Source: Marsupella aquatica
Taxonomy: Eukaryota > Plantae > Marchantiophyta
NCBI GenBank assembly: GCA_973895155.1
Contig: OZ316899.1
Coordinates: forward strand, 16,209,974-16,273,973
DNA: 64,000 nucleotides
Direction of reading: 5' to 3'
Both the position numbers and the translations under genes were made by a program. Each line of letters starts with the position of its first letter. The first letter of the stretch is position 1. Positions 1-64,000 of this stretch are shown here, piece by piece. The notes under the pieces were generated by a model. The model searched no databases. It saw only the letters and a list, made by a program, of their open reading frames with translations, and was not told where the DNA came from.

Positions 1-1398
1 CAAACGCCTCCACGGAATACCTTGAGCAAGCAACTTAGTGCCCCTTGCATTGCCCGCGGCCCCTTCCATACGAAGCCGCACTTGCTTTCCAACACAACCG
101 CTACTCAACGGTCCTCACTATCTGCACAAGCAACCAAGCACCTTGGTAAGAAACCCTTCAGGATCTAGAACTTGCCAAGTCTAGCATCCTAACTCAAGCT
201 CAACAGACATTGGTAAATAGGTCAGCAATAGGTCCTCCCAATGCCATAAGCCAGATTCAGAACCCACGCCCACTGTTCCTCCAAAACAGCTCCTTCCTTG
301 GGTGCGGCTTGGGTTCCCCTTCGTACCTACCCATCACAAACTCGCCGCCCTGACCCCAGGACATGCTCATGGCCCAAGTAGCGTAGCTTGTCCTAAAGCT
401 TGTCCCAACATGCCGGGACCATAATGGCCCCGACTCTAGCAACCAACTCCCAATTTGCCTCACTGATGGTCTAGGGGCCGAACACTCTTGGAACTCAACC
501 TCCACACCTACTTGGGCTTGCCTCCCCAACGCAAGCTCCCTTGGGAGACTGAACGCGGCTTGGCTGTTGTTCGATAGGATTTGGCAAGCGGGCGAGTGAA
601 CATGCGCAAAAACCAAGAACCCATGGCACCCCAAGACCCAGATGAGCTCTAAAGGACGTAGCCCTCCTCGAGAGCTTTCCAACGCACCCAAGAAGTCCTC
701 CAACAGACTTCCCGTTGGGAAGATATCGCCATTTCTGTTTGGCGCTTTCCCTTCGTGTCGCGACCGCCGCGGCTCACAACTTTGGTTCGCCCTTGGCCTC
801 TAGGGAGATACCACTCCCCTCATATATGCCAGTTGATGGCGCGCCCAATATGCCCCTAAACTCCAACTCGGATCCTATCGCGCATACTGGGCGCGCCATC
901 AATTGGCAACGCCCATAACTTTCTCGTTAGGCATCCACAAGCGGAGTGCCTTAGCCCGTTGTGATCAGGCCAACCCAGTGCTCATGCCTAGGCTCTCAGG
1001 TCTCATCGCCGCTCGGGGTCCCCGATCGGCCAAACCCGGATCAGGCCATAACTCACGCCCCAAGCATCCGTTGCCGATGGCGTCAACTCCATTGGCCTTG
1101 GGCCCAAGAGGAGCTCACACTCAAGCCCTCATAACTTAAAGTTTGTCCGAGGCCCAAATGGTTGACCTTGAGTCCGGCCCCTTTCCCCTTGATCCGACCA
1201 GCTCTTAGCTTGCCTAAGTCCTTAGTGTGTGTCACCAGCTTGGCTCCTTGCCTTTGCTAGTGCCACGTCTCATTTCCCACAAGTCTCCCCATGCTAAGTC
1301 CTCCCCGGATGGCCTATCCGGGCCTGGACCATAAGGGAGCTCAGCGTCAGAGTTAGCAACGCCGGAGCTAAGTGTTAAGGTAATCGAGTTCCGTGACT
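1..1398 (-). repeat. 3' LTR of chromoviral Ty3/Gypsy family B (cut by window edge)
   Basis: Reverse complement of the repeat at 4118-5583. It begins AGTCACGG on the minus strand just after the polypurine tract AAGGGGGGG (1403-1411). Confidence 0.9.
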
Positions 1399-1836
1399 TG
1401 CACCCCCCCTTAAAAATGGTCACGTCCGCGTGACCTTAGTAAACGTTCCACCACGCCTAGACCACTTTAGGTCTTAAAATTTTTATGAGGTAACAAATCG
1501 TTTGCCCATAAGGCTGATGCAAACCAGGTTGGTGTGCGCATTCCAGACTTAGGAAATTCCAACCTATCCGACTTATCCAAGTAGGATGCTAGTCCAAGCG
1601 GGTAAGCTAACTCCAAACTTGTCGGACCCATTGTCCTTGCCTTGGGGTACTCCCCTTTGGTTTGAACCAGCTTGCTCACAGATGTAAGGCGGACACCATC
1701 AACTTCCACTCGCAAAAAGCAAATTGGCCGCCCAACAACCTCTAGCACCAACGCAATCCAACTTTATCCTTAAGAGGCCGAGAGGAGTGAAACTAGGATA
1801 CAACTCACAAAGGTAGTTATAGTTGCCTATACCAGT

Positions 1837-4112
1837 TCACAATGGCGGTAGGCCGCTTTGCTTATGATAGCTTCCAAGGATCTCTGAGGCATTACCCAAA
1901 TTTTCTTTCGGTTCCCAAGTACTCTCGGCCTGATCATAGCCAGCCCACTTCACAAAATACTCCAAGATTTGCCTTCCCAACTTGCGTTTGTAACGGTGGT
2001 CCAAAATTGCCTCCACCTCAAACTCCTCCACGTCCTCCACCAGCATGGCGTCAGGACGCAAGACCTGATCCCGGTTGGGATCATTGTCTTTGACAAATTT
2101 CTTGAGTCGGCTAACATGGTATTGCCCACGCCCATTTCCTTGGGTGTCTCCAACACCACCGAAACTGGATTATCCTTGTGGGCCCATTGTATGATGCAAT
2201 AGGGCCCCGCATATCTAGGAGCCAACTTCCTACTTATGTTCCCGTGGTATTGCTTAGTTCTCAACTACAACCAGATGCTCTCCCCAATTTCAAAGCTTAC
2301 CTGGCGTCGATGTTTATCCCCTTGCTCCTTGTACCAACTTTGGGCAAGGGTCATGCCCTTGGTAGCCGCTTCCACAACTAGGTGTCGGTCTCAAATAAAA
2401 TTGTCCGCAGAAGGAACCTTGCTTTCCATCCGCCAAGTTGTGGGATTTATGAACCAAGAGGGCACCCTTGGCGTCCTCCCTATGGCCAACACAAACGACG
2501 CAACCCCGTTGCCGAATGCTTGGTCGAGTTATACCTAAACTTGGCCATTGTTAAGTGCTTTGCCCAATCCTTTTGATTGGCCATCACAAAGTGACGCAAG
2601 TAGTCCTGCACAATACCATTCACCCGTTCCGTTTGGCCATCTGTCTTGTGATGATACGTTGACCCCCTAGTAAGGTTTGTTCCAGATAAACGGAACAACG
2701 CCTTCCAAAATGGCCCGTGAACTTGGTATTGCGGTCGAACAGGATGCGCAATGGTAATCCCCACTGTCGAAAGACATTGTCAAACACTAGACCGACAATC
2801 TCTTGGGCCGAAACCATTTTGTAGTCAGTAAGAAATACGCCATCTTGGAAAAACAATCCACGATTGTTAAGATGGAGTTACTGCCATGGGACTCAGGTAA
2901 CCCAACAATGAAGTCCATGGAGATGGACTCCCATGGAGCCGCAACCACTGGTAAGGGTTACAGAAGTCCTCCTTTTGCCCTATAGACCGTTTGGTTTTTT
3001 TAGCACGAGTAACAACTTTGCACTGGCGAAGGACCGATCGCTTCATGTCCGACCAATACACATCTTGCAACATGCTACGATACATAGCAACTTGTCCGCC
3101 ATGCTCTCCCCAGGGCGAGTTGTGGTACTTTTGTGGAACCTCTAATCTTAGGGACTCTGGGATGTACACACGCCTCTGCTTGTATCGCCATAATTGGACA
3201 TTATGCGAGGTATCCAACCCCAACAAAACGTGCCTTACCTTGCCTTGGCTACCCCCATTGCTTTGCCATTCCTTAGCTAACCTGTCATCCCCATACGCTG
3301 CGGCCAGAAACTTTGGCCACTTGGATTCAAGCGTCATGATCCCATTGACACGATGATGGTCTTTACGCAATAATGCGTCAGCTGCCGTTTTTGTCTTCCC
3401 CGGAACGTGATGAACTTCAAAATTGAAATCCGCCAAGAACATCTGCTAGTGCATTTCCTTGGGGTTCAGCCTTGGCTTACAACTGAAGTACCCGGTCGAC
3501 GAGCTATCTGTGTGGGGTATAGCAACGGAGACAGGAAATAGGTAAACAGGAAATTTTTTTCCTGTTTTTAATATGCTATTACCAGGAAAAAATCACTGTT
3601 ACCAGGAAAAATGACAATTTAAAAATGTCTCCTAAAACATGTTATTTCCAAAAAAAATTAACAATGCAACATTTTTGGCTAGCTTTGGGCGCTAGCAAAA
3701 AAAACAGGTCGACCAAAAAAAAACTTTGTTTTTTCTCAAAAAAATTTTTTTTAAAAAAAAACAAATTTTTTTAAAAAAAAATTCCACCCATTTTCCTGTT
3801 ACCAGTTTTTTTTCCTGTTACCAGTTTCTGTTATTAAATCCTGTTTCCTGTTTGCTGTCTTTTGTAAACATCTCTCTGTGTGTATTACCACTTTGGGACC
3901 GTTCTTAACGTAAATCTCCCACTTCTTCAATGCATAGATCATTGCATACATTTCCCTTTCCGGTGTGATCCAATGATTTTCCAACTTACATGACTCAAAG
4001 GCCAGAGGACGCCCATCTTGGTGAAGATAGGCGCCAATGGCATAATCACTTGCGTCTATTCAAATCTTAAACGACTTCCCCATCTCAGGTAACTTTAGAC
4101 CCGGCGGCGTTA
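1837..4112 (-). pseudogene. Degenerate chromovirus pol: RNase H, integrase, group I chromodomain
   Basis: Frameshifted ORF pieces EREMYAMIYALKKW (RNase H), H..PWGEHGGQ (integrase Zn finger), HHKTDGQTERVN (integrase core), LAPRYAGPY, and EEFEVEAILDH...YFVKWAGYDQAESTWEP (chromodomain). RT core absent. Confidence 0.92.
3515..3874. mobile_element. AT-rich MITE with 8-bp TSD (hAT- or MULE-type) inserted in RNase H
   Basis: TCTGTGTG duplicated at 3507-3514 and 3875-3882. Imperfect TIRs GGGTATAGCAACGGAGACAGGAAA / CCTGTTTGCTGTCTTTTGTAAACATCTC. The empty site is visible in the paralogous pol copy near 7955-7975. Confidence 0.8.
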
Positions 4113-4117
4113 TCATT

Positions 4118-5583
4118 AGTCGCGGAACTTGACTACCTTAACCCTTAGCTCCGGCGTCGCTGACTCCGATGCCAAGCTGCCTTATGGTCCAGGCCCGGAT
4201 AGGCCATCCGAGGAGGACTTAGCATGGGGAGACTTGTGGGCAACGAGACGTGGCGCTGGCGAAGGCAAGGAGCCAAGCTGGTGACACACACTAAGGACTT
4301 GGACTAGTTGAGAGCTGGTCGGGTCAAGGGGAAATGGGCCTGGCTCAAGAATGACCTTCCGGACCTCCGGATGGACTTTGAGTTCTGAGGGCTTGATTGT
4401 GAGCTCCTCTTCGGCCCAAGGCCCGTGGAGTTGACATCATGGGCAACGGGCGCTTAGGGCGCAAGTTATGGCCCGATCCGGGTTGGGCCAATCGGGGGCC
4501 CTGAGCGGCAATGAGACCTGAGGACATAGGCATGAGCACTGGGTCAGCCCAATCACAACGGGCTAAGGCACTCCGCTTGCGGATGCCTAACAAGAAAGTT
4601 ATGGGCGTTGCTAGTTGGTGGCGTGCCCATTATGCGTGATAGGATCCGGATTGGGGGCCAAATGTTTAGGGACCAAAGCTGGTCCGGGGGTGGCAGGTCT
4701 CCAGAAGCATATATGAGGGGAGTGGTGTCTTCCTAGGGGCTAAGGGCGAGCCAAAGCCGCGGCGGTCGCGACACTAAGGGAAACCGCCAAACGGAAATGA
4801 TGATATCTTCCCATTGGAGGACTTTTGGGGTGCGTTGAAAATCTCTCAACAAGGGTTACGCCCTCCTGAGCTCAACTGGGTCTGGGGGAACCATGGATTC
4901 TTGGGGTTTGCGGGTGTTCACTCGCCCGCTTGCCAAATCCTACCGAACAACAGCCAAGTCACGTTCAGTCTCCCAAGGGAGATTGCCTTGGGGAGGCAAG
5001 GCCAAGTAGGTGTGGAGGTTGAGTTCCAAGAGTGTTTGGTCCCTAGACCATCAGTGAGGAAAATCGGGAGTTGGTTGCTAGAGTCGGGCCCATTATGGTC
5101 CCGACATGTTGGGACAAGCTTTAGGACAAGTTACGCTACTTGGGCCATGAGCATGTCCTGGGGTCAGGGCGGTCAGTTGGTGATGGGTAGGTACGAGAGG
5201 GAACCCGTGCCGCGCCCAAGGAAGGAGCTGTTCTAGAGGAACAATGGGCGTGGGTTCTGGTTTTGGCTTATGGCATCGGGAGGATCTATTGTTGACCTAT
5301 TTACCAATGTCTGTTGAGCTTGAGTTAGGATGCTAGACTTGGCAAGTTCTAGATCCTGAAGGGTTGCTTACCAAGGTGCTTGGTTGCTTGTGCAGACAGT
5401 GAGGACCGTTGAGTAGCGGTCGTGTTGAAGAGCAAGTGCGGCTTCGTATGGGAGGGGCCGCTGGTGGTGCAAGGGGCACTAGGGTGCTTGCTTGAGGTAT
5501 TTCATGGAGGCGTTTGGGCAACAGGGGCACTTAGGCGTGAGTGCTGGGATTGGTGAGGGCACTGGGTGGCTAGGTCCACCACT
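4118..5583 (+). mobile_element. Solo LTR of family B (1466 bp, AGT...ACT termini)
   Basis: Perfect TSD TCATT at 4113-4117 and 5584-5588. Homologous to 1-1398, 9976ff and 60183-61585. Confidence 0.9.
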
Positions 5584-5599
5584 TCATTCTTGGGAGAAA

Positions 5600-7750
5600 A
5601 AATTCTTTATAAATTGGGCCGCAAAAAACCCCGCGGCAAGGGCAAGCAATCAGCCAGAGAAAGCAGCAGCAGCGACAAGTAGACAACAACCATTACATAT
5701 CACGAGATATTACCCATCACATCAACCCACATAGGGGACACACCCTGGGGCCAGCCAAGTTGTCCAAGGAGGCCACTCCAAGACCAGCAAAGCGGAAATA
5801 CAATAGAGCCCATAGGGGCGGGATCTAATACGCCCTCAAAGGCCAGAGAGGCGGCCACAGCCCCGCTTGAGCCAATCCCTACGCTGAACATCAAGCCAAG
5901 CTTTGGCATTAAGCAGACAAGAGAGTTTCCTACCCTGAGGAGACCGGCGGCTCACAACATACAGGCGGTCAGCAGTCTCAAAAAGAACAAGTCCAAGATC
6001 AAATACCCTGCAACCCCCCATCTGGAACATATGCTTGTTCCGTGCCAACCAAAGCACCCATAAGACCTGGTAGAGAACAAACAACTTGGCTACCTGTATA
6101 AAGTCTTTCCCGTATGAAGCATCTAGCAGAGACATCAGCCCATGGCCAATTGGCAAACAGAGATCCCGCAGGTAGAGTCCACAGAGCCTCCAGCACTGGT
6201 CAGCAAAGCCACAGAGAAAGAAAAGGTGTGGAATTGTCTCCAACACACCGCTGCAAAGCTTGCAGTCACCATTGCTCACCTCCATGCGGAGTGCCCTTGC
6301 CCCAGTGAAGAGACCACCCGCAATAATCCGCCAGATGAAGGTCTTGCCTCTGGTTGACAGATCAAAGCCCTAGAGCTTGGCCCAGCCCAGGCTCCATTCA
6401 CTCTCAGTGTGATGAATAGACCAAGTGTGGTTAAGCCGACCACAAATGGAGGATTTGGGCCTCAAAAACTAGTATGCCCTGCAGTTTTCAATTTTGAAGT
6501 CCTTCAACACTTGTGCTCTGTTTGCCCATTGCCATTGTTTGGCGTAGAGAAAGTTGTCAAATCGGCAGTATGGCGAGCTCCATAAGATTTCCAGGAAGTC
6601 CTTTGCCAGCTTCCTGTGCTCCACTGTGAATCCCCGCATGTGTCGCCATCTCAGAGGGAGATCTTTCTAGCAACTATCCTCGGAAGACCAGCCATCCCCA
6701 ATGGACCTTAGGCCAAGTTTGCCACAGAAGGCCGGAACCCCAACAATATCCTCATTGGGAAGAGAGTTGAAACCAGCCATGCAACGGAGAGAGTCATTTA
6801 TACTCCATCGAGCAGGTGCTCCCAAGCATCCAGGCACAAAGGAAAGGTGAGCTCTTACTAGCTCCTAGCTCTTCCACAAACCACCTGTATAGGGTAGGCC
6901 ATCGAATGAGCAAGGGGTGCAAAGAAGAAGTTTATCTTGAAAAATGTAGCCATTACATCTAATGGCCTTGTAATTCAGCCATCCCATCAGTGACAGGTTG
7001 ACCTCAAGCATTCTTGCCCATTCAAGGTTAGGGGAGTTTAGAGCTTTGGTGAACCATTGGGATAGCAAGGCATTGGAGTGATTTTGAAAGTCTTTAAAGC
7101 CAAGACCCCCTTCAACTTTGGGGAGAGCAAGCGTGGCCCAGGCCACCAGAGCCACCTTCCTGCCCCCGCGGAGTTGTAACCCCACAGGAAATCTCTGCAA
7201 AGAGCAATCAGTTTCTTAGCCAGCCCGGCAGGTGCTTTAAGATACATGACATGATAGATAGGGATAGCTTGGAGGACATGTTTAACTGGTAACGTTCTGC
7301 CGGTAAAAGAAAGGAGCTTGTTCGACCAGGTCGAGCGTCTAGAACTGATCTTATCAAGGTAGAATTGATGCAGTTGCTCTGTAAGTAGGCCTACACCTAA
7401 GGGCGCCCTTAGGTATTTGTGCACCTCTCCCTTCTTACTTACAAGGCATCCAGTGTTTGAAAGCCACTCTGGGACCTCCTCCATCGCTAGAGGGATCACC
7501 ACCAATTTCTCTAAGTTAAGCCGCGCTCCCGATGCAGTCTCATAGCTCCCGATGCAGTCTCATAGCACCCCAGTGCCTTGGTGGCATCCCCAAATGCCTC
7601 CTCAAAGGCAGGAATGAACATTCGCACGTCGTCCACAAAAAGCCTGTAATGCATGGTGAGCGCCTCTGTAATTCTCAAGCCGCTGAGTTGCCCCGCATCC
7701 ATCTCAGCATCCAGAAAGCCCATTAGAGGCTGAGTGGAGATCACAAAGAG
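5600..7750 (-). mobile_element. 5'-truncated, degenerate L1-type LINE ORF2 (RT C-terminal half plus zf-RVT)
   Basis: RLFVDD (FADD motif), KYLRAPLG, WSNKLLSFTGRT..VKHVLQAIPIY, VAWATLALPKVEGGLGF, CKLCSGVLETIPHLFFLC..ADQCW. A 20-bp tandem duplication lies at about 7525-7565. Confidence 0.9.
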
Positions 7751-9537
7751 ACCTGAGATGGGGAAGCCGTTCGAGATTTGGACAGACACAAGTGATTACG
7801 CCATTGGCACTTGTCTTCACCAAGATGGGCGTCCTATGGCCTTTGAGTCATGTAAGTTGGAAAATCATTGGATCACAACAGAAAGGGAAATGTATGCAGT
7901 GATCTATGCGTTGAAGAACTGGGAGATTTACCTTAAATGGTCCCAAGGTGGTAATACACACAGATAGCTCGTCGGTCGGGTACTTCAATTCTAAGCCAAG
8001 GCTGAACCCCAAGGAAATGCGCTGGCAGATGTTCTTGGCGGATTTTGATTTCAAAGTCCGTCATGTTTCGGGGAAGACAAACATGGCAGCTGACGCGTTA
8101 TCGCGTAAGGACCATCATCGTGTAAATGGGATCACGATGCTCAAATCCGAGTGGCCAAAAGTTCTGTCCAAGGCTATGGGGATGACAGGTTAGCTAAGGA
8201 ATGACAAAGCAATGGGGGTAGCCAAGGCAAGGTAAGGCACGTTTTGTTGGGGTTGGATACCGTGCATAATGTCCAAGTGTGGCAATACAAGCAGAGGCGT
8301 GTGTACATCCTAGAGTCCCTAAGATTAGAGGTTCTGCAAAAGTACCACGACTTGCCCTGGGGAGGGCATGGCGGACAAGCTGCTATGTATCGCAGCATGT
8401 TGCGAGATGTGTATTGGCCGGACATGAAGTGATCGGTCCTTTGACACGTGCAAAGTTGTTACTCGTGCCAAAATAACCGAACGGTCTATAGGGCAAAAGG
8501 AGGACTTTTGCAACCCTTACTAGTAGTTGCGGCTCTATGGGAGTGTCTATCTCCATGGACTTCATTGTTGGGTTACCTAAGTCTCACAGCAGTAACTCCA
8601 TCTTAACAATTGTGGATCTTTTTTCCAAGAGGACATATTTCTTGCCTACTACAAAAATAGTTTTGGCTCGAGAGGTTGCCGGTCTAGTGTTTGACAATGT
8701 CTTCCAACAGTGGGGATTGCCGTTGCATATCCTGTCCAACTGCGATACCAAGTTCACGGGCCATTTCTGGAAGGCATTGTTTCGGTTATCCGGAACGGAT
8801 CTTACTAGGGGATCAGCGTATCATCACAAGACAAATGGCCAAATGGAATAGGTGAATGGTATCGTGGAGGACTACTTGCGTCACTTTATGACGGCCAATC
8901 AAAAGGATTGGGCAAAGCACTTAACAATGCCCGAGTTTAGGTATAACTTGACCAAGCATCGGCAACAGAGTTTGTGTTGTTTGTGTTGGCCACATGGAGG
9001 ACACCAAGGGGGCCCTCCTGGTTCATAAATTTGGAGGCTTTGCGGACGGAAAGCAAGGTTCCTTCTGCGGACAATTTTATTTGAGAGCGGCGCCTAGTTG
9101 TGGAAGCGGCTACCAAGGGTATGACCCTTGCCCAAAGTTGGTACAAGGAGCAAGGGGGTAAACATCAACGCCAGGTAAGCTTTGAAATTGGGGAGAGTGT
9201 CTGCTTGCAGTTCAGACCTGAGCAATACCATGGGAACATAAGTAGGAAGCTGGCTCCCAGATTGCTTCATATGATGGGCCCACAAGGATAATCCGGTTTT
9301 GGTGGTGTTGGAGACACCCAAGGGAATGGGCATGGGTAAAAGCTACCATGTTAGTCGACTCAAGAAATTTTTGCCCACCGTTACAAACATAAGCTGGGAA
9401 GGAAAATCTTAGAGTATTTGGTGAAGTGAGCTGGCTAGGATCAGGCCAAGAGTACTTGGGAACCGGAAGAAAATTTGGGTAATAACTCAGAGATCCTTGG
9501 AAGCTATCTTAAGCAAAGCGGCCTACCGCCGTTGTGA
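7751..9537 (+). pseudogene. Second degenerate chromovirus pol copy (RNase H, integrase, chromodomain), inverted relative to 1837-4112
   Basis: FEIWTDTSDYAIG, EREMYAVIYALK, NMAADALSR, ISMDFIVGLPKS and a chromodomain remnant, followed by the 3' region and PPT AAGGGGGGG (9963-9971). Confidence 0.9.
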
Positions 9538-10484
9538 ACTGGTACAGGCAATTGTAGCTACCTTTGTGAGTTGTATCCTAGTTTCACTCCTCTCGGGCTC
9601 TTAAGGATAAAGTCAGATTGCGTTGGTGCTAGAGGTTGTTGGGCAGCCAATTTGCTTTTTGCAAGTGGAAGTTGATGGTGTCCGCCTTACATCTGTGAGC
9701 AAGCTGGTTCAAACCAAAGGGGAGTACCCCAAGGCAAGGACAATGGGTCCGACAAGTTTGGAGTTAGCTTACCCGCTTGGACTGGCATCCTACTTGGATA
9801 AGTCAGATAGGTTGGAATTTCCTAAGTCTGGAATGCGCACACCAACCTGGTTTGCATCAGCCTTATGGGCAAACAATTTGTTACCTCATAAAAATTTTAA
9901 GACCTAAAGTGGTCTAGGCGTGGTGGAACATTTACTAAGGTCACGCGGACGTGACCATTTTTAAGGGGGGGTGCAAGTCGCGAAACTCGACTACCTTAAC
10001 ACTTAGCTCCGGCGTCGCTGACTCCAACGCCGAGCTCCCTTACGGTTCAGGCCCGGATAGGCCATCCTGGGAGGACTTAGCATGGGGAGACTAGTGGGCA
10101 ATGAGACGTGGCACTAGCAAAGGCAAGGAGCCAAGCTGGTGACACACACTAAGGACTTAGGCAAGCTGAGAGCTGGTTGGATCAAGGAGAAAGGGGCTTG
10201 ACTCAAGGTCGACCGTTCAGGCCCTCGGATGGACTTTGAGTTATGAGGGCTTGAGTGTGAGCTCCTCTTGGGCCCAAGGCCAATGGAGTTGACGCCATGG
10301 GCAACAGACGTTTGGGGCGTGAGTTAGGGCCCAATCCGGGTTTGGCCCATCGGGGACCCCGAGCAGCAATGAGGCTTGAGGGCCTAGGCATGAGCACCGG
10401 GTCGGCCCGATCACAATGGGCTAAGGCACTCCGCTTGCGGACGCCTAACGAGAAAGTTATGGGCGTTGCCAGGTTGTGGCACGC

Positions 10485-11313
10485 TGTCGCAAGGACTTAA
10501 AGTTAGGGGCTCCTCGGGCAAACTACGCATTTCTGGCTGCGATCGAGATAGGTGACAAGCACTTTTCGGAGAAAACTCTCACTCCTTTATATTTTTTACT
10601 TTTCTCACAAGGTTACAATAGGTGCCCTCGAGTAAGCTTGCCCGCAAGAGTCTGGTAGCTGGCCCTACGGCGGGCCGCTACCTCTAACTTGTCGAGTAGA
10701 ACTCCTTGAGTGACTAACTACTCAAAATCTGATAGAAAAACTATCCTCCTTAGCTCACAAAACCAAAAACTCGACTAGCTACTCCACTAGTCTAAAACAA
10801 CTCGCACGGAACTCGGGCCTGGACCAACAAGGCTCCAAACTCGAGAAATCCTTGCCTGGATCGACAAGACTCCAAACTTGAGAAATCCCCGCCTGGATCA
10901 ACGAGACTCCAGACTCGAGAAATTCCCCGCCTGGATCAAAAACTCACTAAGAACTCCAAAACCGCCGCACAACAGTCGAGTTCTGCAGAACGGAGCAGAA
11001 CTCACAGAACGCAACTCAACAGATCTCAATAGACAACCGCCAACCTCAATGAGCCGAGGCTCAAGTCTTAAGTAGCATCGAAAACCCAACCACCCAGCCT
11101 GAGCCAACTGCCAGCAGCGAGGCTCATCCAAACTCCAAGCCTGGTGACTCACCCAAACACCAAACCCGGTGACGACGAGTCACCCAATCACCAAACCTCA
11201 ATCCAACCAACCAAGCAGCCCCTCCGAGTCAGCATGCACGCAACCCAACCGGGAGGCCTCGCCCATCATCCCCTATAAAAGCCATTCCTGAGCCGAAATC
11301 TTTCGGCACGACA
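10485..11313 (-). repeat. 3' LTR of element A
   Basis: About 96% identical by eye to 22194-23022. Preceded on the minus strand by PPT AGGGGGAGGA (11314-11323). Three ~37-bp internal tandem repeats at about 10833-10940. Confidence 0.93.
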
Positions 11314-13537
11314 TCCTCCCCCTGTAAACCTGAGCAGCCTCCGGTCTGCTCCAATCGATCAGATTTCCTCTAAGTTTGAGTCCAAACTTGACCCATGCGC
11401 CTAGACCACTTCCTCCTGTGGTGCGTCCCATGGCTCCCTAAACCCAAGAAACCCCCCAGCTCAAGCTGATTCCCGCAGGTTTCGCGCTTGGCGAGGCCGT
11501 TTCCGCGGCTTAGCGGCATGGGACGTTGCTAACCTTCTACTATTACTATTAAGATTTTACACACATATACTGGACAGATCCTTCATCGGGTCATGAGATA
11601 CGTAGCCGGCCTAATCTAGGCCTTCCCTCGTCTTCCCCTCCGTCTTGTTAGGTATGTTTGGATTCCGCCGCCGGAATGATCCCCAATAGGCTTGGTTAAG
11701 CCGCTAAGACCTCTCTCAGCTCGACACATCCAACTCTCACCCCCCTGCTTACTTTCCTTCCTTCTGGTTGATGTGGGCACTCTTCACACAAGTTAATGCG
11801 ACACACAAATAGCAAAATGACTCATTCTGACTGAGTCATACCATGCACTTGCCATACAAATAGTACATCTCATACACAAGCTCTGCGAACTAAGCCGTGA
11901 GGCCAACTCTATTCAGCTCTTAGGCATGAGGAAACATGAATATACACAAGGGTCTGTATGACTAACCGAGAGCTTCTCTTACTACTTGATCCCAGCCCGG
12001 CTGGTGCAAACTAAAAACTTGCTAAAGAAGAGGCCCTGAGCTCCCCGCTGCCCAGGTACTTATCCTGGTAGTGGATCCGCCTAATTCTTTGCAGCGTAAG
12101 CCTAATCTACCTAACAATAATCTACTTGCCCGGATCTACCTATGTACAGCAAGGCAGGAGCACAAGTGTTGCTCCTACCAGTGGAACCGCAATCCCACTA
12201 AGCTAAGTGTCAGGGCCGCTCCTGGTCCTGATCCTAATCCTAAACTTGGAGATCAGCGCCCGCCCTGCCCACTCACGCCTCCTCCCTCCATGTCCGCCCT
12301 TCCTAAAAGGAACGACGCCCTTGCACCGTCACGACACCGGTGGTGGATCCTCAATGGACACCCCCAACGCTTCCTCCTCAGCCACTGTCGTAGGTTCGTT
12401 TTCTGACAGATTACCTGCCCTTGACTGAGTCAACTCTCCATCGGCCTGACTGGGTCCACCATCGGCGTCGGCATCGGCTCAAGAATCATTCTCGGCTACG
12501 GCCTCAGCCTCGGCTATGGTCTCCCCGGCCTGCTCAAGAGGCGGATCTGGGATACCGGCCTCATTACTGAGTAGTTCGGCTTGGGCCGCACCACCCCCAC
12601 CTGTGATGATAGCGGGATCTATTGCCGTATTCATGCCGGAGGATGGTGCTGGGTCTACCTCCTTGGTCACCACGGCTTGTGGAGTCGGATTACTCCTTGA
12701 CCTTGAAGGTTTCCACTTCTTCTTCTTTTCTGGTTCGGCAGCTGGTCCCTTCCCCTTCCCACTTACTTCCGGCATTGGTGCAGGTGGCGCGGCTTTTTCT
12801 TCGGCCAGTACCACTCCTGGTAACTTGGTTGCCCCAATTGGAGTTGGGCCTGATGAAGACAAGCACTTAAATACTGCGGCTTGTTTCTTCAGCCGCTCCG
12901 TTTGGTTGTCGGCCCGCCGTTGGAGGTTCTCCATCTTCCTCGTGATTTCCTCCAACTCCTCCTGGGTCTCATCCAGGTCCTTGCGCGCCTCCTCTAGTTC
13001 CTTCTGGGCTTCCTCCCGTTCTTTTTTCAAGGTAGTCCTCTCCTCCCGGGTTGCTCTTAGCTCCTTGTCGAGCTCTGCAATGATGACAGACTCCATCTGG
13101 TTCATCTTGGCGTAAGTCTGATCGAGCATCTCGTCCTTCTCCCTTAGGTCGGCCTTGAAGCTGGCCGTCAGGGACGCAAGCTCCTGCTGCAGCGCCATAA
13201 TCCCTTGATAGGATTTTCCTAACTCGGCCTCCTTCTGCTCAAGGGCTTCGCGAATTTTCTTGAGCTCCCCCTTCAACGCCCATTCCTTTCTTTGGGTCTC
13301 CGCCATGGCCCGGCTGTTGGCTGTTATGTGGGCCTCCTCTGTATTCCTCAGCTCTCGCTTCCACTTCTCCCTCTCTTTGATCGTATCGGCCAACTCTCCC
13401 TGTGTCTGAGTCAGTTTATCCTTGATATTCTGATTATCAGCCTGCGCGGTGTCCAACTACCCCTGCATGATGTTCAGCTCATGCCGTTTAATCCGCAGTT
13501 CATCTTGGGCTTTCTTGGCCGCCCTTAGATCTTCAAT

Positions 13538-14925
13538 TGTCGTATAGTGCTAAGTATCAAAAGTGACTCTCCTCACCTAAAACCAGGGTTTCGATCCCTT
13601 TAAGAACAGATTTCAGAATGAATTGTATAACTTTTATCACTCCGAGTGATTTAGAGTCTTGAGCTCTATGTTGACTTCACTTCTCAATAAAAAAAATCGA
13701 ATAAACAAACAACAAAGTAACTGAACTTCTGATTTATGAATTAGAGAAGAAATGAGTAAGGATTTAGAGACTACAAGCTACTGCCACTCCTTCAGAAAGG
13801 ATTTGGGCTCAGTATAGACATGAAATCTATCTCATAATTCATCCATCTCACTCTTCAAAACACAAAGGTTAATGATAATGGAATTCTCAATCTGATGAAG
13901 CAGAAGCTTTCTGATTGCAAATGAATGATATGATTTAAAATGCCGTCAACATGGTTTGACATCAGCGATACGCAATTCAGTCAAACTCTAAACCATATTC
14001 CAGAATCAAAGCAACAGTACTAACTACTCTGAGAATCAGAATTTACTTCTCATTTATCATTAACTATTCTTGAATTGGCTAGCGAATCCCGACTCTGCAA
14101 GCAAGCCTAGCAGTGAATTCAATACGAGTTTCAGAATTCTGCAACTGAATTCAATCACCACAGGAATCTCTTGAATTCAATCTTAACTTCAATCAATATA
14201 GCTTTACTTCCATACAAAACACTCACAGCATGCCTTGTTACAATGGAAGGAGGAGAAAACTATTCAGAAGACTCAATTCTGAATACAGTATTAACTCTAT
14301 TTCTCTCTACTTCAAATGAGCATTCTACTCTGTCTTATAAGTGCTGGAATCCTAAAATGGAGGAGGTAAGAACAGTCGTGCCTTTCCAAGCTTAAAACTA
14401 AACAAGGGAGAAGCACAGCATAAGTACTTCAACAAGGGTGGTAGAATACTACTTTACTAGTAATCTACTTCAAAAACTAAGTGTTGAGCGGACGCTGCTA
14501 GAAGCGTCGGGAGAATCTGGACGCTGCTAGAAGCGTCTTAAGTAAAACCAACGGACGCTGCTCACACTGCTCACAGCGTCAATACTAGGGTGGACGCTGC
14601 TCACAGCGTCGTGTGTTGAAGCTGACGCTTTCCACAGCGTCGGTCGAAATCCTCATAGAGTCTTGGTGGCGGTCGGGCACTGCCAAAAGCGTCATGAGGA
14701 GGTTGGACGCTTCCGCAGCGTCTTGAGTAAAAGAAACGGGCGCTGGTCACAGCGTCGGGCAAAGTACACTAGGAATCGTCAGGAAAGCCGGAGATGTCAA
14801 ATATTTCTATAAGTGTCCAGAACAAGTAAATGTTGGCCGGAAGGTGTCTAAAGTGTAAGTAAATCTTGTGATATGCTAAAAATAAACAAGTTTCCAGAAA
14901 AAATTGCAGGGACACCCATACCACA
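13538..14925. mobile_element. Solo LTR D (1388 bp) nested in C copy 1
   Basis: TGTCGTAT...ATACCACA termini. Perfect TSD TCAAT at 13533-13537 and 14926-14930. Absent from C copy 2. Confidence 0.88.
14491..14756. repeat. Array of 8 palindromic GACGCT-N5/6-AGCGTC units with variable spacers
   Basis: Units start at about 14491, 14520, 14554, 14593, 14624, 14676, 14706 and 14739. Confidence 0.85.
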
Positions 14926-17481
14926 TCAATCTCGGCTTCCATCCTCCTAAGCCGCCGAATGACCTCGTCCTTCTTGCTTCTCTCTAAAGCCACCGCTTCT
15001 TCTAATTGGTGCTTCTCCAACTGCTCCCTATGGAAAAAGGGTCCTACCTCCACTCCTCTCCAAAGATGCCGAGCGCAAGTTCCCCACACATCTCACCATA
15101 CTCCATGGCTCTATTCTTAGCGTAGGTGGAGTAAGTAGAAGTGATCGGCATCGCCCATCGCGGCCTCTGCTCCCAAGCCGTCTTGCGGATCTCTTCAATC
15201 GTGGCTAGAGGTTTGCTTCCTTTTTCGGCTAGCCGCCTGATGTCCTCCGGCCAATCTCCTCCTGGTAAATCCTTTTCCCTAGCCAGGGCTGCCTCCTCTT
15301 CCTGCCTGATTCACTCCTGAAATTCCTGCGCCGTCTGTTTTATGCCGTCAAAGCTCGGGGGAGCAACATCTGGCGGGGGAGACTCAGGGCTACTCTGCTG
15401 GTTGGGGTCCCCTCGTACTACCCTTGGAAGTGTGGGGACAAACCGGCCACAGGTCCTTACTCTGGAACGTGATGGTCCGACCCATAGCCGGAGTTATCAT
15501 GGCTGCAGTCCTCCACTGCCTCCTCTATTTCTTGGACGTCCGACTTCTCCCTCTCCTCTTCGTCGGTAGGAGCTTCAGGCAATTCTACCTCAGATTCAGA
15601 GCTTGAGACTCCCACATACATTCGAACACCTGGCTTGGATTCCGGCCTGATTCTCTCCTCGTCTCCAACAAAGGGGTTTTCTCTTGTGAGCCGGTGTAGG
15701 CCTACCTCTGGAGTGGTGTTCTGCATTGTTGCCGTTGCCGTTGTCGTTGCCGATGCCGATCTCTTTTCTTTCTCCAGTAGTTTCAGCAGACTCTGCATGC
15801 CTGGTTGCTGCATCGGCAAGTCCTCCTTCCTGGGCCTAAACACCTGCTCGATCGTAGGGCTAACAGGTGGTTGAGGCTTCTCTGCTACCGGCCTCGGTTC
15901 TGGAGCTTCCTCGGGTGCCCTTACCTGCAGGGGAAGTACTGGGGCAAAAGTCTGACCTCTGGCATACCGGCACAACAGCGGCATGTGATAGCCAAGCCGC
16001 GACACGCTCCCCATGCCGATTACCTGCTGCTCCTCCTTTAAGATCTTCTTCAATTGGTTGAGGAGGTACCCGTTGTAGTCCCGGCTTGGGTCTGGCCTCT
16101 CTGCCAGATAGACCTGTGCCTTGCCGATCTCCGCCCTCGGCAAGTTACAATGCATGGTCACCCGCAAGAAGTCGATCATCTCTCCTATGTGCGGGTTGGT
16201 GCATGTGTTCCGGAAGAAGCCATTCTTCGTTGATGGCCCGGGGAACGACCGGAACTCCTTGTCAGGCAAGGTCTTCCTGGTATCAACTTTGGTCTTATTG
16301 CCTATCGGCAAGCCAAACACTTCGGCAATCACTTTGGGAGTAAGATAGAAATCCTTCCCATATATCCTCGTGCAATTGGTCTCGAGTTCCCATGACCCCA
16401 CGAATTCTAATAGGTCTGACTCCGGTACCTCCGGCTTCAGCCATGGTAATCTTACAAAGGCCTCTAAGCCGGATCCGGCCATGAAGCCTTGGTACTTCTT
16501 GGTCTGCATGGCCGTAAAGCATGCATCCTCCTCCCGTGCAAAATGTAGTTGCACCTCTACCGGTAGGGTTGCCGCCCAGCCCTTCCAGGTGTCATCCCTG
16601 GTTGGAATGGCCTTGATGGGATCAACCTCCTCCTCTTCGGCTTCTCCTTGCCTCCTGCTCTGCTGCTCGGCTGGCTTCTTTGGTGCCGCCGACCTCGTTC
16701 TTTTTGCCGGGGTGGCTTCATCGTTGACGGCTCCCTTCCTCTTCATCTCTGCTGCCGTGGAGGTTTCTCCTAGCACTGTTGCCTGGGTCCACCTTTCCGT
16801 GCTACCCTTCAATTCCCAGTGTATGTCGTTGCAGTTCTTGATGGCCTCTCGAATGCCGACGATGCTGTCTTTGCAAAATAGAAGATCATCGAGCTGATTG
16901 GAAGTAGGAGTCCACAAGAACTCGTCTTTGATGAGTTCGCCTCCTAAGAAAGCCGTCTTCTACAGCTCGCACAATCGAGCGAGCTCCTGCCGTTCTCGAG
17001 CTGCCCTTTCTGATTCCTCGTCCTCGTAAGTCTTGATGTACTCAGTTGCCCGTTCGAACAGGCATCCCCAAAAATGTGCCGCTTGATTGACGTTGCTCAT
17101 ACCCTCCTTAGGTCGATCGTCAGTATCTACTCTCTCCCCGAGTGCTTGCCTAAGCAGCTGACAGTAGTTGGCCTCCCGTAGTCGTCTGCCTAGTTCATGC
17201 TTGCAAATGAGCCACCATCTCCTGCAAGCGCTCCTTACCCCTCTCCTCTTCAGGTCCTTCCTCCCGTTGATCCTTCCTAGCCGCCGACGCTTAACGCGCC
17301 CTAACCCTAATCGAGTTTTCACCCCCAGCGTCCTTACCTCCAGCCTCGGCCCGGGTTCCATGGTTGCCCCTAATTGTTTATATTTTCCTTGTTTTGTCCC
17401 TATACTAAGGTGTTTCTAGGGTGCCTTCCTGCTTTACCCACTTAACTGGCCGAGTGATTCCTGTCTAGGCATCACACCTCC

Positions 17482-20400
17482 TCAAGAAACTCAAACCCAA
17501 AGCCTTCAGACTCGGCCTTAGGCACTCCACTTTCCAGAAACTCGAAGTCAAACCACTTTCAAAACTCAAGTCCAACGGATGCGCCTGGACGAGTGCCTTG
17601 TCTTCAAATTCACTCAAGTCGGAACTTGAGTCCATTCCCTTCTTGGTCCTCCTCTTGAAGATCTTCACCCTTTTCCCTGCGTAAGGTACTTGGTGAACTG
17701 TTCTATCCAACTCCCGAATAGTGTAAGTCGCATTCGCATGAACAGCAACCACCACATACGGACCTTGCCACCTTCGAGCAAACTTGTTTCGGCTCAAGTG
17801 TTGCTCGTCCAACTTACTTTCGTAAACCAGAACCCAATCCCCTTCCTTAACCAAGACAGACCTCAACCGATGAGTCCTATCAAACCTGCCCTTGTTCCTT
17901 AACCTCGCCATCTTCAATTGCTTCCGAGCCACCTCAATCTTCGCGGGTAACAAGTTGAAGTGTTCGATCCTTCGAGCCAGCAACTCCTCTCTTGAAACTT
18001 CATCTTTCCATCCAATCAGTCGCCAGCTGCAAACATCTTCCTTGAGTGGCATCATCGGCAAGTGCCCAGTAAGTAGCTCAGCTGCAACGTATCCGGTCAC
18101 TGAGCTACAAGTCATCCGATCCGCTAACAGAGCAAGTGGAAGGAGACTCGACCACCTGCCCAAGTCCCCATCACAAGCCTTAGCCAAAGCGCCCACAATC
18201 TGGATGTGCCCCCTTTCAGATTTCCCATTGCCTTCCGGATTGTAACTCAAAGTCAACTTCAGTTTGATGCGGTATTGGTCAAAAAACTCTTGCGCTTCCT
18301 TGGAGCTGAGCTCCCCCCTATCAGCTCTGATCCTTGTAAAGCACCCATGCCTCGCAATGATATCCTCAAGTATGAACTGGCAAACGGCAGCAGTAGTGTT
18401 CGAAACCAACGCCTCCCTTCCACATAAGAAGACAAGTCTTCTCTCGCCAAAACCAAGTATCTCGCCCCATTGCTCTCTCTCGGCATGTACACTACATCAA
18501 CAGCCCATTGAAAGTGTAGAGCCACGGGGTAAGTCGGAACCAATCCATCCCTATGTCGGATCCTCGAGTAAAACTGGCAAATCTCGTAAGTCTCGACATA
18601 GTCTCGAACGGCCAAGTATAAACCTGGCCACCAGTACAGCTTCCGAACCCTCTCGTAAGTCGAATGCACCCCTTTGTGCCCAGCCATGTCAGCATCATGG
18701 CTCTCTTTGAGAATTTGGTCTTTCTCATCCTTAGTATCCACAACCCTCTGCAACAATTGACTTGGGTCCTTACGCCTTCGCCACAAGTAGCCCTCCCTCA
18801 ATAGGAACTTGTAAGATCTCTTCCGGATCTTGACGAACTCCTGGTAACTCCACTCTGGTTGCTTCTCCAAAGTGCTAATGTAACGCCCAATATCCAGCAA
18901 CTCTCCCGAGTAGAGTTCTTCCTTGAACTCTAGAATTCCAACACTTTTGGTTCCGGTCACCTCGCCAACTCTAGTTGCTACCTCATTTCCAAATCTTGCC
19001 CTTGACAGCATGTCGGCAATCGGATTATCCTTTCCCGCAATGTGACTTAGCTCAGGGTTGAACATCCGAATGAAAGCGATCCACCTGAGCATCGCTATGT
19101 CAGGCATGTCACAATTCGCAATCGCGATTGGCAATCAGTCTCAACCACCACCGGCGCCCCAATCAAATAGTTCCTCTCCTGATGGAGTGCCACCTTGGGA
19201 CCCCAAAGCTCCCTCTTAACTTGGGCATATCTCCTTTGCCTTTCTGTAAAAAAAATTGCCCCAAATCTGATTGCATACCTTTCCCCATTCTCGTCATCTT
19301 GCCCAACAGCCCACCCGGCTGCGAACGGACTCGCATCAACAGTCATGATCAGTGGTCGCCCGCTCTCATAGTCCGCAGCTCGGAGAACTGGCAGGCTCAT
19401 GAGAGCGCTCTTAAGCTTAGCCATTGCTTCACTATGCTTGGGTAGCCATCTCTACTTAACCTTTTTCCTCAACAGCTCATAGAGTGGGTCCGCCAGGTGC
19501 GAGAAGTGAGGGATCCAGATCTTGTAAAAGACACAAGCACCAAGAAACCTTCAAACTTCCGGCGCCAATTCACAATCCTTCATCTCGCTAATAGCTCTCA
19601 CCTTATCCATGTTTGGCTTCCTTCCATAAGATCCGCACATTTGAGTGGCTCTTCCTCTCCATTATCCATCGTGTTTTCCCCTTCACAAGGAGCTAAGGAC
19701 CGAGCACTCCGCCGATCCACTCTTTTCAGCAAAGTGCCAAGTTGTTTTCCGGACCTGGACCAGAGTCGGCACTCTCAGTCCTCAACCCTTTCCTATTCCT
19801 CTCGTTTCCAGGTAAAACAGCCGGAAATTGAACCACCTTTTTCCCATCTTTGCTCCGAACTTTCACCATGAAGGTAGTATCATCCAGAACCTTCGTCTCC
19901 ATCCTCCATTCAGTGATGAAATGCATGCCCAGTATTACCGAAAACGACAAGTGCTCATGAACAAAAATGTTACAAGCCTGCTTGACATTCCCGAACTTCA
20001 CCAGCACATTCGGACATCCGCCCCAAAGATAGTCCTTCATTGAACTCACCGAGTTCACACTCCAAAGCAACTCATTGTCCACCGGCCAATTCCCCTTTTG
20101 AAACACCTTTGGATCCATCAAGTTGATCTCCGAGCCAGTATCAATTAGCGCCCGCACCTTGCCTTCCATTCCTTCCAACTGGCACTCGCTCTCCGGACTT
20201 GCTCGAGCCCAGTATCCATCTCGGTAAGCATAACCGTTTCCTTTCATTGAGCCCATGACATGAATGGTCCTCGACTGCGCGGTAATGCTTTCCCGTTCTC
20301 CCCCTTCGGTCGCGTCCCTGTTTGCCACAGACTCAGCTTTGCTTCCGGTTCCCATGAGCTCCTCTTCCGCATCAAAGAACTCATCGTCCAAGTTCATGAG

Positions 20401-22152
20401 CTCCTCTTCAAGGGACTTGACCCTCTTCGGTTCCCCCAAGTCTGACTCTTCGGGGCCAGCAAGCTTACTACCTGAACCCATGGACACCCCAACAGTGTAA
20501 GTTTGGAAACTCCCAATTTCCGTCTCGCCAACCTCCCCCATCAAGGTGTGAGGGCCCTCTTTGTAAATCCGTTTCCTCTTTGGATCTCCCAAGATCGCTT
20601 CCTGGATCTCCCGCCTCATACTGCCAAAGAACTCGGCTTTGGTAAACCCTTGAGCCTGTTGGCTCCAAAACTTCTCAGCTACAACCTCCGGGTACATGGC
20701 CTGGTCCACGTCCCTGCCAAGCACCCAGCCCGGGTCCTTCCTGATCGGTTTCCCTTTCTCCGGCTCTTTCTTGCTCATTTCCTCTTCTTCGAACCTAACC
20801 CTCCTTTCCTTGTCTCGTGTATCCCGCCTCTCTCGTTCCCCTGATTGAGACGGAGTGTCATCCTCGTCGGTTTTCTTCCTTTTTGACTTGACCAAGGCAT
20901 CCCAACTAGCCCCAACCTCAACCGTTATCGCATTGATCAGCACCGGGTCACTCCATCCGGATCTCTCTCGCACCAGATCCGCCAAGCGCTTGTAAAATTT
21001 GTCCGTTTCCGTCACGGGGCCATCCAACTCCACATTGTAAACATTTGCTTCCAGGTGCAAAGAGGACGCCTCTTTGACTCGCTTCCCAACTCGCTTCTCA
21101 GCCAAAGCCTTCATGCCTCCCTTGTTGGAGTTGAATGGAATTGGCTCCTTAGTATCGGCAAACGATATCTTTTTTTGACCAACTTCACTGACAAACTTGA
21201 TCAGCCTTTTATCCGCAACTTCCCTCAGGTCCAGGCACTCCCGTTTGTCATGCTCTTTGCTGTCGCACCACATGCATGGCCAACTCTGCATCTCTCGCTT
21301 CCTCTCGGGAGCACTCGCAACCCTCAGTTTTGGATTCTTGACCGCATGTGCCGCCAAGATCTTCAGGTTGTGCATCATTTCTGCAAGATCATCCATCGAT
21401 GGTTTGATCTCATCCTTCGCTGGTTCTCGCTTCCCTTTCCTCAATATCGGTTCCGGCGGCCTTAGGTCAAGAGTGGTAGCCTCCTTGTCTAGCTCTCACC
21501 GCCGGTGTCGATTACTCACTTTTGACACCGCTTTCTCAACTTGGTTCCAGTCGCTAGACAAGATAACTCTCAAAGTTTCCAGCAGCTCCATTGCGTTCTC
21601 AAGCTCCTCTCGAAGGTCCTCATCGGCTGCCCTCAAGAAGAGCGTCGAGCGCTGCAACTCGATGATTCCCACATCCCGCTTCGGTAATTGAGACACCCTT
21701 CTCTTGAACTCCCTTAGGAGCTCTTGCGGTCCCTTCAGCTTCTTGTTCCTGTCATTCACCCAATCCAAGAAGGTAGCCTGCGTGACCCGATCAGCATCCT
21801 CCGCTTGGAACTCCTCTTTCATCTTCTGATCGAAGTCATCCTAGCCCTCAACTGACTCAACAATGGTCCACACCTTCCAACTCAACTCCTTCTCAACCAG
21901 CACCATGAACTCTTTCACAACCGTCCCTTCGTCCAACTTGTAGACAGTTGCTTTTGTCAAGTAAGACTTAAGGTAGCTTGTCACATTTCTCCCATCGAAT
22001 TGCCCATTCTCTTTCAGAACCTCTTGGAGACACCGAGTAGTTCTATTCGCTTCCCTGTTCGCCCTTTCTGACTCAAGCTCTTCCTTCCTTATGGTTCTCA
22101 TCATTGACATGACGATGCTCGATATCCGATCAACTTTGTCATAGTCACCCAT
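17482..22152 (-). pseudogene. gag-pol of element A: Gag (CCHC knuckle), aspartic protease, RT thumb only, RNase H, integrase
   Basis: CMWCDSKEHDKREC; ALIDTGSEINLM; FLGACVFYKIWIPHF; TVDASPFAAGW...YAQVKRELWG; H-H-Y/C-C zinc finger; D-D-E core (AVDVVY, ADRGE, KSERGH); WQGPY. The YxDD region is missing near 19640-19730. Confidence 0.92.
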
Positions 22153-22176
22153 CTCATCCAATCGCCCCAAGGAATC

Positions 22177-22192
22177 CCCAGTATGGTCGCCA
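22177..22192 (-). promoter_or_regulatory. Primer binding site of element A (tRNA-Arg(UCG)-like)
   Basis: TGGCGACCATACTGGG lies 1 nt after the 5' LTR end. It resembles the complement of the plant tRNA-Arg(UCG) 3' end as recalled. Confidence 0.7.
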
Positions 22193-22193
22193 A

Positions 22194-23022
22194 TGTCGCG
22201 AGGACTTAAAATTAGGGGCTCCTCGAGCAAACTACGTGTTTCTGGCGCGATCGGGACAGGTGACAAGCACTTTTCGGAGCAAACTCTCACTCCTTTATAT
22301 TTTTTACTTTTCTCACAAAGGTTACAATAGGTGCCCTCGAGTAAGCTTGCCCGCAAGAGTCTGGTAGCTGGCCCTACGGCGGGCCGCTACCTCTAACTTG
22401 TTGAGTAGAACTCCTCGAGTGACTAACTACTCAAAATCTGACAGAAAAACTATCCTCCTTAGCTCACAAAACCAAAAACTCGACTAGCTACTCCACTAGT
22501 CTAAAACAACTCGCACAGAACTTGGGCCTGGACCAACGAGGCTCCAAACTCGAGAAATCCTCACCTGGATCGACAAGACTCCAAACTTGAGAAATCCCCG
22601 CCTGGATCAACGAGACTCCAGACTCGAGAAATTCCCCGCTTGGATCGAAAACTCACTAAGAACTCCAAAACCGCCGCACAACAGTCGAGTTCCGCAGAAC
22701 GGAGCAAAACTCACAGAACGCAACTCAACAGATCTCAATAGACAACCGCCAACCTCAATGAACCGAGGCTCAAGTCTTAAGTAGCATCAGAAACCCAACC
22801 ACCCAGCCTGAGCCAGCTGCCAGCAGCGAGGCTCATCCAAACTCCAAGCCTGGTGACTCACCCAAACACCAAACCTGGTGGCGACGAGTCACCCAATCAC
22901 CAAACCTCAATCCAACCAACCAAGCAGCCCCTCTGAGTCAGCATGTACGCAACCCAACTAGGAGGCCTCGCCCATCATCTCCTATAAAAGCCATTCCTGA
23001 GCCAAAATCTTTTGGCACGACA
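22194..23022 (-). repeat. 5' LTR of element A
   Basis: Direct repeat of 10485-11313, followed on the minus strand by PBS and gag. Confidence 0.93.
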
Positions 23023-23674
23023 ACGCCTACTATGCGCGATAGGATCCGGGTTGGAGACTAGATGTTTAGGGACCAAAGTTGGTCTGGGGGTGGCAGGTTT
23101 CCAGAAGCATATATGAGGGGAGTGGTGTCTCCCTGGAGGCCAAGGGCGAGCCGAAGTCGTGAGCCACGGCGGTCGCAACACTAAGGGAAAGCGCCAAATG
23201 GAAATGACGATATCTTCCCAACGGGAAGTCCGTTGGAGGACTTCTTGGGTGCGTTGGGAAGCTCTTGAGGAGGGCTACGTCTTCCTGAGCTAAGATGGTT
23301 CTAGGGGTGTGATGCTGCCGGTATGGTGGGTAATGAGTGATTTGGCCTAACGACGCTTAGCACGCGCGTTAGGGGTATCTTAGGCCATAATTATTAGCAT
23401 AACGATAGTATTTAGGTAGCCATTATGAGTAGGAAATCATTAGTCAATAAGGGGCGTTCGTGTTTGGGCTGGCGGCGGGTCGCCATTCGCACGCTCGGGT
23501 TGTGAGCGTGTAATGGGCCCTCACCTTTCCCCCTCGGGACTGTATAACAAACTTCGGGAGGCGGCCACTGACACGAGCTGACCCGGACCAGCGGAGTGGC
23601 CAGTACACTGCAAGCGTGAAAGGCTCGGCCTATAAGCAACGAGGAGGTGTTGGGCGATCGATGAGCTTCCAGGG

Positions 23675-23682
23675 TATAAAAA
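23675..23682 (+). promoter_or_regulatory. TATA box about 106 nt upstream of family E ORF1
   Basis: GGGTATAAAAAGG, conserved in sequence and spacing in G (63474-63480, 107 nt upstream of its ATG). Confidence 0.6.
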
Positions 23683-25831
23683 GGGGACCGATCCTTTGCA
23701 GTGCACCAGTTCTTCAGTCCACGCGCCAACTTTGACCCTAGTTCTCTCGCTTATCCTTAGTCACCTTCTATCTCCTCTAAATGTCACACACAATCCTTTC
23801 CAGTTCGGCCATACAATTCTGGACGCAGTTCCTATCTATTGGAGGGCACTTGGCCGACTCATTGAAACACGCCAACCCACGCCGATACAAAATTGAACGC
23901 GAATACGAGAGAGCCATCAGCCTAGCAGGCCTCCACTACTATCTCCTTAACTTTGATTACCCGTCCCAAAGCAAGCTTTACTGACCCAAAGAGATATCAG
24001 GGTACTTCTTCAACGGAGGCAAATATATCGGCTTCTAGGAGGTATTGCTTTGGCTTCTGGACGAGGTCTTCAATATCTTGGGCACGATCAACTTACCGCT
24101 CTTCAATATCCCATTACCCCTATTCAGGCGGCCCAGAGGAGCAAACACTTAGGGAGCCGGGACTACATCGCCCCCTCCCCAGGCCCGGACCCGAGTAGCG
24201 GTTCCAGCGGACAACATGGTGACCGTAGCCGCCCCGGCCCCAATACTAACGGTGGTGGCACTACCTATACCCGATTGAGAGGATGGGGAGGTGTCACCCT
24301 CCCCGAGCTAGTCTCGGGGAAAGAAGAGGAAGGAACCCGCAGCTGTATCCGGGTTACCCATGGCCACGGTAGTCGCGGCCAAGTTGACAATGCACCGCAT
24401 GGGGGAGAACATGCATAAGAACATCCTCCACCCCAAACATGCGGTGTACTTGAAGACTCAGAGTTTCGAGCACCTTGCCTCTCTCCCCTGAAACACTTGC
24501 AGGTACTACGGGGAGGACATGACGGAGTTTGTCAAGAATTATGATGATGTCCGTCAGCATACTTGGCTGCGGGGGAGGAATATGTCCCTCATAGAAGAGC
24601 GGCTCAGGATGATCTTCGGGCTACCCGAGGGTGATCACCGGGTCAGATCATGGGCTCCCGGGGGCAAAGGAGCCAAGTACCAATTGTGAGATAAGGATGT
24701 TTATGAAAGAAGGGTTAACTAACCATAAATTTTAGAATTTTTACGTTTAAGATCTCAAATGAGGCTGAAGAGGGACCTGAAGACTACTTTGAAGTGGTAT
24801 GAGACTTTCAAGCCCATCTGAGGTCAACCCGGATTGATATTAGAGAAGGAGGATCGACCTGGAACTTTTTACTATAAGCCGTGATGAGATATAAAAGCTT
24901 ATACCGTGACTCTACTGAACAACAGCTGTCCATTGCCAAAGTTTTTAAAACCATAACTCAAACACAGGCACGACCACAGCAAAATCCGGATATAAGGAAG
25001 GAGAGTCGATCCGGCCTCTCACACCTCTCAAAGCCAAACTTAGTAGGTTTTGAGCTCCCGAGCGCATTAGGCTATTTAAGCAGTAGAGTGAGGAGGCTCT
25101 ACCCTTTTGGTAGAGGATCTTGGGTCCGGATTATAGGACCAATCTTGCATTGCATGATGAGAGCCTGGATATGAGGGTACTGACTGATTCGTTGTGAGGG
25201 GAATGCCTACTCCACCGTTGGAAGTGAAGACAGGAAGTTTAAGATCCTGATTGTGGATACATCGGTTGTGAGAAGGGAGGCCAGGTCGACCCGGATATTT
25301 CTACCAGTGGTCGACACCGAAGAGATTGAACATTCTAAAGCCGCATCATTGTAGAGCTCGCCATAGAGGAGCCAGACCATTTACCAAAAATCAATTTGCT
25401 ACTTCCAGAAATCCTATGGAGCAAGGGGCGGATCCAGCCGGAATGTCCACTTCTCGCGTTTCTAAGGGGCATTCAACCTCAACATCACCTGCACCCACTC
25501 CGGTTAAAGCCCCTGTGAGACGATCAAAGAGAAAGGAGGTCCCCATTGCCATGAAAATTATGAGGCCAGCTATTCCGGACAGTGAAGCTGAGAAGGTCAA
25601 ATTGAGGGAGTCTTTGCTCAGGATGGGCTGTGAGTCTCTGATGGAGCTACCCTGGAGTTATCAAAGCGAAGATATGATCAGAGAGATCTAATCCAAGGAG
25701 TGTCCGGCTGAGTTTAAGGATACCTCCAGAGGCCGACCTGAGCGATGGACTCAGATGATGGTTGCAGGAGCTTTTGTATTGGAAGATGAAGGAGAAGGTC
25801 CAGTGGGGAGAGCTGTAAATCTAATCCTTCC

Positions 25832-28800
25832 TGTGGTGCGTCCCATGGCTCCCTAAACCCCAGAAACCCCCTTCACAAGCCGATTCCCGCAGGTTTCGCG
25901 CTTGGCGAGGCCGTTTTCGCGGCTTAGTGGCATGGGACGCTGCTAACCTCCGTCTACTACTACTATTAACATTTTACACACATATACTGGACAAATCCTT
26001 CATCGGGTCATGAGATACGTAGCCGGCCTAATCTAGGCCTTCCCTTGTCTTCCCCTCCTTCTTGTTAGGTATTTGGATTCCGCCGCCGGAATGATCCCCA
26101 ATAGGCTTAGTTAAGCCGCTAAGACCTCTCTCAGCTCGACACATCCAACTCTCACTCCCTTGCTTACTTTCCTTCATCTATTAGTTGATGTGGGCACTCT
26201 TCACACAAGTTAATGCGACACACAAATAGCAAAATGACTCCTTCTGACTGAGTCATACCATGCACTTGCCATACAAACAGTACATCTCATACACAAGCTC
26301 TGCGAACTAAGCCGTGAGGCCAACTCTATTCAGCTCTTAGGCATGAGGAAACATGAATATACACAAGGGTCATTGTATGACTAACCGAGAGCTTCTCTTA
26401 CTACTTGATCCCAGCCCGGCTGGTGCAACTAAAAACTTGCTAAAGAAGAGGCCCTGAGCTCCCCGCTGCCCAGGTACTTATCCTGGTAGTGGATCCGCCT
26501 AATTCTTTGCAGCGTAAACCTAATCTACCTAACTGAATCTACCTATGTATAGCGAGGCAGGAGTACAAGTGTTGCTCTTACCAGTGGAACCGCAATCCCA
26601 CTAAGCTAAGTGTCAGGGCCGCCTCCTGGTCCTGATCCTAATCCTAAACTTAGAGATCTGAGCCCGCCCTGCCCACTCACGCCTCCTCCCTCCATGTCCG
26701 CCCTCCTTGAAAGGAGCGGCCCTCCACCACCGTCATGGCAGCGGTGTCTGTCCCTCAGTGGACGCCCCCAATGCTTCCTCCTCAGCCACTGCCGTAGGTT
26801 CGTTCTCTGACAGATTACCTGTCCTTGACTGAGTCAACTCTCCATCGGCCTGACTGGGTCCACCCCCGGCATCGGCTACAGTATCGGCTTCAACATCAGC
26901 CTCGGCTACGGCCTCCCCTGCACACTTAAGTGGCAGATTGGGTACCTCGGCTTTACCGAGTATCCTGGCCTTGGCTTTGTCATCCCCTTCTAAGGTAGTT
27001 GGATCCTCTACCGTAATCCTGCCTGAGGTCGGTGCTGGGTTTACCTCCATGGTCACCACGGCCTGTGGAGCCGTATTACTCCTTAACCTTGAAGGTTTCC
27101 GTTTCTTCTTCTTTTCTGGTTTGGCAGCTGGCCCCTTCCCCTTCTCACTTACTTCCAGCACTGGTGCAAATGGCGCGGTTTGTCCTTCGGCCAGTACCAC
27201 TCCTGGTAACTTAGTGGCCTCAATTTGAGTTGGCCTTGATGAAGCCAAGCACTTAAATACTGCGACTTGTTTCTTCAGTCGCTCCGTTTGGTTGTCGGCT
27301 CGTCGTTGTAAGTTCTCTAGCTTCCGCGTGCTTTCCTCCAACTCCTCCTGCACTTCGTCCAGGTCCTTGCGCGCCTCCTCTAGCTCCTTCTGGGCTTCCT
27401 CCAATTCCTTTTTAAACGCAGCTCTCTCCTCCTGGGTCGCTCTTAACTCCTTGTCGAGCTTTGCAATGATGACAGACTCCATCTGGTTCATCTTGGCGTA
27501 AGTCTGATCGAGCATATTGTCCTTCTCACGCAGGTCGGCTTTGAAGCTGGCCGTCAGGGACGCAAGCTCCTGCTGCAGCGCAATAATCCCTTGATAGGAT
27601 TTCCCTAACTCGGCCTCCTTCTCAAGGGCTCCGTGGATAACCTCGAGCTCCCCCTTCAATGCCCTTTCCCTTCTCTGGGTCTCCGCCATGGCCCGGTTGT
27701 TGGCCGTTATGTGGGCCTCCTCTGCATCCCTCAGCTCTCGCTTCCACTTCTCCCGCTCCTTGATTGCATCGGCCAACTCTCCTTGGGTTCGAGTCAGTTT
27801 ATTCTCGATAATCCGATTATCAGACTATGCGGTATCCAATTGGCCCTGCATGATATTTAGCTCATGCCGCTTAATCCGCAGCTCATCTTGGGCTTTCTTG
27901 GCCGCCCCCAGGTCTTTGATTTCGGCTTCTCTTGCCCTAAGCCGACGGATGACCTCGTCCTTCTTGCTTCTTTCCAAAGCCACCGCTTCTTCTAATTGGC
28001 GCTTCTCCAACATCTCCCTCTGGAAAAGGGTCCTTGCTCCAACTCCTCCCCAAAGATGCTGAGCGCCAGCTCTCCAGACATTTCCCCGCACTCCATGGCT
28101 CTATCCTTAGCATAGGTGGAGTAACTAGAAGTCATTGGCATCAACCACCGCGGCCTCTGCTCCCAAGCCGTCTTGCGGATTTCTTCTACGGTGGCAAGAG
28201 GGTTGCTTTGTTTTTCTGCAAGCCGCCTGATGTCCTCTGGCCATTCTCCTCCTGGTAAATCCTTTTCCCTAGCCAGGGCTGCCTCCTCTTCCTCCCTGAT
28301 TCGCTCCTGAAATTCCTGCGCCGTCTGTTTTATGCCATCAAAGCTCGGGGGAGCGACATCTGGTGGGGGAGACTCGGGGCTGCTTTGCTGGCTTGGGTCT
28401 CCTCGAACTACTCTTGGGAGCGTGGGGATGAACCGGCCACAGGTCCTTACTCCTGGAACATGATGATCCGACCCGTAGCCGGAGTCATCATTGCTGTAGT
28501 CCTCTACCGCCTCCTCCTCGGCTTGGACTACCGGCTTCTCCCGCTGTTCTCCTGGTTTTCTTGTGAACACGGCTTCACCTCTCACCGGTCTTGGTTCCTC
28601 CTCCGGCTTCCGTGTTGATCTCTTGTTCTCCTTGTCGTGGCTGGGAGCTACAACCTGCTTTTCCTCGGCTTCGGGACTTGAGGCTCCTACATACATCCGG
28701 ACTCCCGGCTTGTGTTCCGGCCTCCCTCTCTCCTTGACTCTAGTAAAGGGGTTTTCCCTTGTAAGCCGGCTTCTAGGGCAGCGTCCTGTATCGGTGCCGG

Positions 28801-30541
28801 TTCTGTTCCCGTTGCCGGAACCGTTCTCCTTTCCTTCTCCAGCAATTTCAGCAGATTCTGCATGCCTGGTTGCTGCATCGGCAAGTCTTCTTTCCTTGGT
28901 CTAAACACCTGCTCGATCGTCGGACTGTCGGGCTGGTTGGGCTTCTCTAGTGCCGGCCTCTGCTCCGGGACCTCCTCCGGTGCTCTTGTCGATAGGGGAA
29001 GTACTGGGGCAAAGATTTGACTTCTGGCATACCGGCACAACAGCGGCATGTGATAGCCAAGCCGGGACACGCTTCCCACGCTGATCACCTGCTGTTCCTC
29101 CTTCAAGATCTTCTTCAGTTGGTTGAGGAGGTACCCATTGTAATCCCAGCTTGGGTCTGGCCTTTCTGCCAGGTAGACCTGAGCCTTGCCAATCTCTGCC
29201 CTCGGCAAGTTACAGTGCATGGTCACCCGCAAAAAATCAATCATCTCTCCGATGTGCGGGTTGGTGCAGGTGTTCCGGAAGAAGCCATTCTTTGTTGATG
29301 GTCCTGGGAACGACCGAAACTCCTTGTCAGGTAAGGTCTTCCTGGTATCAACCTTGGTCTTATTACCCATCGGCAAGCCAAACACTTCAGCAATCACCCG
29401 GGGAGTGAGATAGAAATCCTTCCCATACACCCTCGTGGAATTGGTCTTGGGTTCCCATGATCCCACGAATTCTAACAAGTCTGAGTCCGGCACCTCCGGC
29501 TTCAGCCATGGTAATCTTACAAAGGCTTCCAAGCCGGATCCGGCCATGAAGCCTTGGTACTTCTTGGTCTGCATGGCTGTAAAGCATGCATCCTCCTCCC
29601 GTGCAAAGTGTAATTGCACTTCCTCCGGTAGGGTCGCCGCCCAGCCTTTCCAAGTGTCATCGTTTGTTGGAATGGTATTGATGGGGTCAACCTCCTCCTC
29701 CTCGGCTTCTCTTTGCCTCCTGCTCTATTGTTCTACTGGCTTCTTTGGTGCCACCGACCGCGTTCTTTTTGCCGGGGTGGCCTCTTCGTTGTTGTTCCCC
29801 TTCCTCTTCATCTCGGCTGTCGTGGATGTCTCTCCTAGCACGGTTGCCTTTGTCCACCCCTCCGTGCTACCCTTCAACTCCCAGTGTATGTCGTTGCAGC
29901 GTTTGATGGCTTCTCGGATGCCGATGACTCTGTCTTCGCAAAACAGCAGGTCGTCTAGCTCGTTGCCAGTAGGCGTCCATAGGAATTCAGCCTTGATGAG
30001 TTCTCCTCCTAAGAAGGCAGCTTTCTGCAGCTCCCACAATCGGGCGAGCTCCAGCCGTTCTCGAGCTGCTCTCTCTGATTCTGCGTCCTCGTAAGTCCCA
30101 ATGTACTCAGTTGCCCGTTCGAACAGGCATCCCAAAAAATGTGCCGCTTGATTGACGTTGCTCATACCCTTCTCGAGTTGATAGTCGGTATCTGTTCCCA
30201 CGCTGAGCGCTTGCCTAAGTAGTTGACAGTAGTTGGCCGCCCGTAGTCGCCTGCTCAGTTCGTGCTTGCAAATGAGCTACTATTCCTCGCGAGCGGTCCT
30301 TACCCCTCTCCTCCTCTGGTTCTCCCTCCCGTTGGTTACCCCTAGCCGCCGGCACTTAGCGTGCCCTAACCCTAATCGTGTTCTCTCCCCTGGCGTCCTT
30401 ACTTCCAGCCTCGGCTCGGGTTCCATAGTCACCCTTAATTGTTTATATTTTCCTTATTTATGTAACTATACTAAGGTGTTTCTAGGGTACACTTCCCTTT
30501 TCCCCTTAAACTAGCCCAGTGATTCCTGGCTAGGCATCACA
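25832..30541 (-). mobile_element. Giant ORF-bearing solo-LTR-like unit, family C copy 2 (4710 bp)
   Basis: TGTGGTGC...GCATCACA. Perfect TSD CTTCC at 25827-25831 and 30542-30546. It interrupts the F ORF. Confidence 0.92.
26733..30426 (-). pseudogene. Family C ORF, copy 2 (PMD-like plus coiled coil), disrupted
   Basis: ORF pieces 29725-30201, 28687-29619, 27992-28696, 27825-28091 and 26733-27776 tile one ~3.7-kb ancestral frame. Confidence 0.78.
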
Positions 30542-32693
30542 CTTCCTTACTTCAAAGGAGCCATCAACAGTAAGGACGGGTTCAGTGTTTCTAAGTGTTT
30601 GGATCCTCATTTGAAACGAGTCTTTAGCTTCCTGCTACCCCTGCTATATCCTGAGAAGCCACAAAGAGTTACTGTTGGAGTTGGCTCTACCATTGTTGCT
30701 GCTTACAAGGGAGAAAGAAAAGTCAACTGGGCTAAGCTTATCTTTGATTTGAAAAGGAAGTTGGTACAGAACCTGTCCAATAAGAGTCCTACTCCCCTCT
30801 CCTGCTACGTGGTACATCTATATAGCTTTGAAGGAGTCTTGTTCAGAGAGGAGAAGAAATTACTATTGGCCAAGTTCAACTTCATAAAATATGGAGAGGC
30901 AGATCCAGATATCACCCAGGCCACCTCTGATGACAGTGAGGATGAGGAACCAGCAGAGACAAATCCTCGAAAGACCCGGTCTGCTGCCCGGAACCTTGAC
31001 CCGGACTTTGTCGACCCGGCTGAATTTCTGGATGCACCCGGCCATGCCTCCCTAGACACCCTAGCTGATTTCCAGATCATCTCAGACACATTCCAGAAGG
31101 TGAAGAAGAAGACCACTGTGATGGAGAAGGCCATCATTGACATTTCTCAGAAGTTAGGAGTGAAACCAGGGCAGATTCTTGAAAAGATCTCCACCATGAG
31201 TGATGTCACAGATAAGAGGAAGTTGGAGAAGGAGAATGAGTTCCTCAAGAAGAAGGTATCTGAACTCAAACAGCAGTTGGAAAGGAGTAAAAAGAAGAAT
31301 GAGCTTGAGCATACTCTCCAACTCAGTATCACTCAATCTTTGGATCTGATTGAGCCTTTGACTAAGATAGCTTCTCTGGATCTTCTTAAGGCCCAAATTT
31401 ATGATGAGTATTTGGCCAAGAACACCACACCCATCCTTTTCTCCAAGATTAACCATGTAGTGGTAGATGTGAGTGCCAAGGTGGATGATGCACTTACGGG
31501 TCTCTCAAAGACCTGTGAAGCCTTAAGGGAGATGAGTGACTTGACTACAAAGGAGCTATTAGCTGATACTGAGATTCCTGCCTTTACTACCAGATCTTTC
31601 TCTCCTAGTCCTCATGAAGGAGTCTATTCCACTGGCCCCTCATCACCCCTCAACCCTCCTGGTTTCCTCACTCCCAGTACACACTTCCACTCCCATTCTT
31701 ACACTTATTCTCATGACCCAAGTGCCCATCAGGAGAACATGGATATTGACCCATCCATCCCTTTTACCACTGGCCAGCAGGGGGTTTTCCTTCGACCAGA
31801 ACCCCTTGCCATGGCTAACCCTGAGGAGGTTCCTTCCCAAACGCTAGGACCAGAATAGAGTTATATTTAGAGAGTTAGAGCCACATTAGTTTAGACTTAG
31901 AAATAGCTATATAGACTAGTATATGAGTAAGTAGACTCCAGTATTTTGTTGGTGTATCCATTGGAGACTCTACTCCATTTTTGACTAGGATAGTTCACTT
32001 TTATTTACATATTTCTTTAGACTTGGGTTTTGAAGAGGCATGTCTTTTCATAATCTCCACTTTTAGTACAAAAGGAGGAGAACCCAAAGTCAACCCCGGG
32101 AGAGAGAGATGCATTTGATTTCCCCATTTTGATTTTGGAGAAATCTATGTCTTTTCTTCCCTTCTTTTTACCATGGTTAAGTAAAGAGAAGTTTCAAGAT
32201 TAGCAACCCTTTGAGTTGTTGTGCAATATTCAATGAATACTAGCGTGTGTCTATGATGATATTGGAAGATCAGCAAGGTCTGTGACCAATTCATATAGAA
32301 GATTCACCAAAGAGAAATTGGAATTTACGTGAAACTCAAATAAGCAATCTTAAGGATAGTAGGAGAAGTAAACCAATTCGAGTATCCTAGTACCGTCTTA
32401 AGCAAGACCAGAAAAGTGTCCCGGGTTGATTTACATTGTTGTCTTCTAAATTCAAGAGATGGAGAAGAGTTGCTATGAGAAATCAAAAAGCATATACAAT
32501 GTTGATTTCCGAATCTTAAATTAGGCCATAATCCTTATTGAAGGAGTGGTGATGGTCGGAATTCAATTTCCTTGCGCTTTGAAACCTCCTACCTACTCTC
32601 TCTAGTTTCAATCTTTGTTAATTCTAGTCTTTATTATTGCACTATGAATCCTAAGGATTATCCACTTGAGTTTGTGGTTAAATACTTATGTTA

Positions 32694-33333
32694 AGGCCTC
32701 ATTCACAATTGGAGGACCCAAAAGGAACGTCACACTCAAAAGTGACCATAGTTTATTATGCTTTAGGATATCATTTTTAGGGTGTAATGAGATGATATAG
32801 AAAATTTGATGTACTATACTTAACAAACATCCTATAGGTTGGTAACATTCATTAAACTATCTAGCATTTGAGACTTTGAAGCTTTCCTTATATGTCCTTC
32901 AAAGATTGATAAAAGGACTTGTCACGCAGCGGGTCACATCATTTCATGACTCAAAAGGACTCTAAAAAATGCATTTTAGACAATAAAATTTTACCAAAGC
33001 ATGCATACTAATAGCATAATCTTATATTTCAAAACTTAAATAGTGACACACACTAAACCTTTATGTACAGGACAAAAATAATCAATAATTTTGGCCTATT
33101 TAGGGCCATCAATAACAGGATCCCTTAAAACATTTGAAAACTTGATGTATCTACATGGTGAGGTAGGTTACACCATGTAAAATAGTCTTGTGAAAAAATT
33201 AGACTTAAATGTCTTGAGATAAAATCATGATGAACCTTTTTCCATGTTACGAAAGTCATTTTTCACTAAAAAAGCATGTTTTTGAGTCTTGAAAGTGGTT
33301 CCTGCGAGGTACACCCAATTGTGAATGAGGCCA
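32694..33333. mobile_element. PIF/Harbinger (Tourist-like) MITE
   Basis: Perfect 18-bp TIR GGCCTCATTCACAATTGG / CCAATTGTGAATGAGGCC, TTA on both sides, AT-rich non-coding interior. Confidence 0.85.
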
Positions 33334-36300
33334 TTAGAAATCTCTCCAACCTAAGAATGTTGGTGTAAACTTCTCAAATTGTGTTAATTCAGTCTTTTCG
33401 ATCTTATCCACTCCTAACGTGAATGAAATTGAGTTATTAAGGAGTAAATAGTCATTTATCTCTTTATCACCTTTCTACACCAATCCTTAAGTTTTCCCTC
33501 CAAGGGGTCAGTGGACAACGGGTTCATGATGAGGACCTGCCTCATCCCCGAAATAGCCAAACGGCTGAAGTTCCAGAGGTACGCCCTCCACATGATGGAA
33601 CCCCGAGGCGAGATCTTTGCTGCCTAGGTTATCCAGGTCGAGAACTATCGACCTAGGAAATGGGCGTCGTACTTCGCTAAGAAGTTCCATGAAGAGATGG
33701 AGCGGCAAAGGAAGGCGCTATACATCGGCAGGAAGGCGTATTTTGCAAGCCACATCGAGATCATTCTTGAGTGGTACGCCCGGTTTGATCGACGAACCCT
33801 TCCCCGGGTCAATGTAACTAAGTTGGTCCCAGCTAGGTGGGTCTTCCCGGCCCTGGATAGACGGCCCCAACCCGAGGCCCAAAGTTTGGCGGCCATGCAG
33901 GCCTCATCCACCCACCTCCACAAGTAGCCATAGCCGTAGCCGTGGCCGAAGTGGTACCAGACGAGGCAATAATCGTGACCTTAGACGCGATCAACCAAGC
34001 CGGGCCGAGAGCAGAAGTCAAAGCGGTAGAAGACTTGGCTGAGCCCGAGGGTCTAGAAGACCCACCGGTGGCTATTCCGGAGGACAGGACAATGATGGAG
34101 GAAGACACTCCAGCCCCTTCCAACCCTACATCCCTAGGGCTGGATGTCACTACCCTGGCCCCCACGCGAGTTAACGTCTGCTCGTGCCCAAATCCGGACG
34201 GGCACAAACTGGACCACCCGGAACTCTTTGTACCGAGTACATTTCTGAACGGGCTTTTGGGAGATTTTTCCCAATAGATTGCCCGGGATATCGGGGAGTT
34301 CATGGCCCGGAAGGTAGCCTACTTCTTCAATCAGGAGTTGGTTACCGCAGTAAAGGCAGGTCGAGCCCAGTCGGAGGCCTCTCAGAGGATAGAGCGGTAC
34401 CGGGTTGAGTCCGTGTACCTAAAGGACAAAGTTGCGGCTCAAGAGGCTGAGCTTCTGCAACTACGACCCAAGGTTGCAGCCGCTGATGAGTTGTTAGCAA
34501 ATGCGCATGCCCTAGCCGAACAGGTGCAAAGCTGGGAAGGAGGCTAAGATTGCACGGCTCTGGACCCAAGTTGACAGTTTAAAGAACCAAACTGTCATCT
34601 AGCAGAAAGACCTAGAGGAGGCCGAAGAGCGGGCCCAACGTGACATTGCGGAGATTGCCACCCTACAGACCGAAGTGGCACAGCTTCAAGCCAAAGCCGA
34701 GAAACAGACCCGGGTGGTGGACAAGCTGACGAGCAATGCCCAGTAACTGGAAGAGGCATGCCAGGAGGCAGTTGAGGAGACGGACACGGCAAAGTGAGAG
34801 AACAAATCTCTGCTAGACCAAGTCCAGCTCCTCAAGACGGACAACGACAAACTCCGTAGGCAGCGGGATGGCCGCTCCCACTTGGACGGCTCTGGCAAGC
34901 GCACCAGGCATTAGCGGAGGGTTAGGCTTAAAATAGAACTAGGAGTAGCTAAAACAGGCTGTTAGGACAAGCGCTGGCCAGAAGATAGCGGTGCTGACAC
35001 ATTAGCCAACCTATGTAGAATAAGTTAGACTAATAGGACAAGCCGTAACTAGCTTAGCGAGGATATAAGTTAGCGTAGATTCGGGCATGAGGCCAGACTG
35101 GTCCTCAGCCCTTAGTATTTAGCAGCCCCCCGGTAGAGGCAAGGGGGGATTTTAGACTCAGAATTTGGCCATTCGCGGTACGCGTGGGGAGTCCCGAACT
35201 CGGTGAAGTACCGGAGTGCCAAGGGGAGGGTATACGACTAAGGGTGGTATCTACGATTTTGATATCATCATGGGTTCAGATTTCCATCGGGGTTTTTCTC
35301 TAGGTTCTTCCTGTTGAGGGAGATGATACTACATTGCGCGGAACTTGGTAAACCCGCATCACTCCTTCCGGGAGGCTCTGTGGTAATGCGGAGTAACGCA
35401 ATGCGGGTAGAGGACAGCTCAAAAAGCAAAAACCCGTCTGTAATTGATGGGAGAGGATCTTGTGATCTACACCGAAAGCTTGGTTGACACCGGATATCTT
35501 GCCAGTGCTTGAGATTTCCACACTTTGAGTGCCGTAATATATTACTAATGCGCCCAAGTATTTGGCCATCCCGGACTTTGCGTGTAAGTGCTTGTTGGGC
35601 GAGTGCGGAGCCGGGCTCCGTTGTAGTGTATACTCCTCGGCCTTGGGCCCGTTTGTTCACGAGGTGTCGGGTCAACCAATCGTAAGTGTATGATCATAAA
35701 TGAATGAAATCCTTTCCCCTCAATTCCTTCGTGTAAATCAAGATTTATGTTTATGTGTAAATGCATGTATGAGTCTCGTGTGCAAGTACCAATGTCGGGC
35801 CGAACACGTATGCCAATCATGCACGGGGTGAAAGTTACGGATACGGGGTTGCAAGCCGGGGTTGAGCACTTGTACTAATGGATCCGGATCAAAGGCGGTA
35901 ACACAAAGGCTTAGAAGTCCGTAAGCCGGGTTGACCCCGTGTCGACTAAGGTACGTTCCGGCGGCAGAACACAAACTATACCTAGGAGGTGTCTGTACAT
36001 AACAGTAAGCGCACTTAGCACTAGTTTACGTGAGTTAGGAGCATTCCGTGCGTCCCTCCCTGCTTGAACCCTCATATTTACGAAGGATATGCCTGTCTAA
36101 GCCAAAGCCCGGGTTAAGGCCTAGGCTGACAACGTGACAGGGGGTGCCATGGGTTCTCGAGGTTTGAGGGTGTTAGCTCGCCCGCTTGCCAAATCTTGTC
36201 AAACAACAGCCAAGCCGTGTTCAGTATCCCAAGGGAACTGGCGTTGGGGAGGCAAGGCCAAGTAGGCATGGAGGTTGAGTTCCAAGGGTGCTTTCCCCTA

Positions 36301-36959
36301 GACCATCAGTGGGGCGAGAACCCGGAGTTGGTTACTAGAGTCGGGGCCATTCTGGTCCCGGCGTGTTGGGACAAGCTTTAGGACAAGCGACGCTATTTGG
36401 GCCAGGAGCATGTCCTGGGGTCAGGGCGGTCAGTTGGTAATGGATAGGCACAAGGGGGAACCAGGGCCGCGCCCAAGGAAGGAGCTATTCTGGACGAATA
36501 GTGGGCGTGGGTTCTGGTTCCGGCTTATGGCGTCGGGAGGACCTATCACTGACTTATTTACCAATATCTGTTGAGCTTGAGTTAGGATGCTAGACTTGGC
36601 GAGTTCTAGATCCTGAAGGGTTGCTTACCAAGGTGCTTGGTTGCTTGTGCAGACAGTAAGGACCGTTGAGTAGTGGTCGTGTTGGAGAGCAAGTGTGGCT
36701 TTGTATGGGAGGGGCCGCAAGCGGTGCAAGGGGCACTAGATTGCTTGCTCGAAGTATTCCATGGATGCGTTCAGGCACCAGGTGCACTTAGGTGTGGGTG
36801 CTGGGATTGGTGAGGCCGTTCGGTGGCAAGGTCCACCACTAAAAGGCTCAAACCTGTGTTTTTGTTACCTTAGTCATTCATAAATGCTAGACCATAAAAA
36901 ATCATTCCTTACTTGTTCTTCCATGGGATCGAATACCGTGTTTTGGACCTTAAGTGTTA

Positions 36960-38048
36960 ATTTATGTCCCTGATATGATACTACATAAAGGTTTACCCCC
37001 GCTGAGGGAAGTGGATCACCAAGTTGAGTTGGAGCCAGGTTTGGCTCCTCAGGCTAAAGCTCCTTATTGTCTGAAGTTGAACAAACAAATGATGTTGAAG
37101 AACGCATTGGAAGAGTTGATCGACCAAGGGTTCATTTGTCCTAGTAAGAGTCCTTACGGGGCGGCCGCACTATTTGTGTCCAAAAAGGATGGTACTTTGA
37201 GATTGTGTGCATATCCAGTCTGACCGCAACACCAAGTTCACGTGCCACTTGTGGAAGGCGTTGTTCCGGTTAATCTTTAGCTATTACCTTGTCTATTACT
37301 ATATTTCCGTACGCAGCCCAACAAAAAGCAAGGTTCCTTCTATGAACAATTTTATTCGAGAGTGGCGCCTAGTTGTGGAAGCGGCTACCAAGGGTATGAC
37401 CCTTGCCCAAAGTTGGTACAAGGAGCAAGGGGATAAACATCGATGCGAGGTGAGCTTTGAAATTGGGGAGAGTGTCTGGTTGTAGTTGAGACCTGAGCAA
37501 TACCACAAGAACATAAGTAGGAAGCTAGCTCCCAGATATGCAGGTGGGCCTTATTGCATCATACAATGAGCCCACAAGGATAATACAGTTTTGGTGGTGT
37601 TGGAGACACCTAAGGAAATGGGCGTAGGCAAAAACTACCATGTTAGCTGGCTCAAGAAATTTGTCAAAGACAATGATCCCAACCGGGTTCGAGTCTTGTG
37701 TCCAGACGCCATGCTGGTGGAGGACACTGAGGAGTTTGAGGTGGAGGCAATTTTGGACCACGGTTACAAGCTAGGAAGGCAAATCTTGGAGTATTTGGTG
37801 AAGTGCACTGGCTATGACCAAACCAAAAGTACTTGGGAACCGGAAGGAAATTTGGGTAATGCCCCAGAGATCCTTGGAAGCTATCGTAAGCGAAGCGGCC
37901 TACTACCATTGTGATTTGGTACAAGTAGTTGTGGCTACCTTTTTGAGTTGTATCCTAGTTTCACTCCTCCCAACCTCTTGAGAATGATATTAAATTGCGT
38001 GGGCGCTAGAGGTTGATGGGCAGCCGATTTGCTTTTTGCAAGTGGAAG
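36960..38048 (+). pseudogene. Internally deleted chromovirus B pol (RT N-terminus, integrase pieces, chromodomain)
   Basis: DHQVELEPG...PSKSPYGAAALFVSKKDGTLRLC and EEFEVEAILDH...STWEPEGNL. The 3' region matches 9540-9670. Confidence 0.85.
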
Positions 38049-38059
38049 TTTTTTTTTTA

Positions 38060-38549
38060 AATTATTTTCCAATGGGTCGAAACTCTTTGACAAATAGTGA
38101 TTGAAGGTATGCCAGATGGCTTGATCTTCCACATTCAATGCTCTGTACCAAGGCCTAGCCTCACCGTTGAACAGACCGTGAAGAATTTGCATCTTGATGG
38201 CTGATTCTCCATTTGCTGCAGCGGTTCCCTCGAAGTCATCCAACCATTCGTCCGGATCCTCATCTCCTCTTCCATGGAATGCCTTGTAATGAATGCGCGA
38301 CCGTTGGCTCAGTCTGGTTCTTGGCCTCTCTTTTGGCCGTGCCTCCGGTTCCCCCATGTTGGTTGGGGACTTACTTTGCCTTACCGACTCTTCTTCTAGT
38401 ATTTCTTCTTCGACGCCACTTTCAGTTACGGAGCTACTAGCTCTTTTTGCCCCTCTCAGTCACTGTGTATTATGCCACCTGGCAAGATGCTGCAGACGAG
38501 CTCTCTCCCGTTGAATTGCTCTTTCCTCCCTCGGCGTAGGTTCAGTCAT
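38060..38549 (-). pseudogene. Truncated gag of the (Tat-like) Gypsy element that owns family C LTRs
   Basis: FHGRGDEDPDEWLDDFEGTAAANGE...LFNGEARPWY (retrotransposon Gag capsid-like), directly downstream of the PBS and the C-type LTR. Confidence 0.8.
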
Positions 38550-38596
38550 TACCTATGCTTCCTTCCTAACTTCATATCTCACGGCTTAAGAAATGC

Positions 38597-38614
38597 CCCC
38601 TCCATCTAGCGCCA
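38597..38614 (-). promoter_or_regulatory. Primer binding site (tRNA-Asn type)
   Basis: TGGCGCTAGATGGAGGG after ...CACCACA-TTTT. One mismatch to the complement of the plant tRNA-Asn 3' end as recalled (TGGCGCTAGAAGGAGGG). Confidence 0.75.
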
Positions 38615-38618
38615 AAAA

Positions 38619-39609
38619 TGTGGTGCGTCCCATGGCTCCCTAAACCCAAGAAACCCCCTGCACAAGCCAATTCCCGCAGGTTTTGCTCTTGGCGAGGCCG
38701 GTTCCGCGGCTTAGCGGCATGGGACGCTGCTATCTCTCTTCTACTAACATTTTACACACATGTACTGGACAGATCCTTCATCGGGTCATGAGATCGTAGC
38801 CGGCCTATTCTATGCCTTCCCTTGTCTTCCCCTCCTTATCTTCTTTAGGTATGTTTGGATTCCGCCGCCGGAATGATCCCCAACTGGCTTGGGTTAGCCG
38901 CTAAGACCTCTCTCAGCTCAACACATCCAACTCTTACTACCTTGCTTACTTCCTTCTCTCTTGTTGATGTGGGCAATCTTGAAACAAGTTAATGCGACAC
39001 ACAAATAGCAAAATGACTCCTTCTGATTGAGTTATACCATGCACTTGCCATACAAACAATACTTCTCATACACAAGATATGCGAACTAAGCCGTGAGGCC
39101 AACTCTATTCATCTCTTAGGCATGAGGAAACATGAATATACAGAAGGGTCACTGTATAACTAACCAAGAGCTTCTTTTACTACTTGATCCTAGCCCTGCT
39201 GGTGCACTAAAAACTTGCTAAAGAAGAAGACCCTGAACTCCCCGCTGCCCAGGTACTTATCCTGGCAGTGGATCCGCCTAATTCCTTGCAACGTAAGCCT
39301 AATCTACCTATGTATAGCGAGGCAAGAGCACAAGTGTTGCTCTTACCAGCGGATCCGCAATCCCACTAATCTAAATGTCAGGGCCGCCTCCTGGTCCTGA
39401 TCCTAATCCTAATCCTAAACTTGGAGATTTGAGCCCGCCTTGCCCACTCACGCCTCCTACCTCCATGTCCGCCCTTTTTAAAAGGGACGGTGCCCTTACA
39501 CTATCACGACACCAGTGGCTGGTCCTCAATGGATGCCCCCGATCCTTCCTCGGCGGTCAATGTGGGCCTCCCATTCTCTGACCGGTTATCTGCTCCTGAC
39601 CTGGTCAAC
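38619..39609 (-). repeat. 3' part of a family C LTR in 5'-LTR position (truncated)
   Basis: Homologous to 11417-12440 and 25832-26840, including the C-terminal tail of the C ORF. Abuts PBS and gag. Confidence 0.85.
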
Positions 39610-41982
39610 CCTTTTTTGGTGTGTCCGGGTCCCACGGACATCAGTTATGATTGACAGGTCAAGAAAACAGGCATTGATCTATTTCTTTTGTATTTTCATG
39701 GCGGGACAGTTTTTTTCGGGGGGGGGGGGGGGCGCATGAAACACTATGTAGCCGCTTCTTATTAACAGCCTTCTTATTCGTTCCAATGTCCACACACAGA
39801 ATGGAGCCGTGTGCACCTGATGATGGCGTCCTTCAGAAAGGTTTGTCTTCATACAAACTTGTTCGACAATTATAGCCTGCGAGTGGTAGCTGCAGAACCC
39901 CATGACAAATTTAAACTTCATTCTCGCACTTGAATTCTACTAAGTCTTGTTCCTGGACAGCTTGGTCATTGCCAACTGCCTTCTCAGCTGGTATTTGTCC
40001 AGTACATCACCTTCTCATTTCAGAATCGCTTAAAGACGTTACCAGCATCACAGAATGGACCTCTAAACAGATGATTGGAGACGAAGACACTGGAATGCCA
40101 ACAACGGCCAACACATCCTTTAGCCAAAAGCCATTCAACATCATACACAACAAACAACAACACAGCAGGACTAACAAACAGGAATGGCCCCTGGCGGTAC
40201 TCATTCAGGACGAAAAGTGAGGTTGGATTAACAAACCGGAATGCCCCCACTGCCGCCCCGAAACCGGATATACAAATGATTGATTAAAACCGAAAGCTCC
40301 CCTTGCGCAACACAAACAATTTGAAAAGGCATCGAGAATGATAGGGACACCCGAAAGTGTCATAGTGCCGACAACCTTAAACCCTTCAAACACATGTAAG
40401 ACATAATTCATAGTGTCTTCATTTGTAAACACTTCCAAGCATATGGCCATTGTAATTTTGGGAGTCAATTTCTTGTTGGAGATAGTTCTCATCCCTCTAG
40501 TTCCTTGCAAGGGCTTCCAGCCGACTCAGCTCTGGCATCTTGTGAATTGATATTTGTAACATACACACTGAGTCCCAATTAATGCTTAGCAACATCCAGA
40601 CTGGAATACCAACATGGAAAAAGTTCCACTGCCATTATTTCCCAACAAGACACATTTTTTTGAATGTAGCCTCTACAGTCAAAAGCTGAACCTCTGTGTA
40701 GAATTATGGAACGCATCAAACGGACAAGAGACAGCCAGCTTAAGTTCCGATAATTGATTGTGAGCATCTGAGGTGACTTATTCGAACCTAATGGGACAAG
40801 TATGAGGTCGACCGAAAATCTGATGGTTTCGATACTTTATTTGCAGATAACAGGATTGCAGCACGAAATCTATCAAACCCAACGAGCCATGAAGAGCTAC
40901 TGATTTGTTATTTTTTTCTCAAATCTCTGTTAAGTATTCAACTAAAGTGGGAACAATCCGTTTATGCAATTCCGTGAAAATCTTCTCTGGAAAACATTGG
41001 AAACAAATCCAACATGTCGAGAGGCGTCACGGGACTAATGAAACGTGAACAAGCAGGATGGCATTAAACAATCCGAGCACTCTCTCTTCTCTTTCTTTTC
41101 TCAGGGCAGCGGTAAGATGTGACCTGCAATCAAGCATGAAGTGGGCCTTCTGACGTGACATCCCTGAGAGAATGCCATCACGAAGCATGTCCCTGCTAAA
41201 TATATTAAAAAAAGCAGACTGATGTAGGGTTTTAATGGGAAGCTATGATGGTGAGTACAGAAACTTGTTCTTGTATCAAAAGTAACGACAATAGAGCCGA
41301 CATGGCACCCCATTAAGAAATGGAGAGAGGCAGACCACTGACAGGAAGACCGTTCAGAGCGACCAGGTCATTCAAGCAAACCTGAAGTAGAAAACAGAAG
41401 GTGTAGAGCAGAAATAATACCTTACATGCTCAAATGAACTACTTGACGAGTCCCAAAAAAGGACGCCGGTTTCTGAGAACTAAAGCAGCCGTCAATCTTG
41501 GTATGTTTCCCAAGGTGACTTGGAGGTCCTAAAAAATCACTCTGGCAGGATACTTGGGCGCTGTCGGACAACAACTTTAAAAGCATTCTTGAACAATCCT
41601 ACAAATCAGTGAAATGGGAAATTTGCGTACGAGTTCGAGAAACCATAATGTAATTTTCTTTACTCTGCTCCTCAAGACTAACTGCTTTTTAGAACGCACC
41701 TGCGCAACTAACAAGCTGACCAAGCCAGCTTATCAGCGCTTTAAATTTCTTCCTCTTCCAGATGGATAACGACAGAGGATCTGGCTCTCACTCTAAAGTA
41801 AAACATTCACAACACCCGCAGTCTGATAGAGTGCACTGACAAAGTGTCGACTGTCACCATACTGTTGACTGCCGAGAAACATTTTGGGAGCGATGCATGT
41901 GCATGACACTACAGTGCTAGAGGTTTTCTCCCTATGTGGGTCGAGGCACCCTGTTCAACTTAGCAGCCAGCGTTGAAATGAT

Positions 41983-42060
41983 TCACAATACTTCCTGGGA
42001 GCGTCTCACAATCCTGCTGACCTTACGCTTAAACTCTTCTTTGGTCTCTCGCCATTCTTT
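41983..42060 (-). CDS. UBC7: UBC7-like exon 6 (stop)
   Basis: [28 protein letters not shown] after a CAG acceptor. Confidence 0.92.
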   Translation of the reverse strand, partial: KEWRETKEEFKRKVSRIVRRSQEVL

Positions 42061-45000
42061 CTGTGGATTAGCAGACATGTGTCAGAAAGCCCTTACTTTC
42101 CCGTGGTCCAAATCCGCAACTGCTAAAACAAGTCTGAGATAAATGACATGTAGCAAACCCCTACCCTCAACTTTGCAAAACAATCAACTACTAAGAGTAT
42201 TTGCATGCAATCAAATCAATCCATCCAAAATAAGGTACAATCAAGTACAGACAAGTAGTATTTAGCCATCTGTAGCAAATTCACTACACTGAAAGGTAAG
42301 AAAAGAAAAAGAAAAAACGTAACACTGTAACTTACCGCAGCATCAATATTTGCAGGAGACTCATCGTTTGGACTCGACAACATAGAGATAATGCTCAAAA
42401 GGATAGTTTCTACCTGCAAGGGAACTCACCAAAGATTACGATTTCCAATCTGCATCGACGAAGTACCAAGAAACAACGAAGAAATCACGATACTTCATCG
42501 CATGATCAACAACTTCTGCACACAAGCGATTTGTCTTTCGCGTGCAAACATCATTTGCAAATACGCAATACAGGGCATCCAACCAAGGAATATATCACTG
42601 ACCTAAGCTACAGGTTAAAGATTGTGTAAAATGAGGTGAGACCCCGATGATGGTGGCTACTAGATACAAGGCACAACCCGGCAAACTAGGGTATTATAGC
42701 AACTATAGTCGTAAACCCAGAATCATTGCGCCGTCTCATGATTGCACTTTAATTGCTTGGCTACCATTAGTATCTAATCCATTATTATCCAGTTCGAATA
42801 GAAAAACCCTTTCTGCTTTAAGGCATGAACTAAAGTAATTTCAACGACCATTATTTGGATCAAGGAACAAAACGCTAAATCCGAGCAGGTCTGCCATAAA
42901 TAAAATATGTAATTTCAATTGAAAATCCGAAAGATCAAGCGATATCATTAGTGAGCTTCTCTGTTCAACTTTTTGCTCTTGTGCCCTAGTAATGCTCTAA
43001 ATTTACTTAGCTACACAGGTCTGTCTAATGGAAGTGTAATATTGTACATGTAACGCCGAGTTGAACGAAGAAAGAACGTCCACCACGCCCAAATAACGTG
43101 TCTTCCTGACCGTGAGAGAGTGGCGTCTGCTAACCTCAAATCTGTAAGACACGAGACTGGACATCAAGTAAACCAAGGACAACCCTGTTTCTAAATGACA
43201 CAGGCCCAACAAAAAGCACTGTCTCTCCAAAAGAGCCTTAATGTTATTAAAGACCGCTCTCCACTGACTTTTTTCCCTGTTCTCCGATTTAGCCTCTCAA
43301 AATCCGACCTGAGTCAAACTGTTGAATTTTAAAAGAGGGATGTTGGTTAAAGGCTGGAATTTGCATCCCTTGATGATGAGGTGGAGTACTGCTGCATCAA
43401 GGGTCCTGGATCTTGCTGGTTAACTAACTTTGGGCGGTCAAATTCACGAGGATTTGGTGTGGTATCTGATTGATCGCAAGGCATTGAAGCAAAGCCATTG
43501 AGACCGTTGGAGCAGATTTTAGAGCAAGTGCTAGAGGAGGTTTTGAAGCAGTTCAGCAATCTGGAGTGGAACCAAATCTGACTAAAAACTGGAGTCTCTA
43601 CTGTAAGGGTGAGTCTTCCACCTAGGTGCCTCCTAGTTCCAACCCTTGTCGTAGTCCCATTTGTCCATGATGTGGATGGCCATTGCAGACGTTATCTGTT
43701 ACCCTAAAAATTATCTCCCACTTGACTATCCTTGTGAGCTAGCATACCTTTCAGTTTGGCACCAGTCATCATAGGAGGGTCGCCTATGTCAAAACCCCAG
43801 CTGGAAAGCCATACCTTTAGCAGCCACTTACCAAGTGTATCAAGCACCACATCATAAGACGGCGGAGCCTGGCAGGTAGGACTGCCTTCATGTGTAGTAA
43901 ATATGAACTGCGCTTGTGCAGGCTATGAATTTTCGTTGGTTATTCGTTGGTATGATTGAATAATTTCCAAGACTATCCTCAATATGTTCCTGCTTTATCT
44001 TTTACAGTACCCATGCAGATTAGCTGCACAACTCTATTAATCGTCTGCCAACTTTTGACCCAAAAGTCCCAAAATAGTACAGCACCGCTTCAAGCCAAAG
44101 GCTCTTACCATGGTACTGACGATGGATGAAGAGACGTCGCGGCCGTAATCACTCTGGAATGGTAGTGTCGGATTTCAAATCCCGACATTTCTCGTCAATG
44201 TCTCGAGTTTCATTGATGAACCGTGGAGGAACATTTGCTGAGATGTCAGACAGTTTGGACAGGCAGTGGAGAGCGCATCTGTGATACTTGACTTAAGATG
44301 CGAAATTGAGGTGCACCCTTACCTCCTTGGGTACCATGTAAACGTACTGCACTGAATTTGATAATATAGCTGATAAATATCGGTTATAATAGCAGAATAC
44401 TTCTCTATTCAACAGAATTAACATATATGGACTCTCACCTTGAAGAATTTGGAATTGTGCTATCAATTCACAATTTGAAAGGGAGAAAGCCTTGGCGTCA
44501 TATTTTAGATTGGTTGATTGCAATTTCCCCTCGTTAACAATGTCTTTTATCGTAGTATTCCAGAGAAAATGAAAGGATGGTTGAGAGTTCGAGGATTGCA
44601 AACTTTTAGGACGGAGTCCCTAGGGCATGATCCATACTCTGGCTAATACCCTTTAAAAATTTCTATCTTGTGCATGCAATTAATTCCAAGGTCACGTGTC
44701 CTTCGTCTTTGTTCTTTGTGGCTTCCTGGTATCAGAGACCTGGATCTTTTGTATTCTACTTCGAGCAGGGAACTCCTCCTTGACTTTTTTATTATGGAGT
44801 CACAACTCAGCAGACTAAAAAACAAGTACTAGGACCACTGGTGAGAGCGATACCGGATACACAAAGTTAATCCACCCGGGAAGCCCACTTCGCCACATAC
44901 CCCGCTGCTACTACGGTAGAGAAATGGACTAACCACGAGTCCTGTTCAGCTTGCTATCTTCGTTTGAACCCCCTATTTAAACATTGAATCAAAGCACTAC

Positions 45001-48000
45001 AGCGGCAGTCAGCTGTAAAGAGAGCCAAAAAGACATATTTCACATTTGCCATCCTTAGCATTTAGATCTAAACGTAGCCGTTTGTTCCGCAGTTTGCTGA
45101 TCCCATACAGTGTGTCCCCATCGCTGGGTATCCTCTCCTGGTCCTCATGTTCAAGTTGCCAGAAAATGTTGTGAAGGGCTGCTTCATTATTAAGGAGGGC
45201 CATATCATAGTCGGTCAAAATCTGGAAATATTGCGCTTCAGTTCTCGATAGTTTCCTCTAGAATTCTTTCAGGACCAATATGTTCCCCACAGCGAGGAGA
45301 GTGCCTAACCACCTTTCGTGCTACTTGTCGCTGGATATATTCGAGTTCACAAAACCAGAGGCTGTTGGATTCAGAACACTATTCCCAAGACTGCGTGGGT
45401 CCAATCAATGTGGATGATGTAAATGCGTCCACCAGGACCGTGGTAACAACATCTGAATCTCAGGGGATAGATGTTGAGGTCACTGCTCGGAAAATACGTT
45501 GCCTCAGCAGAAATCAAATTGGCATTGAGGACGGATTAGAGTTTGGCTCTGAGGGATGTTGAAGGAGGACAGAGTGGATCAGAGGGGACAACCCTAAACT
45601 CTAAACTCAGAAAGCAATCATCGGATGAAGCTGCAGCTTCCAATAACAGAATTTATTACTGCTTATTCTGGTTCTCGCATACCCTGCAATGTTCATCCAG
45701 TAAACTTATTTTCCACACCCTCAACTTGCTCAAGCTGTTTGTCTGGAGTGAACTTACCCGATACAAGAATTCACCTCACAAAAGTGCACAATCAAATCAC
45801 TTGTTGAGCAGTTCCGAAAGACCAAATATCCCTGCCTTTCTCTGCAGTGAAGCTTTGAGAATCTCCTGCGCGGATACCTTTATGTTGCTAAAAACAAATT
45901 GTAGAGCAAGCCTGCTTCTTAACTTTTGTCCATCTAGATCTGAAAGGAGGATCAGTTTTGAGGGAAGCTAAGAAAACGGAGAAGGTGTTCATTGAACACA
46001 GGCTATCCCTTGATCATATCCTTTAGAATTCTCCAGAGTCCCCATGCCTAAACTGGTTAAGCCTAGTAGGTGTGACCTATTCCCTCAAGAAGCGTCCTCC
46101 TCTTAGCGAAATTCTCCCTAAGCACTTCACGTGAAGTGTGGATCTGCAATTTTGCGAAGAGTAGTCATACGAAGTTTCCCCTTCTTAGCGAGTTTCTCCT
46201 CGCTTTTGGGGAGTGGAGTCTAGAGCATTTACCTGCCTTCTGACCTTTGAATTCCTCTGTGAACCAGTCTCGCATATTTGGTCGCAGTCATGGTATGAAT
46301 AAATCATTTGTTTCTATCTTCTCTTCTAGGCTTGCAATTCCTGGCCTTCGTGTCTGCTTCGCTGCTTCTGAAATAGTTTAGAAGGTCACGAAAATACCTT
46401 AAATTCAATTTCAGGATTTTATTTTCATCAGACTACTCTAATTAATAAAAATGGTGACTTGAGTATACATGTTCCTTGAAAATGGTATGTATCAATATTT
46501 AGATAGACTATACGCCAAAGATGTCACAGATGTCCCTGATAACCATGCCAAATTCGAAAGCAGACTAGTTGGGATTGGTGCTTATTCTGTTCGTACTTTG
46601 AGTCCCCAAAAGTCTTCGCTAAGACCAGAACGTACAAACAGAAAGGCAGTTGCTATGAGAGTCCCCCTTTTGAAATGACTCTCGAAGTTCACTCAACCCC
46701 TCATTTTGAATTAGAGCAGAGCTCACGATCGCTTATGTCAGGAGTTTTTCTACTTCACCTAGCTTCGTAGCTCATTGAGCTCTTTCCTTTCTTTACTCTT
46801 TCAATACTACTCTCAATACTGCTCTCCATAGTCCGGTCAAAATTTTCTTCTTAAGTTTCTGGTTTCGTAGCGTCCTTGCAGTCTTCAGGTTTCCCTTATT
46901 TTGGAACCTCTAGTTGAGGCCCTTATTTTGGAACCTCTAGTTGAGGCTCCTCCCGGGTGGACCACTGGAGACCAGCTTCACATCACAAAACAAAGCTTAG
47001 AATGGAATTCAACAGAGGTTACAACGAAATCTTCATTGAGAGCAATTCATAACCTTTGAAGAGACTGATTTCACCCTGTCTCTTGAAGGTTAAGAACCTG
47101 GTTGTGAAGTGGAACAGGCATCTTTTGAATTTGGACAGGGCCCACAACGAGCATATTTATCGAGGAAAATCCGGACATGATGAACTTGTTGATCACCCCT
47201 GCCACTCCATGATGAACTTAGTCGAATTGGTAAGCCCAGACTTGGGAAAGCTTTACCAATTTCGGTCGTAATGGTCTCTCTAATCAGACCATTAGCTTTG
47301 AATCATGAGAAGGCCAAAGCAGCAGACTCCACTCAAGATCTAAAAAGATCTTGCAGTATTGAAACAGAGGTAGCTCCCTGTACATTTTTGATGTATAAAA
47401 TAGGATAAAGCAGGATTTTGCGATGGAATATTGGTTCAGGTTTTGCAAGAGTATTTCCTTCCGCTTAAGACCTTTGGATCGCTGAGACAGCCATGCATTT
47501 ACAGGTCAAGGATGATGCTGGTTTTGTGTCCGATACTCCTCTAAAGTTGGCTATTTTGACTATGGACGGCATTCCGATCTTTCCGAAGACTTGGAGGAAA
47601 CTGCCTTTTCTGACTCTCATCAACAGGAAATCAACATTCGCAAAATTGTAGATCCACAGACTGTGAAGTACTTTCTAGTTCTGGTGTGCATTGAAGACCA
47701 AAAGCAGCAATTTAAGTCAAGGATAAGAACAAGATTTGGAATGTGGTTGATAAGCTTCCTCTTGGACGGAAAGCTGTCAGTTGTGGGACGAATTCCGAGT
47801 CAATTTTAGTTCAGACGGATCTGCTACAAGGTTATCATGAGTCACTGCATTACACTACAGTGAAATACAATCTACTGCACTTCATCTTTAGTCAATTACA
47901 GTGAGTGAAGGTGGATGTCAGGACTGTTCTAAATATGGCATCCTACGCAAAATAAGTAGACGAAACACTTCAAGGTTTAGCGGAATCACTTTGATCAGAC

Positions 48001-51000
48001 CGTTCCTTTCCATAGACGAAAGCTTTGTCTCCCATTGTCAGTCAAGCTAGTTTTCCTTTTACTCGCCTTTCGTGTAGATGACTCTCACGCTGAGTCCGAT
48101 GTTAAACTACCTGAGGCATTGCAACCATCTCTGCGAAAATGATGCGCTATCCGAGCTAAATCTGACGTTACTAAGGCATGGAGACCATCAACACGAGAAG
48201 GAAGGATACAACTTAAGATTCTTCAAAGCACTACATTCTTGATAAGCTGCCGGAATTTAGCAGTGTAAACCTGTTTCCACAACCGTAAAATTCATCTGAA
48301 AGGATTAAAGACTATTGCGCTCAAACTGACCAAGAAAAGACCTAAATGGAAGGGAGTCCGTACCAGAGTGCTGCTGGTAGCCTGATGTGGGCTATGGTCT
48401 GCACTAGACGAGAATAGTTGCTCACTTCATGTCGAATCTTGAACCTACTACTCACTGGAAGCCAGTAAAGAGGATATTTAGGTGCGTACATACTAGCAAA
48501 ACCAGTCCGGCATACACAAAAGACGAATCTCCTGCACATTATATACTTTTTCCACGTGAAGTGAAGACATTGATCCCAGAAGGTCAACTCCTGCGGACCG
48601 CTTCAAATTAGGCAAAGCAGCTATCACTGGGGTACATAAAACAAATCGATGCTTTGTCATGTCAAGAAGTAAGGCTAATCTATGGCCGTAACCGAAACTT
48701 CCACAGAAAGCATTGTCAATTAGGAAACTCTTAGTCAGCTGATTCAGCTAATCAGAAGCAAAGGCAAGATTTTGGTTTACTAATCAAAGGACCTTTGCAC
48801 CTTTAGAATCACCTGGATTCCATCAGAGAAACGAGCAGATTGATACAAAACTCCATTTTGTTAGGAACAATCCACGAGAGCAGGAAGTAAAGTACTCTAC
48901 TGTTCGACTGAGTAGATGGTGGCAAAGACTGCGACAAAAAAAGTTTGCCAACAATAAAACACATTTACTTTCAGGAAACAGCTAGGTCTATAAACAATTC
49001 CGCTCTTTTAGTCACTGCAAAGGGAGTGGAACAACAGTGCTAATCTCATGTATCTACAATGTACATGCATGCTTGATTAAAGACTATGTACTTTCCCAGC
49101 TATGGTCAAACTGCAAAGAGATTATTGAACAACATCCATTGTTATCCACAAAATTACAATTGAGCTAAGGATGTGCCAAATAATTCCACTGGCTGTGCAT
49201 GTAAAATGCTTCCAACTACTAATCGATTCAATTATACTCCAACCCTGTTTACACTTTCTTATTAGAATCACACATATGAAAACCTGTCACCCTGCCTGCC
49301 CATCTCGACTGTTTTCTCCTGCCCGGCAAGACTTGAAGGTATTTTATTGGCGATTGAAAAGCTTGGCTCTTGCACCACATGAATAAACAGTCCTATGCAC
49401 AAGAGATTTTGCAAACAGTCCAATGATGACTACGACTACCCGTAACTGTTTACAACAAATGCAACCAGACAGCGCATTGACTTTTGTCAAATGTCGACCA
49501 AACACAATTGGCTCGTTAACAATACATCTAATTGGGACCAAGGCTCCTTACTATATAACCCAACATTAACTCCCATTCTGGTGCCTCGATGCAAAATACA
49601 TGACCACAAAGCAATTTGTTCGTCCCCATGACCCAACTTGGTCGACATGGACCTTGAATTCAGTCGATCATTCATTCTTGGCAAACTATCCATACAAACG
49701 GAAAAATTACTGACTAGTTGCCATTTCAGAGTAGAAGTGCGCTGAGAGATGCTGAAAAGTCAACGGCAAAAAATGCCAGAGGTATGAAATCCTTGTCAGA
49801 TCACGAGGCAATACATCTATAGAGACGATTGATACTGTCAAGAGCGTGCAAAATAATCAACGACTGGAGAAGAATGTCGACTTTGATGACCGAGTACCCC
49901 TCAGCAAGCTACTTACAGGCTTCATCATGTCTATTAGACAAAGAGAAAAAGAAGAGAAATACATCCGAGAAACCAGCAGAATTCAAGCGTGGATGACTTT
50001 CTGATCACGATGGAAGTGTGACTACATTGAAGGCCAAAGTGCAAAGTCTCAGAATCCTTTCAACAAAATGTACCAGCGAATACCATCCATGGTGGCTCAG
50101 AAACTCATCACACCCATGGAGCTTAAAAGACGGGATAAATTCATCAATTCTTAAATGAGTGATTCGGTAGAGATTTTCCATCGCCCATTACCAATTGGCC
50201 CCCAATCTATCCCGATACAATATTATTGCCCGTGAGGGAGAACACCCTAGAAGCTCGCTCTACCAGGTACAAGCATTTGAAAGCGGGACTAACAACGAGC
50301 TTAAGTGAATGAGATCTATTCTGATAGGCATACTTTGGAGGAGAAAGAAGACTGTACCCCTAAGGCCCCCTCCACCACCATTGGTCCACGGTGAAACAGA
50401 ATAACATGTAAAGCGGGGGCGAATCCGCTACTTAAATCATGTTGTTCTCACGTCGTGGCTAGTAAGAGGCTACATTAAGGAGCAGCCACCAATAATGATT
50501 TAAATAAGAAGAAATCAATGAGCAGCCAGCAATGCCGTTGGCAAGGTAGACTAAACCTCCATGACCATCTCTAAATTCTGCCTTGGCCAATCTGACCACG
50601 CATAAAAAGTTGAATCACAACTCCTTCAACTGTGCACACTAAACGACATTCCACAGGAAATACTACTCCATCTTGGTCCCTTCCAGACCGAAAACGATAA
50701 AAAGGAAGTTGACAAGGAGAGTTTAAAAATTAATTTGAGGCCCCACCCCCACCCAGACGATTCCAGGATTTGGTCAAACCCTTCACTGTTGTGGCCTACA
50801 TTTCTCCAGGCGTAATTGATCTCTCCAAAGTATGCTTCATATTTTAAACAGAACGCCATAGAAAGCCAGACCTTCCGTGTTTGGTTAGAGCGAGAGATTA
50901 GATGGAAAATAGCCAGATCTGTCAGTTAAGGCAAGCCAGCTTCAATTAAAAGGCGATTGAGCTTGCAACTTTCTTGTCGGATGAAAAGAAAGTCTAATCT

Positions 51001-53648
51001 TTCGAAGTAACATGGTTCCTAAGTACAAAGTCAGGAGCCTCATGCACAGGCCTCAATTCATACAGCCCTTACCAGACATCACTAAACTAATGTCTCTCTT
51101 GTGGGCCAAGTCACAAAGATGTCTCTAGCCCGAGCTCCCTGTAAGGATGTCAATTGCGGATGCTTAAATTAATTATTGGACCCAATGGGACTCAGAAGAA
51201 TGCTCAATCGGAAGGTAGGAAATGCTAGAACTTGGAAGAAATTGACAACAAACCAATCTAAATCAATGGTTAAGCTTCTACTTCTTGGTTCTAATATTTT
51301 CTTCCTTACATGCATCAGAAGCAATGAAATAATGATAGTGCCTCAAAGTCATGCCCTACCCAGGTGCTTTGAAGACAAAGGCAACGCTACAGAAAACTCG
51401 GATCCGTTTCTACAGAATATCAGGAGTCAGACAAGAACCTTCGGTAGCCTTGAGAGAAAGGATCGAGAAACATCGATTATGAACTTACACTTTGACCCAA
51501 AATTACAGTGGGAAAGGCAAGCTTGCAACAACATGGGAAGCCACCACCCTTAAGACCGGCTTTATTCACACTGTCATATGATACTGCCTTATTAAATATT
51601 AAATGCTCTCTCATAGTTGTTAGAATGGCATCATATAGACCCATTGTGTAGACCAACACTCACAGTATGCACGGGAGACCACCGCTCACTGGCTAGCTCG
51701 TAACCATTCGGGTCATCTCCTGGTGCATGCAAGATAGATATACAAACACGTCCATCTGGGTATACTGCAGGAAAACAGAAGAGAACATGAGATACGGGAA
51801 ACACACCTAAACAGAGCCTTGATGTTTCTTCAAAACACGAAATCAAAAGAATCTACTGTTCAAAGAGAAGACGGATGCAACATCTCCCACGTAGAATGAA
51901 GGATTAAACTCCGAAGTCTCCCCCTTGAACCAATTCTTCTACACGACATTGGGAACTAATAATGGTCAAATATCACATCACCCGGACATAATAACCTTGT
52001 TCCGTGATCAGCAAGCTACACATTACGTTATACAAGAGGGGGGCAGGAGGGAGGGCGGGGAGGGGGGATCAGCAGGTGAACACAAACAAATTCCCTGACT
52101 TAACAGGTGATGCTAGAAAAAGAAATATCGGGACTTCGAATTCTACTTGCAAAAATTCCACAGTTGACTTAACTTCGGTTTTGTAGTTCATTTTTCTCAC
52201 CGTTTGGATGCCACATTTCCGAAGTGAACCTAACAGAGGGCGGGCTGTTTGGATAATTTGGAGGAAAACTCATAATTGCATTGAAATAGCCACCCTCACT
52301 GCCATCAGCAGTACAACACAGCAAGTAAGGACTTGAAGCATGAAGGTTACGTTGAAGTAAAACTCGGTGATATAGAACCTTGACAGTCATCCAAGGAAGT
52401 CACCGTTGAGCAGCCATCAGTGGCCTTGCTTAGGACAAGGATACAAGTTCTCTGCAACTGCAGAATGAACAAAGGAACAGATATCTGCAGAAGAGGACAC
52501 AACGTAGCGAGAAGCATGCAAACTGAGGATTAAGCAACAAAATACAAAGAATCATACTACAGCGTGTCTGGGGGCCCGATGATGGTGACGTTCCACTCGA
52601 AGACATTGCAATCGTCAACAAGGCCGGCCGAGAAGCCATCCACAGGATTTCTGGAGATATCTGTGGAAAACGAAGGAGCCTAAACTTAGTAGTAGTTATA
52701 TGGCTCATTACAGTGTTGCAAAAGGAAGTCGGAAACGACTTTAAGAACCAGTTACCTACAATCCAAACCTACACATACAATCTGATCCTGAAGAGAAAAC
52801 TGGATTGAGATAGCGGAAGCGATCGAATTCAAAGGTTCCAAAACCAGCCCAGGTAAGGATGCAACATCTCAAAGTATTAAACGCTCCCAGCAACCGCCAC
52901 CACCAACTCACATCTGACTTTGTTGTCACGAACGCTGTGATAATAGTGAGAAGGATTCCCATAGCCTTCGAGATTTGAAATTCAAAAACTAAACAAAGAC
53001 TGCGAATGCATCTTTCCAATCCTAAAACCATGACTAGGATATATAGGTGGAGCGTTCGGTCAAAGGAACACATTACTACCCCATCTGATGGCGTTCAGCA
53101 CAATTTTGTTAGGAAATTCGCTCGTAGGAAACATGGTTGTATTGGCAATAACAAATAACTCCAACAGTCTAAAGCACTCCGCTACACGAGACGACTCATC
53201 CATAAATTACCGACGTACTAACTTGCAGAAAACGTACGAAAAAGTCTATGAAACCTTCAAGAATTCGGAAGGTAAATAGGAGCCCAAATTTAGCCACTGA
53301 CAATTTCACTTTTCAAACCTTTCGGAGACAACACATTACTACTTCCCGCCTCAGCGACAACAGACAGAAAGAAGAGGTCGAGCAAAGTGTCTGCTATCGA
53401 GTTGCTTTCGAGCATTATAGATCGTGGTATTAACGACGACTTGATGTCACAATGTAGAATTCCAAGGAAAGACCGGAAAGACTAGATGAGGATAGACATG
53501 CTTATATATGACGTACACACATGAGCCAGTGAATTGATACAATTGGATTAACCAACGTTTGGGATCTCCCAGACCCGCACAAGCCAGCGGGGCAGAACAT
53601 ACCTTTAAGCTGCTTGCGCAGCAGCAAACTGGCTTGACTTTCTGACAT
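41983..53648 (-). CDS. UBC7: Ubiquitin-conjugating enzyme E2, UBC7/UBC13/UBC14 (Ubc7/UBE2G-like) family, 167 aa, 6 coding exons
   Basis: Exons 53603-53648, 52558-52660, 52201-52298, 51664-51764, 42336-42413 and 41983-42060, all GT-AG and phase-consistent. Protein: [167 protein letters not shown]. It has HPN, the catalytic Cys and the acidic loop insertion. Confidence 0.95.
42336..42413 (-). CDS. UBC7: UBC7-like exon 5
   Basis: [26 protein letters not shown]; CAG/GTAAGT boundaries. Confidence 0.93.
46893..46946. repeat. Perfect 27-bp tandem duplication in UBC7 intron 4
   Basis: CCCTTATTTTGGAACCTCTAGTTGAGG x2. Confidence 0.9.
48150..48500 (+). pseudogene. Ancient Ty1/Copia reverse-transcriptase relic in intron 4
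   Basis: QKHYILDKL..., [17 protein letters not shown]..., FMSN...[10 protein letters not shown] match the Copia RT C-terminal consensus PYQSAVGSLMYAM.CTRPD...HW.AVKRI.RY. Confidence 0.75.
51664..51764 (-). CDS. UBC7: UBC7-like exon 4 (catalytic Cys)
   Basis: [19 protein letters not shown]...WSPVHT; CAG/GTGAGT boundaries. Confidence 0.94.
52201..52298 (-). CDS. UBC7: UBC7-like exon 3
   Basis: YEGGYFNA...MWHPN; CAG/GTGAG boundaries. Confidence 0.93.
52558..52660 (-). CDS. UBC7: UBC7-like exon 2
   Basis: [17 protein letters not shown]...GPPDTL; CAG/GT boundaries. Confidence 0.93.
53603..53648 (-). CDS. UBC7: UBC7-like exon 1
   Basis: ATG...[15 protein letters not shown], donor GTATGT. Confidence 0.9.
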
Positions 53649-55156
53649 GCTGCGACACCCAGTTGAAATATCAGTAGCTCCAGCCACTCGCTGAGTGCAA
53701 GTCTAATCAATCATCAACGACAGCTGCGCCAGAAACGTCGCAACCGACAGACGCAACAAAGGGCTGGGCTGCCTGGACAAAGGCAACGAAGTTGTTCCGC
53801 GAGGGCGATCTGTAGAATATTGAAATTTTCGCCAGAGTTGTTTTGCAGATCCTCTGTCCACCTCCGTCTCATCCACATCTCCCCTGTAAAGTCATAGGTT
53901 AATACGAAGGTGGGCAAATGAGAATTCTAATAGAAACGGCAAAATGATGGTAGGCGGCAAGGAACTGACAGCGGAATCGAAAGGGGAAACAGTCATGCCA
54001 AACAACGAATCCCCTGTAGGGCACACGAGAGTTATCTAAAGGTGATTCTCCGCCGCCCATCAGTTCGAAGAGGCAAAGAAATCATGATAAATTACGGTAC
54101 AATAAGTGCAACACAAACCACCTATTAATAGTCGCTAAATTTTGGTTGTGTCACATCCTCTTATCATCCCCATGGACTGTGACACATAAACTAACTTATT
54201 ACACTTAATGATAAGCAAATTTAGATAATCAATGTTCTAATTAACTGTTTACCTACATTTCAAGTACCTTAGGAGACGTTATACACTTGAAAGTGAACTG
54301 AAAATATGTATTGAATAAAAAAAAGGTTTACATGTAGTATTGTATTTTAAAAAATTTGAGACATCCACTATTTCTAAGATCTCCGTGACGGCAAAGTACT
54401 GAAAGCGCTTATTGTAACAAGAACAAAGCTCTTTGAAAAATATCATTTCTTTGAGCTCTATAGTGGGACATTTAATTGAAGTGCTCTTTGTCAAAGAGCA
54501 ATGCTCTCTGAAAAATAAGATTTCTCAACAATACGCTCTTTGATTAAAATCTGAGATAGTTTTGTTGCAGCAAAATAAGTCAAACCTCTCCTTAACACAA
54601 GAGCAACACTCTATGGAAAATACAATTCCGTCTCAAGAGCAATGTTCTATGAAAATCAAGATTTGCTCCCAGTTTTTCTAGTGGAAATTGTTATATTGGT
54701 TCATAGGGATTGTGTTGCTTGTTTCCCACTTTTATGGGATTTTTGCGATATATTATAAACATAAAAATATTCTTGAGGAAAAAATTGAATTAATTTTTCT
54801 TTTGCTCATTGAACAAACTACTTGAGGCGCTAGAGTAAATTGTGAAGAGCTTAGTCTATATATTATTTTTATTACCATAAAGGCCAAATAAGGCATACAA
54901 ATACCTAAACATACCTTACATATTTTATATTTTTTATTGAAGTCTAAAAAAATGGTTAAAGTGACTAGCTTGAGGGAAAAGGATATTAAGAGAATACAAG
55001 GAAGCTTGCAATCAATGGTGATCTGGTTGGTACATGGTATCTTTGGACAAAAATGGACAGAGGTGATGCTTTGACAAGGTACTTTTGGACACAAGTGTAA
55101 CAAATAGTATCCAAGCATATGTGTGTTTGAGTCAAGTCCATCCAAGTTTGGTTTGT

Positions 55157-55330
55157 CCATGGGGGCTTCATAGACAACCTATCAGTCCATCCGGACTTTA
55201 AGTTAACTTAAGGGTGAGTTACACGAGAGTTATCATTATTATTATTATTATTATTATTATATTAAAAACTGTAATAAAATAAAAATAAAGCCTAGATGGA
55301 CCTAGGGGTTTGTTGTGAAGCCCCCATGGA
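55157..55330. repeat. Inverted repeat (~43 bp) flanking an (ATT)n microsatellite, MITE-like
   Basis: TCCATGGGGGCTTCA...GTCCATCCGGACTT versus AAGCCTAGATGGAC...TGAAGCCCCCATGGA. (ATT)n at about 55236-55263. A third related copy lies near 55780. Confidence 0.55.
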
Positions 55331-56291
55331 TTTCTAAAGATGAGATGTACTGACTCAAAACATCAAAATTTGTTCAGACAACATTCGTTATAGTTTTGAC
55401 TCATATGTGACCTCTAAACAAGCTCTTGACCATCACGCAATAGTATGTTGAGTCTCATGCAAACTACTTAGGGCGTTCTTCACAAAAGTGAAGCGTCTGT
55501 TGGTGATTAGTTTACAATATTTGACCATCTTTGCACTCATCGGCAATGAAGCAAATGCTTTCAGAAAAAAATTGAAACTTTGTCAAGTAATAGCTTGGAC
55601 ATTAGAGAACATGCTAGACAATTTTGAACTGAAATAGTGATCCAAATGTAATCCAGATAAATGCACAAGTAGCATTTTACAATTGGTCAAGACACCTGGG
55701 AAAATTACTCGGGGCGTCCTTTTCAAAATTGAAGCACCCTTCTAAGGATAGCCCAACAATGTGGATTTTGGGTGTAAGATCCATGGGGATGGGCAAAACA
55801 AACCCTCGGTCCATCCGGGCTTAACTTTCATAATAAAAGGTCCGGCCTCTTTTCAAGAACTAATGCCCAGATGGATTATTTCCTTGTCTCTAGCTATCTT
55901 TATTGAAAGTGATAGGGAGCAAGATCATTTTACACCAAACCATGAGATAGTCAAACTACAAATGGATGGTAACCTCTCTCATTAATTATTTACCTACATT
56001 TTTTCACTGCGAGAAGATTGTGTGCACTTAGAAACCAAAGTGAGAATTTGGATGGAATGAATGAACCAATTGTGCACATTCAAAATATCCCATAGCTCCG
56101 CAATGGCAAAGTACTCAAAGTGTTCTTTGTAACAAGAGAAACACCATATGACAATTAAATAGGACTTCCGGTCCATTGTGAAAAGTTACTTGAAGGGCTC
56201 TTTGTAACAAGAGCAAACCCCCTCTAAATACAGGATTCATCAACAATACTCTCATAAATTAAAATCTCAGGTAACTTTGGAGTAAAGTTAC

Positions 56292-56796
56292 ATCATCACT
56301 TATCAGTCGTTTCCATTAGTCAACCTGATTTGAGTTGCCATGTCATCTCAGAGAGGCCGCCAAGATGCGGCGCCCAAAAAAAATGTGAAAAAAAATCCTT
56401 TTTTTTCTCAAAATTTGATGGAGAAAAAAAACTTTTTTGAAATTGTATGGGTGTCCATATCGTACGGATACCACATCTTGGCGGGGCCAGTCAAGATGGC
56501 CAGGTGTTTGTATGGTACGGACATGGAAGTTTGTTGGGAATTTTTTTGAGAATTTAATTTTTTGAGAATTTTTCAATAAAATATTTTTAAAATGTTTTTT
56601 TCCCATTTTTTTGTTCGTACGCCGATCTTGGCGAGGTCAGCTGAGATTACTCAATCTCAGCTGCCTAGCTAAGATGCGTGAAAGTGCAAAGTCATCATCT
56701 CAGCTGCTTAGTTGAGATTCAGATTTTTCAAGGCGGAAAAACTGATAACTAATATCAGCAGCTGATATCCGTTATCAGTGGCTGATAACTGATGAT
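56292..56796. mobile_element. Putative MITE or foldback element
   Basis: ATCATCACTTATCAGT / GCTGATAACTGATGAT terminal inverted match, internal inverted GCCAAGAT motifs and A/T tracts. It interrupts a degenerate ACAAGAGCAACACTCT repeat region. Confidence 0.5.
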
Positions 56797-57289
56797 CCTC
56801 GCTACCCCGTAACTCTGCAATAATAAAATTAGTCATTACACTCCTTATAACAAGAGCAACATTCTCTGAAAAATAGGATTCTGAAACACTGTCCATGTAA
56901 ACATTTCCTTTAGCTCTGCAACAAAAGAATTGTCACAATCTTGGTAACAAAAGCAATCTACTACTATAATAGACAATGGGGCCATTTTTTGTCTTTCATC
57001 CCATTACAAAATCCAATATTGGCGGGAATCAAAATTGGCCGTTAGATATTTGGGGTATTTTTGTATTTGTTTGATCACTACTCACCCTCCCTCACGAGGT
57101 CCCCCATGCCCCGCAACACTGGCCGTCGCTCCGTGGCCTTGCTCTACACCTCACGTCGGCCATCAATGTGGGGATAAGCATCAGCCAGTTCAGCAAGTAC
57201 TGTCCTAGGCTCCCCTCCTTGCCCTCCCATGCACCTGGCTGCCATGTACAACTGAAGGTACTTTACTTGCACTCCTTGTGAGGGTACAA

Positions 57290-57625
57290 TACCTCCTTGC
57301 CCTCTGTGCATGCCTGGTCCTCATGCAGGACACTCCTACACGACAAGTTTTTTGGCTCGATTGTAGATGATTACCTTTTGAATGCACATCAATCATGAAT
57401 GTAGAATAATTGAAAAACTATTTTTACTTTAAAACAATTCATTTAAAATTGCAGCCTCACCTCCTCGCCCTCTGTGCATGCCTGGTACTCTGGGAGGACA
57501 CTCCTTTCATGACAAGTTTTTTTGGATCTAGACTACTTCCTATCTAGAACTACCTTTTAAAGCAAATCAATAATGAACGTAGAATAATTAAAAATATGTT
57601 TTTATTAAAAACAATTCATGTGAAG
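57290..57625. repeat. Imperfect ~170-bp tandem duplication
   Basis: ACCTCCT(T/C)GCCCTCTGTGCATGCCTGGT...GGACACTCCT...GTAGAATAATT...AAAACAATTCAT occurs twice. Confidence 0.75.
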
Positions 57626-58243
57626 TTTTCAGGTCTATTCTATCCATCTTTCAAGTTTTCCTTGGTACAAATAACAATAAAATCAGAATTGTTGAAACAC
57701 CACAACATGAGATGACTAATCTTCTCATTCAAAAGGAAAGACTTAATACAAGAGGTAACTAAGGATGTTAGGGTAACTACTTAACGGAGGAGGTTTAACC
57801 CAGGTTAATGGTAGACTCAACCTTGGGTTGTAACAAGAATAAACTTATCGTCTGACAAAGAGCAAACAAAATATAACCTTGGTAATAATAAAATGAAGAA
57901 ATCAAAAGAAATCAAAGCACCGGCAATGAACATGTCATTAACTGAAGCAGTGGCCTTAACTACATACCTAGCGGGCATGTGAGGGACATGCCGATGTGCA
58001 TAAGAGGCATTGTCCCTCGACATGACAGTTGTCGTGACATATAGTATCATAGCCAAAGTGTATTGAAAACATACAAAGCACCAACAATGCACATGTGCAA
58101 GCCGCTAGCAACCAACATGCATAGAAAAAGTCCCATCACATTTACAAGTGCCAAGAAAAAGGCAAATGAGGAGGTATGTACATAGTGGAGGTGTAAACCT
58201 CTGTCCCGCCCAGACCACAGCCAAAAGGAGGGCTGAAGAAAAT

Positions 58244-58414
58244 TCATGTAGCACGTGGAGCACAGGAAGGGCAAAACCATAACCCTTCTGGCACTTGGGT
58301 AAGTTCAGACCGAAGGCAAAAAAGATGGTACCCTCCATTGCAATTGTCACACAGCAGCATCTGGTCAGCATCATCAATCCGCAAACACACTTTGCACGGG
58401 TAATCCACAGGTGG
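58244..58414 (-). pseudogene. PHD finger coding remnant (57 codons, C-terminus of a disrupted ORF)
   Basis: PPVDYPCKVCLRIDDADQMLLCDNCNGGYHLFCLRSELTQVPEGLWFCPSCAPRAT*, a complete C4HC3 with W-x-C. Not in the supplied ORF track. Confidence 0.85.
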
Positions 58415-59449
58415 AGTGGTGGACCTCCCACCACGTGCTTGTCCAAACTTGTTTCTCAGCCTTGAAACAAATCAAACCTTGCACTAACACGGAATATTGG
58501 GGCAATTTTCCTTTGACTATACTCCTTGTCGTTAGCGACCACTCCCATACAAAACCGCATTTGCCCTCGTCAGCACAACCATCGCTCAACAGTCTTTACT
58601 AGCTGCACAAGCAACCAACTGTCACGCCAAAAGAGTCACCCTTACATGGATTTTGGCTTAGGCAACCGTAAGCTTTGTAAATATTGAGGTTTCGGGCAAG
58701 GAGAGACGTGCGAACTGCACTTACTCCCGTAACTTGAAGCCACCCGTGTCCAATTTTAAGTCTACACACATCTCATAGGTATATTTTGTATTCCGCCGCT
58801 GGAATGTACCTTAAGTCAATGGTTGGATCGACCCCGGCTTAAGGACTTCTAAGCCGCCTCCAATCCGGATCCGATGATACGAGTATCTAACCCGGGCTCG
58901 CAACCACTATCCGCAACCGTCACCCCATGCGCAGCTTGTACAATGCGTTTGGCCAAGCGTTCTATACTTGTATACGAGATTGATGAACAAAACGGATTAC
59001 ACAACATACAATCTCGGTTTACACGAAGAAAATGATGGGGAAAAAACTTTCAATTATAAATCCGTCACACGCATATACACGGTTGACTTGGCTTCTTCGG
59101 GAACAAATAGCACAATGGCAGGGAGGCGTACACTACAGCCCGGCGAGCTTAGTCGTACCCTCACTCCGTGGTACTCTTTCATTCACTAAGGTCGGGACTC
59201 CCCGCACACCCGCGGATACCCGATTCAAAAACATAAAGTCTTCCCCCCCCCCACGCTGCCTCTACCGGGGGTGCACTAAATACTACTAAGAGTCGTGGGC
59301 AGGAACGATCACCTGCTTGAATTGGCTTGTCATTACCCTAAGATTCTATGCTAAAAGACGATTGACAGCGCCACTTAACTAGTTTTGGCGTTTGTCTGTA
59401 GTGCCCAATTTCCTCGGCTAAACCTACGCTATGCTAATTTTTCCGTGCC

Positions 59450-62400
59450 GCCTAATGTCTGGCACGTTTGCCAGACCTGCCCGGGTGGGACTTGGAGCGG
59501 CCATCCCGTTGCCTCCTCAGCTGGTCAGTGTCTTGCTTGAGGATTTGGACTTGGTCCAAGAGAGACTTGTTCTCCCGCTTCATCGCCTCCTGACACGCCT
59601 CTTCCAACTGTTGGGCGTCTACCTCAGCTGTATCCCTTTGGGCACGAGCATCGGCCTCCTCAACGTCCTTCTACCAGATTATAGGTTGCCCTTTCAAGCT
59701 GTCAATCTAAGTCTGGAGCCATGAGATTTCAGAGTCCTTTTTGGCTCCGGCTTGGGCGGCTATGGTTAACTTGGCTTTAGTGTCGGCGACCTAGGCCAGA
59801 GCGATTGCAAGCTGAGGCCGGAGAAGTTGTAGCTCGGTATCCCGGTGTGAGGCTTTGTCTAAGAGTTGGGCTGCCTCACCCCGATACCGCTCAATCACTG
59901 CGGTGGCCTCAACCTGAGCTCGCCCTACCTTCACTGCCAACTCCTGGCTGAAGAAGTAAGCCACCTTGCGGGCCATGAACTTCCCCATTTCCCAACTAAT
60001 TTGTTGGGAGAAGACGCCCAACAGCCCATTCAAATACGTGCCCGGTGCAAAGAGTTCCGGGTTGACCAAGTTGTGCCCAGTCGGGTTAGGGCAAGGACAG
60101 ACCTCTACCATGGCAAAGGCCAAGGTTGCTACGTCCAGCTCCGGGGTAGTACGGGTAGACGGGGAGGGGTGTCCAGCAAGGGAGTCGCGAAACTTGACTA
60201 CCTTAACACTTAGCTCCGGCATCGCTGACTCCGACACCGAGCTCCTTTATGGTCCAGGCCCAGAAGGGCCATCCGGGGAGGACTTAGCATGGGGAGATTT
60301 TTTGGGCAATGGGATGTGACACTAGCAAAGGCAAGGCGCCAAGCTGGTGACACACATTAAAGACTTAGACTAGCTGAGAGCTGGTCGGGTCAAGGGGAAA
60401 GGGGCCAGGCTCAAGGTCGACCGTTCGGACCCCCAGACGGACTTTGAGTTTTGAGGGCTTGAGTGAGAGCTCCTCTTGCGCCTAAGGCCAATGGGGTTGA
60501 CGCCATGGGCAACGGACGCTTGGGGCACGAGTTATGGCCCGATCCGGGTTTGGCCGATCAGGGGTCCCGAGCGGCGATGAGACTTGAGGGCCTAGGCATG
60601 AGCATTGGGTCCGCCCAATCATAACAGGCTAAGGCACTCCGGTTGCGGACGCCTAACTAGGAAGTTATGGGCGTTGCCAATTGGTGGCGCGCCCAGACAT
60701 GCGGGATAGGATTCGGGTTGTGGCCCAAAATGTTGATGACCAAAGTTGGTCCGGGGGTGGTAGGTCTCTAGAAGCATATATGAGGGGAGTGGTGTCTCCC
60801 TGGGGGCTAAGGGCGAGCCAAAGTTGTGAGCCGCGGTGGTCGCGACACCAAGGGAAAATGTCAAACGGAAACGGCGATAACTTCTCAACAGGAAGTCCGT
60901 TGGGGGCGCCATAGGTTCTTGATGCTTGCGGATGTTATCACACCCGCTTGCCAAATCCTGCCAAAACAGTAGCCAAGCCGCATCCAGTCTCTCAAGGGAG
61001 CTTGCGTAGGGGAGGCAAGGCCAAGTAGGCATGGAGGTTGAGTTCCAAGGGCTCTTGGCCCCTAGACCATCAGCGGGGCAAGAATTGGAAGTTGGTTACT
61101 AGAGTCGGGGCCATTCTGATCTTGGCGCGTTGGGACAAGCTTTAGGACAAGCTACGCTATTTGGGCCATGAGCATGTTCTGGGGTCAGGGCGGTCAGTTG
61201 GTGATGGATAGGTACAAGGGAGAACCCGGGCTGCGCCCAAGGAAGAAGTTGTTCTGGACAAACAGTGGGCGTGGGCTCTGGTTCCAGCTTATGGCATCGG
61301 GAGGACGTATCACTGACCTACTTACCAATGTCTGTTGAGTTAGGATGCTAGACTTGGGGAGTTGTAGATCCTGAAGGGTTACTTACCGAGACGCTTGGTT
61401 GCTTGTGCAAACAATGAGGACCGTTGAGTAGTGGTCGTGTTAGTGAGCAAGTGCGGCTTCGTATGGGAGGGGCCGCGGGTGGTGCAAGGGGCACTAGATT
61501 GCTTGCTTGAGGTATTCCGTGGAGGCATCTGGGCACCAGGGGCACTTAGGCATTGGTGAGGGCATTGGGTGGCAAGTTCACCACTAAAGGGATCCAACTG
61601 GACAAGGGCGGAGGGTACCACTACTTCCTCCGGGATTACGGCCTCGGGTTTGGGGCCGGCCGGCTTCAACTTGATCGGCTGTAACTGCATGGGCCTAGTT
61701 TTGGGCATCTAGGGTTGCAATAACCGCCAAGTCTGGCACAAAAGCAGGTGCCTCGATAACTGCCTGTGGGGCCGGGGTGGACACCACTGGTATTGGACTG
61801 TGCTCTCGGGTTGTGGCCGCCTCTCCTGAGCCGAGAAACTTACCTGGGCAGGGTAAGTTTGGGCTCGTTGCACCTCGGGAGGGTTTGTTGATCAAACCGG
61901 ATGTACCTCTTGATGATGATCTCAATGTGGCTTGCAAGATACGCTTTTCCCCCGAGGTACAAGGTCTTCCTTTGTCGCTCCATCTCCTTGTGAAACTTCT
62001 TGGCGAAGAACAAAGCCCACTTCCTAGGCTGGTAGTTCTCGACCTGGATTACCTAGGTGGCGGATATCTTGCCCCGCAGCTCCATCATGTGGAGGGTGTA
62101 CCGCTGAAACTCCAACCGCTCTCCAATCTTCGGGATAAGGCATGTCCTCGTTAGCAAGCCGTTGTCCACTAAACCCTTGGCCGGGAAGCTGGATGATTAG
62201 TACTTCACTCCTTTGCCCCCTGGGGCTCGTGATTCCAGGCACCCGATTTGGTCCCTTGGGTACTAGGCCAAAGATGAGCTTAAGTCGCTCCTCATTTAGG
62301 GACATTACTTGCCCATGCGCGCGGGTTTGTTGGCGGGCCTTGTCAAAGTTCTGGATGAACTCCGTCATGTCTTGCCTGTAGTACCTGGAAGTGTTCCAAG

Positions 62401-62932
62401 GGAGAGCGGCGAGGTGTTCGAACCCTTGGGTCTTTAGGTAAGCTGCATGCTTTGGGTGGAGGATGTTCTTGTGGACATTCTCCCCCATGCAATGCATGGT
62501 CAACTTGGCCACTGGTAAGCCGGATACTGTAGCCGGCTCCTTCCTCTTCCTTCCCCGCGATTGGTTCCCGGGATGGCTTGTAGAAGGGGACATCTCCCCA
62601 TCTCCCCTATCCGGCAGGGGTAGTGCTACTACCGTTAGAACTGGTGCCGGCACCGCAACCATCACCGTATTGTCCCCCAAGGCCGCCCCTTGGGTTTGGG
62701 CTTGTGCGGGCGGTGATGTATTACCCATCCCATTTTGGTGCGTCCCTAGTGGCCTCCGGACAAGGGGTGGATGAGCCTCCTCATCTTCTGCGCTTAGATT
62801 TACCGCGTTCACCACGGATTGTACCCGAGCGAGCGGTGCAACCGGTGGTGGGGAACGGCTTGATGGAGGCCGAGGCGGTGTTTGTGTCGGTGTTGGCGAG
62901 TTGGCTACAAGTGTAGCCGGAGGGGGCGCCAT
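59450..62932 (-). pseudogene. G ORF2 (Pro-rich N-terminus, PMD-like LPW domain, coiled coil), frameshifted and split by a B solo LTR
   Basis: 62024-62995 contains YLKTQGFEHLAALPW...LKLIFGL. 59791-60177 contains CPCPNP.GH...MARKVAYFF, matching E. Confidence 0.7.
60183..61585 (+). mobile_element. Solo LTR of family B nested in G
   Basis: AGTCGCG...CACCACT. AAGGG on the left and A+AAGGG on the right. Colinear with 4118-5583. Confidence 0.88.
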
Positions 62933-63022
62933 AGAACCCAAAAGTTTGGATGGGAAGCCGAGCGATGCTAGAATTGAAAACCCGCCCGGAATCAAACTGC
63001 CAAACCAATAGTCAAGGAAGGA

Positions 63023-63373
63023 CTACACCTTGGCGGGTATGTTGTCAAAGTGATGATGCTGCAAGTCCACCGTGCCCGGGATCTTGAAGACCTTGTCCAG
63101 AAGTTGAAGGAGCGCTTCTCCAAAGCTGAGGTACTTTGTACCATCGAAGAAGAATTTGGCGATCTCCTCGTTCCGAAAGTATTTGCTCTCAAAGGGAAGG
63201 TTCAGGTTGTTGTAGTGAGAGCGCCCGTTCAAACGGATAAGTTGTTCGTACTGTCTTTTGGCTTTGTACTTGCACGGCTTGTGCTTGACAAGTGTTTTTG
63301 CAAGATGGTTACCAATACCCAGAAATTGGAACCAAAAGCGGATGGCAGAACTGGACATAACCGTGATAGACAT
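63023..63373 (-). CDS. G ORF1, intact 116-aa protein of unknown function encoded in the LTR-like unit
   Basis: ATG-to-stop ORF behind a conserved TATA. Clear protein-level homolog in E (23781ff). Confidence 0.6.
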   Translation of the reverse strand: MSITVMSSSAIRFWFQFLGIGNHLAKTLVKHKPCKYKAKRQYEQLIRLNGRSHYNNLNLPFESKYFRNEEIAKFFFDGTKYLSFGEALLQLLDKVFKIPGTVDLQHHHFDNIPAKV

Positions 63374-64000
63374 ATGGCGAGGTATGTTGGATTCCTAAAG
63401 GAAAAACAGAAGAGTTGGGATCAAAGCTAGAGCGTGGAGTGCACTAGTGACACAAGACGGGGAAGAGCCCGCCTTTTATACCCTTGTGGGGCGTCAACCA
63501 ATCGGCCCCTCCGCTTTTGATAGGCCAAGTCCCTCACGCTTACAGTATATCGGCCACTCCGCAGGTCCGGGTCAAGGCGTGTCAGAGGGCCGCCTCCCGG
63601 ATCAGTTATGCGGATCCAAGGTAGACGGCCATAACGAGATCATAATCAGGTGGTACGGTAAGTGTTGTGCCACCAGCCCAAGTGTGAATGTTATTTATTG
63701 ACTAACCTTGTCCTATTCATCATTACTAACTAATTTTGTGTTGCTAGGCTAACAACTACGGACTACTAAGTCCCCTTTGTGCGTGCTCAACACGGATTAG
63801 GCCGGATTACTCATTACCAGCCGTGCTGGCAGTGTCACACCAACCAATTGGTAAGTAACCCATCTTGATCTCGAAACTCCCAAAACCATTGTCTTGCATC
63901 AAGCTCAATAGTCATTACTATAGTAAGTAGGTCAGCGGATAGAGCCTCCCAGACCCGCATGGCCTTGCCATAAGCTGAAGCTAAGGTCGGCATCACCGTT

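Follow-up and report, generated by a model that had tools for sequence, protein, structure and literature searches.

The window, a 64,000-bp stretch of contig OZ316899.1 of the liverwort Marsupella aquatica, contains two complete copies (C1 and C2) of a solo-LTR-like unit, here called family C, a truncated third copy (C3), and complete units of two further families, D and E (Table 1). The read direction of family C is the minus strand, which corrects the original prediction. C2 is inserted into the ORF of unit E, and C1 into a Gypsy element near the end of its integrase; the LTRs of that element are 95.8% identical. The interval given for C1 at the outset does hold a complete unit, but its 6060 bp are due to the solo LTR nested within it, and the net length is ~4667 bp.

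Table 1. Coordinates of the features described in the window.
Feature	Position	Strand	Description
C2	25832..30541	-	Complete 4710-bp solo-LTR-like unit; TG...CA; TSD CTTCC
TATA-like box	30442..30447	-	Position +95 of C2; same offset in C1
Accessory ORF of C2	26733..30165	-	~1144 codons from the second ATG
Globular core domain	28990..29688	-	Predicted VANC21-like (DUF1985/PMD-type) fold
Predicted coiled coil	27200..27824	-	E/K/R/L-rich; coiled-coil Pfam matches below cut-off only
Conserved non-coding 3' part	25832..26732	-	C1 and C2 diverge by 4.6% here and by 14.4% in the ORF
Short hairpin-like element	26066..26093	-	In C1, C2, C3 and D1, looser in D2; near the 3' end
C1	11417..17476	-	Complete unit; TG...CA; TSD CCTCC; 87% identity to C2
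Nested solo LTR	13538..14925	.	1388 bp; TSD TCAAT; inside the C1 ORF; unrelated
C3	38619..39645	-	3' 1.03 kb of the unit; ~45 in-frame ORF-tail codons; truncated within the ORF
PBS-like site	38598..38614	-	4 bases past the C3 end
gag-like N-terminus of the C3 parent	38052..38357	-	Cut by another element at ~38050
D1	58620..63839	-	TG...CA; TSD CCAAC; net ~3.8 kb; homologous ORF
D2	23308..36139	+	Flanks AGGGG/GGGGG (4/5); net ~4.0 kb; interrupted by E
E	24685..33479	+	TG...CA; TSD CCAAT; net ~4.1 kb; interrupted by C2

By itself, the combination of TG...CA ends and a TSD is not rare (9 matches in the window against 1-8 per shuffle in 20 shuffles). The family C units are regarded as real insertions because their ends coincide with the repeat boundaries, C1-C2 homology ending precisely at the unit termini when the sequences are compared, and because an empty-site joint exists. 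This joint skips 4715 bases, equal to the 4710 of the unit plus 5, and was present in three of four public sequencing runs (two studies), which were searched as contigs and one of which is possibly the source of the window itself. Boundary match and empty site confirm the ends and perfect TSDs originally reported for both copies. Joints to other places were seen for the end at 25832 (at least five, among the 15 of 104 matches listed) and for that at 30541 (at least one, among 12 of 47 listed). The terminal inverted repeat of C1 and C2 is 8 bp long, with 7 of 8 positions matching. No internal LTR pair was found within either copy, and none of the six ORF pieces had a Pfam match to gag, reverse transcriptase or integrase, as had been claimed for the LTR pair and pol; the same searches found no transposase. 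The window holds no full-length parent element with two whole LTRs, against five complete solo-like units, and no PPT was seen in it ahead of the start of the unit. Contig depth in the public runs, which is not a measure of copy number, was similar in runs X2 and X3 for the core of the ORF and the 0.9 kb at the 3' end; X1 had more depth over the core and X4 less.

From its first ATG, the C2 ORF comprises 1231 codons, or 78% of the unit, in keeping with the single ancestral ORF of about 80% first described; frame-specific selection begins at the second ATG, however, and the selected frame covers 73%. The ORF now consists of four frame pieces (30276-29728, 29724-28690, 28900-27995 and 27824-26736). 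Values of dN/dS between C1 and C2 were 0.17, 0.10, 0.23, 0.19 and 0.31 over five ORF segments, with 1.06-1.77 for a shifted-frame control; the core gave 0.10 and the ORF tail 0.8. The family C ORF was under purifying selection in the past; its dS (0.28-0.73) lies far above the 4.6% by which the non-coding 3' parts diverge, so this selection took place while the family was replicating. Stops and frameshifts now disrupt the ORFs of both C1 and C2, and all five ORFs of the complete units in the window are broken; what had been taken for complete gene cassettes left behind are decayed ones.

Families D and E, which like the fold described below formed no part of the original prediction, have the same layout as C, giving three families with five complete units of 3.8-4.7 kb. 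D1 and D2 are ~70% identical and have both ends in common. The inverted terminal repeat matches at 6 of 8 positions in D1 and is poor in E, the empty site of which is provided by D1. A profile of 24 homologues from outside the window detected D1 and D2 (iE 1e-11 to 2e-18) as well as E (iE 7e-4), with no match in the reversed window. Using hhalign, the part of E after C2 was aligned with a probability of 64.5 (E 6e-5) and the part before C2 weakly (probability 2.7, E 0.017), and homology of the E ORF to the C ORF is distant. A full HMMER protein scan returned 19 matches, and the repeat-type match P0017 was excluded from the homologue alignment. The named homologues are liverwort proteins, three of them NCBI gene models of Calypogeia fissa (CAM6122807.1, CAM6090539.1 and CAM6082161.1). 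Word-index protein searches with the C core, the E ORF and longer forms gave no match, and a protein-based locus search of viral contigs with the core or gag found none. The one locus obtained from 293 candidate stretches in a metagenome protein search was rejected as false, being by eye a bacterial shikimate-pathway-like gene.

The encoded protein is predicted to consist, in order, of a helical N-terminus, the VANC-like core, an acidic linker, the coiled coil and a basic cluster, KKKKRK, which may be NLS-like. A transmembrane segment, as would mark an env-like accessory ORF, was not found (top 19-residue hydropathy 0.35-0.87 in all six ORF pieces), and the first 146 residues were modelled poorly from the single sequence (pLDDT 48.5). 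The core model (pLDDT 80.9) aligned over 211 of 233 residues with VANC21 of Arabidopsis VANDAL21 (PDB 9LNJ/9LNK; Z 9.1 and 8.9, rmsd 4.2), although, as the tool warns, Z below ~13 in helical folds may reflect a common arrangement. VANC21 was the sole chain at Z >= 5 among 48,161 PDB chains, the next reaching Z 2.3, and was also the best Foldseek row (TM 0.49, E-value 0.66; next rows TM 0.14-0.16). Atlas pointed, as a lead only, to clusters of DUF1985 and PMD (0.84). Pfam DUF1985 or PMD was matched by none of 16 proteins at E <= 1, and DUF1985 by none of the six ORF pieces at E <= 0.05; the ORF core matched no Pfam family, a PDB search by sequence gave no match, and the core model had none in a viral fold library at E <= 0.001. 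The fold predicted for the core is of the VANC21/PMD type; a common fold is no proof of function.

Both VANC21 and the family C protein are transposon-encoded accessory proteins with a predicted coiled-coil region. VANC21 comes from a Mutator-like DNA transposon, whereas the family C gene lies in an LTR-like unit with TG...CA ends, a 5-bp TSD and no transposase; identity between the two is 8-11%, and the DUF1985 Pfam match is absent. The PMD is described as resembling VANC DUF1985 (10.1101/2024.09.27.615353; PMC13547354) and as encoded by Gypsy elements (PMC5418596). The PMD-A of Gypsy elements and the PMD-C of the host proteins MAIN/MAIL1 likely belong to the same fold superfamily as the core, but the surveys described in these sources (PMC5418596, 10.1101/2024.09.27.615353) concern angiosperms, whereas the core has no Pfam PMD match and its named homologues are from liverworts.

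The protein is probably a DNA-binding regulator of some kind; that it is anti-silencing is proposed tentatively, at a little under an even chance. The sole solved match is a sequence-specific, DNA-bound anti-silencing protein covering most of the core, and an oligomer region of coiled-coil type is predicted in VANC21 as well (PMC13547354). Set against this is a protein that is not anti-silencing, i.e. a PMD-fold coiled-coil factor with a role in transcription, in RNA export or in tethering to integration sites, which is possible to a similar, less than even, degree: some proteins with the PMD fold are host factors initially described in silencing (PMC5418596), and the extra ORFs of retrotransposons are mostly described as of unknown function (PMC6317226, PMC11963269). 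The absence of motif arrays points the same way. VANC targets form such arrays (PMC5735166), whereas none were detected in the family C, D and E units: no repeated 6- or 7-mer target-like motif was clearly above shuffles in six units (1 of 12 tests reached 4/100 shuffles, uncorrected). C3 holds one 4-copy hexamer array. A GATTAGG-type motif enriched relative to the rest of the window was rejected, as it was not enriched relative to shuffles.

In each of the three families a TATA-type box lies 5' of the ORF, at +95 in C1 and C2, +360 and +368 in D and +206 in E, and the box at +95 is a candidate promoter for the ORF. A TATA-like site past the ORF is weak, being matched in C2 and C3 and not in C1. 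The conserved 3' part of the unit is likely R-U5; the pattern of its hairpin element had no match in viral contigs. Placement of the ORF in U3 is slightly favoured. The position of the only conserved TATA-like box, upstream of the ORF, is also compatible with an ORF located in R (or U5), which would be very long, the LTR layout being otherwise right; a single promoter at the LTR start would then produce a short mRNA confined to the LTR as well as the genomic RNA, the latter by read-through. This placement is rather doubtful: by the established mechanism a 4-kb R+U5 would require very long strong-stop DNA, and the short conserved 3' part with its hairpin resembles an ordinary R-U5.

Most likely, the 4.7-kb unit represents an entire LTR from a retrotransposon of Gypsy type and persists as a solo LTR. 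Its identification as an LTR would depend on the one truncated copy, C3, which was rightly noted at the outset to abut a PBS-like site and a gag-like frame and to retain the ORF tail, but which ends at ~39645 and not at 39609. The PBS-like site is presumably of tRNA-Asn type. No tRNA gene was found in the 64-kb window, a literature search for the PBS-like motif returned only unrelated work, and the pattern of the C3 end-PBS junction had no match in metagenome contigs. The gag-like frame matched Retrotrans_gag at E 0.011-0.019, under the curated Pfam cut-off; because of this, and because the parent's pol is absent from the window, any assignment of the C3 parent to a lineage is provisional. C3 is 87% identical to C2, the ORF tail being more diverged (51/148 differences). 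A foreign 31-bp LTR head considered for the start of C3 was rejected, the stretch being diverged ORF tail.

C3 spans only ~1.03 kb, with a TG close to the break at its upstream end, and C1-C2 divergence drops from 14% to 4.6% just past the ORF stop. These features would suit LTRs of ~1 kb starting in the ORF tail, with a nef-like overlap and the ORF between pol and the 3' LTR, a layout described as common for sense ORFs (PMC7264820); the 4.7-kb units would then be deletion or mis-primed derivatives spreading as non-autonomous copies. Such an origin is improbable. The TG lies within ORF-tail sequence common to C1 and C2, in which no purine tract precedes it at the matching place (one is present before the 3' LTR of host element B); the five units, from three families, each carry an independent TSD at TG...CA ends and lack an internal repeat pair; and the ends are common to D1 and D2 even at their level of identity.

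Five complete units without a full-length parent in 64 kb, an ORF with its nearest solved fold in a DNA transposon, and the use of both unit ends as insertion termini are what a non-autonomous TG...CA DNA element would show, if moved in trans by a Gypsy-like integrase (Ginger-type) and carrying anti-silencing cargo as in VANDAL; C3 would then lie beside the PBS by chance or recombination. Ginger elements encode a Gypsy-like integrase of their own and have long inverted repeats at their ends, whereas the unit has no integrase and its terminal inverted repeats are only 8 bp. Moreover, C3 ends 4 bases before the PBS-like site, a distance inside the 0-5 base range that PMC6317226 applies when calling a PBS, and the gag-like frame follows. 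An origin of this type is considered very improbable.

Among known systems, the nearest include the solo LTRs and extra ORFs of plant non-chromovirus (OTA) Ty3/gypsy elements (Athila, Tat, Ogre and Retand); these elements share with unit C the TG...CA ends and 5-bp TSD and have LTRs reaching ~5 kb; tRNA-Asn is listed in a supplementary table among the PBS types of Athila and TatII, and 57% of Ogre elements have PMD-bearing extra ORFs (PMC6317226). As described there, OTA extra ORFs are internal, up- or downstream of gag-pol, whereas here a sense ORF makes up 73-78% of an LTR-like unit and, unlike those, is retained in solo copies. The rice Retrosat2, RIRE3 and RIRE8 elements with ORF0 have LTRs of >3 kb, an extra sense ORF and many solo LTRs; they are likened by description only, and ORF0 is described as upstream of gag-pol and not in the LTR (PMC3485330). 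No description of an ORF inside plant LTRs was found in the literature searched, which was mostly without subscription papers, and LTR-resident ORFs could hide among the extra-ORF lists of PMC6317226.

In retroviruses, MMTV sag and HIV nef are sense coding frames inside or overlapping an LTR, with a few hundred codons and LTRs of ~1 kb or less. The family C ORF differs in its ~1150 codons, its 4.7-kb unit, its unrelated protein and its putative placement in U3. Overall, giant protein-coding LTRs of a Gypsy lineage, encoding a coiled-coil accessory protein of VANC/PMD fold that likely binds DNA, are considered a probable explanation. The gene within a giant LTR that was originally proposed is in part upheld, having gained the empty site, the PBS junction with the ORF tail, the purifying selection and families D and E.

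In the mechanism proposed, the accessory gene, in sense orientation and driven by its own promoter, would at first have lain between pol and the 3' LTR and would have become part of U3 when the site of plus-strand priming moved upstream. The 5' end of the unit would be the start of a 3' LTR, and a full element would therefore carry the gene twice. Recombination between LTRs, helped by their length, would then keep promoter, ORF and 3' end as a solo cassette; the ratio of solo to intact elements is described as increasing with LTR length (PMC7497039). The protein would be a nuclear oligomer acting in trans on its own family, with a core that binds DNA and shields the element from silencing. The boldest form of this proposal, in which the LTR of a liverwort Gypsy clade is a self-contained anti-silencing gene, with a promoter, a DNA-binding protein of VANC fold and a 3' end, and solo LTRs scatter cassettes that reactivate the family in trans, is unlikely.

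By convention, the LTRs of plants are regarded as lacking coding sequence and solo LTRs as dead ends, and solo-LTR formation is normally the host's route to disabling an element. If a 3-3.5-kb gene is kept within the LTR across three diverged families, solo LTRs are gene cassettes, which annotation pipelines may record as host genes or as orphans. The VANC-like fold points to a function that can be tested for one class of extra ORFs in retrotransposons and bears on whether the PMD/VANC domain originated in hosts or in retrotransposons. If the boldest form of the proposal held, counter-defence of the VANC/PMD type would go back to bryophyte retrotransposons, beyond the eudicot Mutator elements in which it was discovered.

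The 4.7-kb family C unit is a real feature. Its two complete copies, C1 and C2, share a terminal inverted repeat (7/8 positions) and perfect 5-bp flanking duplications. Because TG...CA plus TSD patterns arise by chance (9 in the window versus 1-8 in each of 20 shuffles), weight was placed on two other observations: homology between C1 and C2 ends exactly at the unit boundaries, and public contigs contain the empty site of C2, joining 25826 to 30542 and skipping 4710 + 5 bases. This joint was present in three of four runs (two studies), one of which is possibly the window's own source. C2 lies inside another ORF and C1 near the integrase end of a Gypsy element; C1 is the longer owing to a nested solo LTR. 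No internal repeat pair was found inside C1 or C2, and Pfam searches of their ORF pieces gave no gag, RT, or integrase match. The original observation of TSD-flanked units without an internal LTR pair or pol was thus borne out.

Features of the window discussed in the text
Feature	Position	Strand	Description
C1	11417-17476	minus	relative of C2; TG...CA; 5-bp TSD
C2	25832-30541	minus	4710 bp; TG...CA; 5-bp TSD
C3	38619 to about 39645	minus	third family C copy, 3' part only
D1	58620-63839		TSD CCAAC; net about 3.8 kb
D2	23308-36139		flanks 4/5 matching; net about 4.0 kb
E	24685-33479		TSD CCAAT; net about 4.1 kb; inserted in D2
Solo LTR in C1 ORF	13538-14925		AT-rich; 1388 bp; TSD TCAAT
Host Gypsy element of C1	10485-23022		829-bp LTRs, 95.8% identical

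The nested solo LTR belongs to a further family with one copy in the window. The PBS of the host Gypsy element is a different one; the element contains gag-protease-RNase H-integrase pieces, and each of its LTRs includes a 37-bp tandem repeat. No RT match was obtained among its ORFs scanned. A 1.4-kb LTR family begins with AGT and ends with ACT instead of TG...CA; one copy (4118-5583) has a perfect 5-bp TSD, TCATT, and the other (60183-61585) imperfect flanks. Related internal pieces near 37325-38050 appear chromodomain-like by eye.

The truncated copy C3 bears on the identity of the unit. Its end is separated by 4 bases from a PBS-like site, presumably of tRNA-Asn type, beyond which come a leader and a gag-like frame; another element cuts this frame at about 38050. 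A supplementary table of PMC6317226 gives tRNA-Asn PBSs for Athila and TatII. C3 extends about 45 codons in frame into the ORF tail and breaks off within the ORF; the PBS-adjacent repeat therefore includes coding sequence, and in C1 and C2 the unit extends from the C3-type 3' end to a TG start lying 4.7 kb farther upstream. The junction of ORF tail, PBS, and gag described originally was seen, with a 4-base spacer and a weak gag match (E 0.011). No purine tract precedes a TG in C1 or C2 at the place equivalent to the C3 break; one is present before the 3' LTR of the host Gypsy element. Neither a parent with two whole repeats nor a PPT ahead of the TG start of the unit was found in the window or in related-locus searches of metagenome and viral contigs. 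C3 is truncated by 19 kb of lower G+C (39646-58500), in which 33 scanned ORFs gave no Pfam match above the curated cut-off; the remainder of C3 lies outside the window.

An alignment of 4616 bases puts C1 and C2 at 87.2% identity. From substitution counts between them in the observed frames, dN/dS was 0.17 (N-terminal), 0.10 (core, the globular domain), 0.23 (linker), 0.19 (acidic part), 0.31 (coiled coil), and 0.8 (tail), versus 1.06-1.77 in shifted frames for the first five segments. Between the first two ATGs no frame-specific signal is present (0.57 versus 0.53 and 0.76). As C1 and C2 also both retain a TATA-like box at +95, the second ATG is the likely start of the gene. The ORF of about 1200 codons and 80% of the unit proposed originally is approached from the first ATG (1231 codons, 78%); the likelier start gives about 1144 codons (73%). 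In C1 as in C2 the frame is interrupted by stops and frameshifts. Differences number 41/893 bases in the 0.9-kb 3' non-coding part versus 482/3348 in the ORF. Little decay therefore followed insertion, and the selection and most of the synonymous change would date from the replicating phase of the family. Counted on the sense strand, C1 and C2 show 274 A/G differences, twice the 137 C/T differences, an excess that the purine-rich composition may partly explain.

Families D and E share this layout, and in all three families a TATA-type box precedes the ORF. D1 and D2 have both ends in common at about 70% identity; D1 shows the empty site of E, into which C2 was in turn inserted. The ORFs of both families show homology with the C core: tblastn gave E 3e-11 for D1, and a profile built from the 24 non-window rows of alignment A1, without its 3 window rows, matched both halves of D1 and D2 (iE 1e-11 to 2e-18), reached iE 7e-4 for E, and had zero matches to the reversed window. 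With hhalign, the part of E after C2 gave E 6e-5 and the part before it a weaker 0.017. A short hairpin-like element near the 3' end is common to C and D (26066-26093, 58776-58806, about 35950); these families otherwise lack DNA alignment, and it is possibly a packaging or 3'-end signal. The E-in-D2 and C2-in-E insertions lie about 2-3 codons from the same core position (profile ~122-124); the six C-into-C joints listed lie at other positions, and the coincidence may be chance. The window thus holds five complete solo-like units and zero full-length elements, which fits the link between long LTRs and solo LTR formation noted in PMC7497039.

A full HMMER scan returned 19 matches among 1.84 billion representatives; three of ten homologues looked up were named proteins of the liverwort Calypogeia fissa, which makes a liverwort host likely. 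The core had no Pfam match. Its AlphaFold2 model (27-row alignment; pLDDT 80.9, pTM 0.80) placed VANC21 first in Foldseek (E 0.66, TM 0.49, with every other row at TM 0.18 or below) and realigned to it at Z 9.1. Among 48,161 chains VANC21 was the sole match above Z 5 (Z 8.9, rmsd 4.2, 211 residues; next 2.3). Weak Atlas leads were DUF1985 and PMD clusters at 0.84. Published accounts describe VANC21 as an anti-silencing protein that is encoded by a Mutator-like element and binds DNA sequence-specifically (PMC5735166), liken its domain to PMD (PMC13547354; 10.1101/2024.09.27.615353), and assign PMD-A clades to Gypsy elements (PMC5418596). Downstream of the core follow an acidic linker, a coiled-coil-like segment, and a basic cluster. 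An env-like accessory protein was rejected because no membrane helix was predicted in the product. The product is predicted to be a nuclear DNA-binding oligomer targeting its own family. Anti-silencing would be its single most likely role, held tentatively and at somewhat less than even chance; against it stand a core-VANC21 identity of 8-11%, VANC-type motif arrays not exceeding shuffles, and the occurrence of the VANC21/PMD fold in host chromatin factors.

Retroviruses provide a precedent for ORFs located in LTRs. It is well known that plant Gypsy elements can carry extra ORFs, which are described as lying in the internal region (PMC7264820, PMC6317226, PMC11963269, PMC3485330); LTRs reaching about 5 kb (PMC6317226) and liverwort Tat elements (PMC10508981, PMC13468544) are likewise known. 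Within the literature covered, no plant LTR was described as containing a long conserved ORF. What the analysis adds to the first reading is the recurrence of the pattern in three families and the VANC-like fold. Placement of the ORF in U3 is slightly favoured because the 3' conserved part is short; an ORF inside a long R, with one promoter only, is a live alternative. An accessory gene in sense orientation, equipped with its own promoter, most likely moved into the LTR through a shifted priming site. A full element would then carry two gene copies, and recombination would leave the gene intact in the solo LTR.
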